64,000 bases of DNA from positions 744,001 through 808,000 of the forward strand of contig OY253668.1 in NCBI GenBank assembly GCA_958009085.1. The letters are read 5' to 3'. The position numbers were made by a program, and so were the translations under genes. How positions within the stretch are numbered: the stretch's first letter is position 1; every line of letters starts with the position of its first letter. Below are positions 1 to 64,000 of the stretch, piece by piece. The notes beneath the pieces were generated by a model. It saw nothing but the letters and a program-made list of their open reading frames with translations. It was not told the origin of the DNA and did no database searches. This stretch comes from Protoeuglena noctilucae. Its lineage: Eukaryota.

Positions 1-3000
1 GGTACGGTGCCAGCACCCCCACGTCCTCCACCCGCACCGGCTCCTCCCCGGACGCCCGGTGGTCGAGGAGGGACCGCACCATGCCCGCCAGGACGTCCAC
101 CTCCGCTGCATTGAAGAAGCTGGGGACGTCGTTGGACCGCATCTGGCGGCCGTACACGCCGTGGAAGGCGATGGCGACGCCGGGGCGCACGCAGCCGGGG
201 GCGGGGGCGGGGCCCGGGGCCCACGACACACTCTGCAGCGCCTGCTGGGGCGCGGCCGCGATGAGGCGGCCGCCGTAGAAGAGCGAGGAGGAGAGGCGGA
301 GGAGCTCGGCGCGGCTGCGGTAGTTGCGGAGCAGCGCCCCGCCCACGATGGCCGCGGGGCGGGGGCGGCCCGGGCGCGCCCAGGGGAGCCACCGTGCCCC
401 AAGGGCCGTGGCCGACTCGGCTCTCGCGCGCCACCTCTCCGCGACTGTTGCGGCGTCCGCGCCCGGGTCGGCCAGCACGTTGGACCAGTAGGGCGGCACG
501 TCCTGCTCCCGCGCCATGTCGGCACCCATCATGAGCCCCTCCAGGAGCGACACGTGGAGGCCCCGGCTGCGTGCGTAGGCCGACCGCACCACGGGGCCCA
601 GCTGCTTGGGGTCTCCGGCGAGCACCGCCGTGCCGGAGAGGCGCAGGTGGACGAGGGCCTGGAGGACCTCTGGGGCGGTGGCCTGGCCCGCCTCGTCGAC
701 GAGGACGTGGGAGAAAGAGACCGGGGAGCGGTCCCCGAGATGGGCGCCCTGGAGGATGAGGAGGTCAGAGAGGAGACCGGCCACACCGCACGTGACCACC
801 ACCACGCGCTTGCTGGCCAGCTCGTCGAGGGAGGGCAGGCGGAAGAAGCCGGTGCGAACCATGGACCCTGCAAGACGCGGAGACGCTGGCATTCACGCAC
901 AGACAGAAGCAAGCGCAGGCGGCAGCGTCATGATAGAGAGCCACGTGTGATAGGTGGCTGCGGAGCAGTGTGCCAAGTAATTGCAGACCGCCTGTGATGT
1001 GCGGGGACATGCGAGGCTCGACGCACCGTTGGGCGCTGGCTTGACGTCCAGTAAGCAGTAAAGCAGGATGCTTTCCATGGTGCGTGCCATGGGCCACCGG
1101 GGGTCGTTGACGCGCACCATGACGTCCGTGCCCACGCCAGCGCGCCTCAGGCAGTCGCAGAAGATGTCGGCGGAGTAGTTCTCTGCCGTGGCTGCCAGGA
1201 GGATGCGGCTGTTAGAGTCCCTGCGGCGCGAGGGGGCCGCACGCACACACGTCGCTCGCATGCACCCCTCGGGTCAGTGCCAGTGTCCCTCACACCTCAC
1301 TCATGCGCAATAAGACGACATGCGCAGGCACTTTACAACCACGCGTGTGCTCCTCGCCTGTGCAGGACCTGCAGCGCCATCTCGACCAGCGTGAGCGTCT
1401 TGCCGGTCCCAGGCGGCCCGAACAGCGCAAACGGCACGTCGCCGCTGGCACTGGCCAGGACCGCCGCCACCGCCGCTCGCTGCTCGTCGTTCAGCCGCTG
1501 CGGCCCCCCCGCTCTCTCGGCATTGCGCTCCTCCAGCCCGGCGCATGCCTGGGCGGCCGCCCTCACGAGGTCGCATGCAGCCTTAGGCACGTGCAGCATG
1601 TCGGCGGGCTCGACCTCGAGTCCCTCCGCCGCGCCGATGGCGTGGGAGACGTCGAGGTCGTTCACGGCCCGCGCCACCAGGGACAGCGCGCGCGTCATGC
1701 GCACGAAGGGCATGCGGTCGAAGGAGAAGCGCACGTGCACCAGCGGCGCGTCCGCCCCTGACGTGCTAGACACGGCCGCGCTGGCGAGCCACTGCCGCAG
1801 CTGCGTGGGGAGGAGCAGCAGCGCGGACGGCGGCCCCGTGGCGGTGGCGGGGAGCAGGCCGACCACCATGCAGGCGTGCTCGACGGAGACCTGGGGCCTG
1901 TGCATGCGCAGGTGCACGCTGAACCCAAAGTACAGGTCCGGCTGCTTCTCGGGCTGCCCGGGCACGTCAATGACCCCCAGGCACAGGCACGAACTAAAGG
2001 GCTCCCCGCAGGCCCGGGCGAGCGCGGCGGCCTGGTTGGGATCCGCCACCGACTCGGTGCCCACCACGGCGGCGAGGCTGGGTATGGCACCGTCGTGGGT
2101 GCGGAAAGGAGGGAGGACGTACACGCGGCGAGGCGCGGCGGCAGCATCCACCGGGACCACCGCGGCGCGGAGGCGGCACTCGAAAGCGTCCAGGCCGCAG
2201 AGGTGCACGGCGGTGGTGGCCTCCTCGAGCGCTAAGAGCCGCGTGAGGCGGCGGAGGGCGCGCACGGTGGACGGCGCCGCGGCGGGGCGGGCGCCCGGCC
2301 CCGGCCACAGGTTGGCCTGCGCGCCCTCCATGGCCGGCATGGCTAGGGGCGCGGCGGATGCGGGCAGGAAGGGCGGGCCCAGGAAGCGCCCGGACCCGGG
2401 GGGTGACTCGGGGGGATAAACCCCTGGTGGCACCTGGCGGGCGTTGAGGCCGCACGCCAGCGAGGCGAGGGGCAGCCCCGGAGACAGCGCCTGAGTGGGG
2501 AAGAGCATGACATGGGCGCAGCTGAGGGGGACGCACGGGGTGTCGAACACGGCGCGCAGGGAGGGCGCCACGAAGCCCTCCACCTCGGGGTCGAGCTCTC
2601 TCCTCGACGAGGCCGGCGCGGAGCTGGACACCGCGAACACAACGCGCCGGCTGGCGAGCTCTAGGGCCGAGGGTGGCCCGTCGCGCTCCTGGGGCGCCAC
2701 CACCGCCACCAGCGTGAACTCGTGCACGCCCAGCGTGGCGCCTGGTCCGCCGCGCACCGCCACCGTCAGGAAGTGCACAGCCCCCGGCTCGAGGAGCACG
2801 GCGGGGCGCCCGGGGCCGGCACCACCGGTGGTGGTTTCGACGCCCCCGTCCTTGCCCGCCACCGCTGCATTCCCCTTGGGAGGCCCCGCAGCGCACTTGG
2901 AAGGCCACTCCTCGAAGAACTCTGGGCTGGTCCCCGGCGCAACCGCGTCTTTCGCCCATTCGGGGGTCTCTGGGCTGTCCGCCAGTCCCGCCCCTTCCTC

Positions 3001-4240
3001 GACCTCAACCTCTTCCTCCACCAGCAGCCGCACCGCCTCCCGCTCCAGAGCCTCCGCGACCTCGTCTTGCTCCCTCTCCAGCTCTGCCTCGGGGCTCGCT
3101 GCGCCCAAAGCGCCTCCGTCGCCCCCCGCACCAGCCACATCCTCCCCAGCTGCGCCGTCATCCGCAACTGCGCGGTCCTCAACGGCGGCACTCGATGCCA
3201 GGTTCACGCCCGGGAGGCCCATGTCATCAATCAGCACCGGGCCCATGGGCAGAGGGTCGGGGTGGAGGAAGGCGCCACAGAGCACGAGGGGCTGCTTGCC
3301 CGTGTTGCGGATGGCGATGCGTCGCACCCGCACTTGGCTCGCACGGAACGCAGCGTCCCATGCGCCGCCTTGCGCGTCTTTGCCGTCGCTGGCGCTGCCT
3401 ACGACAGTGCCCATGTCGCAGACGGGCGGGCCCATGTCCAGGCCCAGGGGAGACGCGGCCTGGGTCCCGGGGGCGGTGCCCCACAGCGCGGCCGTCATGC
3501 GTGCGGCGAGGGAGCCGTCCGCCAGGGCGGCTGTGAAGGCCGCCGGAGCCGAGCAGGCAAGACCCTGGGGGCAATCCGCTGGGTCGGGGGTCGCATGCAC
3601 GCGCTGCGGGGTCAGCCCGGCCGAGGCGGGGTCCGCGGTCGTGATGGCGATTTCTGCTGCCAGTTGCTGCGGCGACAGGGGTGGGGGGGCGCGTGAGTGG
3701 CAGATGCGCGAGCAGCGCGGCGCTGTGACGCGACCGGCCGCACGGGCCCAGCTTGCTCGCCTCCATCACGGCACCCTGGCGGGTGTCTAGAGCCGGGAAC
3801 ACGTCGATGATCATGCCCTCCTCTGCGATGACGAGCCCTCCGAGCTCGCCAAGCTCCTCCCCATCAAAGTACGCCTCCTTTAGCAGCATGACTGCTCGGC
3901 AGAGGACCGCGTGCGCCTCGTCCTCGGCCAGCGCGATGCCTCGTCGTACCGATGCGACGGTCACTTGAGCGGGGGCCCGACCCCGACGCAGCAATCGCGA
4001 GGGCCAGGTCTCGGGCATCATACACGCGAGCGCGAGGGCCTCGGCGCCCACGCAGGCCATCAGTCCGCCGAGCGCGGGGTACAGCTCATTCACATGGTTC
4101 TGCGACGAGAAGAGCGACGGAGATTTTGCCAGGGGAGAGCCAGCGGCTGCACTGGGGACGAGCTCCAGCGATGCACGCTCACGATCAGCGCAGAGCTCAG
4201 CGTTGGCACTGCCGGCCGCAACGCGGCAGGCGGAGCCCAT
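1..4240 (-). CDS. SDE3/MOV10/Armitage-like UPF1-family (SF1) RNA helicase; multi-exon, 3' end runs off the window start
   Basis: Minus-strand exons give LNDEQRAAV...LFGPPGTGKTLTLVE (Walker A), RILLAATAENYSAD, HVLVDEAGQA, LAGDPKQLGPVVRS, LLRNYRS, SFFNAAEV and VGVLAPY at the window edge. Start codon approximate. Confidence 0.85.
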
Positions 4241-4581
4241 GATCCCATCATGAGGTTCACGAACAGAAGGTCTGATGCGACGTATCGCGGACCGTTTGCA
4301 ACCCAGCCTTCGCGAGAGCACAGTAGCAGTCCAGGGGCAGCGGCAGCTCAATCACAAGCAGCAAGAGCTATGCAAGGCAATGGTGTACTTTGCGTCTCGC
4401 GTCTCGGCCAATGCAGGCGTTTTGGTGGCTTAAGTGCCCGCAGGGGCGCCGTCTGGCGAAGGGCTGGCGCGGACTGCCCCTGATAATTCATAGATTGAGG
4501 CGATTCGCTTGCCGCGACCTACAACGTGACTGGTAGCACGCATCTGTGTATCAGCGTGGAGTCACATCGCGACACATCCAC

Positions 4582-5943
4582 ATGTTTGGGGCCCTGTGCT
4601 CGAAGGCGTTATCCTCAGCACTGCAGGCCCGACGGTGGATCGTGTCGAGCATCAGTGCGGCACCATCTTCAAGCACCTCTCGGCGTTGTCGCGGGCTGGG
4701 ACAGACCTGTGCGCGGGGCGCACAGGCCAGGATGGTGGCGGATGGTCAAGTTTGGTCCGGTGAGAGATGCCATCTGCCATCGCCGCGTCATCCTCGACGC
4801 TTGAGGCACGCGATGGGCGCCGCTGCACTAGTTCCAGACTCCCTCGTTGGCGTGGCGAGGGTGCGACCCACTCTGCCGCCATCCTCCCGACACGCGGGCG
4901 CTCCTGGTTTCGATCTCAGGGGCCGGTTTGTCTCAGGACGAACTGATGCATAAGGATGAATGCATCCTGGTGGATCCTAGCGACCGGATTGTGGGCCACG
5001 GGTCCAAGTACGCGTCGCACCGCTTCGAGGGCGACCAGCCCTTCGGGAGGCTGCATCGGGCGTTCAGCGTATTCCTCTTCGACAAAAACGATCGTCTCCT
5101 GCTTCAGCAGCGTGCGTCGACCAAGGCGAGCGGGGATCCGCGGTGCGCTGGCCCTGCGTTCATCCGTCCCTGCTCACACCCACCGCGACCGCTCCTCACT
5201 CCCCTCCTGCCCTTCTCTAGATCACCTTCCCTTCCGTATGGACCAACACGTGCTGCTCGCACCCGCTGCACGGCTACAGCCCCAGCGAGGTCGACACGGA
5301 CGAGGACATCGCGGCGGGCACCGTGCCAGGGGCCAAGCGCGCGGCGGTGCGCAAGCTCCACCACGAGCTCGGCATCGATCCCGCTCAGGTGACGCTTGTA
5401 TGTGTTCTGCACTGCTAGACAAGGGTGCAGAGACTCGCTGCCGTGAGGGCGACAAAGCACGGTCTCGTCGGCTTGCCACTCGCAGCTGCCCCTGTCGAGC
5501 TTCAAGTACCTGACGCGACTGCACTACTGCGCGAACGACGTGGAGTCCCACGGCGCAGAGAGTTCCTGGGGAGAGCACGAGATTGACTACATCTTGCTTG
5601 TCCAGGTGAGTGGCCCTCACCCTCACCTCGCGTGTGCCTGCGCCAGTCGCGAGGTTCTGGCTGCCGCGACACGGTTCGTTGTGGCCGAGCGTCGCAGGCG
5701 CAAGTGGACCTGGCGCCAAATGCCGATGAGGTCGACGACGTGCGGTACGTCACGCCTGCCGAGCTGGAGGCCATGATGCGGCCCGAGAGTGGCCTCCGGT
5801 GGTCGCCGTGGTTCCGCATCATCGCCGAGCGGTTCCTGCCACAGTGGTGGGCCGACCTGCCCGGGGCGCTGGGCTCGGATCGCCACGTGGACGCCAGCAC
5901 CATCCACCGCATCATGGTGCCAGAACAAGTGCTGCGGCAGTGA
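4582..5943 (+). CDS. IDI: Isopentenyl-diphosphate delta-isomerase (type I) with N-terminal transit peptide, 5 exons
   Basis: [67 protein letters not shown]; Ser/Ala/Arg-rich leader from ATG 4582; splice phases consistent. Confidence 0.95.
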
Positions 5944-6155
5944 GGCCCTAGTCCTTAGTGGGAGATGCATCGCAGCGCGCCTATCCATGCATTCTCCCGA
6001 CACAGCCTGTGGATGCTATGTCCTGCTTCAATGCGAGCGGCGGACACGGTGCTATGGTCTGCCTCGGAACTGACTCTCACATGGGCGACTGGCAGCTCGT
6101 GCAAGGGGTTAGTGACGCAAAACAGCAGCTGAGGATGCCCCCGCTGTCAGGCGAA

Positions 6156-8430
6156 TCACAGATCACGCAGAACCATCGCCTCCGTCTGGCGAGTGTGGAG
6201 GCGCTTGGAGACGCGCATCTGCGGCGCACACGCGGGGTGGGAAAGGGTTTGGTCACGATACCAGCGGTGTTGCCTCGCTTCACGATTCGACATGCAAGCG
6301 CACCACCGATGACGGCACATCCGCATCAATACCACGCCGCTCTGACACTCCTGGTCAGCATTCACACGCACTGCTTCTCACCGGGGTGACGCTGTCCTGG
6401 TGCACGGAGGACTTGCGCCTGCCAGCCGACTTGGGCCTGGCCGCGCCGTACCCCAGCTCCGCCTCGAAGTTCAGCCCCGGGCGCGCGAGGGGCGTCCCGA
6501 ACTCCGGCGTCGCGGGGGTCAAGGCACCACGCGGCGTCGCCACCTCCTCAACCTCCTGCCCGCCACTCTGCTCCTGCTCGGGCGCGGCGGATTCCGCCGA
6601 CGCATCGTCCGCGATCGGCGCGGGGTCTGCGGCTGTGCTGCCGGACAGGGACCACCAGACGGACGCGAGGACGGCGGCACCGATTGTGACGGCCCACACG
6701 GCGGCGGACGGGTGGAGGGCGGCCCAGGAGGGCACAGACGTAGACACGGCAGCGGCAGGGGCAGAGGCCGACGCCGCAGCGGACAGGCCGACCAGCACCG
6801 CCGCGGCATGGGCGTAGGCGTATGCCCAGTCAGCAGCGTCGACGGCGGTCTGCGCGGCCCAGGCAGCCGCGTGGGGTCCGTGGACTACGGCACCCTCGGC
6901 CGCCCACCAGCACGCGCCGGCGACGGAGGCGGGCACGTAGGGCCGCACGGCGTCGACGGCGTCCGCCATCCAAGGGTGGGCCGCCAGCAGCGCCTCCAGA
7001 GGCGTCAGGACCGGCGCAGAGGGCGCGTCAGCGACGGGCGCGAGTCCGACGGCGGCGAGGGCGCGGAGGACGAGGCCGTGGATGCGCACGAAGGGCGCCG
7101 CGAGGCTGGGGGACGAGGCCAGGACGATTGCCAAAAGGACCTGCAAAGACAGGGCCGGGAGGATGATGGGTGAGATGGGAACCAGCACTTGAGCTGGCAC
7201 AGGGAACACGGGGGCGCTTTGCGTAGGGACCTTGAATGCACACAACTCGGACACCTCCCGCTCTGTCCCTAATCAAGCAGAGCCTCACCGGCAGGACCAC
7301 GATGGCGTAGGCGACCAGCGCCCCACGCACGTTCCAAGCAGGCCCCTCGACCTCGCCAGGCGCGCACTCCTCTCCGATTACGGGGGTCGCCGGGGCAGCG
7401 TCCTCGGAAGGGGCAGGGCCCTCGACGGCCTCGTCCGCCCCCTCGGCCCGCCGGACCAACTCTCGTTCCAGCGCGTCCCGGGCCTCGAGCTCGAGGCTCT
7501 CGTCGTCGCCGTCCGCGTCGCTCTGCGCCTCGGGTTCCATCACCGGAGAGCCAGGCTTGGTCGCCGCCCCCGCCTCCCCTTCCTTGTGGGGGCTCTGCGG
7601 GGCGCTGGGCGCGCGGCTGCTGGCCTTGCTCCGCAGCGCCTGCTTGACCTCGGACCACGCGGCGGGTGCGGCCGGCGCGGCCTGCGCCGCCAGCGGGGTG
7701 TTGGCGGGGGCGCGGGGCTGCGCCGTGGCCCCCTCCTCCGCGGGCGAGACCGCCTCCGAGGCCTCCTCTGCGCCCCGGGGCTCCGTGCCGGGCTGGTACA
7801 TGGGGTTCAGCGTCATGCACACGGGGCTAGGGGCCAGCTCCTTGCCCGGGGTTGTGTCCCTGCGGGCAACAAGGCACACGCCGTGACAGGACCGAGGGCT
7901 GCGGGCGTGGCAGAGAGCGAGTGAGCAGGTCTTGGCGATGTGAGCGAAGCATCATTCGCACCGCACCCGAGGGTGTCGAACCCATCGAAGGACACGGGCG
8001 TCCGGGCGTCCTGGGCGTGGGCAGCGTCCTCGTCCGAAGAGTCGAGGTACGCGCTGCTCGCTTCGCTGCCCGAGGCCTTCGCCGTCGAGTTGGTCAGGGG
8101 CGTCTTCATCGACGGCGCGTCCGACGGGGTCTGCGCGGCGAGCATGCTCTGCGGGGCACGGGGGATGCGGGTCACATCAGGCGCGGGCCTCAGCGGCCGT
8201 CGCTGAGGGCGTCGCGCAGGCTCGCGCATGTCTCATGCGACACTGAAAGGGCCTCCGCAGTCTCGGTCGAGGTCGCGGCGGTCACCTGGACGGCCGGGCT
8301 CAGAGGAGGCGTGGCGGGGGCGCCCGCGAACTTCCCCGCGGCAGTGCGCACTTCCGGCCGCGCCCCATACGGATTCATGACTGGGTGGTACTCCTGCGGG
8401 GCGCGGGCGATGCGACAGCGGTCCACGCGG
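6156..8430 (-). CDS. Hypothetical multi-exon protein: low-complexity acidic/Pro-rich N-part and 2-3 hydrophobic segments
   Basis: Coding-like ORF segments 7813-8150, 7290-7860 and 6385-7140 bounded by GT/AG sites; hydrophobic stretches ALVAYAIVVLP|VLLAIVLA and AVWAVTIGAAVLASVWW. No family recognised; both ends uncertain. Confidence 0.45.
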
Positions 8431-9095
8431 GCTGGGGGGGCAGTAACAACACACTCCCACGTGTTGTTACTGCTCGCCGTGGCGCCCTCTGACACGAGAG
8501 CTACCCCTCCTGCTCCACCGGGGGATGATGCAAGGGGTAAGAGATGCATGTGTGCGATGCGGGGAGCGCGGTCGGTGCGGTCGGCGACTCGTGGCCGGTC
8601 ACGTCAGCTTAAAAGTCACAACGGCCCCGCAGCTGCTTTATCGCAGTCGCGGAACCAAGCCGCCTCTCAAACGTACCTCCATGTTGACGACAGCGATCCC
8701 GTCTTGGGCCGCCAGCCCAGGGCCGGCGGAAACCATTTGCGGCTCGTCGACTGGGCAAGCGGGCCCGGAAGAAACTGCAGTGCGGCGAAAATTCGAGTGA
8801 TTGAGTGCAGAGATTCTGCCCTGCACCCCCATGTCGTTTTCTTCCCTTCAGGCTGCCCCACCCGTCTGACTTTGTATGCCCTTGAAGCCCCGCCGGGCTA
8901 TCTAAGCCAATTTAGGGGCTAGATCAGCTCCATTTTTGCTACTTCAACCCCCCCCCCCCCCCCCCCCAGTGTGCATCCGCGCCTACGCCTCGCGGTCAGG
9001 TGGCTGGCCCAGCCATGCACATCCACACGAGACGTGCTCCCAACATGAGGCGGGCAAAGGCTTGCATGCGCGTCGCATGCCCCTACCCTCAGCCC

Positions 9096-11652
9096 TCAGA
9101 ACAGCTTGGCCCAGTGCATGAAGGCCACGATGCCGGTGAAGATGATCCCGCACCCGATGACGGACGTCCACGTGACGACGAGGAAGTCCTGGTAGGACGA
9201 CTGGTGCGTGTTGTTGAGGTTCATGCCGAAGATGCTGCAGATGCACGAGACGATGGCCAGGCAGAAGGTCGCAGAGGTGAGGACGATTTGCATGATCTGC
9301 GGGCGACGCGGGGTGGACGATGACGAGCCTGGCTTGTGATGTTGCCGCAGCCCTTGCTGCAAGCCAAGGTATGCATACTCAAACGCAGAGATGCCGTGAA
9401 CAACATGGCCATTCCCCATCTCCGCCGCACCAGCAGCTGGTTGCGCTGGCTGTCCTGCTTGATGTTGACGAAGTCCTCCGTGTCGTCGATGTACTCCGCC
9501 AGGGTCGCGAGCTTGTTGTACATCACGTCGACCTGCGAGCGAGGTCTCTCGTCTAGCCATCCTCGTCTGCAGACTCGCAGACCAGAAGGCCAGCGTGACA
9601 CCGACAGCTGTCGCAAGCGTATGGTAACTGCTTGCTTGCCTGCATAAAGTAGGCCTCCAGGAGCATCTCCACCTCGTCCACGATGCCCTCCTCCACCTCG
9701 CTCTCGATCGAGCTCTTGCTGCGCGTGCTCTCGGACCGCCCGTCCGCCGACAGAACCTGGGAGTGGCGCGCCAGTGTGGCCGTGCGTCCCCGGCCGCGCG
9801 GGGTCGGCGGGGCGCCGGGGGACCCACCCGGCGGAGCGTGCTCTGCGCGTGAGAATAGAGGGGAACCTCGTTGTCACGGAGCGGTCCCTGTCGACGGCGC
9901 TATGGCGGATCGGGTTGACGGGTCGACGGCAGCGAAGCAGGAAACGATGAACAGCATACCAGTCAACTGAAGCCGCCCCGTTCTCACCCGTCGGCCCCTC
10001 CTCGTCGTCGCCGGCCGCCGTCGACCGCGCCTGCTCCTCGAGCATCTCGTGCACGCGCTCGTCGATCACGGCCTTGCTCGACAGGTACATGTCGAGCATG
10101 TCGTCGTCGTCGTTCAGGTACCGCTCCAGGATCTCCCGGATGCTCTCCACCCGCGCCTTCGCAACAGAGAGAGTTGCCAAAAGGTGGCGGTGATTGGCGA
10201 AGCCTGCATCCAGCCAGCGCCAGCGGTGATGTGCATGTGTGTGCATGACCCCCGCACCTTCAGTCGGGTCATGCGGCTCTTGATCCGCCGCACGCGCTCC
10301 AGGTTGACGATCGTCACGTGGTGCGACAGGGCGTCCAGGGCCGGGTGCGCTGAGGCCTCCAGGTCGGCCATGAGGCCCTCCAGGTGCTTCGCGACCGCCT
10401 CCAGCGCCACCTCCAGGCACCGCAGCTCGAAAGGGGCCGGGTCCTGCGAGAGAAGGGATGCACACGCCTCACGCTATGCACGCACAGAGCAAGCGCCTGC
10501 GTCCGCACGCCGTCGATGGCTCTCTGCCGCCCCCGGCACCGCCCCTCGCCTGCGTCTTGTCGTCCGCCGCAGCTGCCAGGTGTGCGGCGCGGAGTTTCCG
10601 CTCGAGCTGCTCCACGAACGGCACGACGTCAACGTTGCCGAAGTCGAGCACGAACACCTCGTCGAGGCCGATGATGCACTTAATCTGCTCGAGGTTAACG
10701 ACCATGGCGCGCTCGCGGCACAGGATGGCGCTGGCGTAAGACCCCGAGAGCTTGGGGTCCAACACGCGGAGGTCCCGCAGGGGGACGCCCATGCGCCGGG
10801 ACGTGGCCAGCTTGTTCATCTGCACCGTGACCATGTTGCCCGTGCGGTCGATGCACAGCCACGTCTGCACGCCCCCGTGGCCCCGGGCGTACGTGTCGAG
10901 CTGCGAGCAGAGGACGGGCCGGGCCGTGACGGTGCAATGGGGCAGCCATCGCGCCAAACCCGGCGAGTCGAGATCATCACATCCCAGAAAGTGACTGAAC
11001 GAAAGTGTCACACGGCCCAAAAGCGTCCTGGATGGCAGGGGACGGATGCCACACATGCGCATGCACGCGCCCCATGCTCTCACACCTTGGTCCTCTTCTC
11101 CCGAGGCTGCGCTCGAGGTCCGGTGCCCTGCGGCCCGGCCAAATTGGGGAACGAGACGCTCTTCCGGCGCAAAATCACGTCGTCCCCGTCGTGCCTGCGG
11201 AGAGGCGTGGCCCAAGCCATCTCGAGGCGCAACCATACGCCTTGCGAAGCCGTGTCGTTGTTACACCGGTAACTTATTCGGAAGATCAGCGCCGGAAAGC
11301 GGGGAATCGCCACGAAAGCGCGACGCTGAGGCGCACGCGGGGCGGCAGCCCACCCGTCATGGCCGCCGCCGTCCGCTCCGCCCGCGTGCTGCCCGCCAGC
11401 GTTCCCTACGCTCACGACCTCGACGTAATGCTCCTCGCCATGCTCTTCCCCGTGGTCGTGGTCGTGGTGGAAAGAGCTGCCACCGTGGTGACTGAGGCCC
11501 ATGACATCAGCGGCGCCCGAGGCCACGGAGGGCCCCTGATCTCCAAAGTACCGCTCAAGGGGCGTTTGCTGAGGGAGCTCCAGGCTCTGACCCCGAGGGG
11601 AGCGCCCGGCCGGGGACGAGCCCCCGGCATGCCGGGATCCGCTCGACGCCAT
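9096..11652 (-). CDS. MRS2: MRS2/CorA-family Mg2+ transporter, copy 1
   Basis: [79 protein letters not shown] motif (SIFGMNL). Confidence 0.93.
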
Positions 11653-12310
11653 CGCAGCGGGTCTGCAGGACGCAGCCGTAGGGAGCCTGACTCGTTCATA
11701 TGTCCTTCCGAACCTCATAGGCGGCCACGTAGTAACACCAGGAGCCTCACCTCACTCACGCCGGCCCGCTGCGCGATCCCAGGGACGGCCCGGTCACCCC
11801 ATCAGCGCTGCGGGCGCGTCAAAGGCAGGAGAGGCGTAATCTCCAAACCTGGACCAGCCGAGGTCATGCAGACGGAGAAATAGTCGCGAATGCGCCCCGC
11901 GGCCCCCGCAACAAGATGCGCCACGCCAACCCCCCCACCCACGCACCGAAAACAACAAGCCCTGCCCCCCACGCGCCACGTCGAAGAGAGCCGCAACAGG
12001 AGGACTTCGCGGGCGCCGTCTCGGCGTGCGCTCGCGCCTGCAGCGTGCGCTCGCGCCTGCAGCCCCTCGAAGAAGACGACTACATCGAGGTGCGCCCTCG
12101 ATCGCAAGCGACAGTCTCACGTTGTTGTATGTGAACCATCGCCGCGACTGGCGCGGTCCCTTATGCCCGGTGTGAGCCGCCACCCAACGCCAGCAGGCAG
12201 GTGTCAGGGGAACATCACAGGATTTCGAGCGTTTTTCAGAACAATCTCTTTGTGCGACCCATCAACTCTCCAAGGACGGCATCCGCGCATTCATCTCTTC
12301 GAAAAGACCA

Positions 12311-14481
12311 TTACATGAACTTCAGCCAGCGCATGTAGGCGACGGAGCCGAAGAAAAAGAGCACGGCCCCGAGCGAGCAGATGATAGTGACCAGTAAGAA
12401 GTCACGGCTGCTGTCTTCCCTTTTGCTCGTCAGGTTCATGCCGAAGATGGACGCTACGGCCGTGACGAGCGCCACGCCGAACGCCCCGCTTGTCAAGAAG
12501 AACTCCAGGATCTGTGAGGACCAGCGGCACTGGCTTTACGGCATGGAATGATCGCATAGCACAACAAGACGGCTGCCTGCTCCAACAGCGCCCTCCGCTG
12601 CACCCTGCGCTGCATCGGCACCCACCAGGAGCTTGTTGCGCTGGCTGTCCTGCTTGATGTTGACGAAGTCCTCCGTGTCGTCGATATACTCTGCCAAAGT
12701 CGTCAGCTTGTTGTACATCACGTCGACCTGCGGCAGAGGCAGCGGGTCGCAGTGCACCCACCGGTTCGCTTTTGCGTCGGCAATGCCACAGGGTGAGCGC
12801 TGGCCCTCGTCACCGGCATGAAGTAGGCCTCCAGGAGCATCTCCACCTCGTCCACGATGCCCTCCTCCACCTCGCTCTCGATCGAGCTCTTGCTGCGCGT
12901 GCTCTCGGACCGCGCATCCCCGGCAGGCAGGGGCAGCACTTGCGGGCTGGCGCCGAGCTGCACCGGCACCCCCATGGCCACATCCCCTGCGGAGCCAGAC
13001 GAGCTCAGAGGCATGTCGTTAAACAGCGGTAGCTTGGCGAGGCGTTCAGCAGGCAGGGCAGCTCCTGACGCCGCATGTCACCTCCCACGTCCGGGGCGGT
13101 CTGCGAGGGCTGCGACTCGTCCGACCGCGCCTGCTCCTCGAGCATCTCGTGCACGCGCTCGTCGATCACGGCCTTGCTCGACAGGTACATGTCGAGCATG
13201 TCGTCGTCGTCGTTCAGGTACCGCTCCAGGACCTCTTTCACGTCCTCCACCCGCCCCTGCAGACACACACGACGGGAACGACGCGCTCAAGGCAGGGATC
13301 TCGATGACGAGGCTGCTCAAAGTCGATGCTCGGGCAACAGCGCACCTTGAGACGCTTCATCCGGCTCTTGATGCGCCGCACGCGCTCCAGGTTGACGATC
13401 GTGACACGCTGCGACAGGGCGTCCAGCGCTGGGTGTGCCGAGGCCTCCAAGTCGGCCATCTGCCCCTCCAGGTGCTTCACGACCGCCTCCAGCGCCACCT
13501 CCAGACACCGCAGCTCAAACGGCACCCTGTCCTGCGAGGCTCGACATGCACGGCGCCGTCTTGCTCGCATGCTGCCGCTGCACGTGCAAGCGCTGCGAGT
13601 GCATCTGTTGCAACGACGCCCGACGCTCACCTTGGTCGTCCTGCCCGACTTGGCCATCCGATGCGCCTTCCCCAGGCGGACCTCGAGCTCCTCCACAAGC
13701 GCCGCCACGCCCTCGTCGTGGAAGTCGAGCACGAACACTTCGTCGAGGCCGATGATGCACTTGACGTGCTCGAGGTTGACGACCATGGCGCGCTGGCGGC
13801 ACAGGATGGCGCTGGCGAAGGCGCTGGGGGTGTGGGGCTCGAGCGCCCGGAGGTCCCGCAGCGGCACGGCCATGCGGCGCGAGGCCGCCAGCTTGTTCAT
13901 CTGGACCATCACCGAGTTGCCCTCCCGATCGATGCGGAGCCACGTGCGCACCCCGCCCTGATTGCGAACGTGCGCGTCCAGCTGCGGACGCACGAGGCGG
14001 GAACAATTCGTTCAGTGTCACCAGAGACAAGCGCCAGGCGGCCCAACGCGCCGAAGACGTCGCGTGTGCTCGCACCTTGGGGCGATGCTTCCGGGCCAAT
14101 TCGCCGTTGTCGCGGTGCCGCACGGGTGCAGCCACAGCCACGGCCACCACGTCCGGCGCCGACTCGACTTTGCGCGGGCTTCCCACCGCCCTGCGAGCCA
14201 CTCGTTGGCGGGTGGGCACCTCAGCATTGGCAAGTCCAAGCAGCACAGGGGTTGAGCAACACAGTGGGCGATGTGCGCGTGGCGGCTGCCCCTCACCCTT
14301 GCAGGAGGACGTCGGTGGTCGAGACCTCAGGCACCTCCCTCTCCGGGTGCGCCTCGCCCGTCTCTTCTAAGACCTCCGCCGCATGGCCCTCGAGCGGCGC
14401 CTCCAGGTACCGCTCCATCGGCGTGAGGTGGACCCACTCATCGGACGGGGCTCCCGGCCCCGAATGCTCGGTGCCAGACAT
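12311..14481 (-). CDS. MRS2: MRS2/CorA-family Mg2+ transporter, copy 2 (tandem paralog)
   Basis: Same motifs and similar intron positions as copy 1; SIFGMNL; N-terminal TP(M/L)ERY motif shared with copy 1 supports the ATG at 14481. Confidence 0.92.
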
Positions 14482-14514
14482 CGCGGAGCGGGCGGCCTCA
14501 GGGCCTCCGCGATG

Positions 14515-15280
14515 TCATGCGGTCACGTTCTGAATCTCCTGGACGGCGGCGGCGAGCGACGCCTGCGACGCGCAGATGGGGCTACGCGAGGCCGCGGCAA
14601 CCGCAGCGCGCTTGACGTTCGCGAGCCGACCTGAGACGAACAGCGTGTTGTGCGCCAGCTGGCGGCCCGCGATGGACGTCAGCGTAGCCAGCGTGAGCCG
14701 CAGTCGGTCCGTGTCCGCCGTCGAGCACCGGAGGATGCTCAAACCCACGCCCGGGCCGTGCCACACGACCTGGAGGCAAAGGGGACCTCTCAGGGACGAG
14801 TTGCCGCGAGCCCTGGGGCAGACATGCTGATCGGGAAGCCAATCCATCATCGCCAGGAGCCGCGCATCGTCGCGCCGACCACCTTGAGGCTCTGTGCTGC
14901 TGCCGCGGCCCCGGCCTCGCCAAAGTTGGCCTCCAGCTGCGCGCGCAGCAGCTTTGCGTACTCTCCAGCGTCTGCGGGCAGTCATACGAAGCGAAGAGAG
15001 CCTCGAACACAGCGGTATGCGCAGAAGGCGCTGCGGCGGACCACGCAAGTGATCGCGCCCCCCACGCACGCCACTGGACAACCAAACGCCGCACAAGGGA
15101 CGGCGTGCTCCTCCAAGTCTTTACATTGACCCAACGCCATCAGCGTTCGATACTAGGGGCCTCCGAGGCGCGTGTACGCGCTGGCCTCGCTCCTGTGCCC
15201 TCACCTGGCTGCGGAGCTCCCGGCCCCCCGCTCTTCCACTCCGCTCCGATCAAGAGATACCTGTTCTTGAAACGGACCAT
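14515..15280 (-). CDS. POP5: RNase P/MRP subunit POP5 (Rpp14/Pop5 family); exons 15280-15205, 14971-14883, 14769-14515; 139 aa
   Basis: MVRFKNRYLL N-terminus; LEANFGEAGAAAAAQSLK|VVW; GLSILRC; TLFVSGRLANVK. Splice phases (1,0) add up. Missed as a unit by the ORF track. Confidence 0.85.
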
Positions 15281-15705
15281 GCAACGCGCCGGATTCCAAA
15301 CCCGGCAAGCCCTCTAGAGGGTGTAGAGGGCGTGAAGGCTGCCAAGATGTGGACAGGATGTGGCCCGTGCTCGCACCACGAGAGTGCCGTCCTCGATGCA
15401 GGCCCTTGACTATCAGCCTGGACCATCGCCCCTGTTGCTGGCGCCAGAGGGACGGCAGGCAGGTGTCAGAGCGAGCACGAGCACCTGAGTCCTGCTGTCA
15501 GCGAATCTCTGTGCACACCCACTAACGCAGTCGGGGCGCGGCGGGTGCTGAGGGCAGGTTCAAGGAGCTCGTTGCACAAAGAGCTCGCGTGGCAGGAACG
15601 ATGCGGCGCCACTCGACGGCCCGGGCAGAAAGCGAGGCGAGCCTCGCGCATGCAGCAGCCTCTCGTGCCCTGCCCACACAGCGCAGCGCTAGGCTCTCTC
15701 CCGCA

Positions 15706-17043
15706 TCACAGGGTGTCGTCCCCGATGGGCAGCTCCTGCAGGACCTTCTGCGCCACCTGCTGCTGCCCGATGTTGATGAAGAACTGCACAAGCCACTTGC
15801 GGGGCGCGATGTCCTTGTCCTCCCGCAGGCAGTCGAGGATCTCGGGTGTCAGGAAGGCCTGGATCGGGAGCGGCGCCCCCGACGTCTGGTCCATGAAGAG
15901 CTTGCGGGCCAGCTCGCTGTCGGACAGGCGGAGGTAGCATCGGATGATGTGCTTGAGGAGGCGGGGCGAGGGGGACTCGCGCAGGCCCATGACCACCATG
16001 CCCAGCACGTGCGCGATGAAGTGGATGCGCCCCGCCGTCTCGCACACGTGCGCCAGCCCCGCGTCGTCAAGGAGGATCTTCTGGATGATGAACGTCGCCA
16101 CCGTCTTGGACAGCTCCGTCCCGTACTCCATCGTGCAGAAGCACAGCGGGATGATGTCCGTGCTCAGGAGGAACTTGATCACCTGCGACGCAGCGAGCCA
16201 CAGGGACCGTACTCTTCGTCGCGACTGGTCCTGTTGCGCCACGCTGCCCCCCCCCCCCCCCCCCCCGCGCCCGCGGGGTTGCCAACGCGCAACGCGCCAG
16301 GTAGATACCAGGACGAACGATTCGAACCCCGCCGGCCTCGGGCTCACCTCCGAGTCGTCCACTTTAACCAGCGCCCCAATGACCCCCAGGGACGTGAGGC
16401 GGAGGTACTCGTAAGGCCGGCCCTTCTCCCGCGTGTTGAGGAACGGGTAGAGGAATATGGGGACCTGGGCCTTGAGGAACAGGTTCCGCGTCTCCATGTG
16501 CGAGGCCACGCACTGCAGGAGCGCCAGCGCGTTGCAGACGCGGTTGGAGCACGGGTGCGTCAGCACGGCTGGAGGCGTCAGTTTCGGGTACACGGAGACG
16601 ATCTCGAGCAGCAGCGCCGAGATCGTCCCGAAGCTGTGCCACAGGTAGACGGCCAAGTCTGCGGAGGCCGAGGGAGGGCGAAACTCGCGCCGGCGGCCTG
16701 GCCACGGACTCCCGCGCCGGGTCCTGATGGATCCTCTGTAGAAGAGCGCGGAACGCGTCGAGAGTCACCGGGGAACTGCTCCCGCTTCTTGGACAGCTCC
16801 AGGAGCGCGGTCTCGCGCATCGCTGGGTTATTCAAATCGACCACGAGCTGCTCGATGTTCGCGGCGTTGGCCATCGCGCCTCTGCGGATGAGACGGAGGT
16901 CAGCGCGATGACCGGCAGGAAAATCGCCGGCTCGCCCGCCCCCCAGGCCGCACTTTCGACCGGGGCTCCATCACGCACCTGGACTCGGCCTGCATCCCTC
17001 CTCCGGACCCGGGCGGCCGTTGTTGTGCATTCAGGTTATTCAT
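15706..17043 (-). CDS. CNOT9: CCR4-NOT subunit CNOT9/RCD1/CAF40
   Basis: [83 protein letters not shown] short first exon from ATG 17043 splices in frame. Confidence 0.95.
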
Positions 17044-17530
17044 GGCAGCCCCTCGCTTCGAGACGGGCTGCCTGGCCATGCCCCCGGCCGGCTCCACGCA
17101 GGTAGCACTGTGCCGCTCGACCCCGAGCAGGAGATGAGGGGCTGGACGCTCAGTGCAGAGCACCAGGTACCACGAGCGTTCCTCAGCGACACCACCGTGG
17201 CGCGAAAAGACCTGGAGCGCGCCCGCAGCTCCGTATCCGAAGCGAGGGAACTGCACGTCGCGGGTGTCAAGGGATTGCGCTCGCGTGGCGATGAACAGCA
17301 CGAGATGTTGGCGGAGAGAGTCGCGTGGGACTTGGTTGCGAACGGCACCGGCTCTGCTCGGTTTCCCCGCTGTTTCTGACACTTAAGGGAGGGCGCTTTC
17401 TTGGGCACGCCGTCGATGTAAACATCGACGAGACAGGATTGCCAGCGTGACAACCGATCCGATCGTCGACTTCCAGGGCTGACGCTTTTGTCCGACCGAC
17501 CGCCCACCGTCCATATCCTCGCTCCGATCC

Positions 17531-18855
17531 ATGGCATTGCGAGCTTTCCGAACACCATCGCTCGCGGGGTCCCTTCGCCGTGTCGGTTGCAGGCCCAGGG
17601 TGGTCTCGGCGATGGGGACGAAGGGCCAGCTCCTCGCGCTCGATTTCGACGGCGTCCTGTGCGATTCGTGTGGGGAGAGCAGGTGACATGACCCTTATCG
17701 TCACCCATTTATCGATGGAGAATAGTTCCAGATCAAGGCGTCGCCTCAGCGGCGGGTGCGGGCCTGATGGGGACCGTCGCATCGCCGCAGCCTGTCGGCC
17801 TGGAAGGCGGCGTCCAAGCTCTGGCCTGAGATCTTCACCACTGAAGATGCGAAGGAGAAGCGCGACGAGGTCATAGGTGAGCCGATGGAGATGTGTTCGG
17901 GAGGCAGAGGGCAGTGCGGTCCTGCCACGCCACCCCAAGCTGAGAGCAACTGCGCTGCAGAGGCCATGCGGATTGTTCGGCCGGTGGTCGAGACCGGGTA
18001 CGAGAACATCGTCCAGGTCCGGCTCCTCCTGGAGGGCACCCGGCCCGAGGACATGCTCGCGCACTGGCACGCCATGCTGCCGGAGGCCATGCAGCGCTTT
18101 GGTCAGGCGAGCAGGGGCCGGGCGCGTTCGCGTCGAGGTGCAAGTGGACACCGTGTGACCGCGGACAGCCTCCGCGACCTCAGGACCGGAAGACGCTCGT
18201 GGATTTGTTCGGGTCCACTCGCGACGAGTGGATCCAGACCGACCTGGAGGGGTGGCTAGCGCCCAACCGTTTCTACAAGGGCGTGGTCGACGCCGCTCGG
18301 GCCGCCGTGGAAGATCCGGAGCAGGAGGTGTACATCGTGACCACCAAACAGCAGCGCTTCACGTCCCAAGTAAGGGCGATGTGTGTGCGAAAGTGCTCTC
18401 TCACAGGGCAGCGAGCGAGGCTGATCTCCTGCATGGTCGTTTCGCGCAGTTGATGCGAGACATGGCCCAGCTGCCGTTCCCGGACGAGCGCATCCTGAGT
18501 CAGACGGAGAGCGGGCGGCCCAAGACGGAGCGGCTGATGGAGCTGGAGGCCGCGCATCCTGGTCTGGAGAACCACTTCGTCGAGGACAAGCTGTCCACCT
18601 TGGAGAAAGTCTGCCAGGCGAGACCTGGGACGCGCTGCGCTTTCAGACCTGGTGACCGCATCTACTTCAACGCACTGAGACTGGCGGGTGCCGTGTGCGC
18701 AGGTACCTGAGCTGAACCACTGGAAGCTCTACCTGGTCGACTGGGGCTACAACACGGAGCAGGAACGGGCGCGGGCGAGGGAGAATGCGAGGATCACGGT
18801 CATCGGCGTGCGGGAGTTCGCAGACCTCTGTCGGCACCAGGCAGCCCGCGTTTGA
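17531..18855 (+). CDS. HAD-superfamily hydrolase with transit peptide (plant/cyanobacterial type)
   Basis: LALDFDGVLCDSCGES (HAD motif I), MRIVRPVVETGYEN, VYIVTTKQ, HFVEDKLSTL, LYLVDWGYNT. Confidence 0.88.
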
Positions 18856-18875
18856 AGCTCTGCCCTGCACACCAC

Positions 18876-19920
18876 TCAGCGCTTGACTTTGCTCGGCGCC
18901 GGTGAAGGAGCGGCCTTCGTTGGGCCCCCAGCCGGGAGCGCCGGTTTGGCGTTGCGAGCCAGCAGGTCGCGCAGGCTCGTGTAAGAGGTGAACGAGAGGT
19001 ACGCGGACCAGAGAATGCCGCAGGAGGACATGTAGAGTACCTGCAGACGACCGAATGCGCATAATGCTTGATGAAAGGGAGTCATAGGCGACAAAATGCC
19101 AGCCTGGGCACACCACCCAGTCACTAAGCATGCTCCCAAGCTCCATGTGATCCCCATGGCACCTGGTACGGCAGGGGCACAAACCAGAAATTGACGGAGG
19201 CGGCAGGTACCCAGAAGGCCCACCCACGGACCATGGTGGGCCACAAGTCCCTCTGCACCTTTGCCGGGATCTCCCGTGCCTTGCCCTGCATGGCTAAGTT
19301 CCACGAAAAGACGGAACACAGCACGATGGGGGCCAGGAGGAACTGGTTGGCCGCAACCTGCGCACAGGCCGACACCACCTGGGTTGCCAGCTGGGTGTGA
19401 ATGGAGGTGAAAGCAGCACCTTTGTTCATACTGCTCTCGCCTTGGACAGGAAGCTCGGCACGTCCTTGCCCGGCAACGCCTTGGCCAGCGCCCGGTACCA
19501 GAAATGCTGGTAGGGCCCGTAGAAGCAGAAGCCCCATGCGCCCATCTTGAGCAGGCGGTCGGCGGCGAACGTCTTGGGAGAGCCAGGCCCCTTGTCCTTG
19601 CTGTCCAGCCACAGCTGCAGGCTCTGCGCGATGACGTCACCCACCATGGACAGCGTTCCTGCCGTCAGAGCGTCCTTGAGAGGAAACCGCAGCCCACTCG
19701 CGCCCCCCTGCGGGATCTCCGACGCGTGAGCTATACTGTCGCTTGCAACACTCGAGTGCGTGGCGCTGGGAGGCACGCTCACCCCGGGGGTCGACGAGCT
19801 GGGCCCAGGGGCAGGCCCACTCTCGCTCGCCATCCGTCGGGCCTGCTGGCCCCTTCTTCTGGGCGGGGGCGGCCCGCCCGACCAGCCACGGAAACCCAGA
19901 CGCAACCCAGGTACGCTCAT
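18876..19920 (-). CDS. Mpv17/PMP22 family membrane protein
   Basis: LSMVGDVIAQ, FYGPYQHFWYRAL, K|VAANQFLLAP, WAFWVPAASVNFWFVPLPYQ|VLYMS..ILWSAYLSF. Confidence 0.9.
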
Positions 19921-20242
19921 GTCGTCGCGCGGAGGGTGGGCGGCGGCGGGACCCGTCAATGCACACTTGCTTCGTTGCGGGGGCTGGAGACGCGCAGGGG
20001 TCCGCTGATGCGAGCAACGGAAGTCCTGACCCGCGTTTGTGCAACCAACTGTGCCTCAAAACAACGTCAGCGACGCTACTTCCGCGGCGCGCCACCAGCT
20101 GCTCCTGACACCCACCTGACTTGCGCCCGGGAATCGCCGATGGGCCATGAACTTGAGCACGCGCGCATCCCAGCGGAGACATCTGCTGATATTCGTGCGA
20201 GGTACGCCCACTAGCACGGGCCTCGGTTGAGGAGGCGGAAAA

Positions 20243-23200
20243 ATGGCGTCCGGGGCGGCTGACGAGGTCGCCAAAATGAAGGCGAGAGCCTCCTCCGCTC
20301 CATTCCTGTCATATTCGCCTTCTGAACACGACGTGCTTGGGATGTGCGCCGGCGAGCCAGCTCCCGCGCGCTGGACCGGACGATCCTGGCCCGCACGAGC
20401 GCGCCCATGCTGGCGCGGGTTTGTGCGCGACCCGTCGGCCGTAGCGGCACCCCGGGCATGCGACGCTGTCATGTTATAAGCAATCCTTCCACTGTGGGTG
20501 CCGCGCTCCGCCTGGATCTGCACCACGGCGACGCACGACGATTGCATAGAGTCCGCCCTGGTTTGGCGAGCCGTCCAAGCGTTCCTGCCGTCCTGTCTTG
20601 CACTTCAAACGAAAGCTCGTGGTTTAGTGCGCGGGGAGGGTAGATCGCGCAGTCTGAGAGGCGTCGCGTCGACCCGGCCCCATGCAGATCGCGGAGGGAG
20701 GGGCGGACGGGCCCGCGGCGAAGGCGGAGGGCAAGGGCAAGGGCAAGAAGGCGCCCGGCGCTCACGCAGAAGAGGTCGCTCAGCGCATGCCGTACTACCA
20801 GAAGCGCATCGAGCTGTTTGAGCACTGCCATGCCCGGGAGGTGGAGGCCATGGAGAAGGCCAAGGTGAGGCGACGTTTCGGCTGCAGCGCGAACAGCTAA
20901 GGTCTTTACGAGACGCTCTTATGCTTGCGAGCGACGCGTGGGGCGGCCCCCGCAGGCGGCGAACGTGCCCATCACCGTGACGCTCCCGGATGGCAACACG
21001 CGTCCCGGTGTCAAGGGCTTCACGACGCCTATGGATGTCGCCAACGGCATCAGCGCGGGTCTCGCGAAGAAGGTGTTTGCTGCAGCAGCAGTCTGCTTGC
21101 ATCTGTTGACCATGCCAGGTGTAGTGTTTGGACCTGTGCCTTCTCGCCCGCTGCTCAGGTCATCGTGGCCGTGGTGGATGGCGCCGAGTGGGATGTGTTC
21201 CGGCCCCTGGAGGGCGACTGCTCCCTCAAGCTCTGCACGTTCGACGACCCGGAGGGCAAGGAGACTTTCTGGCACTCGTCCGCCCACGTGCTGGGCCAGG
21301 TGAGCCTGCTTTTGGCGGCCATTGGCCATTCGTGCGCTTCCGTCTCCATTCCCAGCTCGGTTGCCGTCTAGCAAGGCACCCTCGGTGTCCCCCACGCCTT
21401 GGCCCCCCGCGACGCTGCTTGTCCAACCCAGGTCGGGTCCATCACTCCCCGCAGGCGCTGGAGCTCGAGTACGGCGTGGACCTGACGATCGGCCCGGCCC
21501 TCGAGGAGGGCTTCTACTACGACTGCTACATGGGGGACCGTGCGCTGTCTGACCCGGACCGCAAGGCCTTGGAGGACCGCATGGCCAACGCCGTCAAGGA
21601 GAAGCAGCCCTTCCAGCGGGTCGTCGTCACGAGGGACGAGGCGCTGAGCATGTTCCAGGTAAGGCCCGGCCGACACCCGCAGAGCTGGAAGGTCGATGGG
21701 GAGGCGAGAGTTGCTGTAGCAAGGGTGACGTGGCTCTCGCCCCGTCCCGCTCGGGCTCAGCCGCACGGCCCCTCGTTCCCACCCCGCAGGAGAACAAGTT
21801 CAAGATCGAGATCATCTCGTCCCTGCCCCAAGAGGCGGTCATCTCGCTCTACCGCTGCGGCCCGATGGTGGACCTCTGCCACGGCCCGCACGTCCCCAAC
21901 ACGGGCCTGCTCAAGTGCCAGTCCGTGCTCTCCGTCTCGCGCGCCTTCTGGCGCGGGGACGTCAAGCGCGAGGGCCTCCAGCGCGTCTACGCCATCACTT
22001 TCCCGGAGAAGACGCAGCTCAAGGACTACATCCACCGCATCGAGGAGGCCAAGAAGCGCGACCACCGCGTCCTCGGCACCACCTACGACCTCTTCATGTT
22101 CCACCCGCTCGCGCCCGGCTCGGCCTTCTTCAGCCCGTACGGCGCACGCATCTACAACGGACTCATCGAGGTGCGGCGGGGTCGGGTGGGGATGGGTGGC
22201 GTCGGCATGGGTGGGGTGGCTCATGGATAAGCGATGCGCATGGTGGAGGCATAGTGTCGAGAAGTAATCGTTCGCAGGTCTCCGCACATGCCCTGGGCTT
22301 TTGCTGCCCCACGCATGTCCCGCGATCGACCTCCGCGCCGCTCCTCCGCCCCGCAGTTCATCCGCCAAAAGTACTGGGAGTACGAGTACGAGGAGGTGGT
22401 GTCTCCCAACATGTACAACTTCGATCTGTGGAAGATCTCGGGCCACGCCGATCACTACAAGGAGAACATGTTCTCCATCGATGTCGAGGGGCAGGAGTTC
22501 GGCATGAAGCCGATGAACTGCCCGGGGCACTGCCTCATGTTCGCGTTCCGCACGCGGTCGTACCGGGAGCTCCCCATGCGCCTGGCGGACTTCGGCGTGC
22601 TGCACAGGTGCGCGAGGCAGAGTCAGGGAGCGCTTTCGCACTCTGGGGCACTTCGCCCTTTATGAGGGATGCACGTCGATAGCTGGGCAGCTGTCCTTAG
22701 ATGTGAGCCCATGTGAGCCCAGTCTCGCCATTTGTAGTAGATTTGGACGTCCCACCCTGCACCCTCGCCATGCAGGAACGAGTACTCTGGCGCGCTCAAC
22801 GGCCTCACACGCGTGCGGCGCTTCCAGCAGGACGACGCGCACATCTTTTGCCGGGAGGATCAGGTCATGCAGGAGGTCACGAGCTACCTCAAGTGAGGCC
22901 CTAGTCACGCGCCGTGCCGAGGGGCGTGACACGCGAAGCCTCACTCGCGTGCCAGGCGGGGACACGTGACAGCTGCGTGAAGTCACGGTCATTGCCATGC
23001 CTGCGATGCCCGCTCCGGCAGCCCCACGCCGGCGCCTCGGGTCCCCGCAGGATGCTCGGGGAGGTCTACGAGGTGTTTGGCCTGGACTACGAGCTCAACC
23101 TGTCCACGCGCCCTGACAACTATCTGGGGGAGTCCGCCATGTGGGACCGCGCCGAGGCGGCGCTCACGGAGGCGCTCAACTCGACCGGGCGGCCCTGGAA

Positions 23201-24014
23201 GCTCAACCCGGGCGACGGCGCCTTCTACGGCCCTAAGATCGACATCACGGTCTTCGACGCCCTGCGCCGCAAGTTCCAGTGCGCGACCGTCCAGCTCGAC
23301 TTCCAGCTGCCCATCCGGTGCGTGGCGCTAGTCAGTGCTGCCGCGAGCTCAGCACTGTACGCCTGGCAAGCGACCTCTGTATGCACGCCGTCACGGAGGC
23401 CCCTTGGTACGTACCCAGCAACACTTCAGTGACTGGCCCCCACTATCCCGTCCCTGGAACTTACCTGGGATCGCAGTCCATTTGATCCACCCCATCTCCT
23501 CCCCCGCAGCTTCAACCTCGAGTACATGACGGTGGAGCAGGGCACGGCGCGCCCGGTCATCGTCCACCGGGCCATCCTGGGGTCGGTGGAGCGGATGCTG
23601 GCCATCCTCACCGAGCACTTCGCGGGCAACTGGCCGCTGTGGCTGTCGCCCCGCCAGGTCATGGTGGTGCCCATCTCTGAGAAGCAGGCAGACTACGCGC
23701 AGCTGGTGCGGCGCGCGCTGCGGGCCAAGGGGTTCCACGTGGAGGCCGACACGACGGACCGGAAGATGCAGAAGAAGGTCCGGGAGGCCGAGGTCGCGCG
23801 GTGGAACTACATCGTCGTGGTCGGGGAGCAGGAGAAGGTGGACGGCACGATCAACGTCCGCACGCGCGGCATGTACACGGCGGGGGTCATGTCCCTCGAG
23901 GCGTTCATCGAGGCCGTGCTCGAGGAGAAGCGCACCCACTCCCGGGAGCCGGCCTTCAAGCCGCCCCCGGGGTTCCAGCCGGCGGCCGCAGCGGACGGCG
24001 CCGGCGACGCGTGA
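20243..24014 (+). CDS. TARS: Threonyl-tRNA synthetase (eukaryotic cytosolic type)
   Basis: TGS domain, [99 protein letters not shown]. First exon [13 protein letters not shown] inferred via GC donor at 20282. Confidence 0.96.
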
Positions 24015-24280
24015 ACGGCGGACGGCGCAGATGCCGGTGCATGCCGGTGCGCGGGAGGCGGCGCCGCGACTTCCGGTGCGCAGCGGATCGCGACGGTGTG
24101 TTGCGACGTTGGCCACACGCGCGCTGTCCGTAGACGTGCTGCAGCTGCCTGACGCCGGCTGCGCTTACGATTCGGGATTTGAATGCCAGGGACGCTTTCT
24201 TATGCATAGCATGCACCGAAATTTACGATTTCAGCTGACTGGCTGTCTGTTGATGGGCTGGGAACCAAGAAAAGGCGAAG

Positions 24281-26652
24281 ATGGCTGATGAAGACGTGAC
24301 GCGCTCTCTGCTCGCACGGCCACCCAAAGAAACATGCGAGGAATACTTCTCAGAGGCAAGGGATTGCGGGGAGCAGGCCATTCCCTGCGCGGAGGACGCT
24401 ACCAGGCAGTTGCGCAGCCGGCAGGCCGTCTTTGCGGCTCATTCCGCGCGATTTCCTCTTCGAGACCCGCAGATCGTCGGCCGTTTTGCGAAGGGCACCG
24501 TGAGAGTCACGGAAGACGTCGGAGGGGGCAAGGGAAGGGGAGTGGAGGCTGCACGGCGCCTGGCCGAGGGCGAGGTCGTGTTTGAGGAAGCCCCCGTCGC
24601 TGCCATCCAGCATTTCTCGAACGCCTCGCACGCTCTCGTGTGCGCTGCATGCTTCAGGTGCCCCACAGGCGCGCCAAACGCAAACAGCATTTGTCGTGCG
24701 AGTTGACCGCTCGTCCTGCAGGACCCCTGGTGCCTCCGGCTTCTGCAGGTTCCTTGGCACCGTCGAGTTACAAGCGGGCCGGCTGCTGCTGGCCCAGAGG
24801 ATGCGGGTTCTTGAGGAGCAGGGGACCGACGAGGCCCGTGCAGAGTTGGCGCGGATTGCCAAGCTCCTTGGGTGAGGTCCTTGCGCTTCACACGCCCCTG
24901 CGGCCGCCTGCGAGTCCCCGCGTGTGGTCTGGACGGCGCTGGCATCTCCGTTTGCCTGCAGGCCCCTGGCACAGTTCGTCCCAACAGGGGCGGAGGAGGA
25001 CGACTTGCAACCCTCGGAGGATGGGAGCGAGGGAGGAGAGGACGAGGGACAGTCGCAGCACAAACAGCCTTCTGTGGCGAGTCGCCTTTTGCATGCATGG
25101 GGACGCTCTCTTTGATCCCAGCTCTTGTGCGTCGGCGCATGGAGTCACTTCCTGCCCTCTGTGCTCTCCTCAGGACGAGCTGGTGGCGCTCTTTCTAGGT
25201 ACACGGTCGCTATCCGGCTCTTCATCCATCAACGCGCACCTCCCGCGCGTCTGGGTGTGCCCTGGCGGCTGCGCCCATCGCGCCTACTGCTCTTCGGAAT
25301 GCATGGCGTCCGACTGGCGCCACAGCCACCAGCTGCTCTGCCCAGGCCTGCCGGAGACAGTTAGGTCACGGGGTCCGCCCGCGCGGCCCGTGGCACTGAC
25401 GGGCGACAGCCATCCACCATGGCTGCAGGCGAGTCCCCGCTCCGGCCCTGGAAGTCAGTCATGTGCGCTGCTCGCTTCCTGTCAAAGCGTGGCCGCACAT
25501 AAAGGAGCGCACTATCTGGCTCTCCGCGCGGGAAATGTCGGCGATGGGCGAACCCTTGCGCGTCCTCTTGCTCAGGGCGACTGGGAGGCGTACCCCATCC
25601 ACGACGTGCGACGTTCGGTCCCAGCCGCGCGGTCGCTGCTCGATCTCGTGGGGGAGGCCAACGACACCTTGTACCTGGCGGCCGTCGTCGCAACCAACAC
25701 GGCCGCACGCGCCTCAGAGGCAATGGGAAGCGACCCCGGGCCGGGAGGGTCTGCGGCGGGGACGGCGCGCAGAAGCGCGGACCAGTGGCGCTCGGCGCTG
25801 CCCGCGGCGTTCCTCCCTTACGCTGTCGGCCACAAGCGGGCGTGGTGGGACCAGGTCACGCCTCCGAGCGATGTGGAGGACGAGGGGGATTTCCATGGGA
25901 GCCTGCGTGACATGGTGCAGGACCTATCGAGCATGATGCGGTGCGGGAAACGAATCGTTGGGGCATGTTGCCGTTGCATGTGGCAGCTCGGGGCGTCGCA
26001 CGCATGGCACGCAGACATGCGATCCGTCGTGCTGCCTGCCTGCAGGGCCCTTCTGCTGCCCCGCCATGGTGACGGCGTGGCTCCCCTTTGCGAGGGAGAG
26101 TTCCTCGGGAACCTCATGGGAATGTTTGAGCTCAACAACCTGACCGTCTTCGTCCCGGGAGTCCTGGGGCAGTGGGTGCAGAGCGCCACAAGCGAGGGCC
26201 GCAGCGGAGTGCCGGAGGAAGCCGGGGTCGCGGGCGAGAGGGCAACAAGTGCGGACCAAGCAGGGCTAGGGCCGGGGTCGGCGCAGGCGGACGCTGAGCT
26301 CGGATCGGCGGTGGCAGCGGCCCTGGCGCGACTGAGACCTGGCACGGGCGACTGTCAGGGTTCGGGCTTCTTTGCCCTTTACTCGTGCCTCAACCACTCG
26401 TGCGAGCCGAACGCCACGGCGGACAAGCTCTGGGGCGTGCCGGCGGACCAGGCATGGGACCAGGGGTCGGCTGGGGCGCCTGGGGCCTGGCGCGATGGCC
26501 GTGCGGTGGTGCGTGCATTGCGGGACATCGCTGAGAGCCAGGAGGTCTTGGTGAGCTACGTAGACGCGGACGAGCCTCCGGAGGACCGGGCCCGCGCCTT
26601 CCTCGACTATGGCTTCGAGTGCCGGTGTCCGCGCTGCCGGGCAGGACTGTGA
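24281..26652 (+). CDS. SET/MYND-domain (SMYD/ATXR2-like) lysine methyltransferase
   Basis: GKGRGVEA...EGEVVFEEAP, CAACFR, CPGGC...YCSSECMASDWRHSHQLLC, MFELNNL, SCLNHSCEPN, ALRDI...SYVD, YGFECRCPRC. Confidence 0.88.
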
Positions 26653-26789
26653 CACGCGCTGCTGTCCCCTCCATTCCGTGTGGTGCAAGTTGCACTTGAC
26701 GATTCGCGTCGCGCTCTCGAGCAAGATGCATAACCCTATGTGTCACGCAGACTGCGAAATCATTTCGGTTGAAGCTGCCTAATACGCCG

Positions 26790-27676
26790 CTAGTCGACAC
26801 GGCACGTGAGCCCCGGCCCGCCCCCGTTGTAGAACTGCCCGACCCACCGGTGCCCCCCCTTGTCCGTGTACGTCCCCTGCCCGTGCATCAAGTTGTCCTT
26901 CCACTCCCCAACGTACATGCGCCCATCCGCCCACACGTACGTCCCCTTCCCGTGGTACTTGCCGTTGAGGAACTGGCCCTCGTACCACGCCCCGCTCGCG
27001 AACGTGAACTTGCCCGCGCCCGTCATCTTGTCGTCCTGCCACTCCCCGTCGTACCTGTAGTCCCCGTCAATCAAGAGACCCTTCCCATGCCGGAACTGCG
27101 AGGGCAGGGTCGTCGTTCCGTGCGGCTCCGACAATTTGCGAACCACAAAGCACCGACAGAGATGTATAGTGCATTAAAGACGCGATCATGGTACTCGGGG
27201 CAGGCGGTTCAGCTTTCGGGCGTCCGGGCGCGGGCCTCACAGGCGCGCACGTACCTTGGGGCGCACCTCGCCCTCCGGTACCTCCGTCTCCCCGTCCTTC
27301 AGCTTCGGTAGGTAGTGGCCCTCGTAAATGGCACCGTTGGGGTAGTAAAACTTGCCAAAGATGGGCTCCCGAGGAGGCTGCGAGCAAGAGAGCGCTAGAT
27401 GCTGATGGGCCCCGCAATCGCCGCCCAAGCGACAGGGCGCACGTAGCCCTTAAGAACGAGTTGCTAGAAGACAGGATAGTCGAAGACGCTTGTAGGATGC
27501 GACGCGGAACCCGCGACACACGGAGGAGGGCATGCGGGAACACAACATGCAGAGGAAGGTGCAGCGCCAGGGCCGAGGCCCAAGCAGTCGGCTATGCATT
27601 GGTGGAGCAAGGGTTCGAAAGTGACGCTCACCAGGTCCTCCTCGGGCGGAGGCTCCACTGGCTTCTTCGGCGGCAT
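26790..27676 (-). CDS. Small MORN-repeat protein (MORN2-like)
   Basis: Repeated YxGxWxxxxMxGxGxY units (YDGEWQDDKMTGAG, YEGQFLNGKYHGKG, YVGEWKDNLMHGQG); 3 exons. Confidence 0.85.
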
Positions 27677-27947
27677 CACAGACCCCTGTCCTGGACCCTT
27701 GCGTTGATTGTACGCGACGTCGTCACTTCTGGAAGTTGTTTACGGGTTCCACTCGCACCAGTGCAACCAGGCCCTACGCTTTCAAGCCACTGAGGAGGAG
27801 CAGGCTGAGGATGCCAACAGGCACGCCAGTCTGCTACGACAGGCAAATCTAATCGCGTTCATCTTACACAGAAAACGCATCCAGGATGTGTCGTGGACGT
27901 GCTCGAGCCGAAAATGCTCTGCGCACTGGTCTCCTGCCGAGTGCGCC

Positions 27948-30900
27948 TTACTTGCGACCCCTGGGACTGAGGCGCTCGCTGTCCGCGTCACTCAGCTCAA
28001 CAGCCTCGAACTCCGCATGGTCCCAACGCTCTCCCGGACGGGATACAGGGTTGACGCCATCGACCCCGCTGCCCGCTCTGTGGGCCTTCTTGCCCACCAC
28101 AGGCATCCTCACAGTGCTAACCGCCTTGGGGGCTTTGGCACCCGCGGGCCCACGGCTCTCTCTGCCTGGGAGTAAGGCAAGACGATTGAGAGCGCGTCGC
28201 GTTCAAATCGATGCTCCTGAACTGTAGACACATATATCAAGGGTCATGAGCAAGCCAGAACCAACACGTGGAGGGTGCTGCGTGTTACTGAAGTAGCACT
28301 TCGGTAACTGGATAGGAACGTCTCTGTAACTCCCTCACGAACCCTTGTCACGAGAGGGCCCCGCCGCTCCCATTCCCATTCTTCCGCAGGCGAGGGGGCA
28401 GGACGGCCACCGAGCACCGCGCCACACCTGGGCCTGCATGCGCGTGCCCCTCCGTGCCAGACGAACCGTACGTCAGGTGCGTGTGGGGCGCCTGGTGGTG
28501 CGGGTGATCGCGGTGCTCCTGGGCGTGGCGCGGGCCCGCGTCGTAACCCCGAGGCCCATGCCACGATCCCCCGCCCGGGGACCGCCGCGCCCCCTCCGCC
28601 AGCTCCTCCACCACAGGACCCGCGACCCGGGCGTCCACTGCCCTGGCGCACTCCCGGTCTCGATGGTACGTGAGGTGCAGGAGCGAGTAGAAGACGAGGC
28701 ACAGGGCCCACGGCACCTCCAGGCACACCAGCAGGGCATTGCCGAGGGCCTCGGCGTTGTGGCGGAGGTGAGCGGTGGGCGTCAGCGACCCCATCTCAGC
28801 CAGCGTGCCGTCAAAGGAGAAGATGCCCTGCGCCAGGAGACCTACGACAGGGGCGGCGCTGGGGGGGCGGGGCGGGGACGAAAATGCGATGGGTGGAGCA
28901 GTCTTAACTTGCGGCGCAAAAAAATGGTCGAGTCCTTGCGGGCAGGCCACCCCTAACTGAGCCTGCGCAGCTCACTCGAGACATCCTGCTAGCAAACTCT
29001 CTCACCCCACCCCAGGCCCTTGTGTTGTCAGCTCACCTGGCAGCAATGGCTCCCTCGAAGGACCGGTCAAAAGCGTAGATGGTCGACCGCATGTGCTCCG
29101 GCACGATCTCGGCGAACATGGGGCTGTTGCAGGCGGGCGCCGCCCAGCTGATGCAGAGCCCGAAGACGAAGAGGACCGAGCCGTAAAGGAACCCCACGCC
29201 CGAGGCACTCACGTCGTCACGGGGGAGGCCCTTGAGGACGAGCGCGGAGAGGGGCAGCCCCGCGGCGACGCTGATCTGCGCGGCCAGCGTGCGGCCGTGG
29301 TTCGGGGACCATCGGGCCAAGTGGTCCCCCACAAAGCCACCCAGGAGGCCACCCAGGGCGGCACCGGTGGCAAAGACCGCCATGAGGACTGCCGCCGTCA
29401 GGTCGCTGAACCCGAGGAGCTGGAGCCAGAGGGTGAAGAAGACCATGGCGTTCCATGGAGTGCTGCCCACGATGCCTTGCAGCACGATGACCTGCGGGGT
29501 GACGACCGTGTGCATATGGGTGGCGTGCCTGTGTGGGGCGACCCATGGGGATGGCTGCACGCGCAGCACGGAGTGTGGGATGGCAAGAGGCATAGCTTCG
29601 TTCTCTCGCAGCTGCCGCGGACACCACTGGCAGCCCCACATTGCCTTGCAGCACAGCACGAATTGCCCCCATTGAGAATGACCTGGAAGGTGCGGATGCG
29701 CAGGATCCACATCACATCCGCCCACGTGACCCTCTGCTTCGTTTTGGGCACCAGCGCGCCCTCCCCCAGCAGCTGCCTGTCCCCTGAGCCCCGCCCCCGG
29801 CGCCCCCCCGGTCCGCCCCTCCCGCACTGCCTGACGGAGACAGCAGCCTCTCCTCGTCACTCTGCGATCTCAACAAGCAGGCTCGCCATCAGCAAGGCAA
29901 GCGCACTTGTGTGACCACCGTGTGCTGATCAACAACGCCGCCTGCGCCCTCACGTGGCCCCCTTCGCCATCACCGCCTTTGGCCCTCGCCGGAGCCCCGC
30001 CCTCGGCCTTGCCTCCTCGCCCGCCCTTCGACGCACGCGCCGCCCCCTCGCCCTCCTCTGCTCGCCCCTCCCCCGCACTCGCCAAGTCCGGGTCTTGTGT
30101 AGGGACGGGCCTGCAAAGAGCGATCACGAGTCTCAGCTTCTTACAAGCACATGTCGCGCTCAATGCAGCACACATATGATGCTCAGGGAAGCACATGGCG
30201 CGTGAAAAGGCCCCCCAGGTGTCACCGGAAGCGCGGCATGAAGAGGCACTTGTAGCGCTCCAGCTCCCCCGGGTATCGAAGGTCGGCTCCGAAGAAAAGG
30301 ACGCAGACGCCCGTCACAAGAGACACGAGACCGACCTGCAGGCACAGCCACAAGGCATGCGCTAGTTGTGATGGCTCGTGGGTGCAGTGGAGAAAGACTG
30401 CTCCAGCTCTCTGCACCCAGGCCCTCACCATGCTGCGCCACGCGCCAGCCCTCCCACTTGTTGCCGGGGATCGGAAGCCACGGCGACCCGAAGAACAAAC
30501 CCCCTATGTTTGTACCCTGCATCACCCAACGGAGAGAGCGGCTTCGGGGTGCAGCGGGTCGTCTTGAACCGACACCCCCCTGCCCGTCATCGCTGCTTGC
30601 CGCACTCACGTAGAAGCCCCCCAACATGCCCCCGACGGCCCCAGTGAGGTACATCCACCCAAAGGCCTTGCCCCGCCCCCCAGGGTAGTAGTCGGCCAGC
30701 AGGGACTGGCTCGACGGGATGACCGCGGCCAGACCCAAGCCCTGCCAGCAAACGCATCGATAAAGGGGTTGGCTTGCCCCTGGTCGCCCCGCCGTTCGGC
30801 CGCGCGCGCCAACACCCTCGCCCAGCAAGTGCCGAGCAGCGCAGGGCTCGCGCGCGCGGGCGTGACTTTGCCGGGCGAGCGGTATCGTCGACATCATGAG

Positions 30901-31512
30901 AAGCGACTCACGTTCAGCGCCCAGCAGACCAGCGCCTGCTTGTAGCCCCGCCGGCCGGGGGAAATCGCCGCGATGCCGCAGGTGATGGCGCCCCACCACA
31001 GGCACCCGACGCCCACGATGGTCTTCCGGTTCATGAAGTCTCCGAGCATGCCGGACAGCGGCGAGGACAGGGCCTGAACCAAGGCCCGGCAGAGGACGAG
31101 CATGCCGAGGTCCGAGGGGCGCGCGGCGAGCGTCCGCCCGATGAACGCGTACACGGAAGGCAGCACCTGCGCGGGCCTCCGACACGTCTCTCGCGGGGAT
31201 AACGAGCCACGACATGCCCGCGCGCTCGGCCGGCGAGCCCCTCCGGGCGCGGGGGGGGAGAAGTCACACGTCGCGGGGCGAGTCCGGGCCCGTCGAACGG
31301 CAGCGAGCCGTGCGCCGAGCTAGTCTCCGAGAAATCGCATAAGTAAAGGCCGAGGACGCAGTCTTGGGGAGTCTGGCTCGCAGGAGCGACCAATTCGGGC
31401 GCGCACCGATCCCCACCTGCTCATCCGCCCTCTCCATGACGCTTGCGGCATTCACGAGCACCGTTGTTGCCAGACGGGCGCGGTCGCGCGCCTGGTCGTC
31501 TACGCTCGCCAT
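27948..31512 (-). CDS. Major facilitator superfamily transporter (plant Spinster-like type)
   Basis: VNAASVMERADEQ|VLPSVY, QSLLADYYPGGRGKAFG, VIVLQGIVGSTPW, PACNSPMFAEIVP...IYAFDRSFEG, NAEALGNAL. Last exon 28166-27948 joins in phase 1. Confidence 0.88.
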
Positions 31513-31713
31513 CGCCACGCTTCCTCCCCCTCCCGCGCATTCACGAGACCGTTTGCGAGCCAAGGACTGACGGAGTCGAGCGACTGGAACGAAAAGAGGG
31601 ATGCTTTGCACGCCACTAGCGAGCTGCCGTGCAGGATTGCGCAAAAAACGTGGCAGTCAGAAAACAGCGTGCACGCCAGTTCTGCCCTTGCAGCACACGC
31701 CTCCTCAGATTCA

Positions 31714-32685
31714 CATCTGGGCCACGAGGACCGCTGTTGTGTGAGCCGCGGTGACGTGGCCCACCTCGAGCGGGACCTGAACTCGCTTGTGGTTCCTCGT
31801 TGCTGAGAGGGAGAAAGCGACCTTGGCGCGAAAGTGAAAAGCCTCAGTAGCGACGTGAGGGCCCTCCACGGCGGGGTCAGAGGAATTCACGGGACGAGTG
31901 AGGGAGAGCTTGAGGCCGCCGGTCGGGGCATAGGCAGCGCACTCGCGTGGGAAGGTGTAGGCCACCCGGACGCCGTCAGCAGGGAGGGAAGTCCCGGAGG
32001 GAAAAGAGAAGTAGCCCTTTAACTTGAGGACCCCAGGCTGGACGTACGGCGGGGGTCGAAGGACGAGGTCGGACGCCTGGATGGTGGGCACAAGGGGCTG
32101 CAGAGCATTCGCGATGGCCAGGCGAAGCCCCCGCTGGATGGCGGAGGGGAGAACATTGGTGGATCGCCCCCCGGTCTTGATGAGGATCTCGAACACGAAG
32201 TCTTGGATGTGGTAATCGAGGTCAGGAAGTTCAGCGTCGACGTCATCTGGGAGGACCTTGTCAAGCGCCGCGAACACATCGTCGAAGTTGCGGACAGGAG
32301 TCTGGAAGGGGTCTTCAGTCTCGCCATTTGGGGAGTCCATCCGAGCATCCTGAGCTTGGTTTGCTGTACCATCCCGCCTGGAGCGTTTCAGATTGGGCGA
32401 CGCAGGCGTCCTAGAGCCCTCAGCGGCCGTTTCATGGGCGTCTGCAGAGTAAAGGAAGCTGCTGGTAGGCAGATGTTGGCGTCGGGTCCACCCGCCGTAC
32501 CGGGAGGTCTGCTTAACAACAGGGCGGGAGGGGAGACTCGGCAGCGCTGGGCGTGTTAGGTCTGTACCTTTCTGCGGTTTATTTCCAGGAGTGGAGGCGT
32601 CGGTCATAGTCGCGGCAATGCACAAGTGGTCCGTGGGCTGCAAGAGCGTGAGATTGCGTTGGCATGTAAGGGGATCAGACGCCAT
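31714..32685 (-). pseudogene. LINE ORF1, N-terminal half, lying in the inverted segment
   Basis: Intronless >320-codon ORF with the same C-rich composition as the element's sense strand; ends ...VLVAQM exactly at the element boundary, with its TGA supplied by flanking DNA. Confidence 0.65.
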
Positions 32686-32807
32686 TGTAGGGGGCCGCAG
32701 AGGCCCGGAGAAGGGCACAGAGGCCACGATGTTTTTGAAAAGCGCAACGAGGCGCGGAGTAGTCGAAAGGCGGGGCCCCGGGGTGTCCCCGGGGGTGGGG
32801 AGGGGTA

Positions 32808-32992
32808 CGCGCACGCGAGCCCTCCCCCCCGCCGCCAGGCCGGACGGCATCACCACACTCTAACCGAGCATGGTGACGGCCCGCCGGCCTGGTCGGGTCG
32901 CCGCGTGCGCGGGGCGGAGGAGCTCACCTACCACACCTACTGTGCATGCACTGGGGGAGATAGGGTTGGTCTTCGCAAGTTTCCTTGCGAAG
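32808..32992 (-). other. Predicted structured RNA in the LINE 5'UTR (long stem-loop, possible pseudoknot, GAAA-capped hairpin)
   Basis: Inverted repeats 32835-32843/32884-32892, 32808-32817/32902-32911, 32817-32831/32910-32925 (imperfect) and perfect CTTCGCAAG-GAAA-CTTGCGAAG at 32971-32992. Confidence 0.5.
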
Positions 32993-33008
32993 TTTTTCGA
33001 AGTGAATT

Positions 33009-34006
33009 ATGCTCTTTTCCTCCTGGAACCAGGTGGTTCAGTTTGCCACTGGCCTCTCCGCTATAGCTCCCTCCGCTGTCTCCACTGAAGCCGTGCGCGC
33101 CCTTCTCACTACGCTGGGGATGCCGACCGCACTGGTCACTGTCCTCTACACTCTGTGTCCCGACGGGCCTGACCGGGTAGGCTGCGACGTTGCCATCAAG
33201 TGGCTCAACAGCATTCGCAAGAGTGTGGTAGACACCATGACCCACCCCCGGGCGACTAATGCCTCTTTCGTTTGCTTCGGCCCCTCCCTCCACTTCTCGG
33301 CAGATATCCTGAACCCCGGGGCTTTTTCCAGACGTGGCTCCGCTGCCTCATCCCCCCTCCCTCCCTGGACACGTTTACCAACCACCTGGTGCTCGTGCAG
33401 AGTGAGGGCCGCCAGGGCCGGGATTCCTTCTTGGCCGAAGTTTACACCGCTACCTCTTGCAACGGACACGGGGCCATGCGCCAAGCCCACTTGCCCGCCT
33501 TCTGCCCCTCCGGCTGCATCACAGCCCTCACTGCATCTCTGGCAAAGCCCTACGTCGTTTCCACCTTGCTTAGTGAACGCCAGACCCTTCGCTCGCTGTG
33601 CCGCCCCTACACTGGTAGCTTCGTGGCTGGGTGCTTCTCCTGCGACCTGTGCCTCGCCAAAAACGCTGCGGCTGCCACCGCTCACCAGGCTGGCCTGGAC
33701 TACGCTGCCACCCTGGACCTGCAAGCCAAAGATAACATCGCCAAGCTTTTCTCGCTAACTACTGGCGCTGCCTCTGACCCCCTGTCTGGCACCGTCAAAG
33801 GCCTGGCCATCGATGCCCGCAAGGTCCTTTTCTGCCCCAAAGCGTCCAAACCGCCCCCCTCTCTCCTTCTGGGCCTCTCGGGTGTTGCTAGTCACCTCCA
33901 CGACCACCACAGTGACCAGTGTGACAAGAACAAAGCGATCACCCTCAAGCAGTACACTAGGGGCTCTGTTTCCCTGTCCAACCTCATGCAAGTTTGGTTC
34001 CCGTGA
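33009..34006 (+). pseudogene. LINE ORF1, C-terminal half (one frameshift near 33320), Cys/His-rich
   Basis: MLFSSWNQVVQF...; after the shift, CNGH, CFSCDLC and CPK...HLHDHHSDQC; TGA at 34004-34006 overlaps the next ATG. Confidence 0.6.
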
Positions 34007-37000
34007 TGGTGACAACGCGTAATGCAGCAAAGCGCTTGCGCCTCCTACCCACCTCCCCAGTTGAAAACCACACCCCCCATGGGGGATCGGGTCCCCACTC
34101 AGGTCCCCCCCTGACATTGAGCCCCACAAATGGGCACAGGAATGGACCACCACCTAGGGCTGCAGCGCCCACGCGATCTTCCTTTGTCAGCTGCACCCCT
34201 CAACAGGGCACTTGTCCCCATTCCCCTCCACTCACCCGGCCTGGCCAACCTCACTGCCCTCACTCTCAACCTCAATGGTAACTTCCTCATGAAACAGGAG
34301 GCGCTGCTTGGCCTTATCCAGGCGCACCCCCACACATGGCTGGCTCCCCCCGCTTCCTTTGTCTTCCTCCAAGAGCTCAAAACTGAGCTGGATTAGCCCC
34401 CCGCCGCCTTTGCGTCCCTCGCGCGCCTCAGCCACCACGTGTGGCGCATGGGGCCCTCAGCCCATCGGGCTGGGGTGGCCATCCTCGTTTGCAACCAGCC
34501 TGGCTCCCACCTTCTCCACACCTGGACCGAACCTGACACTGCTCGCCTCACTGGCTTCGTGGCCCGCCTCGATGTCAAAGTAGCCAGCCGCCACTACACC
34601 CTCGTCAACGTGTACATGCCCCAAGACGCTGCTGACAAAGACTACGTCCTCTCCAGCCTCCTCCCTGACGGCCTCGCATCCCACGAACTCGGCCTGGTCC
34701 TCATGGGTGGGGACTGGAACATGGTCCTCGCAGCAGACATGGCTGCCTCGTCCTCGAACCACCAGGCCACCTCTGAGGTGCAGACGACCTTGCGAAAGAA
34801 GCTGCAAGCCCAAATCGAGGTTCTGGGCCTCATTGATGCCGGGGAGCAGGACCACAACAAGCCATTTGCAGTCCCCACGCGCCGGCACATGGCCCATGAC
34901 AAGTCGTGGAAGAACCGACTCGACCGTCTCTACGTTCCTCGGGACCAGCCCGCTGCCCTCCGCACGGAACACTCTGATGCCACCGCTCGCATCCACGCTG
35001 CCAACATTGCCCTCTCTGACCATGCCCCTGTTTACTTTCCTGCGCGACACCCCCCGCACCTCTCTCCGGCACCCCGCCAACATCCACCCGCACACGTCCT
35101 TCCTCGTGGAGGAGATTCGCCAGATGGTCGAGCCCCTGCAGGAAGCAGCTGTGTCCTCTGCCATCCTGGCCCATCCCGGGCCCGCCGCTCCCCCCAGCAC
35201 CGCCAAGCGCTGGGTCCAGCAGACAGCCAATGGCATCCAGGAGATCTCTCGACACTGGTATGCACACCAGTCCCAGTACATCAACCAGCGGAAGCAGCAG
35301 CTCCGGCTTCTGCGGGAGCAGTACTTTACAGCCGTGCGTGACGGCGAAGACGCCACTGCGTTCTGGTCCCAAATCCTCGATTACTACCAACATGCCCTAG
35401 CTAACCTCGACCGGCAGAACAAGACCCGGTCCTTTGATGTGCCGGCCTCAGCTCTCCCCCATGCCCTTCAGCCTGCCAGAGATAAGCCCTCCCCGCCAGC
35501 CACCAGCGTCAGAGATGGTGACGGCCAGCTCCTCTCCGAACCTGCTCTGGTCGAGGAGACCCTTGTGGACCACTTTAAGACGGTGGGGCAACCCACATCC
35601 CGCGATCCAGCTGCCCAGCAGCACGTGCTGGAGGTCCTCCAGAACTCTGGGCGCACGCTCACTGACCAGGAGCAGCAGAGCATTGATGCAACCATCACCG
35701 CGGAAGAGGTCCTTGCGGCCATCCACTCCTTCAAGCCTGAAAGCGCCACGGTGCCCATGGGCCTGCTGCCTGGCCTGTACCAGCGCTATGCCCACCTATA
35801 CGCCCCACTCCTCACTCTCCTTCTCAACACCATCCAGCAGACGGGTTTTATGCCCGCCTGCTTCCTTAACAGCACTGTCACTCTCATTCCTAAGCTCCCC
35901 AAAGCCACGGACTGCAAGCCCTCGGACTTCCGGCCCATCTCAGTCAATGATGCGGTCTACCGCGTCCTCGCTAAGGTGCTCAACACCCGGCTGCGCCCCG
36001 TCCTCCAACGCATCATCCCCCTCAGCCAGCAGGCCTTCATCAAGGGCCGATGCATCTCACGATGCGTGTACCTCACCCGCGCCACCCTGGAACTCTTCGA
36101 CCAGTCGGACGAGGGGTGCTTCATTATCTTCAATGACTTTGCCAATGCCTATGACACAGTCGACCGGCCCTTCCTCAGACGCATCCTCGAGACCTTGCGC
36201 TTTGGGGGAAACGTTCTGCACCTGGTTTGACATCATGCACACCCCCTCAGCCACCTACCAGCTCAAGCTGGGTCACGGTCTCAGCCGTGGTTACAGTGTC
36301 TCCACGGGCGTCCGCCAGGGCTGCCCGCTCGCCCCCTCCCTTTTCATCCTTGTGGCGCTCGCGCTCCACGAGCTGGTCGCCTCCAACCCCGACATCAAGG
36401 GCCTCCCGGTACCGGGACCCAACAAGCCCCCCCTCTACGCTTTCCGCACCGATAAACGGCTGGCCCAGGAGAGCCTCATCAGCCAATTTGCAGACGACAC
36501 CGAGTTCGTGCAGGCCACAGTGCAATCCATGCACAACTTATTCCAGGCTTTGGAAACCTTTCACCAGGCAACTGGTCTGCGCTCCAACCCCGCCAAGACG
36601 GGCATCCTTCCAGCTGGAAAGTGGAACACGGATCCAGCAGCGCTCCACCTGCACCTCACTGCTGCCCAGGCCCAGGGCCTCGACACGCTAATCTATGACC
36701 ATGCCCAGCAACGCTGGAAGCTCGATGGCTACTGGATTACCCCGCCTGGGGGAGAACCAGTAGCGCCAGTGAAATACCTGGGCACGCTCATGGGACCCAC
36801 AGGGATCGTCCCGACCGACTACTCATCCTTCGTGGCAAGCATCTATACACAACTCCTTCGCCTCCGGCAAACGATATCCCTCTGCTTCATCGGTGGAAAA
36901 CTGTCAAAACGTTTGTGCTGTCACGCCTCATCTACGCGACCACGCACTGCCCCATGGATTTTTCGCCAGGGAAGCCTGGTGCCCCGCTCCTTCGCTACAT

Positions 37001-38792
37001 CCAGCGCTACGTGCTCACGGAATCCCCCAAAACGCAACGGCTCCCGCCTGAGATTGACAGGAACGAGCTGTACCACCCCGTCAGCCGGGGCGGCCTTCAG
37101 GCTCAGCATGTGCCCTTTCACCAAGCGGCCCTCCGCTTCAAGATGATCCAGCTCCATGCGTCGGGGGCGGACCCCCTTTTCTCCAATGCCATCCACCAGC
37201 ACCTCGTCAGGTCCCTCAAGTATAAAGCGACGGTCAAATATGACGGACTGCGCTATGAGACGACGTTGTCCATCCCGGTGGGGCCCCACATCTGTGCTCT
37301 GACAGCCAAAGACTGGGCGGAGCTCACGCCCACCCCCCTCATTCGTGACCTTTTCAGCGCCACCTCGATGTTCCCCGCCACCCAGATGCTTCCTCCACCA
37401 CAGCCATACGCCAACCCACCCACCCTGAATGACCTGTGGATCCACCTGACCCCAATGCTCCGACCCCCGCTTCTCTTCAACCCACAAAACCCTCTCTCCT
37501 TCCCCGCCAACTTCGTGCACAGCCGCTCTACTGACCTTATCCACCAACGACTCCTCCTTGATCTGGGCCGCCATCATCCCAATCCTCGAACCTCTCCAGC
37601 GGGCCTTCCCGCTGGTCTCGTCGCTCATCATCCCTCGTGCCCACAATGGCCGTCTGGGACTCAAAGACCCTGACGACGTACTGACGACCCTCATGGTCCT
37701 GCCCTGGGCTCCTATATGGCCAGGCAGATTCGACTTGACTTCGTTTCTGCCCTCTCCGCCCACCTCAACATCAACAGCCCTGGCCGCCCTGGGCTCCCCG
37801 CCAACGCCTGGAATGACATCCGTGGTCCCACAGTCCTGTCTGTCTTCCCTCACGATTTCATCCACCGCATCTCTGGGTTCAGGGCCCAGGGCTGGTCCCA
37901 ATACTTCTCCATGCATGGCCACTCGCTTGGCCCCACGTACCACCCCCTGGCATCCATCACCCCCCAAGCCCATCACAGGGCCTTCGTGGTCGCAAAATAC
38001 TCGACGGACCAACCCTGCCAGCGTTTGTTGGAGGACAGCTCTCCCCATCTGGCACGTGCTGCGACTGCTGCCTTGGCACGCCCTCAGGCTAACCCCGCTC
38101 ACCTGGCCGCCGCCTCCACGGCCTGGCTCGCTGTCACCGACCGGTTGCCTACCTATTCTGACCTCCAGGGCAAGCCCTGCCCCCTCTGTCTCGAACTCCA
38201 CGGCACGTCCCTCCATGACCTGGCGGAGTCATGCCGCACGGCCCAGGTCGTGTGGCGCTCCGTCTTCCAATCCCTGCCTCCCCTGTCCTGGCAGAACCTG
38301 CGCCGCTGCCTTACCCAGCCACCCGTGGGGCCATCCGGCCTCTGCCCTGACCGTGGCACCCCCACTGCGTTCCTCTACCGCTTTGGCGCCACCCATGCCA
38401 GCTCCTCCCTGCTCAGGTCCCCCGCTTGGCGTCTCCTGTGGTCTGAAACTCTCCATGCCATCATCACCGCGCGCCGCTACTGGCGCACAGGCCATCCCCT
38501 CCCAGGTGCACCCCCCATGCTGCTCCTTGACCCTCCCGACGCCCCAGCGTGGGCACGGGCAGCTCGCATCGTCTCCTACGCCGGCCATAGGATCTCTTCT
38601 GCCCTGGCTTCCCACCACCGCCTCGCCTCCCCGGTTTCGGCCTCTCTGCTCCCAGACCTCCACGACCCTTCCCTCCCCCGCGGGGTCTTCTTCAAGGCCA
38701 TCTCTGTCACTCAAGACCTCTTCTCTTCTTTCTCACCTCTGCCTCCCCCGCAGCCGCCACCCCATCGCCGTGTTCCATTTGAGCCGGGATAG
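34006..38792 (+). pseudogene. LINE ORF2: apurinic-type endonuclease + reverse transcriptase + C-terminal Zn knuckle, disrupted
   Basis: EN: TLNLNG, FLQELK, GVAIL, LVNVYMP, GGDWN, RLDRLY, SDHAPV. RT: FRPISV, QQAFIKGR, DFANAYDTVD, GVRQGCPLAPSLF, QFADD, KYLG. CPLC-x8-H-x5-C. Broken by an in-frame TAG (34394) and several frameshifts. Confidence 0.92.
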
Positions 38793-38999
38793 GGGGGCTA
38801 GGGGGGGTTGTTTTGTTTTCCGAGTTTGCTAGCTTGGCGGCTACTACTGACCTTTGCGTCACCACTTCTTCCTGTCCACCTCTATCTCCTTGAGCTTTCT
38901 TGCAGGTAGGGTTTTTGAGGGTTCCCTCCCGGTCTATATCTTTGAATCCTCACTGGCAAAAAAAAAACACATTGCGGCCTACGCGACACTACTTGTGTC

Positions 39000-40771
39000 T
39001 CAGTTCAGGGGCGATATGCCCGGCCCACCCATCCCCCGCAGCTGCGCGAGTGCCGTGGAGCCCTGGGCTGTCCGCTGCACCATGGCATCGACGTTGCGCT
39101 GGATGGTCGCCCCGGTGCTCTCCAGGGGCAGAATCCCGAAAGGCTCCTCGATCTGAGGCGCAACCAGGAGCACAGGTTTGCGTGGGCCCAGGGAGGGCGC
39201 TGCGCGGACCGCTCGCCCAGCCAAATGCAGCCTCACCTGCAGCCCAATCTCGTCGATCCCAATCAAAGAGAAGGAGATGATGCCCATGGCCGGCACCACC
39301 TCCCACCCCAGCGTCTTGTACAGCCTGCAAGCCGTGCGGCGTGCATGCGGTGGCTGGCTCCCGGCCATGAGGGGCCATCCGGCACTCCGCGGCGTCCTAG
39401 CACTCACCCGAGGGGCAGCAGCGCCAGCCATATGGTCATGAAGCGGCTGATGTGGTGCGAGTAGAATAAAGGGACCGGGGTGCGCAGGATGCGCTCGCAG
39501 CCCCCAATCTGGTCGGCGAAGCTCGTCAGGTTGGCGTCGATCGCCAGCTTGATCTGCGGGTCCAGACGCGATTCGCTGACGATCTCCGAGATGGCCTCGA
39601 GGAGGAAGTTGAACGGGTGGTCCGACGCGGCGACGACGGCCGCCTCGCGCTTGGAAAGGCCGGCGCCGACGAGGAGGTCGGCCAGGTCGTCGCTGGGCAT
39701 GCCCCGCAGCTGCGCCATGGCGGCCCGCGGGAGGGCCTTGACGAGCCGCGCGCACTCGAGCGCCCTCTCCGTCCCACCCTCGTGCCGGGGCATGTAGGTC
39801 ACGCACTGACGGACGAGGTCGCGGCACCGGTTGACCATCAGTCCCCAGTACTGCGGCCAGGGCGGGCTGCTGCGCTGGACCAGGCACGCGGTGCGATGCA
39901 TGCGGCAGTGACACCCCCCCGTTTCCCGCGTCACCTTGCGTGCCTGGTCGAAGCGCTCGTACCCCGAGTTTGTGCGGAAGACCAGGAGCAGGGACAGCGC
40001 GAAGCCAGAGAGAGAAAAAGGGACGGAAGACAGGTCCGGCACGACGGCGGGGATGGTGCCGGCGCGCTGCAGGGTGTCGAAGCACATGACGAGCGCGCCG
40101 TCCGCGCAGTAGAAGAGGCAGAGGGGCAGGCAGGCGCGCACGATGCCCGACATGGGCAGGCTCTTGAGGTGGCGCACGTATCGCCACGTGGAGCGGTGGC
40201 GGGCCCAGTCCTCCAGGGTGAAGACCGTGCGGCGGTAGGGCCGTGAGTCGTCGTCCCGCAGCGTGTCCCGGTTGTGACGAGGCACCTCCGCCTCGTCCTC
40301 CACGCTGGACGTCACGGGCATGTCGTCGAACGCCCCGGGCACGTCAAAGTCGCTGCCGAGGTCGCTCATCTCCCTACCCGCAGGGACGTCGGGGTCGTAG
40401 TCGTCGTGCGCGCTGGCATGAGCGGTCACGCGTCCCGTATGATTGCCCATAACCATTCAAGAAAGGTCAAAAAAGCCATGCCGGGCGCAATACGTGGCAA
40501 GGCTCGCTCCGTGCCGGAGGCCAGGTGATAACTGTTCCATGCACATAACCACCTGCGAAACCCACGAATTGCGTCCCTTTTTCGCCGTCCTGCATTCCAT
40601 CGCCGATCTTTCACGTGTCAACGTGCATCTACTCGGCCTGGGTGGACGGGAGAAAGCGCGAAACGCCGCTGCGCCCCGCAGAGGCGGTGGCAACATGCGC
40701 CCGCATGACATGCTGGGCGGGTCCCCGCCCGATGAGCCACTGCCAGTTCTCTTTGAAGAACTGTGAAACAT
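39000..40771 (-). CDS. Bestrophin-like anion channel (UPF0187/VCCN/BST type)
   Basis: RPYRRTVFTLEDWARHRS..RY, ALSLLLVFRTNSGYERF, GGCERILRTPVP, GIDEIGLQ|IEEPFGILPLE. N-terminal exon approximate. Confidence 0.92.
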
Positions 40772-41001
40772 CTTGGCAAGTTGCGACGACTGGGTGTTGC
40801 ATGATGAGAGCGCTTGCCCCTCTGGCGATTCCAGAGTCCGCCGTTCAGCGAGAGCGCTCCTCACGCGCTCTCCACGGCGCTCGGCATGCATGGCTAGGAT
40901 CCAACGAAGGCCCTGCTCGCTGGCAGGGCCGGGAGAGGCAAGGGAACGGGACACTGCCTAGGCTACCGACTGAGCAAGAGCTGCAGGCACTCTCGCCGAC
41001 C

Positions 41002-41597
41002 TCACATCTCCGTCGACCTCCCCGCCACCCCCACGAGCTCCCCCGCGCCCGCCTCGCCCCTCCGCAGCTCCAGCCCGGCGGCCCCCTCGCCCCCCGGCGC
41101 GTCGGCGACGACCGTGTCCCCCGGCCCGAAGTCCCCCCGCAGGATGGCCTTCGCCAGCGCCGTCTCGAGCTCCTTCTGCACCACGCGCTTGACGGGCCGC
41201 GCGCCGTACACGGGATCGAACCCCTTGTGCGCCAGGTACGCGGCCGCAGCGTCCGTGAGCGTGAGTGCCATCTTTTTGTCCGTCAGGCGCTCGGCCACGC
41301 GACGGGCCTGGAAGCGCACGATGCTCTCGATCTGCGCTTTCCGCAGCGGCTGAAAGACGATGAACTCGTCGATGCGGTTAACGAACTCGGGCCGGAAGTG
41401 CCCCCGCACCATGGCAAGCACGCCGTCGCGGATGCCGTCGTAGCCCTCCCCAGCCATCTCCGCCTGCGTCGGTGGGAGACGTATAATGGATTCTAGCCCT
41501 TTCACTCGCTCTCTCCAAATGTCTGCACCGGGGCCCGTTGCAGCCAATCGTGCACCCGGGCACTGCCCCTCAGGTCACCTGGAGGATCTCCTGGCTG

Positions 41598-41628
<31 letters not shown>

Positions 41629-41940
41629 TCTTGAAGCTGATGACGCGCCCCTGCGAGTCCGTGACGCGCCCGTCGTCCAGGACCTGGAGCAGCACGTTGA
41701 AGACGTCCGCGTGCGCCTTCTCCACCTCGTCGAAGAGCACCACGGCGTAGGGGCGGCGGCGGACGGCCTGCGGCAGTCACGAGTTGACAGAGCGTCGATG
41801 CCGGGCCGGAGCAGCGCGGATGCCGGCAGGGCTCTACGCGTGACGACGCATGCGCGGGGCGGGGCATGCAGCTCACCTCCGTCAGCTGCCCGCCCTCCTC
41901 GTAGCCCACGTACCCCGGCGGTGCGCCGATGAGGCGGCTC

Positions 41941-41972
<32 letters not shown>

Positions 41973-44900
41973 CAGGCGCACCTGGGATGGCGTCAGACAA
42001 ACACGTGGATGAAGGTCCAGTGGCAGCGCCCATACGGAGCCATCAACTGCACTGCATGTTCCTCCGCAGCGCCCACACAGTCTCGCAGGGTTAACAAGGC
42101 AGCCATGGTCTGCAGCGATCGCGCAGGGGGCCCCACTCGCCATGGCGGACTCGGTGTCAAAAAGGAACTGGGCAAGGGCCTTGCACAGCTCGGTCTTGCC
42201 CACGCCGGTGGGGCCCAGGAACATGAAGCTGGCGATGGGGCGGTTGGGGTCGGACAGGCCCGCCCGGGACCGCTGGATGGCGTCCGCCACGGCCTCGACC
42301 GCCTCGTCCTGCAAACGAGTGACCGGCTCACGCGTGAGTTTGGTACGACGAGTGCAGACGCTTGCAAGGGAAGCTTGGAAGGCGGTGCGGCTCTGAATAG
42401 CCAGCCGCAGCGAGCGAGGGCGAGACTGGGAGCTGCGCCGCAGTTGGCTTGGTGCAGCACGTTTGCCAAGTCGCCGCACCTGCCCCACGACGCGCTTGTG
42501 GAGCTCGTCGGCCAGGTGCAGGAGCTTGGTGCGCTCCGTCTGCTGCAGCTTCGACAGCGGGATGCCCGTCCACTTACTGACAATCTCCGCAATGTCGCTC
42601 TCCGTCACCTCCTCCCTGCAAGCCGGGCAGGGCAAACAGGCATATCCTCGTGCTCCCATGCGTTTGTAAAGACGCAGCCTCTCACCCCGCCCCCGCCGCC
42701 GCTCACCGCAGCATGCGGTTGGGGCTGGCCTTCCCCGCCTCGATCTTCGCCTGGACCTCCTGCAGGGACTGCTGCAGGGACCTGAGCGTCCCGTACTTGA
42801 GCTCCGACGCACGCTGCAGGTCGTACTCGCGCTCCGCCGTCTGGATTTCAATGTTGACCCTGCGCGGATTGAGCAGATGTCGAGAGTCAGAGCAAAGCCG
42901 GGAGCTCTCAGGACATCCTCGGACCGACCACATCAGCCTGCCCGAGAGCACAGGAGTCTTTTACAAAGCACCTGTCGATCTCCTCCTTGACACTCTGCAG
43001 GCTGTCCATCAGCGCCCGCTCGCTCTCCCACCGCTCCGTCAGCTCGGACTGCTCGGCACGCAGCCGCTGCAGCCGGCGCTCCAGGCCGTCCAGCCGCGCC
43101 CCCGCGACCTTGTCGTCCTGCGAGTAGACCCATGCACTCGCATCACACGGCGCGGATCCCCAATGCACCCCAGCCACACCGCTCCGTCCTCAGCTCCGAA
43201 GCGCGCATGAAGCGCCTTTCACGCACCCGGGAGGCCTTGGTCAGCGACACGCGCTCCATTTCGAGCTGCATGACCTTGCGATCGATCTCGTCCAGCGCCA
43301 CGGGCTTGCTCGTGATCTCCATCTGCAGCTTGGCCGCCGCCTCGTCGACCAGGTCGATGGCCTTGTCGGGGAGGAAGCGGTCCGAGACGTATCTGGGAAT
43401 GCAAGGGAACCGAGACGGTCGACAACGACGAAAAGAGCACGAGACCTCCCATGATGGCATGCAGGGACGACGACGGCACAGGTGCGTGCGCTCGTGCGAA
43501 CTCCCCAGGTTGACGGATGATGGGAGGTGCGGATGCGTGTGCTCGTGCGAGCTCACCTGGCGGACATCTGCGCGGCCTCGACGAGTGCCGAGTCGGAGAT
43601 GCGGACCTTGTGGTGCAGCTCGTAGCGCTCCCGCAGGCCGCGGAGGATGGAGACCGTCTCAGCCACCGAGGGCTCCTTCACGTACACCTGCGAGGCACGG
43701 CCGAGCGGATACTCGAATTCGGACGAAACGAACGGGGGCGCCAGAGCATACGCTGCCGCGACAGTGCCGTTCATGCATACCAGCCAGCAAGTCTCCAGTG
43801 CCACACCGTTTGCCTGCCCGTGCCTGCGCTCTGTCAATGTTGTGACTGGCAGTCGTCGAAACGTCACCTGCTGGAATCGGCGCTCGAGAGCCGGGTCCTT
43901 CTCGATGTGCTTGCGGTACTCGTCCAGGGTGGTGGCCCCGATGCACCGCAGCTGGCCCCGGGCCAGGCTCGGCTTCAGCAGGTTCGACGCGTCCATCGCG
44001 CCGCCCGAGGCGCCGGCACCCACGACCGTGTGGATCTCGTCGATAAACAGCACGATCTTGCCCTCGGCGTCCTGCAGACACCGCGCTGCGGCGTGTAACG
44101 ACGTCGGGCACCGCGCGGCTTGCTTAGGCCCCTGGTGAGGTGCAGCGACCTCACTCCGAGCGCCGTCGTGCCCTCGCGGGATCGCTCAGACTCACCTGCA
44201 CTTCCTTAATGACGGCTTTGAGGCGGTCCTCGAACTCCCCTCGGTACTTGGCGCCCGCGATGAGGGCGCCCATGTCCAAAGCCATCAGGGACCGGCCCTG
44301 CAGGGAGGCAGGGACGTCGCCCGCCACGATGCGCTGCGCGAGACCCTCCGCGATCGCCGTCTTGCCCACGCCGGGCTCCCCGATCAGCACAGGGTTGTTC
44401 TGCAGGCGAGGCTCGGCCCCTGCTGGTTGGCCCCAACCGCGCATGGCAGAGGGGGACCAGTCGGGTAGTCTACTCTCCACTTCCCGCTTCGCAATCCTGC
44501 CCGTTGTACTCGCCTTGGTGCGGCGCGACAGGATCTGGATGGCCTGCCGCACTTCGCTGTCCCTCCCAATGACCGGGTCCAGGCGCCCCTCGCGCGCCTC
44601 GGCCGTCAGATCCCGAGCGTAGCGGCTCAGTGCCTCGTACTTGTCTTCGGGAGACTGGTCCATCACCTGTGCATGGAAAGGAACCGTGTTCGGGGCATCG
44701 CCCACCATGTCGGTCGCGCAGTGATAGCCCCCGATGCTCTCGACTATGAGCAGGGTGCGGCAGGCGCACGAGAGTTGCGCCCGATCGCACCTTGGAGCTC
44801 CCGCGGACCTCGGTGACCGCCTTGCTGAGCGCCTCCTGGGTGAGACCGCACGAGCGCAGGCACTCCTGGCCGAACCGCGCGTCCTCAGCCAGGCTCAGGA

Positions 44901-46009
44901 GCAAGTGCTCCACGGACACAAACTTGTCGCCCATCTTGTCCCTGGGAAGGATGAAGAGACACGCCCTCTCGTCTCATGGCAGCAATTGCAGCCACGGGCG
45001 CTCGACTGTTGCACAGTTCGTCTCACCTCTGCGTGATGGCCTTGTTCACGATGTTCTCCAGGTTGCGGCCCAGCACCATATCGAGGTTCGAACCCGAGAC
45101 CTTGGGCTGCTGCCGAATGAACTCCTCCGTCTTGCCCAGCACCGCTGCGCGCACCGCCACGGCACGTTCATCCCGCCGCACGAGCCGGGCAGCTCCCGAC
45201 GCGCTACAGCTGCGTCAGATACTACACCTCGCACTCTCACCCGTGGGATTGCCGCCCGCCTTCGAGATAAGGCGGCGCGCCAGTCCATTCGGCTGCTCCA
45301 GCAGCGTCTTCATCAGGTGCTCCGTCTCCACGAACTGCTGCCCCGCGGCCTTCGCCTCCTCCGGGGCACCCGTGATCGCCTGCCAGGCCTTCTCCGTGAA
45401 CTCGTTCTGGCTGTGGGGAGAGGCAGGTCACGGCACGTTTCCAGCTTCATCCCTCGGCTGTCTCGGTGCCGGCGACGCCGTCACATGCTGAGAATACCAC
45501 AACCGATTGCATGACTCTCGACGGCACAGGCGGGACCGCGGGGGATGGGAACCAGGAGCTGCTCCACTCACCATCCCTCGAGGCTCACCTAATTCTCTTT
45601 CCCCCCGACGACCCGGATGACGCGAACACGCGCACGCATCTCCGACAGGTAGCTGCACCCGCGGCGTCGCGGCCGGGCTGCCTGCGTTCGCAAGGGGAGG
45701 CAGCGCTGTCCCGACCCGACTCGCTGCTTCCCGGTGCCCCGGGGAGCCCCGAGCGGCGGGTCCCCTGTATCCACTCCTGTCGCACTACGCAATCCAAGTC
45801 AGATCTGGATCGGGAGCGCGCATCTGGCCCCACGCGTAGGCCCACCTGCTGCACACGGACGTTGCCGGCATCACCCAGCGTACGCCGGGCGCCATCCGGA
45901 CCGCGGACGCAGTCGTGGCGCAGCGTACCCCACGCGCGAGGAGGAGGCCATGCCTGCGCCACGGAAACGCGGCCAGCGACCGCGCGGCGACGCTCGCTTG
46001 GGCCTGCAT
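41002..46009 (-). CDS. clpB: Organellar (probably plastid) ClpB/Hsp100 disaggregase
   Basis: [57 protein letters not shown]-domain, [53 protein letters not shown]. Transit-peptide-like first exon from 46009 is approximate. Confidence 0.96.
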
Positions 46010-46406
46010 CGCCCTGTTCTGTTCCCTCGCGACCCGCTGAACGCCTTCGGGGACGCGGACGCGTAAGAAAGGGGATAAGGAGTCAGGTGTGGCAGATATG
46101 TGCGGGATTTCGCGCCGCAACGACGGGCTCACACCCTCGGCAGAAGCGTCTGGAGGTCTCTGGAAGTTTTCTCAACAAACTCGCCACACCCAACGAACGA
46201 CGTCAGGGAACTGTACACGGCGCGGTGCATCCGACTCGGGAATCGCGGCTCCTCAGGCTACGCCAGCGATCTGACGTTGTCCTGGCGCCAGCGCCCCCTT
46301 GATGCTGCGAGATGGCGCGCCTCGTAGGGACGGGTGCGATCTGCTTTGTGTGGATCGAGCACCCATGTTGTCCCGAACCTCGAGGGGGGATTAGCAGCTG
46401 CGGGAG

Positions 46407-47175
46407 ATGGGGACCAAAATGAATGCGTTTCTTGCCCGCTTTGGGGAGCGGGGGGACATGAATCAGTACTGGTACTCCGCCCATACGATCGACGTGATGG
46501 TCTCGGAGATCGAGGCGCACGCGACGCGCGCAGCATTCCTCTCCACGCCATCCGTCTACTTCTCCCTCCCTCGGGCGAGTGGGCTCGTGCCTCCTACGCT
46601 CAGGGCCGCGATCGCCAGGCCACACGACGCATGACGTGGCTTTGGCCGCTCAATGCCACGCTCCCACGCCGCAGGACAGCGCGGTGCGGAAGGAGAGCGT
46701 CGTCTTCGACTTTGACGAACAGTTCGGCCAAGACGCCAAGCTCCTGGACCCTGCCAAGGTCACTGCTGCCATTGACTTATCTATGCGCTCATCTCTGCTG
46801 CGAATGTGCCGTCTCATGACTGTCCACGGTGTCACGCCAAGCCCGCAGAACTTCGTGAGGTTCGACTTCAATGCTGTGGAGGCCCTCCCCGCGCACCTGC
46901 ACCATTCATTTGACTACGCCGTGTGCGACCCGCCCTTCATCACCGAGCTCGTCTGGGAGAAGTACGCCCAGGCCATCCGGGCGCTCCTGAAGCCCGACGG
47001 AGGCAAGATGCTCCTTAGCACGATCCCCGAGAACGCCGCCATGCTGGCCGACAAGCTGGGATGCAGGCCATGCGCTTTCCGGCCTTCCATCCCCAACCTC
47101 GTGTACCAGTACGACTTCTTCACCAACTACGACTTGGAGCTTCTCTCCCAACGCAACCCGGAGATCCCTGAATGA
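46407..47175 (+). CDS. EEF1AKMT1: EEF1A lysine methyltransferase 1 (N6AMT2/Efm5 family)
   Basis: NQYWYS, AFLSTPSVYF, FDFDEQF, FVRFDFN, VCDPPFI, FRPSIPNLVYQYDFFTNY. Confidence 0.85.
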
Positions 47176-47670
47176 GGGGGCTGTGAGGAGGTAGACGCTG
47201 TGCATGCGATGTCCCAGACACCCGCGTCAGTTCGCTGTAGTCCTAGGCCCCCTTTACGTCAGGCACGCACGAGCGTCACCTTTTTTGCCCCGATTTGACA
47301 GCTGCTGACGGCCAGTGCCCTCCCATGATTTCCCATCAACAGTGCCTAGCACCTGCTTTCGCTGGTGCGACTCACGATTGCGCGTGTCCGCCCGTTTGCC
47401 TAAGCATTGATCTGGGCGTCTCGGTCCGAGTTCAAAGCACGACGCCCAAGCGCAGCCAAAACTGGGCGCACTGCCACCAGTCCGCCCCTCGCAGGGCTCG
47501 GCTGCTGCTGCTCACGGCCGTGCCGGAATCGCCACGAAAATCAGGGAGTAGAAAAAAGCCGGGAAACCTGGGGCGGCGCTGCTGTCCCCGCGCCAGGCCC
47601 CCGTCCGCGTAACGGTCGCAAGAGGCGGCCCGCGCGCGCCACCCGACGCGCCGCCAGCCGCGTGGGGTCC

Positions 47671-49409
47671 TCACATGGACGCCGGGTTCTGCACGATCAT
47701 CTGCAGCGTGGAGATCAGGAGGACGATGACCCACGCGGCCATGGCGATCCGGCCGTTCCACAGCTCGGCGTTCTTCGTCCAGCCCCACTCCCACAGCGAC
47801 CCCTCCGGGATGGGCAGCGGCAGGTTGTCGGCGTCGTAGGTCGCCAGGAGCGAGTCGATGTCGCCCATGGGCACCAGGCCCTTGCCCTGCCCGCTGGCCA
47901 CCGTGCCCACATACGGCAGCGCCTCCACCACCGCCTCGGCCAGGTCCTGGATGAAGACCGAGTTGGTGTTGAGCGCCGGCACGCGGCCCCACTCCTTGAT
48001 CCCAGACTCGAGGGCCAGTTCCCTGCGGGCGCGGCGGGCCGGCGACGCTGCGCTCACACCCCCGCTCCCGCCGCCTCGCAAAGCACCTGCCCAGACAACG
48101 CCCGCCCGCCCGCCCTCGCCTGTACTCCATGTCGATCTCCTCGAGCGTCTCGATGTGCTCCGACACGAACGAGATGGGCACCGCGAGGAGCGCCGGGCAG
48201 CCCTCCTTGCCCAGCCGCTCAATGGCGTCCTCCGTGTAGGGCTGCAGCCACTCGACGGGGCCCACGCGCGACTGGTAGGCGAGCGTGAAGGGGTTCTCCA
48301 CGCCCCGTCGGCGCAGCTCGGCCACGATCAGCGACACGCACTCCTCCATCTCTTCCTTGTACGGGTCGCCCGCCTCGTCCACGTAACTCTTGGGCACGCC
48401 GTGCGCCGAGAAGAAGAGGTGGACGGCCGAGGCGTCGGAGAACTTGGAGTTCAGGTCGTCTTGGATGAGGTCGGCCATGGCGCGGACGTAGCCGGGGCGC
48501 TGGTACCAGGACGGGATGACGGTGTGCTTGAGCTCCCGCAGGGAGGGGTCGTCGCGCATGAGCTGCTCCAGCAGGCGCAGGGACGACCCGGACGTGCTGA
48601 TGCTGAACTGCGGGTACAGCGGCAGCACCACGAGCCGCGTGACGCCGTCCCGCTTGATGTCCGCGACCGCCTCCTCCGTGAAAGGGTTCCAGTACCGCAT
48701 GGCCACGTACACCTTGGCGTCCACGCCCAGGCGCCGCAAAGCGCCCTCGAGGGCACGGGCCTGCTCGTCCGTGATCTTGCGCAGGGGAGAACCGCCGCCG
48801 ATGGACCGGTAGGCCTCCGTGCTCTGGGGAGAGGCAACGAGGACGGGTACTGTCACGGTCGCCCCGCCGCGCAGCAACCCGCGTCGCGCGCGCCGCGCCG
48901 ACTGCCCAGTCTGCGGCCAACGCGCACCTTAGGCGCCCGGGCCAAGGAGATGGCGGTGGCGATGGGCTTCTGCAGCCCCTGGAGGGCGGCCGGCAGGCGG
49001 ATGATGTCGGGGTCGGCAAAGAGGTTGTAAAGGAACGGCTGGACGTCGTCGAGCTTCTCGGGCCCTCCCAGGTTAAGCAATAGCACGCCGACCTTCTGTC
49101 CCTGGGCGCCAGCGGCGATCTTCCGCAGCACGGCGCTGTGGTCGGTGGTGTCGGCCACAGCACGCATGGGCGCGGCGAGACCGGCCGCGCGGCTCCTCCC
49201 CACGTACCCCACGCGGGGCAGCTCCCAACACATGAACGGCTCGGGCCTGCGTGGGCTGGCGGGACTCGGGATCGGCTGCGCGGGGCCCCTCGCAGGCCAT
49301 GCAAGCCCGAGCAACGCGTCAGCCCCGCGCGGGCGCCCCTCGCGAGGGCTGTGCAAGAGATTTGCGGCAGCGCGGACGTCGTGGAAGAGAAGGAGCGGGG
49401 CGACGGCAT
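47671..49409 (-). CDS. hemH: Plastid ferrochelatase with C-terminal CAB/LHC-like motif (FC2 type)
   Basis: [90 protein letters not shown]. 5' exon structure unresolved. Confidence 0.95.
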
Positions 49410-50124
49410 CTATAAGAGGGCCTTAGCGCGCTCAGGGGTCGAGCACGCCCCCCCCGCGAGCCCACGCGCCGAGAAGCACAGCGCCATGGGTCCCCGCGAA
49501 GTCACAAGCATTTACGCGCGAGTCATGCTGCTGAATCGAGAGGTGAGGACGCGGGGGGTAAGAGCTGTGCGCGGATAGTAGCCGGCTGCGTGCCAGCCCC
49601 GCGGCATCCATCTCCGCTACAAAGTGCTCACTACAGCAGCAGGCTCGGCATCAGGGCCCAGCGCGCCTCCCCTTCGGCACATCTGGCTCCCCACGCCTCG
49701 ACGAGCCCCCCCAATTGAAAGCCACGGGACCGATGATCGTATTTTTGACATTCATCCCAGAAACGCCCGCATTGGTGTCCAGATAGTGGCCAGGCGGGCC
49801 AGGCGGGGAGCCTCAACCCGGGCCAAGCGCTTGTCGCGCCCCGCGCCGCGCTCACCGGCGGCCCCACGCCCCCCTTCGCCGGAAAGAAGTCGCACTCGAG
49901 GACGAGGACGTCGTTCCGGAGCTGCGCGCCGCCGCGACGCGGCATTGGCCCGCTGACCCTCCCAAGCCTGCCATAGTGCTGCCCTCGGCTCGCGTGGGGG
50001 ATCTACCGGCCGATGTCTGCGGCCATGCGATGCGCGGCCGCTCCCCGTCATGAGGCGCCACACAGCGGAGCGAGGGGGGTTTAGCGTGGGCTGGCTGGCG
50101 CGACGCCAGACGTCAGGTTCTCTT

Positions 50125-52590
50125 TCAAGTCGCGCGGGCCCCGCGCAGGAGGCCAGCCCAGGAGCGAGGAGGATCCAGCCGGGTCGAGATCGCGCTCCAT
50201 TCACCCATCGCTGCAATCGCCGCGGATCGCAGGGCGGGGCTGTCCGCGTAGAGACCCCGCGCCGCCACCGTGACGGTCGAGGAGGCGAAGCGCTCCACGC
50301 CGCGCGCGACCATGCACATGTGCACCCCATCGACCATCACGACGCAGCCGACGACGCCGGGGAGCGCCCCCACGGCGCCCGCGACCTGCTCGGTCAGCCG
50401 CTCTTGGATCTGAAGCTGCTGCGACGCTCGCCGCACCGCCGCCTCGACCCCGGCCCAGTCCACCTCCCGCCCCTGCCCCGGCGCCGTCGCCAGCACCACC
50501 CGCGCCCGCCCGTGGAAGGGCAGCAGATGGTGCTCGCACTGGGACTGGAAGGGCACGGCCGCAGACCCCACCACCTGCCACGCGCCCCCGGGCAGGGGCC
50601 GCCACGACGACGACCGCACCCCGGCGCGGCCCGACTCGCCGCTCGTCGACGCCAGAGGCCCCTCCGGCTCGTCGTAGCCCCTCGTCGACCGCAGCAGGTG
50701 CTGCACGAACTGCTGCACCGCCGACCGCCCCTCCTGCGGCCGAGCAACGGCAGACCGTGAGCGATGTGCCCGCCCCCCCTAGCCCGGGCCTCACGAACCA
50801 GGCCGCGACAGAAGAGGAGCCGGGGCCGTGCATGTCGCCTCCGGATATGGAGCGCCCCAGGGACCGTGAACACCGTGAGACGCAACGAGATAAGAGGCTC
50901 GCCCCGAACGGCCTGCCCGCACTTCGCTACACGTGCACTGCTCGCCTTCTGCGCCACGTCGCACCCCGCCGCCGTCGCCAACACAGCCGCGGCGGCCTCC
51001 ATGTCCGCCAGCGTCACGGCGGCACTCCGGCTCCCCAAGTCCTCCCCGGCAGCCTCCCGCAAGAGGGAAGGGGAGGTGCCAGGACCGTCGTTATCCTCGT
51101 CCTCGTCCGAGCCCATGCCGGAGCCAGGCGCCCGGCGCATGACGTCCGGCGCCAGGCAGCACGCGTCCGCGCAACACACGGCCAGCGCGGCCGTGCTGCC
51201 CGCCCGGCTCCCGAGGCCGTCGTGGCAAGAGCAGGTCGCACTGCGGCACGCCGAGGGAGGGCGGGGCTTCGCGGAGGCAGGTTGCCTCTGGCGCAACGTG
51301 GCCGAGGAGCCGAGGTGTCGGGCCACTGATTGAGACCTCAGGGGACGGGGTACCCCAGTGCCTCACCCAAAGTAGACCCTTTGATTTCCCTAGGCAGCCT
51401 GTGTGGGACTCCCCGAGGAAGGGAACGGGGGACCCAAGAAAGAGGCACAAGGGGCGAGTGACGACAGGGAGCGCGGCGTGCGACCCACCTCATGTCCACC
51501 GCCATCGTGTCGCTGGAAGCGCTCGACCGCTCGCTGGCGTCCTCGCCCGCCGGGGACCCAAACGGGAGCACGACGCCCCCGACGCGTAGCATGGAGACCA
51601 CCTCCGCCCAGCGTGCTGGGTCCTTCCCCGCGAAGGCCCCCGTGCGCTCGATGACGACCTCGCTGCGGAGCCCCGCGGGGCGCGCGAGGTGCCGAAAGAC
51701 CGCCACGACGGCCACCCCCGCTGCACCCGCGGCACGCTCCAGGGCCTCTGCAGCACCGCGGGCGAGGTCCTCCGGCGTCTGCAGGCGCTTGCTCAGCGAC
51801 TGGACGACGCGCGCGACCTTGGAGAGGCCCACGACGACGCCGCCGCGCGGGAGGTAGGCCACGTGGATGCGTCCGTAGAAGGGCAGCAGCGTGTGCGCGC
51901 AAGTGGACGCAAAGTCCACGTCCCGTACGAGGACGGGCCCCGCCTGCTCGTTCAGCCCGTTCTCCGCGAACAGCGCCCCCCCGATGGTCGCCACGGGGTC
52001 CGCGTCCCGCGCGGCCGTCATGTCCAGCCACGCCTTGGCCACCCGCTGCAGGCGCGAGGATCAAGCGCGCGTGAGGCGGAGGGAGTGACGCGCGTGATGC
52101 ATCTCATTGATGTGCAGTTGTGCGAGGAGCCGGACGGGACGCGGGCCCCTGGCACGCGCGCGCCGAGCTGCGGGAGGGTTGCGTGGGCGTGCCGAAGGAG
52201 GCACGACGGAGGGTCCCTCGCAAAGCCCCGGTGCCCGCAGCCATTGCGAACGCCGATCATGCAAAACGCACATAGGCCGCAGCGGCGAGGCCTTGGCACC
52301 GGCGTGCCGCCTCTGCGGGTCCCTCCCCAGCGAGGGAAATTCCCGCGCCGAGCCGGAACGGAAGGGAATGCCAAGCATCCACGTCGCCCATTTGTATACA
52401 GATGTACCCATGGAAGCGCAGAATCCGCAGAAACGTCGGCCCTCCTGGGCCCCCGCGCCTTTCCCGTCCTCACCAGCGGCGTGTCCCGCAAGCCCTCCCT
52501 GTGCACATCGTCCCCGAGGCCCTTAATAAGCGTCTCGACCGCCTCAACCATCGCGGGGAGCCCCGCCGCCCCCCATCGGTCGCCCCCCAT
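50125..52590 (-). CDS. GCH1: GTP cyclohydrolase I, plant-type with two tandem GCHI domains
   Basis: Domain 1: REGLRDTPL|RVAKAW, STCAHTLLPFYG, VGLSKVAR, RLQ. Domain 2: SQCEHHLLPFHG, LQIQERLT, HMCMVARGV. Confidence 0.9.
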
Positions 52591-52812
52591 CGCGGGGCCG
52601 CTCGGCAACGAGGCGGGGGCGCGCTCCGTTTGTCTCCCGGCCTCCAGAAAGCAGCAACGCAGCGACTGGCCGAGTGATGCGGGCACAGAGTGGCTGAGCT
52701 AGGAAGTGGCGCCTGGACGTCCTGCTCTCCCACTCGGCTAGCTCGGCGGCGTATCCTGACTTATCTCTCAGGCGGCTGCCTTCAAAAGAGCGCCGTCAGA
52801 CGTCGAAGTGGG

Positions 52813-52820
52813 TAGGGTTT
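52813..52820 (-). promoter_or_regulatory. Telo-box-like motif (AAACCCTA) in the GCH1/RMI2 divergent promoter
   Basis: TAGGGTTT on the + strand, inside a GGGTAGG...CCTACCC inverted repeat (52810-52838), between two divergent ATGs. Confidence 0.25.
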
Positions 52821-52953
52821 AGGAAGGGTTTCCTACCCGTCGTTCCTCCGTGCTCCGCTTGAATGCCAGGCGGCAGAGTTGCGAAGACGGCACACACCTG
52901 TACAGCAGTTTCCCTTTGCCAGCAGCTGTCTTCGCCAGGCTCGCGTTTATTTC

Positions 52954-54060
52954 ATGAAAGCGGGACCCGCCCTCGTGAAAGTTTCCATTTCCCAGCTCTT
53001 TCTCTGCAAACCCGTCGCGGACGCCGGGCGTGAGGCCACCTTCCGGCTCGGCGACGCGGAGTTCGAGCGCGTGTGGGTCCAGGTGAGGGACTGGGGGGGA
53101 CTGGAGGGTCTGAGGACCTCTTCAACTACTGGTGCGTGGAATCGAAACGTGCGCACCTTCGGAGAACGGTCCCGCGCTCGTTTCCCGTCCGTGCCCCAAG
53201 TGGGGGGGCCTGCTCGCCCCCGCCCAGGCCGCACCTGGCCAACCTCGGCACTCACCGTGCTTATTTTCACCCGTGTTGTCTCGCTCCTTGCTCCGCGCGC
53301 CCGTTCACCGCCCCAGGAGAGCCCCGCGCCCTCAGCAGATGCAGCGCGTTTGAACGAGCCACCCTGCCAGTGGCGCGAAGTGCCCGGTGCGCGGAACTCG
53401 CGACCCGCGAGGTCCCAATTTCGCCCCTTGACTTTCCGAGGGGTAACTTGTCCCCTTTCTGCCGCTTCTTTCCTCAAGAGAGCTCTGACTTTTCCGGGGA
53501 AGCGTGCTCAGCACGCGGGGTCATTGCGCGCCCGAGCTGCCGCCCACCGTCCACCCCGACCGGTGCCTGTCGACCATGGCCATCGCTTGCGCTCCGTGCC
53601 ATGCCGCGTGCCTCTCTCGCTGCGCAGGGGCGTGTGACCGGTGCCTGCGGTGGGAGCCCGGGCGACAAGCGGTCGTTCATCGTCACGGTGGACGACGGGA
53701 CGGGCCTGGTTGAGGTAGACGTCGCTGGCGCGTACAAGGTGAGCGAATACTCGGCCCCCGCTCTGACGCAGCCACCCACGCTGCACGGGGCGCACGTGCC
53801 ACCCCGCCCTCGCGAGCTTCGGTGCCACGCCCCTGGCAACCCCCCTCCCCCAGGTCTGCCCCGACCTGCCCCTTCCCGTGGACGGCGGCCCCGTGGCGGT
53901 GGTGGGTCGCATCGTGGACAAGGGCGGGCGCCGTCGCATCCGCGCCCGCAAGTTTGCCCCTTGCTCCGAGGCTAGCCTGCGTGCCTGGCCGCTGCTCCTC
54001 CGAGCGCTCCGCCCCGAGGGTGGTCCAACACCCGGGGACTCGTCCGTGCCGCGCTCGTGA
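52954..54060 (+). CDS. RMI2: RMI2-like OB-fold protein; exons 52954-53082, 53628-53738, 53854-54060
   Basis: ALVKVSISQL, FERVWVQ|GRV, TVDDGTGLVEV, VAVVGRI, IRARKF...W match the RMI2 pattern. Confidence 0.75.
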
Positions 54061-54074
54061 CCGATCCTGGAGCC

Positions 54075-55990
54075 ATGAGCCACCGGTCCTCGGGCAACGC
54101 TCGCCTCCTCAAGGAGCTGCAGAGCCTGGCGCCGTGGCAATGGGACCGCAAGGCGAGAGGCACGGCCGGGTAGCCGCGACACGGGTGGGGCGGTCCACCC
54201 ACCCGACCGTCCCAGGCCTCACGAGTGGCCAACCTTGCACCCATCACTTCAGGTCGCCGCTTCGCGACCGCGCGTGGCTGCGTCTGTTCCGCAGGTCAAG
54301 GAGCACCCCCCCGGCGACGCGGCCCTGCGTGACTTCAAGCAGGTAGAGGACATGTTCCGGCAGGCATTCACGAGGGACGCTGAGGACCCGAACCACACCA
54401 GGTGAGGGAGGCAGACGCATGGGGCGACCCGGGGGGGCATCAGGGATGCTCGGTCCGCGAGGCGTGGCAGGCCGGATGTAGCCGCGACCCATGGCCTGGC
54501 TTGGACACACCGCGCCCTGCCTCTGTGCCTGCAGCGTGGACCCCGGCGCCTCGAGCGGCGGGGAGGGCCACGAGGGGCGGCCCAAGGCCCAGCGGAGGCG
54601 GGTCCCGTCGGCCCGGGCCGTGGCCGCGATGGGGGGGGACCCGGCCGCCCACCGCCGCAAGGCGGCGCGTGGCGACGAGGAGGACGTGGGAGAGGGCCCG
54701 TGGGCCGCGGGGAAGGAGGCGCTGGAAGGGGCGGACGTGGGCGGAGGGGACAAGGAGAATCGGGAGACGTGCGACACGCCGCCCGCAGGCGCGCACCGTT
54801 CCCGCGCGTCGGTGGGCAAGGCCGACGCGGGGGCCCGCGTGGCCGCCACGCCCGCCACCGTGGGCCACGCACGCCGCCCGGCGCCTGCTGCGGACGCCGG
54901 CGCCCCCGGCATCGACACGCCCGCCACGGTGCCCGTGCGCCGGCTGCCGGTGGACCTGCCCCCGCTCGACACCGCCTCCGGGGTGGCTGCGCTGGCCGGG
55001 CCCGCGATCCCCCTCTTGCCACCCATGTCCCCCGCGGCCGCGCCAGGCCCGAGCGTCCCCGGCCACGAAGAGCCGGCCGCGTCGGAGGACCTTCCGGGTG
55101 CGGCCCCATCGAGGTCGCCCGCCGTGAACCTCGCCGCCCCGACCGTCGTGAAGCACGGCGACGGGGCGGGGCGCGTGGCGGCCCTGCAAGAGAGTGACGA
55201 AGACCCGGCGCCGGAGGTGGAGATGGCGCGGGAGGGAGAGTCGCTGTGCGTCGTGAAGGGCAGCGAAGGCTCTCTGGCGAAGGCTCCATTGGCCCCCGCC
55301 AACGTCGCCGCCCCGGAGCCAGCGCTCCCGGCCGGGGACCTGGAACCCGCGGTCGGGGCCTGCCTCGCGGTGGACGCCGCGGCGCCCCTGGCCGCTTCGG
55401 CGCCCATCCTCGCGGCACCAGAGGGCGCTGTCGACACGAGCGCGACGGAGGCGGTCGAGGTGGACGCCCACGGGCAGCCGGCACCGGGCCCTGCACGCGC
55501 CGTGTCGCGCCGGGCCAGCAGGAAGCGGAGAGCCCAGCAGCTGGTTGCGGCCCGGGACCGCCCCGCCCCTCGGTTGGAGGAGGCGGTTCAGGCCCCTGCT
55601 GCGGGGGAGGGCCTGGGCGAGGGTTTCGCGGGCGAGGGCACGCCAGAGGAGATCCCGGGGGCGGTGTTGATGGAGGCGGCGTGGGGCGGGGCGGTTTCGG
55701 TGGGGCGGGCGCCGGGGTCGGCGAGGAAGGGGTCGCAAGAGCTGTTCGGGGGGTCCCGGGGGTCTAGCGTGCAGAGCGCGGAGGGGCGTGGGGCCGAGGG
55801 CGCGACGGCGAGGGAGGGCGCGGGGAGCGAGGCGTGGTGGAGCGGTGCGGTGGCGGCGTGCGACCCCCGCGACCCCCTCGCGTGGCTGCCTGGGATGCTG
55901 CCCGACGCGCACCGCGTGCCCCGCAGCACGATGCTCAAGGCGTGCGCGATTCTGCGGGCCCTGGACGCCCGCGCGGGGTGGAAGTACTAG
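54075..55990 (+). CDS. Hypothetical protein (~550 aa), mostly low-complexity, 3 exons
   Basis: MSHRSSGNARLLKELQSLAPWQWDRK|VKEHPPGDAALRDFKQVEDMFRQAF...|long Ala/Pro/Glu exon ending DPLAWLPGMLPDAHRVPRSTMLKACAILRALDARAGWKY; splice phases consistent. Confidence 0.6.
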
Positions 55991-56161
55991 CAGCCAGGGA
56001 AGCGTGGTCAGGTAGGCAAAGGCATTGCTAGAGCCAACGGGTAAGGTGTGGCTGCCAATGCGAGCGATCTTGAACGTAGAGCCAGTAGAGCTAGCTTGCA
56101 ATCGCGAGGTGCATCCATGCGACCCGCAACAAGCACGGCAGGCGAGATGGAGTCGCGGATC

Positions 56162-59100
56162 CTATCCCGTGAGCGCCATTCGCAAGGCCCTTTCCTGCCT
56201 CGACACGGCCGCCGCCGTGCGCCGCTGGAGCGTGACGTGGGCCTTGCCGAAGGCGTGCAGCGCAGCCTCGACGGCACCCCAGGCGCCCGCGTCCGCCAGC
56301 CACGCCGCCGGCCCTGCCCGCCAGAGGCCCCGCGAGGCGGCAGAAGCCACATCCACCGCGGGCTGCACCACCTCGGCCACGATGGCGCGCAGGGACATGG
56401 GATTGGGGGTGCGTGCCGCCCCTGCCGGTCCGCTTGCCTCGGCTGTGGGTGACCCAGGGCCATGGCTGTCGCCCGGGTCCTTGCCGAGCATCGTGTCCCG
56501 CAGCACTTCTTCCAGGTAGGCTCGGTGGGCACGCGCCAGGCCCGCCACGTCCTCTGCAGCCGCCACGGCCGCATCGAATCTGCAAGCATCATAGAGGGAC
56601 GGGAGGCACACGTGCTGTGAAGAGATGGGCGCCACAATCAATATCGTCTCCTTTTCCAGAGTCCGTTAGCAGCATGTTACTGCCAACACAGGTTGCAGGA
56701 GACGTCGGGCCCCGAATACACAGCACAGCCTCACCTGGTGAGAGCCGCGCCAGTGGCGTGGGTCACAACGAAGAGGTGCAGCGAGGAGGCGAGGTGCGCG
56801 GCGATGTGGTGGAAAGCCAGGAGGGTGCGCAGGCGCGAGGAGGCGAGCGTGACGGCCGATGCCGACATGGAGCTGCAGGAGTCGGGGTGCGTGGCGCGGG
56901 CAGGGCCGTCGTCGTCCAGCAGGAGCCTCCGGGCACGGTCCAAAGCACGCTGGCGCCGCTGCAGCAGCCGGCCCGCCTCCGCGAGGTCCACCCACATCTG
57001 CGGGCAAGCTCAGGAGTCGGGTGTTCGAGTCCCACCCGTACACGCGTGCTGGACTTGTCACTGGTGCAGGAGCGCGAAGCGATGCTCGGGTCAATGCCAT
57101 CCACGCTGAGGGAGGTCACGTGGCTGGCGTTGATTGTCGCACAAGCACGTCAGTGGTGTCACCTCCGAGAGCGCTTGCCCCGCCCAGCGCAGCTGCAGGA
57201 CGCAGGTGTAGACCGCGGCGTATGACTGTGGCCAGTCGTGAGGGAACACAGCGGCGAGCGGCCACGGGAGGGCGTAGGTAGGGCGTATGGCCTCCAATGC
57301 CGCGAGATGGGAGCCCGAACAGACCACGGCACTCGCCCTGCGGCCCTTGTGCCACAGCTCCACGCCCATGCACCTGCGGCAGGTGGCCGGAAAGTAGTCT
57401 GGTTGTGATCCAAAGCCAGCCTTTCCACAGTCACCGAGAAAGGTGTCGAAACAAGTAAGGTCGGAGCCGCAGACGGCTCGCACGCACCTGACGTGGTCTG
57501 CGGGCAGGGCCTCTGCGGACGACCCGCGGAGGGCGCCCTCCCAGGCGTCACGGAGTGGTTGGCTGAGCAGTTGACCTCGCTCCCGGCACAGGTGGCGGAG
57601 GTCCGTGACGAGGGTGTCGCCCACATCGCCGCAGAGGATGAAGAAGTGCCTGGGGTCACAGGGGCAGGCGAGGAGTGGCATGAGGGCAGAGGAGTGGTGC
57701 GAGGGCAGAGGAGTGGTTCGAGGGCAGAGGAGTGGCGTGAGGGCATTGGAGATGGTGGCACATGCAGTGCAGGTGGCCCACTCACGCGCGCACGGATGCC
57801 AGGTGGCCTGGGAGACCCAACTGCGCCCGCATCAACGCCAAGCACGCCGCGGACGTCAGGCGGTGCTGCACCCGGGCCGGCAGCTCCACACACGCCGCCG
57901 CCACCTCCCACGGCAATGCGGGAGCGTCGCTCGGCCCGGCTTCTGCCGAGACGACCCCTACGCTGCCCCTTGCAAGTGCGCGCCTGTCGACGTGGCCCTC
58001 TGTTGACCGCCCTTGTGATGTCACCCCGCTGGAAGGACCCCCCGGACCCTGACCATCCCTCAATGCTACTTCTCGGCCTCCCTTTTCGTCGACTGACGAC
58101 CCACGCTCCTCACGCTCGGATGGCCGACTCGCAGGCGCCCCATCTCTCACCAGGGCCGCCGTGCGCCTCCCCTGCCCTTCAGACCCCTCCTCCCTGGCCC
58201 CATCGCCGCCCCTCGCCACCACATCTGTGCCCTGCACCCCTGCCTCCCCTGCCTCGCCACCCAACCCCGCCTCGTCCCTGCTGTCGCCTTTGCCATCCGC
58301 CACCCCTCCCGCGCTGCGCCCCTCCCCGCGCACGCCCCCCTCGGTCGCAGCAGACTCAAAGTCCAGCACTCTCCGAGGCATGACGTCCTCCTCATCTCCC
58401 TCCCTGCGCACGTCACCCCCTTGCTCTTGCTCGGCCACCAACCCCACGACGTCAGCACTGCCCATGCCTTCCCACCCGCGACCCTCGTCGGCCAGCCCCG
58501 CGGCTGAGTTGCCACCGCGGTCGGCAGCTCGAAGCTCCGGGCCCAGCGCCGCCTCCTCCGCGCGCAGCTTGGCGTCACGTTTGGCGGACAGGCGTAGGCG
58601 CTCTAGGCGCCAGGCTGAGAGCTCCGGGGACATGGTGCGGCCTGAGATCTGCAGAGGAAGAGGAGCGGATTTCATTTATCAAAGTGACCACTGGACACAT
58701 GCATGGTGGCGAGCTGACCGTGAGCTCAGGCCAGCGCAGCGTGTTCCATCCCTCCTGTCCCTGAGTACACTAACTCAGCTGGTCTGAACCCCACCACCGC
58801 TTGCACCCTCCCAGGGCAGCTGGCACTCTGAGGGCCGTTCATTCAAAGTTCCCTCCCTCTCACCGATCGCACCGCCTCCTCCAATGCCGCCCGCGTGGCG
58901 TCGACCTCTGCGTCCCGGGCCTTCCGTGCCGACGCCACCAGCCGGGCCAGGTCCTCTTCTCTGTCCTGAGCCTGCCCGAGAGCCGACGCGCGGGCGCGGG
59001 CCTCGATCGTCCGGCGTTGCTCCGCGAGGAGGTCGGCCTTGCGGCGCCTGGGAGTCACAACGGACGGTTGCGAAGGTGGGGTGCAGGGCGCAGATGGGTG

Positions 59101-62100
59101 CAAGGAGGGCGCTGGTGAGTCGCTGGGCGTGGGCATGGGCTGAGGGCTGACGGACTGAGACCGTATAGGTGCATGGCGTGGACGCAGGGACCCATAAGTC
59201 AAGCCTCACTCCCTGAGCCCTCCCCAGCAGGGCTTCTTCGAGACGCATTGCCGGCCCACCTCTCAGCTCGGTCGACGCTCCCCCGCTCCTCCTCCCGCCT
59301 CCTGGCAGACGCCTCCCGCACCTCGTGCCGCCTCTGCACCTCCTGTGCCACAGCCGCCCCCGCTTGCCGCGCCTCCTCCTCCAGCACCTCGAGGTGTCTG
59401 CGACAGGCAAGTCACCAGCATACACAAGCAAAGGTGTGCCAGCAGGTGCAGTGCGTTGGCCAGTGACCAAGGACGCCACCGCGCTGCCGCTCACCTGGCC
59501 AGCGCCCTCAGCCCTCGCACCTCCGCCTGCTCCCACGCCCCACGCACCGCCGCGACCCCGGCCACCGTCGCAGCGTCCGGCAGGCACCCCGGCTGCGGGT
59601 CGCAGAGCTCGTCGCCCTGCACCACGCAGGAGGTGCGCCACGCACGCCCCCACGCCTCCTCCATGACGGCGCACAGCCGGGACACCAGGGGCCCCGCGCC
59701 TGCGAGCGAAACGTGAGGTGGGTCAGAGGATGCGACCCAACTAACACCCCTAGCCACGAGGTCATTGAGGTAGACCCACAGTGGTAGCCAAGCGATGTGA
59801 AAGGCTTGCGACAAAAGCCCTGCGCCCTGCGATAAGAAGGGCTGCCCAGCAGGTGTTGGCTCACCGGGCATCTCTGCCAGCAGCCGCAGCTGTGCGCCGG
59901 CCTCCAAGCACTCCTCCGCCGCGCGTCCGCTGGCGAGGGACGCCGGGATGAGAGGCGGGGGCGTGCATGCGGCCATTGCCCGAGGCACCCAGTCGCCGGC
60001 CGGCCGGGCGCTCGCGGAGCTCTCCTGGCCATCTCTGGGCGTGACGTCCGACTCGCTCAGGGGCAACGGGGTCAGCAGCCAGCTCCCGATGGTGGCTCTC
60101 ACCGGGGCGGTGCACGCGCGCCAGAGGACACGCACGTGAGCCTGCAGGGACGTGGGGCCCACCAATGGGCGCGAGCAGGGCGAGCATCGTGCTTTTGCTG
60201 TCATAAGGCGCATGCAACACACCACCCATGCCGCTTTTCTGCACGGAGCGCGCACAACACGTCGACTCCACCTCGGCCCCGCCAATAGACGACTCAGCCC
60301 AGCCCTGCACCTGTCCCCTGCCGTGGACCTCCCGCCCCGCCTGCAGCACCGCAGACAGCACCGCCTCCTCGTCCGCCCCTTCCATCCCCAGGCAGAGCCG
60401 GGCAAGCAAGCCGATGTCGTCACGCACACCCCGCGTCAAGTGCATGGCCTCCAGCAGCGTCACGGGCGGGGCCACCGTGGGCGCACCGTCGCAGGAGCCT
60501 GTCGGAAAGTCTCCGCCCTCGAAGGACGCACGCGCGGCCGCGGCGCGCTCCGCCAGCCCCTGGAGCTCGCTTGCGTGTGCCGCCAGGATCTCTGCCGCCG
60601 CTGCTGCCAGCGCCCTCAGCACCGCGTGGGGCGCCTGGGGAGCAGAGGGCTCAGGGCAGCCCGCCACAGGGGTCAGGCAGTGGCGCAGGAAGGCATCCAG
60701 GCGCAGGCGGAGGGCGCCGTGGACGAGGAAATCCCCCGCGACCGTGACGAGGGCCGGGGGCATAAGAGAGCGGGCAGGGGAGCTGAGCAGAGACTGCAGG
60801 GCCTGAGGGGGGCGAGGGCGGGGATACTGCGTGACGTGGCGTGGAGGATTGATGGCGAACGAGGGGGGAATCCGGTGCAACGAGAGGGTGGGGGCGAAAG
60901 GGCTCGCCATGACGACAGTGGGCAGGACTGCGGGGTACCTGGACGGCCGTGCGAGACCCGAGGAGCGCGGCGGTGAGTTGGTTGACGGTGCCGTGCTCGG
61001 CCCATGCGTCCCCGAGGCACTCTGCTTCCCAGGGCGGGCGCGCTTGAGGTGCAGGAGGGAGCGCGCTCTCCACCACGGCTGTCCAGATGACATGAGACGG
61101 GTCGTGAGATTTGCTCGTGGATGCGTCCATGTCGTCTGCGTGCGCGAACAAGTCTATCTGACGGCGACTGCTGCTCTGGTCAGCCGACCTGCCCCTGTCA
61201 GGGTGGGCTCGCCTTGGGGACGGTCCCTCTCGCGCAACGATGCGCTCTGGAGACGCGGGATTGCATGCGTGTCAACTGCGGCGACGTCCCCGCACCAAGG
61301 CACTGCGGGCAGAGCGAGGGCAGTGGGCAGCGTGGCGCGCGTGTGTCGCCAGCTCACACCCAGAGCCGCGCTGAAGCGCACGCCTCACCCTGAACGCGCT
61401 CTCCTACGCGGAAGAAACGGGTGCACGTCCCCGGCGCCACGGTCAGGTCAGGTCGCGGCGGGCCCAGGTCCGCCAACGGCGGTGGGTGGCCACGCACTCC
61501 CCGCCCATCCCGCCCGAGGGCCGTTGCGCTGAGGCGGGCCGCGTCACGGGCATCCGTGATGGACAGGTTGAGCCTGCCTCCCGGAGCCAACGTGACTCGT
61601 TCCGCCTCCGCCCCTGGCAGGGGCCTGTCTTCGCCGTCGTGGGACAGGTAGACGAGCAGGGCGACGAGCTCGTCTGCCTTCGTGAAAGCTTGGAGCCTGG
61701 TCCCGTCCCTGCCAGCCAAAGCCACCTCCGGTGTAGTCCTGCGAGGGCGCAGATAGGTGCGATACGGCACGAGACCGCGGCTCGGGGCGTGGAGCAACTG
61801 GAAACGTCTCGACACGGGTCCCACCTCAGCTCCTCGGCCGCGTCCAGTGTCTCCGCGGCGTCCGAGGAACCCAGGCCTTGCAGATGCAGGTAAGCGGCCA
61901 GAAGCCCCCGGTCGGCGATCCGCCGGCGCTCGTCCGCGTCGACGGTGGGGATGCGCAGCCCGCCCAGCGTGCGGCCCGTGGCAATCGATTCCCTGCCCTC
62001 CGCCACCAACTTTCGCGCGGCCCGACGGTGCGTTACCGACACATCTTCGTCCCGAGGCCAGCCGTTCTCCACAAGGAGCCGTTGGACCAGATCCTCGAGC

Positions 62101-62138
62101 ACCAGCTCGAGCCCTTCGGCCGACCCCCCCCGCGCCAT
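56162..62138 (-). CDS. TUBGCP6: Gamma-tubulin complex component, GCP6-like (Spc97/Spc98 family with long coiled-coil insertion)
   Basis: ECLEAGAQLRLL, coiled-coil insertion with WRLERLRL, FFILCGDVGDTL, YALPWPLAAVF...YAAVYTCVLQLRWA, LARAHRAYLEEVLRDTML. Confidence 0.75.
57670..57745. repeat. 19-bp minisatellite (~4 copies, GAGGGCAGAGGAGTGGnnn) in a GCP6 intron
   Basis: Units at 57682, 57701 and 57720 plus partial flanking copies. Confidence 0.8.
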
Positions 62139-62394
62139 CCCCAAGCGCATCTGCGCTCGCCCAAGGGCACCGGCTGCCCAGCAGATCCACGAGATGTCGA
62201 GGCAGCGGTGGCCGTCGCCGGAGGGGAGCCCTTCCCTTGGCACACTTTTCGGGCTGGTGCGGCCCTAGGGCAATGACCCCGCGGCCCGCCCGGCGTCTCA
62301 AGAGGGCCCGGCCCCCCCGCCTGCCGGCACAACGCCTTGTCTTGTTGATTCCTTCCACCTCGCCCCCGGCGCCCCTCCTCCCCCCGCCTCTAAC

Positions 62395-64000
62395 ATGCGC
62401 GAGATCGTCCACATCCAGGGTGGCCAGTGCGGCAACCAGATCGGTGCCAAGTTCTGGGAGGTGAGTTTTGCTGCGCGTAGCGTGGGCTTCCGGGGCCCGG
62501 GGAGCGGCGCCCCGGCCTGGGCGGCCCGCTCCCGACGTTCCCAGGCGAACCTGGCCCTTCTCCCTGCTGTCGCGCGCTTCTTGTGCGTCTTTCTCTGCGG
62601 GAGAGCAGCCGGCGCGCGCCCCGGGCGGCCCGGTCGGCCGCGCGGGCCCCTGGGACATGCCGTGCCTCCCCAGCGCGCCGTGCGCGCCGCTGCTCGCCCG
62701 GTCCGGGGAACGCCCGCCCTCCCGCGTCTTTTCTTCTGAGAAGAACCGTCGGAGGGCCATGTATTTTGAATCGGGCGCTGGGGTTGCGCGGGGGCGACTG
62801 CCCAGGCACCGGGCCGTTGCGCGGGCGCCCCGGCCGGGCCTGGCCCTTTCGACGCTGCGCTGCCGCTCCCTCTGTCCCTTTATTTCCGCACGGTGCCGCT
62901 GCGGTGGCCAGGTGCTCGGCATAGCCGGGTGGCTACCGGTGTTATTTTCGTCGCCGACCCGGGGATCCCCCCCGCGCCACCGCCTGCCGCGGTCCGGCTG
63001 CCGTATCGCGGTCTTTCATGCGTGAAGTTTTCACGCTTGAGCCCGGCGGCTTCCTCTTTGCTGCCGTCGCGTTGCTTGGGAGGCCAAAGCACCACCCTGC
63101 ATGCCCCGTGGCGGGCCTCCGAGACCGGTTCCCGACGCCCCGCTGCCCTCCTTCCGTCCAGGTGATCTGCGACGAGCACGGCATCGACCCCACGGGCACC
63201 TACCACGGCGACTCGGATCTGCAGCTCGAGCGCATCAATGTCTACTTCAACGAGGCCTCGGGCGGCCGCTACGTGCCCCGCGCCATTTTGATGGACCTCG
63301 AGCCCGGTACCATGGTGAGAGGCGCTCGCGGGACGGAGGCGCGTTCGGCGCGGGGACCCCGCCGCGGCGATGCATGCGGTGCCACATGTCGCGCCCGCCC
63401 CCCTGTGCAGGACTCGGTCCGCTCGGGCCCCTACGGCCAGATCTTCCGCCCCGATAACTTCGTCTTCGGTCAGACGGGCGCGGGCAACAACTGGGCCAAG
63501 GGCCACTACACGGAGGGCGCCGAGCTGATCGACTCGGTGCTGGACGTGGTGCGCAAGGAGGCCGAGTCCTGCGACTGCCTCCAGGGCTTCCAGGTCTGCC
63601 ACTCGCTCGGCGGCGGCACGGGCTCCGGCATGGGCACGCTGCTCATCTCCAAGATCCGCGAGGAGTACCCCGACCGCATGATGTGCACCTTCTCGGTGGT
63701 GCCGTCGCCCAAGGTGTCCGACACGGTGGTGGAGCCCTACAACGCCACGCTGTCCGTGCACCAGCTGGTCGAGAACGCCGACGAGTGCATGGTGCTCGAT
63801 AACGAGGCCCTGTACGACATCTGCTTCCGCACCCTCAAGCTCACCACGCCCACGTTCGGCGACCTCAACCACCTCATCTCCGCCGTCATGTCGGGCATCA
63901 CGTGCTGCCTGCGCTTCCCCGGTCAGCTCAACGCCGACCTCCGCAAGCTCGCCGTGAACCTCATCCCCTTCCCCCGTCTCCACTTCTTCATGGTGGGCTT
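62395..64000 (+). CDS. TUBB: Beta-tubulin (3' part beyond the window)
   Basis: [31 protein letters not shown]..., [47 protein letters not shown]. Confidence 0.99.

Follow-up and report, generated by a model that had tools for sequence, protein, structure and literature searches.

A POP5 gene and an MRS2 magnesium-transporter gene probably co-transcribed on one spliced mRNA in Protoeuglena noctilucae, with a predicted hairpin over the second start codon

The locus described here lies in the genome of Protoeuglena noctilucae (26.3 Mb in 27 contigs, about 66% GC), within a stretch of 64,000 nucleotides of contig OY253668.1 that we call the window. Four genes follow one another on the minus strand in the order RCD1, POP5, MRS2-2 and MRS2-1 (Table 1). 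Apart from RCD1, POP5 and MRS2, the names of hand-called genes are those recognised by eye; these genes, together with the best matches of MRS2, are the basis of the host's green-algal affinity. In a tree of RCD1, the host sits on a long branch and its placement is uninformative, and sequence searches turned up no closely related named organism. A preliminary description of this DNA had placed the POP5 stop and the MRS2-2 start on the same strand, 33 nt apart, and the sequence confirms both positions. The MRS2-2 exon of 115 nt at 14190-14076 was absent from that description.

Table 1. Coordinates of the features at the POP5-MRS2 locus, counted from the first nucleotide of the window
Feature	Position	Strand	Remarks
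RCD1/CNOT9	15706..16874	-	neighbour upstream of POP5, with its own contig; 425-nt gap unbridged (control)
5' leader of the probable shared transcript	15281..15371	-	at least 91 nt, without ATG
POP5 exon 1	15205..15280	-	start context U-3/G+4; matches the start of P0002
POP5 exon 2	14883..14971	-	weak PF01900 match, E 0.054; fits the depth bins
POP5 exon 3	14515..14769	-	TGA 14517-14515; runs into MRS2-2 exon 1 in RNA contigs
6-codon mini-ORF	14498..14518	-	AUG in weak context (C at -3), overlapping the POP5 stop
Inter-ORF spacer	14482..14514	-	33 nt; 11 sense codons, sharing the frame of both ORFs
Inverted repeat, 5' arm	14505..14516	-	perfect 12 bp; begins within the POP5 stop codon
Inverted repeat, 3' arm	14477..14488	-	includes the MRS2-2 AUG, predicted to pair with probability about 1.0
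MRS2-2	12311..14481	-	ATG 14481; 8 exons, 495 aa, intact, GMN motif
MRS2-2 exons 1-4	14481-14297, 14190-14076, 13981-13631, 13531-13346	-	
MRS2-2 exons 5-8	13256-13082, 12986-12814, 12727-12626, 12511-12311	-	
MRS2-1 paralogue	9096..12120	-	539 aa, ATG 11652, own leader of about 240 nt

The POP5 coding sequence (420 nt, 139 aa) is made of three exons, and the spliced protein is present in the protein database as P0002. It scores 55.5 bits against the PF01900 profile, for a cut-off of 23, and has one clear locus in the genome. Its C-terminus lines up with that of most orthologues, its N-terminus is of the POP5 type, and its weak PDB matches are POP5 chains and archaeal homologues. The genome contains an RNase MRP RNA, above the cut-off, and PRORP; the nuclear RNase P RNA was not found in it, by a search whose control was also silent. 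Judging from this set of sequences, POP5 probably serves RNase MRP here rather than RNase P.

MRS2-2 shares 307 identical residues with its 539-aa paralogue MRS2-1. The N-termini of the two proteins line up, and their common TP(L/M)ERY motif, already pointed out in the preliminary description, is confirmed by the alignment. Exon 3 of MRS2-2 matches PF22099 with 37.3 bits, and the named best matches of MRS2 are volvocine magnesium transporters. Introns 3 to 5 of MRS2-2 correspond to listed RNA joints and introns 1 and 2 are implied by the pieces of the contigs; introns 6 and 7 were modelled from splice signals and the paralogue. The leader of MRS2-1 contains two introns and two minimal uORFs (AUG-stop and AUG-codon-stop). 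The MRS2-1 contig starts near 12120 with this spliced leader of its own, and the gap between MRS2-2 and MRS2-1 is unbridged, in agreement with the earlier proposal that the adjacent paralogue is transcribed separately.

RNA contigs were compared from the metatranscriptome runs X1, X2 and X3, which belong to one study, and from run X13, which gave a single short partial record and nothing useful; four metatranscriptome runs of one study carry about half of the region's words. In X1, record 3 is a spliced contig 1,371 nt long; of its listed pieces, 14296-14767 and 13630-13981, the first runs unbroken from POP5 exon 3 across the spacer and through MRS2-2 exon 1. Its length of 1,371 nt is matched exactly by an exon model that extends from 15371 to 13356 and comprises the leader, the three POP5 exons, the spacer and four exons of MRS2-2; the model also agrees with each of the six depth bins tested. 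Record 8 of X2 also crosses the junction, starting from 14641, so that bridging is seen in two of the three runs (X1 and X2) among the pieces listed. Since the X1 and X2 contigs skip introns, they derive from RNA; MRS2-2 intron 1 has no contig depth.

The 5' ends of the leader lie at 15371 in X1 (a position deduced from record length and depth bins), about 15389 in X2 and about 15347 in X3. The contigs of RCD1 stop at 15634, 15573 and 15553, and the gap between RCD1 and POP5 is unbridged. The database contig that carries spliced POP5 measures 2,111 nt by its listed size and may derive from the same study; POP5, the spacer and the MRS2-2 coding sequence add up to 1,941 nt, or 2,032 nt with the leader. 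For comparison, the same size column gives 1,375 for RCD1, against contigs of 1,288-1,347 nt, and 1,972 for MRS2-1, against an estimate of 1,988. POP5 and MRS2-2 are thus probably co-transcribed on one spliced mRNA. The spliced contigs of X1 and X2 support this part of the preliminary description, bearing in mind that contigs may merge overlapping transcripts, are not single molecules, and prove neither single molecules nor exclusivity.

These same contigs bear on another arrangement, in which the transcripts would overlap or be partly separate: most MRS2-2 mRNA would start within POP5, and POP5 transcripts would end in MRS2-2 exon 1 or read through. Such an internal start would also produce the break of the X2 contig at 14641, in POP5 exon 3, and the two-fold depth step found there (11.3 downstream, about 5.4 upstream), as well as the slightly lower depth of POP5 in X3 (about 3.6 versus 4.3). 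Moreover, partly polycistronic loci are reported to be as numerous as exclusive ones in Chlamydomonas reinhardtii (PMC7896298). Against this stand the single unbroken contig of X1 and the lack of leftover depth in the six bins tested. The X2 step can also be explained by 3' bias, as the depth of the single gene MRS2-1 in the same run falls likewise from 3' to 5', from 41.3 to 22.1; this is a weak argument, since the contig depth is flat. From the POP5 stop to that of MRS2-2 no TGTAA occurs, which says little because RCD1 and MRS2-1 lack TGTAA too. On balance we regard separate transcripts as unlikely.

A shared mRNA raises the matter of how its second ORF would be read. The POP5 start carries T and G at -3 and +4 respectively (U-3/G+4), that of MRS2-2 has G at -3, and the contexts given earlier, weak at -3 for POP5 and G at -3 for MRS2-2, hold. 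A purine is present at -3 in all 12 hand-called single-gene starts, a set that leaves out the uncertain starts of IDI, ferrochelatase and a bestrophin-like gene, and in 44 of 53 predicted starts, the latter under a gene-finder model that favours purines. The POP5 coding sequence contains two ATGs, the start and one at nucleotide 417 that overlaps the TGA and opens the mini-ORF, as previously stated. The leader has none between 15400 and 15281; the nearest upstream ATG, at 15426, has a strong context, and a transcript reaching up to it would carry an ORF of 58 codons that overlaps the POP5 start. Besides the POP5 start, the roughly 540 nt before the MRS2-2 AUG contain a single AUG, a weak one.

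This scarcity of ATGs had been counted in favour of the pairing, and we examined how often it would arise by chance. Among 88 full-length POP5 homologues, out of 116 matches examined, an internal methionine is absent in 11, and in 15 when the first 138 residues are considered. Synonymous recoding of POP5 left no out-of-frame ATG in 12,896 of 20,000 trials. The joint chance of the depletion is about 0.11 with the family background, and about 0.01 with the methionine rate of the window. Three of the four related algal POP5 loci examined have an ATG-free coding sequence (L045, L044 and L039), and at one of them, L045, reading by eye revealed no close same-strand gene downstream. ATG depletion was therefore rejected as strong evidence, and counts as modest evidence given a chance of about 0.11 and the example of L045. 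The gap, on the other hand, is shorter than expected by chance.

The distances between neighbouring genes support this last point. A home-made gene finder applied to 400 kb of the genome predicted 53 same-strand pairs, with a median gap of about 560 nt; only two of them, both doubtful, were 50 nt or less apart, and at most three lay within 80 nt, one of these at 80 nt with an ATG-free ORF1. The finder is a rough one, which resolved one of the window's two pairs; Pfam named one of nine pieces from the four closest predicted pairs, which are putative. Other tight pairs were encountered at 52954-54060 to 54075 (14-nt gap, ATG-free ORF1) and at locus L005, where an ATG-free ORF1 lies 12 nt ahead of a LYR protein; by eye, a same-strand ORF lies no more than about 160 nt away at three of six LYR loci. 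These data suggest that tight pairs make up a few percent of same-strand neighbours, below the density of this window, so that the high genome-wide frequency extrapolated earlier from two loci in 64 kb is unsupported and such pairs are not commonplace. The estimate of a few percent agrees with published counts of 87 and 173 loci.

The pair itself looks lineage-specific. In none of 80 other POP5 loci from metagenomes, many of them redundant or short and none from a close relative, did a tblastn search detect an MRS2 match within up to 3 kb of POP5. In the host genome, EMC6 has no close same-strand partner; searches of the genome did not find REX1-S/Tfb5 or OST4, which does not in itself demonstrate their absence.

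The junction has two further properties, both missing from the preliminary description: the POP5 and MRS2-2 ORFs are in frame across a spacer that contains no stop, the POP5 stop being UGA-C, and a perfect inverted repeat (14516-14505 / 14488-14477) lets the region around the POP5 stop pair with the AUG of MRS2-2. The 43-nt fold of the junction has a predicted energy of -25.8 kcal/mol (z -4.3), a stability attained by none of 200 shuffles and none of 1,497 GC-matched segments of the window. Comparable inverted repeats were found at three other places in 489 kb, or about 0.0004 expected per 60-nt zone; the junction repeat was itself found after looking at this place. A wider fold of 121 nt around the junction is unremarkable (z -0.57), and the genome's two other tight pairs show no hairpin (z +0.70 and +0.82). 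Quasi-palindromes can be perfected by neutral template switching, and the repeat may thus be either a selected element or a template-switch product. Its position over the MRS2-2 start hints, as far as a predicted fold can, at translational control of magnesium uptake. A hairpin of -30 kcal/mol holding an AUG has been reported to cause strong inhibition in lysate and none in cells (PMC5784139).

The geometry of the repeat could also serve re-initiation, whereby a ribosome terminating on POP5 would cover the 5' arm, open the hairpin and restart, directly or through the mini-ORF. The beginning of one arm inside the stop codon, the MRS2-2 AUG in the other, and the rarity of such repeats would all suit this mechanism, as would the mini-ORF, whose AUG overlaps the POP5 stop and whose end lies 16 nt before the MRS2-2 AUG. 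Re-initiation, however, has no need of an ATG-free POP5 coding sequence or of a weak start, and the repeat may be of neutral origin. Reporters in A. protothecoides behave in the opposite way, a stronger ORF1 context having lowered ORF2 output (PMC11291117). We consider this mechanism improbable, somewhat more so than separate transcripts.

In-frame ORFs separated by one UGA invite a different idea, that read-through yields a fusion of POP5, linker and MRS2. UGA followed by C is a context linked to read-through, and a stem follows; the read-through stems described in PMC3159437, however, start 7-12 nt past the stop, whereas the main stem here starts inside it. The shared frame has one chance in three of arising at random, and in-frame arrangements are not enriched at algal bicistrons according to the available text of PMC7896298. 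The POP5 C-terminus and the MRS2-2 N-terminus are both at normal ends, and Rfam families had no match in 8600-17600, hence no SECIS family. Because of the mismatch in stem geometry and the normal ends of both proteins, we rate read-through as very improbable; the mRNA would rather give two separate proteins.

MRS2-2 might, finally, be a barely translated passenger in the POP5 3' UTR, or be expressed by way of an alternative splice into the spacer. The strong predicted hairpin would hide its AUG, a paralogue with its own transcript exists, and the spacer holds two AG dinucleotides. The first variant fits poorly with an ORF that is intact across 495 codons, with a GC3 of 0.91 and the GMN motif. 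As for the second, both AGs of the spacer read GAG, whereas CAG accounts for 17 of 18 modelled acceptors and AAG for the other, and the depth bins of X1 and X2 fit the normal POP5 exon 3 only. Either variant would be a considerable surprise.

We therefore favour a shared, spliced POP5-MRS2-2 mRNA read by leaky scanning, to which we assign a probability of roughly 0.65. A single promoter upstream of POP5 would give a spliced mRNA of about 2.1 kb, with POP5 followed by MRS2-2. Ribosomes accepting the weak POP5 AUG would make the RNase MRP subunit; those leaking past it would meet one further AUG, weak and overlapping the stop, then melt the hairpin of about -26 kcal/mol and start MRS2-2 at the AUG with the better context. 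A tandem copy of MRS2 that lacked its own leader, placed directly behind POP5, is the probable origin of the arrangement; a search of the spacer for a relic of the MRS2-1 leader gave no meaningful alignment.

This locus offers a sharp test of why unrelated algal proteins are kept on one mRNA: it unites a metal-transporter ORF2, a separately transcribed sister copy, an ORF1 context reported to be Mg2+-responsive, and an unusual hairpin. This context is known from TRPM7, in whose mRNA the AUG of uORF2, also U-3/G+4, reportedly initiates more often when Mg2+ is high and is bypassed when it is low (PMC4227784). As in TRPM7, a Mg2+ transport ORF stands here behind a U-3/G+4 AUG, and the upstream ORF ends just before the main start; unlike in TRPM7, where the sensor is described as a short uORF without a conserved peptide, the AUG here belongs to a conserved housekeeping protein. 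By analogy, the bicistron could act as a magnesium homeostat derived from a housekeeping gene. High Mg2+ would then favour the capture of ribosomes by the POP5 AUG and stabilise the hairpin that covers the AUG of MRS2-2, so that the transporter would be made mainly at low Mg2+; MRS2-1 would have a comparable device in its minimal uORFs. We hold this to be doubtful, because U-3/G+4 is also simply typical of a weak ORF1 start. If Mg2+ shifts the POP5:MRS2-2 ratio, the bicistron has a regulatory purpose, and a true homeostat would be a metal-sensing nuclear bicistron with an inter-ORF structure gating ORF2. If Mg2+ is without effect, the locus still represents a pair specific to its lineage, in an alga that is divergent, and parallels the human RPP14-HTD2 arrangement considered below.

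Nuclear polycistronic loci read by leaky scanning have been described in green algae (Gallaher 2021, PMC7896298; Duenas 2025, PMC11892635, preprint PMC11291117), and POP5-MRS2-2 is probably a new pair of this kind. It resembles them in its short ORF1 followed by a larger ORF2, in its short leader, of at least 91 nt, in its weak ORF1 start, stronger ORF2 start and few AUGs before ORF2, and in its probable single spliced transcript. In size, its ORF1 of 420 nt and its 33-nt spacer can be set beside published medians of 357 and 291 nt for ORF1 and of 183 and 40 nt for the inter-ORF distance (PMC11892635). It differs in the perfect hairpin that covers the ORF2 AUG, the available text of the preprint (PMC11291117) reporting no conserved motifs or structures in the inter-ORF regions of algal bicistrons. 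It also differs from the subset of known loci with conserved colinearity, given the absence of the pair from 80 other loci. The searchable supplements of PMC7896298 and PMC11892635 yielded no POP5 or MRS2 locus, although entries given by gene identifier only may escape such a search, and among the papers listed for POP5 or MRS2 as bicistronic genes none concerned this pair. A likeness in content comes from human RPP14-HTD2, reported to be a bicistronic mRNA (PMC4705651). In both cases, ORF1 encodes a small RNase P-type subunit of the Rpp14/Pop5 family (PF01900) and ORF2 an unrelated metabolic protein; unlike in the human mRNA, ORF1 is here POP5, by its N-terminus and structure-database matches, and ORF2 a Mg2+ transporter. 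The likeness is an independent parallel and not a homology of arrangement.

Two stretches of DNA, each roughly 100 nt long, are nearly the same in both MRS2 paralogues, one lying at about 10030-10130 of the window in MRS2-1 and about 13130-13230 in MRS2-2, and another at about 9640-9740 and 12820-12910, respectively. Unlike these tracts, the N-termini of the paralogues have diverged, a combination that suggests gene conversion or strong constraint; RNA contigs cross-map between the copies. The leader of MRS2-1, the neighbouring paralogue, contains two uORFs, both in a frame different from that of the main ORF, and it is possible that they exert translational control of this paralogue. Of the MRS2-1 splice sites at 10549, 9639 and 10157 (-), two are donors of the GC type and one is an acceptor with AAG, and the RNA joints agree with them.

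For RCD1, the upstream neighbour of POP5, the start codon may be an ATG further upstream, at 16995 (-) in a separate exon, instead of the one at 16874; the database RCD1 protein, of 305 aa, fits such a start. Elsewhere in the genome, a second POP5-like match is weak (E 0.06; G000:C7:70785-71108), and possibly corresponds to RPP14 or to noise.

The window holds another tight pair, whose first ORF lacks internal ATGs, has a T in the -3 position of its start, and ends with a gap of 14 nt to the next ATG. By eye, its 148-aa product looked OB-fold/RMI2-like, a reading for which a Pfam search gave no support. The LINE-like element carries endonuclease-like and reverse-transcriptase-like ORFs with several frame breaks, and its 3' end is A-rich. 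Only one other inverted repeat in the window is comparable to that of the POP5/MRS2-2 junction.

Features of the window and of further loci (L) of the same genome (G000)
Feature	Location	Strand	Remarks
MRS2-1 leader	window 11653-12120	-	two introns; two minimal uORFs (AUG-stop; AUG-codon-stop)
Three-exon ORF, 148 aa	window 52954-54060	+	ORF1 of the other tight pair; next ATG at 54075
LINE-like element	window about 33000-38970	+	recognized by eye
Perfect 13-bp inverted repeat, 8-nt loop	window 8440-8473		between MRS2-1 and next gene
ATG-free ORF, 83 aa	L005 2074-1471 (G000:C6)	-	two hydrophobic segments; ends 12 nt ahead of LYR-family ORF
LYR gene, then candidate ORF	L088 about 1832-1931		same strand, within about 100 nt
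LYR gene, then candidate ORF	L091 about 1870-2028		same strand, within about 160 nt
ATG-free candidate ORF, 165 codons	L132	-	80 nt ahead of small ORF

Close same-strand pairs, some of them candidates, also occur outside the window, and several include LYR genes. Known algal bicistrons commonly include LYR proteins (PMC7896298).

Follow-up and report, generated by a model that had tools for sequence, protein, structure and literature searches.

Positions 31717–38967 of the window, by which we mean the whole 64-kb stretch of algal nuclear DNA analysed here, hold a LINE with an endonuclease and a reverse transcriptase that measures 7.25 kb, ends in A10 and is bordered on both sides by CACAT (Table 1). 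Its 5′ 1.3 kb, made up of the 5′UTR and an ORF of 323 codons, is found on the minus strand, inverted relative to the body of the element, and was probably laid down in that orientation during insertion by twin priming, the best explanation for the arrangement. A first-pass annotation had proposed twin priming in an algal element; of this proposal the inversion, the junctions and a fitting geometry stand, whereas we infer the adjacency of the two ORF1 pieces and the origin of the inversion at the time of insertion.

The element and its open reading frames

The GC skew is +0.19 over 31717–33008, −0.23 to −0.28 over 33009–38957, and about 0 in both flanks, which confirms the change in C/G strand skew first noticed near 33000. 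The description of the element as full-length is correct for its extent but not for its integrity, since ORF2 contains an in-frame TAG (34394–96, within the endonuclease domain) and at least five frameshifts; the reverse transcriptase passes from frame 0 to frame 1 near 36204. The window copy is old, heavily mutated and decayed. An uninterrupted paralogue of 545 aa (P0004, RVT_1 3e-23) maps onto the window in frames 3, 1 and 3, and reverse-transcriptase paralogues are 90–93% identical to the window copy. A distant relative, the JGI protein P0006 with the motifs ...SDFRPISL...QQAFIKGRCI..., is 31% identical to the reverse transcriptase. The Exo_endo_phos match of the endonuclease reaches 23.6 bits, slightly below the Pfam cut-off of 24.5, and a protein search in 'longer' mode, which is weak evidence, returned no endonuclease relatives. 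At the C-terminus of ORF2, the zf-RVT match (11.7 bits) is far below its cut-off and is a lead only. The endonuclease is N-terminal to the reverse transcriptase, as in the L1 clade, and by domain order the element is best explained as an L1-like non-LTR retrotransposon.

Self-BLAST found no other copy within the 64-kb window, and Rfam no RNA family in 30500–40000. Copies elsewhere in the genome part from the window sequence at 38965/38967 (loose contig ends in runs X1, X5, and X6); in the read-derived contigs their flanks are short loose ends of low agreement (0.58–0.65). The window also encodes a plastid-type ferrochelatase and a β-tubulin, the latter with PDB entry 6u42, which we take to be from Chlamydomonas, as its best match in that database. 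These two proteins hint at a green-algal host.

Table 1. Features of the LINE and its borders, in window coordinates
Feature	Position	Strand	Basis or remark
Left putative TSD copy, CACAT	31712..31716	+	Sequence
Putative ORF1 N-terminal part	31717..32685	-	323 codons, ATG 32685 to CAG 31717; inverted relative to element body
5′UTR of element, inverted	32686..33008	-	Part common to second genomic copy
Putative ORF1 C-terminal part	33009..34006	+	Frame 0 from ATG 33009, frame 2 after 33230-33320; one frameshift
Apurinic-type endonuclease domain, ORF2	34229..35023	+	Frame 2; Exo_endo_phos E=5e-5
Reverse-transcriptase domain, ORF2	35898..36612	+	RVT_1 2.1e-11 and 1e-7 on two pieces
Possible Cys/His zinc-binding motif, ORF2 C-terminus	38109..38255	+	zf-RVT E=0.42
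A10 tail, element 3′ end	38958..38967	+	Sequence; divergence point of other copies
Right putative TSD copy, CACAT	38968..38972	+	Directly after A10

The minus-strand ORF runs from 32850 or 32685 to 31714 and ends with ...GTG GCC CAG ATG, as first annotated. This frame stays open back to 32859 and includes a second candidate start, the ATG at 32850; the stop is a TGA at 31713–31711, i.e., within the TSD and flank, so that the ORF is interrupted at the edge of the element. The gene caller predicted it as a stand-alone protein of 367 aa (P0001). The plus-strand ORF begins, again in agreement with the annotation, with ATG CTC TTT TCC at 33009, and an in-frame TGA (33003–05) lies just 5′ of this start. 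From 33009, frame 0 alone is open (249 codons) and stops soon close both of the others, so that an in-frame join has a chance of about 1 in 3. Of the ORF1 of about 650 aa that had been claimed, the in-frame join holds, but a literal fusion gives 323 + 249 = 572 codons, and some 650 codons are attained only if the frameshift near 33230–33320 is bridged into frame 2, where the stop (TGA 34004–06) overlaps an ATG at 34006 (TGATG).

The coding-phase signal extends to both break points, and the two pieces share the codon composition of the element (GC3 0.70–0.74, with 0.70 for the minus-strand ORF; C3 0.45–0.53) as opposed to that of the host genes (GC3 0.83–0.92), as well as its sense-strand excess of C over G. 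Codon composition and coding phase thus link both pieces to the element and not to genes of the host. Both features are consistent with two halves of one ORF1 that would have been contiguous in the source RNA, where ...GCCCAG may have been followed exactly by ATGCTC...; a gap or overlap at the join that is a multiple of 3 would equally preserve the frame. An uninverted source ORF1 would read ...GCCCAGATGCTCTTTTCC... over the join, such that ...GTGGCCCAG would be continued by ATGCTCTTTTCC..., or a near neighbour, and the longer stretch expected in a collinear copy is ...GTGGCCCAGATGCTCTTTTCC....

A collinear copy of ORF1 across the join was found neither in the reads of the four runs nor in protein databases, and the stretches 31768–32401 and 33036–33986 are at single-copy depth in 4/4 runs (at least 80% likeness). 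Because both pieces are single-copy and without relatives, we infer their adjacency, and with it the designation as halves of ORF1, from the features given above. Apart from the window's own protein, there was no ORF1 relative among 1.84 billion representative proteins. The bacterial repeat protein P0002 (E=1.7e-7) was judged a spurious match, as its alignment consists of three stretches in a 1423-aa protein that is repetitive in tandem and lacks a meaningful Pfam family. The search in 'longer' mode, again weak evidence, gave no homologues of the N-terminal part, and an Atlas search with the C-terminal part (model pLDDT 0.33) gave no usable match. Pfam detected no family on either piece at E<=5, and no RRM, zinc-knuckle/CCHC, coiled-coil, Transposase_22 or esterase was recognisable in ORF1. 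Co-folding of the two pieces, run without controls, gave a score of 0.01, which is uninformative either way.

Junctions and a second copy in read-derived contigs

Short-read contigs from four runs (X1, X3, X5, and X6) were counted as spanning a junction if they had at least 31 letters on each side of it. Among the matches listed, the left edge was spanned in at least three of the four runs (X1, X5, and X6) and the right edge likewise in at least three (X1, X3, and X6), while the inversion point was spanned in all four. Contigs over 30500–32849 and 32820–34267, which in X5 overlap by 30 nt, show 0 differences to the window and single-copy depth in runs of two studies. That the inverted block is a misjoin of the assembly, a concern raised by the first-pass annotation, can hardly be maintained: run X1 may be the source of the assembly itself, but independent contigs from two studies cross the left edge and the inversion point.

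In 3/4 runs (X1, X5, and X6), a contig joint connects 32675 with 34229, which are on opposite strands in window coordinates. According to depth arithmetic, the contig with this joint takes in 32675 and the positions above it (predicted bin means 10.6, 258.6, and 89.4, each exactly equal to the observed value), together with 252–344 nt of the following bin and no more than 20 nt past 33036. The joint thus reveals a second copy with the 5′UTR collinear with the endonuclease start, on the same strand. Since the 5′UTR is normally collinear with the body, it is the 5′ block of the window copy that is inverted, as had been claimed, and the divergent arrangement is not shared by this other member of the family. 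The stretch common to both copies extends from 32675 to about 32990–33035, and the similarity thus stops close to the inversion point, as would be the case with 33008 as the 5′ end of the RNA. The inverted segment therefore derives from the same element, and the N-terminal part of ORF1 is contiguous with that 5′UTR. Searching metagenome contigs with a 26-base stretch of the 5′UTR gave 0 matches and missed the window's own locus too.

The second copy is the only other one that reaches the 5′UTR. It retains the 5′UTR and 11 nt past the ATG, resumes at the endonuclease start at 34229, and lacks the entire 2.2 kb between 32674 and 34229, so that the family may not regularly include ORF1. Splicing is unlikely as the origin of this ORF1-less copy, because the missing stretch is bounded in the sense strand by TC......TC and not by GT...AG.

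Origin of the inverted 5′ block

Twin-primed insertions are described in PMC12016303 and PMC2837659 as a non-inverted cDNA primed on polyA and an inverted one primed internally, which are enclosed by TSDs and either leave a gap or overlap. In the window, the 3′ segment is in sense orientation and ends in poly(A), and a putative TSD encloses the whole composite. Both copies of CACAT are where they had first been reported, the right one directly after A10. CACAT has 50 occurrences on the plus strand of the window, about one every 1280 nt; to meet it by chance both exactly where the ORF ends and once more behind the A-run is unlikely, although 5 nt is short. The last 3 nt of the left copy, CAT, are the complement of the last ATG codon of the minus-strand ORF and are complementary to the ATG at 33009, a 3-nt microhomology that carries weight only on the premise of adjacent segments. 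The TSD, the A-tail, the microhomology, and the ORF interrupted at the outer edge together form a geometry consistent with twin priming.

By this mechanism, the endonuclease would nick the bottom strand at ...ATGTG^AATC..., and reverse transcription primed on the poly(A) tail would yield a first cDNA that copies the RNA back to the ATG codon now at 33009. The top strand would be cut 5 nt away, whereupon its 3′ end (...CACAT-3′) would pair through CAT with the internal AUG and prime a second cDNA extending to the RNA 5′ end. Joining of the two cDNAs would give, in order, the TSD, the reversed 5′UTR with the first 323 codons of ORF1, the rest of ORF1 followed by ORF2, the 3′UTR and A10, and the second TSD. 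Both the order of the nicks and the timing of the inversion, at insertion rather than later, are part of this model. Because its ORF1 was split, such a copy would have been dead on arrival, and its decay would have come afterwards. The empty site would read ...CAGATT-CACAT-TGCGGCC..., or in longer form ...CAGATTCACATTGCGGCC...; no contig joint skipping 31717–38972 was present in the four runs, where contigs can miss rare alleles.

Several observations speak against twin priming. The source element that it requires is absent from the reads of all four runs, the TSD has just 5 bp and the microhomology just 3 nt, and the nick would lie in TG^AA, which is not rich in T and would pair poorly with poly(A). 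According to PMC4245944, 5′ inversions in cell-culture assays occur almost exclusively with human L1 in human cells, and a LINE with 5-bp TSDs gave none, for which its authors suggest that an overhang of about 5 nt is too short to prime.

An identical end product would result if a collinear full-length copy had inserted and its first 1.3 kb had later been flipped, either by breakage and end-joining or by recombination between very short inverted matches. The age of the heavily mutated copy leaves time for such a rearrangement, and a 6-nt inverted match was found by eye at the borders (ATTCAC 31709–14 and GTGAAT 33002–07), but inversion between these matches would lengthen the ORF join by 7 nt, and the frame would be lost about 25 codons further on. 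There is furthermore no inverted repeat of at least 14 nt around the segment, at 31714/33008, that could drive recombinational inversion, and one breakpoint would have to fall by chance exactly at the boundary between element and TSD, for which reasons we consider a later inversion unlikely. It seems to us equally unlikely that the two pieces never formed a single ORF1, in which case the 2.2 kb unique to the window copy (31717–32674 and 33009–34228) would stand outside the regular make-up of the family and could represent either sequence captured or rearranged together with a 5′UTR fragment, or a divergent two-gene layout specific to the locus. The single-copy state of both pieces, their failure to match any representative protein, Atlas entry or Pfam family, the direct passage of the second copy from 11 nt after the ATG into the endonuclease, and the calling of P0001 as a protein of its own are all compatible with unrelated pieces. 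Such a history would, however, turn the in-frame join and the CACAT pair into coincidences, and it is at odds with a minus-strand ORF that starts at the family's own 5′UTR and ATG, common to the second copy up to 32675, with the codon composition and strand skew of the element rather than the host in both pieces, and with two ORFs that are cut precisely where the segment ends and that fuse in the sole open frame.

Twin priming remains the preferred explanation. 5′ inversions, a hallmark of mammalian L1 insertion, occur in 18–22% of human insertions (PMC12016303), and cell-culture work suggests a dependence on both LINE and host, with a need for long target overhangs (PMC4245944). A literature search returned no paper pairing 'twin priming' with 'algae', and among the matches listed, papers on twin priming look mammal-centred or methodological by their titles; such an inversion pattern looks rarely documented outside mammals. 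We see about even chances for the broader reading that twin priming is not peculiar to mammalian L1, and that an algal LINE with a 5-bp TSD was primed by a 3-nt match and copied to the RNA 5′ end, with an ORF1 of about 650 aa that has no relatives among 1.8 billion proteins and that the only other 5′-complete copy has lost or never had. If true, this would run counter to the proposal that some 5 nt of overhang is not enough for priming, and a clean case would indicate that second-strand priming on RNA is an old and general property of such reverse transcriptases. For annotation, the calling of the putative inverted ORF1 half as a separate 367-aa gene would also be a caution. What is described here is probably a known process in a new host, a single new example that amounts to an anecdote and not a rate.

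Comparison with known systems

Twin-primed insertions of human and mouse L1 were reportedly described by Ostertag and Kazazian in 2001. As in these insertions, putative TSDs in the window enclose a sense 3′ segment with poly(A) and a 5′ segment that comes from the same element but is inverted, the outer edge of the latter may have microhomology to the target, and both segments would meet at or close to one element coordinate if the adjacency argued for above is correct. The TSD measures 5 bp, compared with a peak near 15 bp in inverted human L1 (PMC4245944), and the join may be exact, unlike the usual human case with its gap or overlap, where the overlap has a median of 12 bp (PMC12016303). 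The inverted cDNA seems to have been copied all the way to the 5′ end of the RNA, while most human cases are truncated. Host and element differ as well, with an alga in place of a mammal and an element other than mammalian L1.

LINEs of the L1 clade are present in plants and green algae, e.g., Zepp of Chlorella. The window element shares with them an apurinic-type endonuclease followed by the reverse transcriptase, a poly(A) tail, and possibly a weak zf-RVT-like Cys/His motif at the C-terminus; unlike them, it has an ORF1 without recognisable domain or relatives.

Internally deleted or spliced LINE copies are represented in human L1 by the spliced integrated retrotransposed elements. The second copy resembles these in that it keeps the 5′UTR and the first 11 nt of ORF1 before it resumes at the endonuclease, but differs in the borders of the missing stretch, which are not GT...AG. 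The 5′UTR of human L1 also contains an antisense ORF, ORF0, and the minus-strand ORF in the window is similarly opposite in strand to ORF2 at the 5′ end of a LINE. In contrast to ORF0, it is in the sense orientation relative to the 5′UTR of its family, as judged from the second copy, and is on these sequence grounds an inverted sense ORF and not an antisense gene.

Genomic setting and layout of the element

The DNA of the window is eukaryotic nuclear, and the LINE copy (31717–38967) lies between an MFS transporter gene and a gene for a bestrophin-like protein, both on the minus strand. The nearest forms of the ferrochelatase model are plastid and cyanobacterial, and the top PDB match of the β-tubulin is entry 6u42, which we take to be from Chlamydomonas; a green alga is a plausible host. 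Between 31400 and 34400, a fraction of 0.98–0.99 of sampled words is present in marine metagenome runs from 2016 and in runs from 2023–2025 labelled as single organisms; marine samples thus contain the organism, whether naturally or through enrichment.

Protein-coding features around the LINE copy (window coordinates)
Feature	Position	Strand
AAA_11/AAA_12 helicase	2–3765	
MRS2-like Mg transporter	13241–14011	
Rcd1/CNOT9	15709–16764	
MFS transporter	30163–31263	minus
Bestrophin-like protein	39407–40456	minus
Ferrochelatase, plastid-type	47435–48928	
β-Tubulin	62925–63998	

The first-pass annotation proposed an inverted 5′ block in this element, and its statements on letters and coordinates were all borne out on the window sequence. 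The minus-strand frame is open from 32859, with ATG codons at 32850 and 32685, and runs down to 31714, where it ends ...GTG GCC CAG ATG before a TGA at 31713–31711. On the plus strand, ATG CTC TTT TCC at 33009 starts 249 open codons, while the remaining two plus frames from this position close early. CACAT is found at 31712–16 and again at 38968–72, immediately after A10 (38958–67). The GC skew is +0.19 over 31717–33008, −0.23 to −0.28 over 33009–38957, and about 0 in both flanks. GC3 is 0.70–0.75 in every ORF piece of the element, the inverted one included, compared with 0.83–0.92 in host ORFs; C3 of the same element pieces is 0.45–0.53.

The plus part encodes an apurinic-type endonuclease (Pfam Exo_endo_phos, 5e-5, just below the cut-off) and a reverse transcriptase (RVT_1, 2.1e-11 and 1e-7 on two pieces); a zf-RVT-like motif is weak (E=0.42) and serves as a lead only. 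Searches with the reverse transcriptase returned three proteins from ENA assemblies at 90–93% identity (P0003–P0005) and a single JGI relative at 31%. The window copy is decayed: P0004, an uninterrupted paralogue of 545 residues, aligns to it in frames 3, 1 and 3, and a codon-phase scan places frame changes near 34940, 36190, 36800, 37490 and 37660. An in-frame TAG interrupts ORF2 at 34394, and ORF1 has one frame change near 33230–33320. Fused literally, ORF1 thus comprises 572 codons, and the proposed length of about 650 residues requires this frameshift to be bridged. TGATG at 34004–34008 places an ORF1 stop over the ATG of a short frame-1 ORF heading in the direction of the endonuclease. 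The stop of ORF1 and the start of ORF2 may overlap here, but the coding phase is not clear from 33950 to 34130.

ORF1 matched its own protein and one spurious repeat protein among 1.84 billion representative proteins; a protein search in "longer" mode and a search against Atlas gave no match, and Pfam no family. Public gene calling lists the inverted fragment (31714–32814) as a stand-alone protein of 367 residues (P0001); the inversion probably gave rise to this entry as an annotation artefact.

Junctions and a second family copy

The stretch is present in 8 of 14 listed public runs, from two studies, one of which may be the source of the assembly. From four of them (metagenomes X1 and X3; X5 and X6 of organism A), Logan contigs were placed at ≥80% likeness, and a junction was counted only for contigs among the table rows listed with ≥31 letters on either side. 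The inversion point is crossed in all four runs, the left edge in at least three (X1, X5, X6) and the right edge in at least three (X1, X3, X6). Since the crossing contigs have 0 differences and single-copy depth, misassembly is very unlikely. Each of the four runs also shows single-copy depth over 30500–32700 and 33036–33986, which makes the two ORF1 pieces unique. Relative to the flank, summed depth, which is not equal to copy number and gives multiples as a rough guide only, rises to about 9–12x at 38425–38741 and about 1.7–5.6x over the reverse transcriptase bins. The 3′ end of the element is fixed by other copies of the family, whose sequence parts from that of the window at 38965/38967. 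The contigs of the four runs contain no joint skipping the element, i.e., no empty site, and the reads contain no source element with an intact ORF1.

One contig each in X1, X5 and X6 links position 32675 on one strand to 34229 on the other; its short side has 39 letters. It defines a second copy, known from contig placement and depth alone. According to depth-table arithmetic, the contig extends from 32675 upward: with 44 nt of cover assumed in bin 32402–32718, the predicted means (10.6, 258.6 and 89.4) equal those observed in all three runs, and the contig takes up 252–344 nt of bin 32719–33035 and 0, 0 and 20 nt of the following bin. Since the two parts of the contig have opposite orientations, its other part must be 34229–34267 (39 nt). 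In the second copy, the 5′UTR plus 11 nt past the ATG at 32685 is therefore joined directly, on the same strand, to the endonuclease start. The family layout is thus normally collinear and the 5′ block of the window copy inverted, which makes the minus-strand ORF a reversed sense ORF rather than an antisense gene. Similarity of the second copy to the window ends close to 33008, which together with its arrangement places the true 5′ end at this position or not far from it. The entire 2.2-kb ORF1 is missing from this copy, which we read as a deletion; splicing was rejected because GT...AG does not border the lost sequence. The depth of its contig is single-copy in X1 and X6 and about half in X5 (117 vs 242–302), suggesting that samples of the organism differ in copy number or zygosity.

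Origin of the inverted block

The composite shows all outward features of a twin-primed insertion as in mammalian L1, where, in the passages available from PMC12016303 and PMC2837659, target-site duplications surround two segments, one in sense orientation and primed from the polyA, the other inverted and primed internally. Here, the duplications enclose a sense segment with polyA plus an inverted segment, the former presumably primed from the polyA and the latter internally. The ORF of the inverted block is truncated precisely at the outer edge, the coding phase continues as far as either break point, and the two pieces meet in the sole open frame. The top-strand target end, CAT-3′, could pair with the AUG where the sense segment starts. 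The duplication is short at 5 bp, as is the microhomology at 3 nt. We infer the exact adjacency of the two segments; a gap or overlap of a multiple of three would have the same appearance.

We regard twin priming as the probable origin of the composite. An inversion after insertion, with one of its breaks falling precisely at the edge of the element, would give the same product, but is improbable; no inverted repeats of ≥14 nt were found at the borders of the block, and use of the six-base inverted match present there (ATTCAC, 31709–31714; GTGAAT, 33002–33007) would not restore the frame. It is similarly unlikely that ORF1 is not a component of the family and that the join of its pieces in the sole open frame is a coincidence, a reading sustained by the uniqueness of ORF1 and its lack of relatives. 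Read in the sense direction, the 5′ end of the element (AATTCAC...) resembles GATTCAC, just upstream of and inside the target duplication, which could be 5′-end microhomology or chance.

Comparison with known twin priming

A literature search for twin priming in algae gave no paper mentioning both, and, judging by title or abstract, no paper among the matches listed describes it in plants; in the part of PMC6007223 retrieved, the term is located in the reference list. The twin-priming papers among the matches listed look mammalian-centred or methodological by title, species not having been checked one by one. According to excerpts of PMC4245944, 5′ inversions in cell-culture assays depended on LINE and host and were almost exclusive to human L1 in human cells, and a LINE with 5-bp duplications had no 5′ inversions, for which the authors suggest that an overhang of about 5 nt is too short. 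A twin-primed insertion in an alga with a putative 5-bp duplication would therefore be modestly surprising. Represented by a single decayed copy, it would be a new instance of a known process rather than a new kind of system.

Follow-up and report, generated by a model that had tools for sequence, protein, structure and literature searches.

An RMI2-like reading frame and an unrelated downstream frame as a candidate leaky-scanning bicistron in a GC-rich marine chlorophyte

A 64,000-nt stretch of Protoeuglena noctilucae DNA (contig OY253668.1, positions 744,001 to 808,000; hereafter the window, numbered from its first letter) carries two forward-strand reading frames separated by a very short spacer. 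The first, ORF1, is predicted to encode an RMI2-like protein; the second, ORF2, encodes an unrelated one. We think it probable that the pair is a new case of the leaky-scanning bicistrons of chlorophytes. Bicistronic nuclear mRNAs of this kind are established in green algae; the locus would add an instance, not a principle.

We infer that one mature mRNA covers both ORFs and that both are translated, by leaky scanning. A single promoter would lie in the space of at most 334 nt between a divergent upstream gene and position 52954; its one mRNA would carry a 148-codon RMI2-like OB-fold ORF, the 14-nt spacer and a lineage-specific ORF of 546 codons. Owing to the poor context of the ORF1 AUG, only some of the scanning 40S subunits would initiate there; the remaining subunits would pass 458 AUG-free nucleotides and initiate at the ORF2 AUG, which has a better context. 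The ratio of the two proteins would be set by the ORF1 start context.

ORF1 (52954-54060, forward strand) starts at ATG 52954 and has three exons, all in phase 0, which total 447 nt and encode 148 aa. Exon 1 (52954..53082) carries the weak-context ATG and ends at the donor CAG/GTGAGG; it is followed by intron 1 (53083..53627), exon 2 (53628..53738), intron 2 (53739..53853, 115 nt, ATG-free) and exon 3 (53854..54060), which closes with TGA at 54058-54060. Both introns are GT-AG, and intron 1 has the 545 nt claimed for it in the first-pass annotation. The first same-strand ATG after the stop codon is at 54075 and is the start of ORF2. The gene models therefore agree with the earlier placing of the RMI2 end at 54060 and of the next ATG 14 nt beyond it; the intervening spacer (54061..54074) is itself ATG-free. 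ORF2 also has three forward-strand exons: exon 1 (54075..54152), exon 2 (54295..54401) and exon 3 (54535..55990), which ends with TAG. They are separated by intron 1 (54153..54294, 142 nt), a non-canonical GC-AG intron (AAG/GCGAGA), and intron 2 (54402..54534, 133 nt, GT-AG). At 1641 nt and 546 aa, ORF2 is long relative to ORF1.

GC content at codon positions 1/2/3 is 0.70/0.44/0.81, 0.70/0.54/0.84 and 0.78/0.64/0.81 in the three exons of ORF1, and 0.62/0.50/0.92, 0.69/0.39/0.89 and 0.81/0.65/0.90 (the last over 1455 nt) in those of ORF2. GC3 exceeds GC1 and GC1 exceeds GC2 in all six; the pattern is missing from all four introns, and ORF1 intron 1 is flat. A ferrochelatase gene used as control has a like pattern (0.67/0.46/0.93). 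Neither ORF is therefore just a leader; both are coding.

RMI2 is a small DNA-repair protein of the RecQ-Top3-RMI complex, in which its binding partner is the C-terminal OB fold of RMI1. Members of the family (PF16100 / IPR032245) are small single OB-fold proteins of about 130-150 aa, a range that includes ORF1. In a language-model feature search (Atlas), the nearest cluster to ORF1 exon 3 is 'RMI2 protein (Fragment)', with a score of 0.94 and 203/256 features; this score was applied to exon 3 alone and the measure is not validated on protein parts. PF16100 is found on 49% of the members of that cluster. A plant RMI2 cluster scores 0.82 against the same exon, and the remaining family-bearing named matches are OB folds (Ten1, Stn1, tRNA_anti-codon and RPA3-like). 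An exon-by-exon Pfam search at E up to 10 matches PF16100 in none of the three ORF1 exons; exon 2 gives a weak hint of the RMI1_C OB fold (E 0.28). A PDB sequence search with exons 2 and 3 returns chance-level matches only (E 0.88 or worse), and exon 3 has no homologue at E up to 0.01 among 150 longer candidates. Against the full HMMER library, exon 3 has three matches: a 60-aa fragment of itself and two long proteins, whose 4 and 11 matched stretches we read as low complexity. On these features ORF1 appears to be an RMI2-like OB-fold protein, nearest to RMI2 among OB folds.

The gene model could be wrong, with ORF1 untranslated and its exons forming the leader of ORF2, or with ORF1 spliced into a fusion with ORF2; we regard this as very improbable. 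It draws on the failure of the searches to return a sequence homologue for ORF1, on the lack of an RMI2 match in the exon-by-exon Pfam search and on the fact that neither ORF1 intron is seen spliced in the RNA contigs. It conflicts with the coding periodicity of all three ORF1 exons, which is missing from the introns, and with the feature search, in which the nearest cluster to exon 3 is RMI2 and the rest are OB folds. The fusion variant is further opposed by the difference in frame (17 nt from TGA to ATG) and by an RNA contig that runs unspliced through 54046-54150. There is also no plausible in-frame fusion donor: splicing of both frames into one had been named as a competing outcome in the first-pass annotation and is unlikely, since ORF1 exon 3 contains no donor with at least 6/9 consensus in the fusing phase.

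By its composition, the ORF2 product is a low-complexity, Ala/Gly/Pro-rich orphan protein of 546 aa. Pfam searches give no family for it, either with the three exon translations (E up to 10) or with P0001 (E up to 1). Among 8000 scored candidates the single match to ORF2 exon 3 is the protein itself; low-complexity words may have displaced relatives from the candidate list. The C-terminal 129 aa, modelled by AlphaFold2 without an alignment, have a mean pLDDT of 51.3. A Per1-like identity (IPR007217) is ruled out for ORF2, as the Pfam searches contain no Per1 family match. Metagenome scans with ORF2 and with ORF1 exon 3 each yield 599 pattern matches, of which none is confirmed. To look for linkage, relatives of ORF1 exon 3 and of ORF2 were sought in protein collections and metagenome contigs; none is found.

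The two start codons differ in context. That of ORF1 is tatttcATGaa, which has T at -3 and A at +4; that of ORF2 is ggagccATGag, which has G at -3 and A at +4. Graded by the general -3/+4 rule, from which the alga's own consensus may differ, the contrast drawn earlier between a weak ORF1 start and a better ORF2 start holds at -3; position +4 is A in both.

It had also been claimed that the three RMI2 exons contain no ATG in any frame past the start. This is correct and extends to the spacer: in the 461 nt of spliced ORF1 plus spacer, the only ATG is the ORF1 start itself, which leaves none in the other 458 nt. Three genomic ATGs occur between the two starts (53339, 53576 and 53601), all inside ORF1 intron 1. 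Mononucleotide shuffling of ORF1 plus spacer predicts 3.3 ATGs, and 3.0% of 20,000 shuffles have none; dinucleotide shuffling predicts 1.95, and 7.4% of 5,000 have none. ATG-to-ATG gaps of at least 461 nt make up 7/807 on the forward strand of the window and 6/820 on the reverse. Relative to chance, the depletion before ORF2 is only modestly unusual. ORF1 exon 1 is ATG-free past its own start versus 1.1 expected, and exons 2-3 with the spacer (332 nt) are ATG-free versus 2.2 expected; ORF2 has 8 ATGs versus 8.9 expected (observed/expected about 0.9). When ORF1 codons are permuted synonymously, 81% of 5,000 trials contain no ATG. The protein has no Met in its 147 residues past the start, and the lack of ATGs is explained by this Met-free protein rather than by codon choice.

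A single bicistronic mRNA could also yield ORF2 by termination and reinitiation after ORF1 has been translated, which we consider improbable. The 14-nt spacer leaves the ORF2 AUG reachable for a post-termination 40S subunit. Duenas et al. (2025; PMC11892635) state that reinitiation cannot be fully discounted, and that AUG depletion near a stop codon fits it as well. Their discussion, however, describes reinitiation as best after upstream ORFs of a few codons, and ORF1 here has 148; the Kozak and AUG-reintroduction experiments reported there had the sign expected of leaky scanning. At the present locus, the weak ORF1 context and a depletion that covers the whole of ORF1, not just the region near its stop codon, fit leaky scanning.

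RNA evidence consists of contigs from three RNA runs (X1, X2 and X3), with a bridging threshold of 31 nt. X3 record 14 (205 nt, 0 mismatches) covers 54046-54150 and then 54293-54392; it lies over the spacer and ORF2 exon 1 and continues into exon 2. It skips 142 nt; the joint 54150/54293 has three ambiguous letters and fits GC..AG at 54153..54294, which confirms ORF2 intron 1. The 5' part of the ORF2 mRNA is therefore spliced and extends back past the spacer to take in the stop codon of ORF1. On the ORF1 side this contig reaches just the final 15 nt, fewer than the bridging rule demands. The first-pass proposal that both proteins are made from one mRNA thus stands in part: every sequence signature that it named is present, and the RNA falls short of a single mRNA.

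The other contigs have to be read with care. X1 record 3 (55013-56227) spans the ends of both ORF2 and its convergent neighbour; since contigs in these runs fuse the two genes, contigs are no proof of a single transcript. All four X1 and X2 contigs that touch an intron are unspliced (records 1, 2, 8 and 9), so these libraries contain pre-mRNA or DNA. Among them, X1 record 1 and X2 record 8 retain ORF1 intron 2, and X1 record 2 retains ORF2 intron 2, for which no spliced read is seen. ORF2 exon 3 lies under contigs in all three runs. No contig from the three runs covers 52620-53574 or 53963-54045, a gap that carries no weight either way; the first interval comprises the promoter, ORF1 exon 1 and most of intron 1. 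Spliced RNA over either ORF1 intron is not seen among the contigs of the three runs.

The locus might instead produce two overlapping monocistronic mRNAs, with the ORF2 start site inside the ORF1 gene; this we hold to be a real possibility, if not a likely one. Exon 3, or the part of intron 1 downstream of ATG 53601, would contain the start site. Polyadenylation of the ORF1 mRNA would take place within the 5' part of ORF2, and exons 2-3 would form a long leader of the ORF2 mRNA. GC content in intron 1 dips to 0.58 at 53400-53499, which resembles intergenic DNA and could hold an internal promoter, and the unspliced contig X1 record 1 begins at 53575. The ATG-free 332-nt leader would account for most of the depletion. 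The genome is also compact: gene ends are separated by about 171 nt, and one contig crosses convergent genes, so transcripts do overlap in this genome. On the other hand, a start upstream of 53576 would place the ATG at that position, whose context is strong (A at -3 and G at +4), and ATG 53601 before ORF2, and exon 1 is ATG-free too. The junction of ORF1 exon 3 and ORF2 has neither a GC dip (0.70-0.73, versus a dip to 0.54-0.59 upstream of ORF1) nor space for a poly(A) site. In addition, RMI2 of Auxenochlorella protothecoides belongs to a bicistron that is defined by Iso-Seq and spaced identically (PMC11892635), which also argues against separate mRNAs. TGTAA and AATAAA are absent from either strand of 52600-56400, where the alga's own poly(A) signal may differ from both; an Rfam search of 52300-56500 at E up to 1, ORF1 intron 1 included, gives no match.

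For the single bicistronic mRNA that we favour, the putative promoter, shared with the divergent neighbour, and the ORF1 5' UTR would fall within 52620..52953 (at most 334 nt). The limits of this interval are the neighbour's RNA contig and the ORF1 ATG; its GC content is 0.54-0.62, versus about 0.70 or more in genes. The first coding exon of the neighbour (52449..52590, reverse strand) has its ATG near 52590, and X2 record 7 covers 52449-52619. The gene is probably GTP cyclohydrolase I, to judge from a weak Pfam match (PF01227, E 0.077, residues 15-38 on profile positions 2-25). On the other side, the last exon of the convergent neighbour (56162..56665, reverse strand) has its stop codon about 171 nt from that of ORF2; it is possibly a gamma-tubulin complex component (PF04130, a weak match at E 0.1).

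The region upstream of ORF1 also contains a candidate uORF not mentioned in the first-pass annotation (52863..53033, forward strand, 56 codons), which is out of frame with ORF1 and overlaps its start. Its ATG, 91 nt upstream of the ORF1 ATG, has a weak context (gcttgaATGcc, T at -3). It may open a uORF only if the 5' UTR includes 52863, that is, if the transcription start site lies upstream of this position.

The host is a GC-rich marine chlorophyte. The nearest named relative of its ferrochelatase is that of Pedinophyceae sp. YPF-701. In a ferrochelatase tree of 32 rows, the window protein pairs with a Logan protein, and an unresolved fork includes Pedinophyceae sp. YPF-701; the tree does not fix the algal class. 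No pedinophyte appears in the species lists of two published surveys of polycistronic loci (PMC11892635, PMC7896298). If the bicistron is real, a GC-rich marine chlorophyte with its nearest named ferrochelatase in a pedinophyte would join the algae that have such mRNAs. Annotation pipelines that retain a single ORF for each transcript would overlook the RMI2 gene.

The closest precedent is the RMI2 bicistron of A. protothecoides described by Duenas et al. (PMC11892635; Datasets S1B, S2B, S3A and S5A; supplement files 2 and 6). That chlorophytes provide a precedent, as the first-pass annotation had stated, is borne out by this locus, a closer parallel than that annotation had supposed. Its ORF1, UTEX250_A09.22680.1, is annotated as RMI2 (IPR032245) and is 423 nt long, with T at -3 and a single ATG; in Iso-Seq it occurs only on a two-ORF transcript, with 14 nt between the ORFs. 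Its ORF2, UTEX250_A09.22675.1, is a Per1-like ER protein (IPR007217) with a purine at -3. According to the same source, the two genes are colinear in Prototheca cutis, and PacBio data support the pair in Chlorella sorokiniana. Both algae thus have RMI2 upstream, a 14-nt inter-ORF distance and an ORF1 of similar length (423 vs 447 nt), with T at -3 of ORF1, a purine at -3 of ORF2 and few ATGs in ORF1 (1 vs 0). They differ in the downstream gene, which is Per1-like in A. protothecoides and a low-complexity orphan with no Pfam family here. Since the downstream partners differ, the A. protothecoides locus serves as a precedent; the gene pair itself is not orthologous. A. protothecoides is a trebouxiophyte, whereas the present alga has its nearest named ferrochelatase in a pedinophyte; the transcript is Iso-Seq-defined there and inferred here.

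The recurrence of RMI2 in the upstream position, at equal spacing and before different genes, raises the question of whether some small proteins come to serve as upstream cistrons through repeated recruitment or through retention. RMI2 might be an old, recurrent upstream cistron of core chlorophytes, in which the design persisted while the downstream cistron was exchanged; we offer this as a speculative and rather doubtful idea. If so, a Met-free, weak-context design and even a 14-nt junction would have been kept in lineages as distant as Trebouxiophyceae and a pedinophyte-like marine alga, before a Per1-like gene in the former and a lineage-specific gene for a 546-aa protein in the latter. 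On this view, upstream cistrons would be portable modules placed before different genes, and not halves of one fixed conserved pair.

Gallaher et al. (2021; PMC7896298) report 87 exclusively polycistronic loci for C. reinhardtii and 173 for C. zofingiensis; a text search of the supplements finds no entry for RMI2 or 'genome instability'. The refined sets in PMC11892635 comprise 36 and 43 loci, with Ribo-seq in addition for the 36 of C. reinhardtii. Published medians (PMC11892635) are 291-357 nt for ORF1 and 40 and 183 nt for the inter-ORF distance, compared with a spacing of 2.5-3.4 kb between monocistronic colinear genes; the median observed/expected ratio of ORF1 AUGs is 0 in A. protothecoides. 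The present locus fits these values. The chlorophyte sets rest on Iso-Seq, the present locus on a predicted transcript; in both, ORF1 is short and has a weak Kozak-like context, the inter-ORF distance is very short, AUGs are depleted before ORF2, and the partners are functionally unrelated or of unknown function. The mutational work in PMC11892635 supports leaky scanning, and its authors summarise a parallel in the Drosophila stoned and Snapin dicistronic mRNAs, in which the downstream ORF is reached by the same route. These come from another kingdom and involve unrelated genes, but share with the present locus an upstream ORF that lacks internal AUGs and starts in a non-consensus context.

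ORF1, an RMI2-like gene, and ORF2, the same-strand gene directly downstream, lie in surroundings of about 70% GC, as estimated from window composition. Their gene models were obtained by reading 52500-56500 and splicing by script. ORF1 (+) consists of exons 52954-53082, 53628-53738 and 53854-54060, all in phase 0 (447 nt; 148 codons plus TGA); the scripted splicing uses the donors CAG/GTGAGG and AAG/GTGAGC. ORF2 (+) consists of exons 54075-54152, 54295-54401 and 54535-55990 (1641 nt; 546 codons plus TAG). The 14-nt gap reported in the first-pass annotation is confirmed: ORF1 ends with its stop codon at 54060, and the ORF2 ATG follows at 54075 in another frame.

ORF2 intron 1 (54153-54294, 142 nt) is of the GC-AG type (AAG/GCGAGA ... 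CCGCAG/G). It is trusted because a 205-nt RNA contig (run X3, record 14) matches 54046-54150 and then 54293-54392; the 142 nt skipped confirm the intron. Gene finders restricted to GT-AG introns would miss ORF2 exon 1 and its start codon.

Both ORFs look like genuine coding sequence. In GC at codon positions 1/2/3, all six exons show the same pattern as a ferrochelatase exon used as control (0.67/0.46/0.93); ORF1 exon 1 has 0.70/0.44/0.81, and ORF2 exon 3 has 0.81/0.65/0.90 over 1455 nt. This pattern is absent from all four introns. GC3 is highest and GC1 exceeds GC2, which is consistent with + strand genes and not with an antisense gene. It is highly improbable that ORF1 is non-coding, given its coding periodicity, or that the two ORFs are fused. 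Splicing into a single ORF, which the first-pass annotation had named as one refuting outcome, is unlikely: the frames differ and a plausible fusion donor was not found.

The ORF1 product is taken to be an RMI2-like OB-fold protein. Family, fold and homology tests were made exon by exon rather than on the spliced protein. None of the three exons matches the RMI2 family (PF16100) in Pfam at E up to 10; the sole hint is a weak RMI1_C OB-fold match in exon 2 (E 0.28). A PDB sequence search returned only chance-level matches for exons 2 and 3, and relatives of exon 3 were not found in two protein collections. In an ESM Atlas feature search, the top cluster for exon 3 (68 aa) is 'RMI2 protein (Fragment)' (score 0.94; 203 of 256 features shared; PF16100 on 49% of members; recognition 2690), a measure that lacks validation for partial proteins such as this query. 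A plant RMI2 cluster scores 0.82, and the remaining family-bearing matches listed are OB folds (Ten1, Stn1, tRNA_anti-codon and RPA3-like). The ORF2 product is a low-complexity, lineage-specific orphan. It has no Pfam family, its sole match among 8000 scored homology candidates is its own record, and relatives were not found in metagenome contigs. Its last 129 residues give a poor single-sequence model (pLDDT 51.3).

A chlorophyte host, assumed in the first-pass annotation, is supported by ferrochelatase similarity and pedinophyte-like GC. The large ferrochelatase exon (47435-48928, -; PF00762, E 4.6e-82) shares 77% identity with the Pedinophyceae sp. YPF-701 ferrochelatase, the best named relative among the matches listed; other named green-algal ferrochelatases among these matches show 68-75% identity. 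A 32-row tree leaves its placement beside Pedinophyceae sp. YPF-701 unresolved. The pedinophyte genome is given as 28 Mbp and 70% GC in the available part of its preprint, and window base composition agrees with that GC value. Elsewhere in the window, two overlapping open frames with reverse transcriptase domains (34584-37143, +; PF00078, E 2.8e-11 and 1.1e-07) are probably a frameshifted or intron-bearing retroelement. Other ORFs carry a Clp/Hsp100-type AAA_2 domain (41505-42932, -; E 2.6e-21) and a tubulin/FtsZ GTPase domain (62925-63998, +; E 1.5e-49); the latter runs past the window end.

The upstream neighbour starts near 52590 (-; weak GTP cyclohydrolase I match, E 0.077). Its RNA contig extends to 52619, which confines the ORF1 promoter and 5' UTR to at most 334 nt. 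GC drops to 0.54-0.62 between this neighbour and ORF1; no such dip is found at the ORF1/ORF2 junction (0.70-0.73). The favoured reading, held as moderately probable, is that a promoter upstream of 52954 would drive one mRNA carrying both ORFs, and that ribosomes would leak past the weak ORF1 AUG and initiate at the ORF2 AUG.

The start contexts are as first described: ORF1 has T at -3 (tatttcATGaa) and ORF2 has G at -3 (ggagccATGag); both have A at +4. If it lies within the 5' UTR, an out-of-frame ATG at 52863, again in weak context, would be the start of a 56-codon uORF running across the ORF1 start. The reported lack of ATGs also holds: beginning with the ORF1 ATG, the 461 spliced nt that precede the ORF2 ATG contain no second one. 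This depletion is genuine, though of modest size: 3.3 ATGs are expected from local mononucleotide composition (none in 3.0% of 20,000 shuffles) and 1.95 from dinucleotide shuffling (none in 7.4% of 5,000). ATG-to-ATG gaps of at least 461 nt number 7 of 807 on the + strand of the whole window and 6 of 820 on the - strand; within ORF2, 8.9 ATGs are expected downstream of its start and 8 are observed. Synonymous-codon permutation leaves ORF1 free of ATG in 81% of 5,000 trials, so the signal reflects a protein lacking Met (0 of 147 residues, versus 8 of 546 in ORF2) and not silent-site selection.

The three genomic ATGs between the two starts (53339, 53576 and 53601) all lie within ORF1 intron 1. 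That at 53576 has a strong context (tcgaccATGgc) and opens a Cys-rich 45-codon frame (53576-53713); that at 53601 is in the frame of exon 2. Both become relevant if transcription starts within intron 1. Such an internal start site, from which a monocistronic ORF2 mRNA would overlap the ORF1 gene, is the main rival and is possible, if rather unlikely. It fits a lesser GC dip in intron 1 (0.58 at 53400-53499) and the ATG-free exons 2-3, but with transcription beginning before 53576, ORF2 would be preceded by a strong-context ATG (A at -3, G at +4).

At least eight runs are listed with at least part of the stretch, four of them marine metatranscriptomes from one study. Contigs were examined from three of these RNA runs and from one full-stretch run, which is probably source DNA; all RNA pieces examined from the three runs show zero mismatches to the window. 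The X3 contig with the spliced ORF2 5' end reaches back past the 14-nt spacer to include the stop codon of ORF1, with only 15 nt on the ORF1 side, below the 31-nt bridge threshold. All four X1 and X2 contigs that touch introns are unspliced, and one RNA contig (55013-56227) crosses the ORF2 stop into the end of a convergent gene (-; stop near 56162, about 171 nt past ORF2; weak GCP C-terminal match, E 0.1). The X1 and X2 assemblies thus include pre-mRNA or DNA and merge adjacent transcripts, and the 3' ends of ORF2 and the convergent gene meet or overlap within some 171 nt. The RNA data are no more than compatible with a single transcript.

Chlorophyte precedent for the proposed leaky-scanning bicistron is real. 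The available sections of Duenas et al. 2025 (PMC11892635) describe 36 curated loci in C. reinhardtii and 43 in A. protothecoides, with median ORF1 lengths of 357 and 291 nt and inter-ORF medians of 183 and 40 nt, respectively. These loci have weak Kozak-like contexts at ORF1 and are depleted of AUGs before ORF2; mutational data favour leaky scanning. By an argument from the same sections, reinitiation on a bicistronic mRNA is less likely following a 148-codon ORF, and we consider it quite improbable here. An exon junction follows the ORF1 stop at a distance of 92 nt, which would expose the mRNA to nonsense-mediated decay in systems where decay is junction-coupled; those sections discuss the issue for CDC26-TTM3.

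A full-text literature search found no paper discussing RMI2 in a bicistronic, polycistronic or green-alga locus, and the accessible supplements of Gallaher et al. 2021 (PMC7896298) yielded no RMI2 entry. RMI2 as upstream cistron thus appears to be published solely as a supplement row, with another partner. That row (PMC11892635) is an A. protothecoides bicistron with RMI2 (IPR032245) as ORF1, colinear in Prototheca cutis and PacBio-supported in Chlorella sorokiniana. The bicistronic claim, for the one transcript as for the two proteins, is a plausible reading with this close precedent; the ORF arrangement itself is confirmed, and the locus would add to the known chlorophyte bicistrons. ORF1 is 423 nt in A. 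protothecoides and 447 nt here; the 5' UTR is 6 nt there, compared with an unmapped one of at most 334 nt. Start contexts are CTTCA-ATG versus ATTTC-ATG for ORF1 and CCAGC-ATG versus GAGCC-ATG for ORF2. ORF2 is Per1-like in A. protothecoides, whereas here it is an orphan. It is unusual that RMI2 is again the upstream cistron, with identical inter-ORF spacing (14 nt in both) and a different downstream gene.
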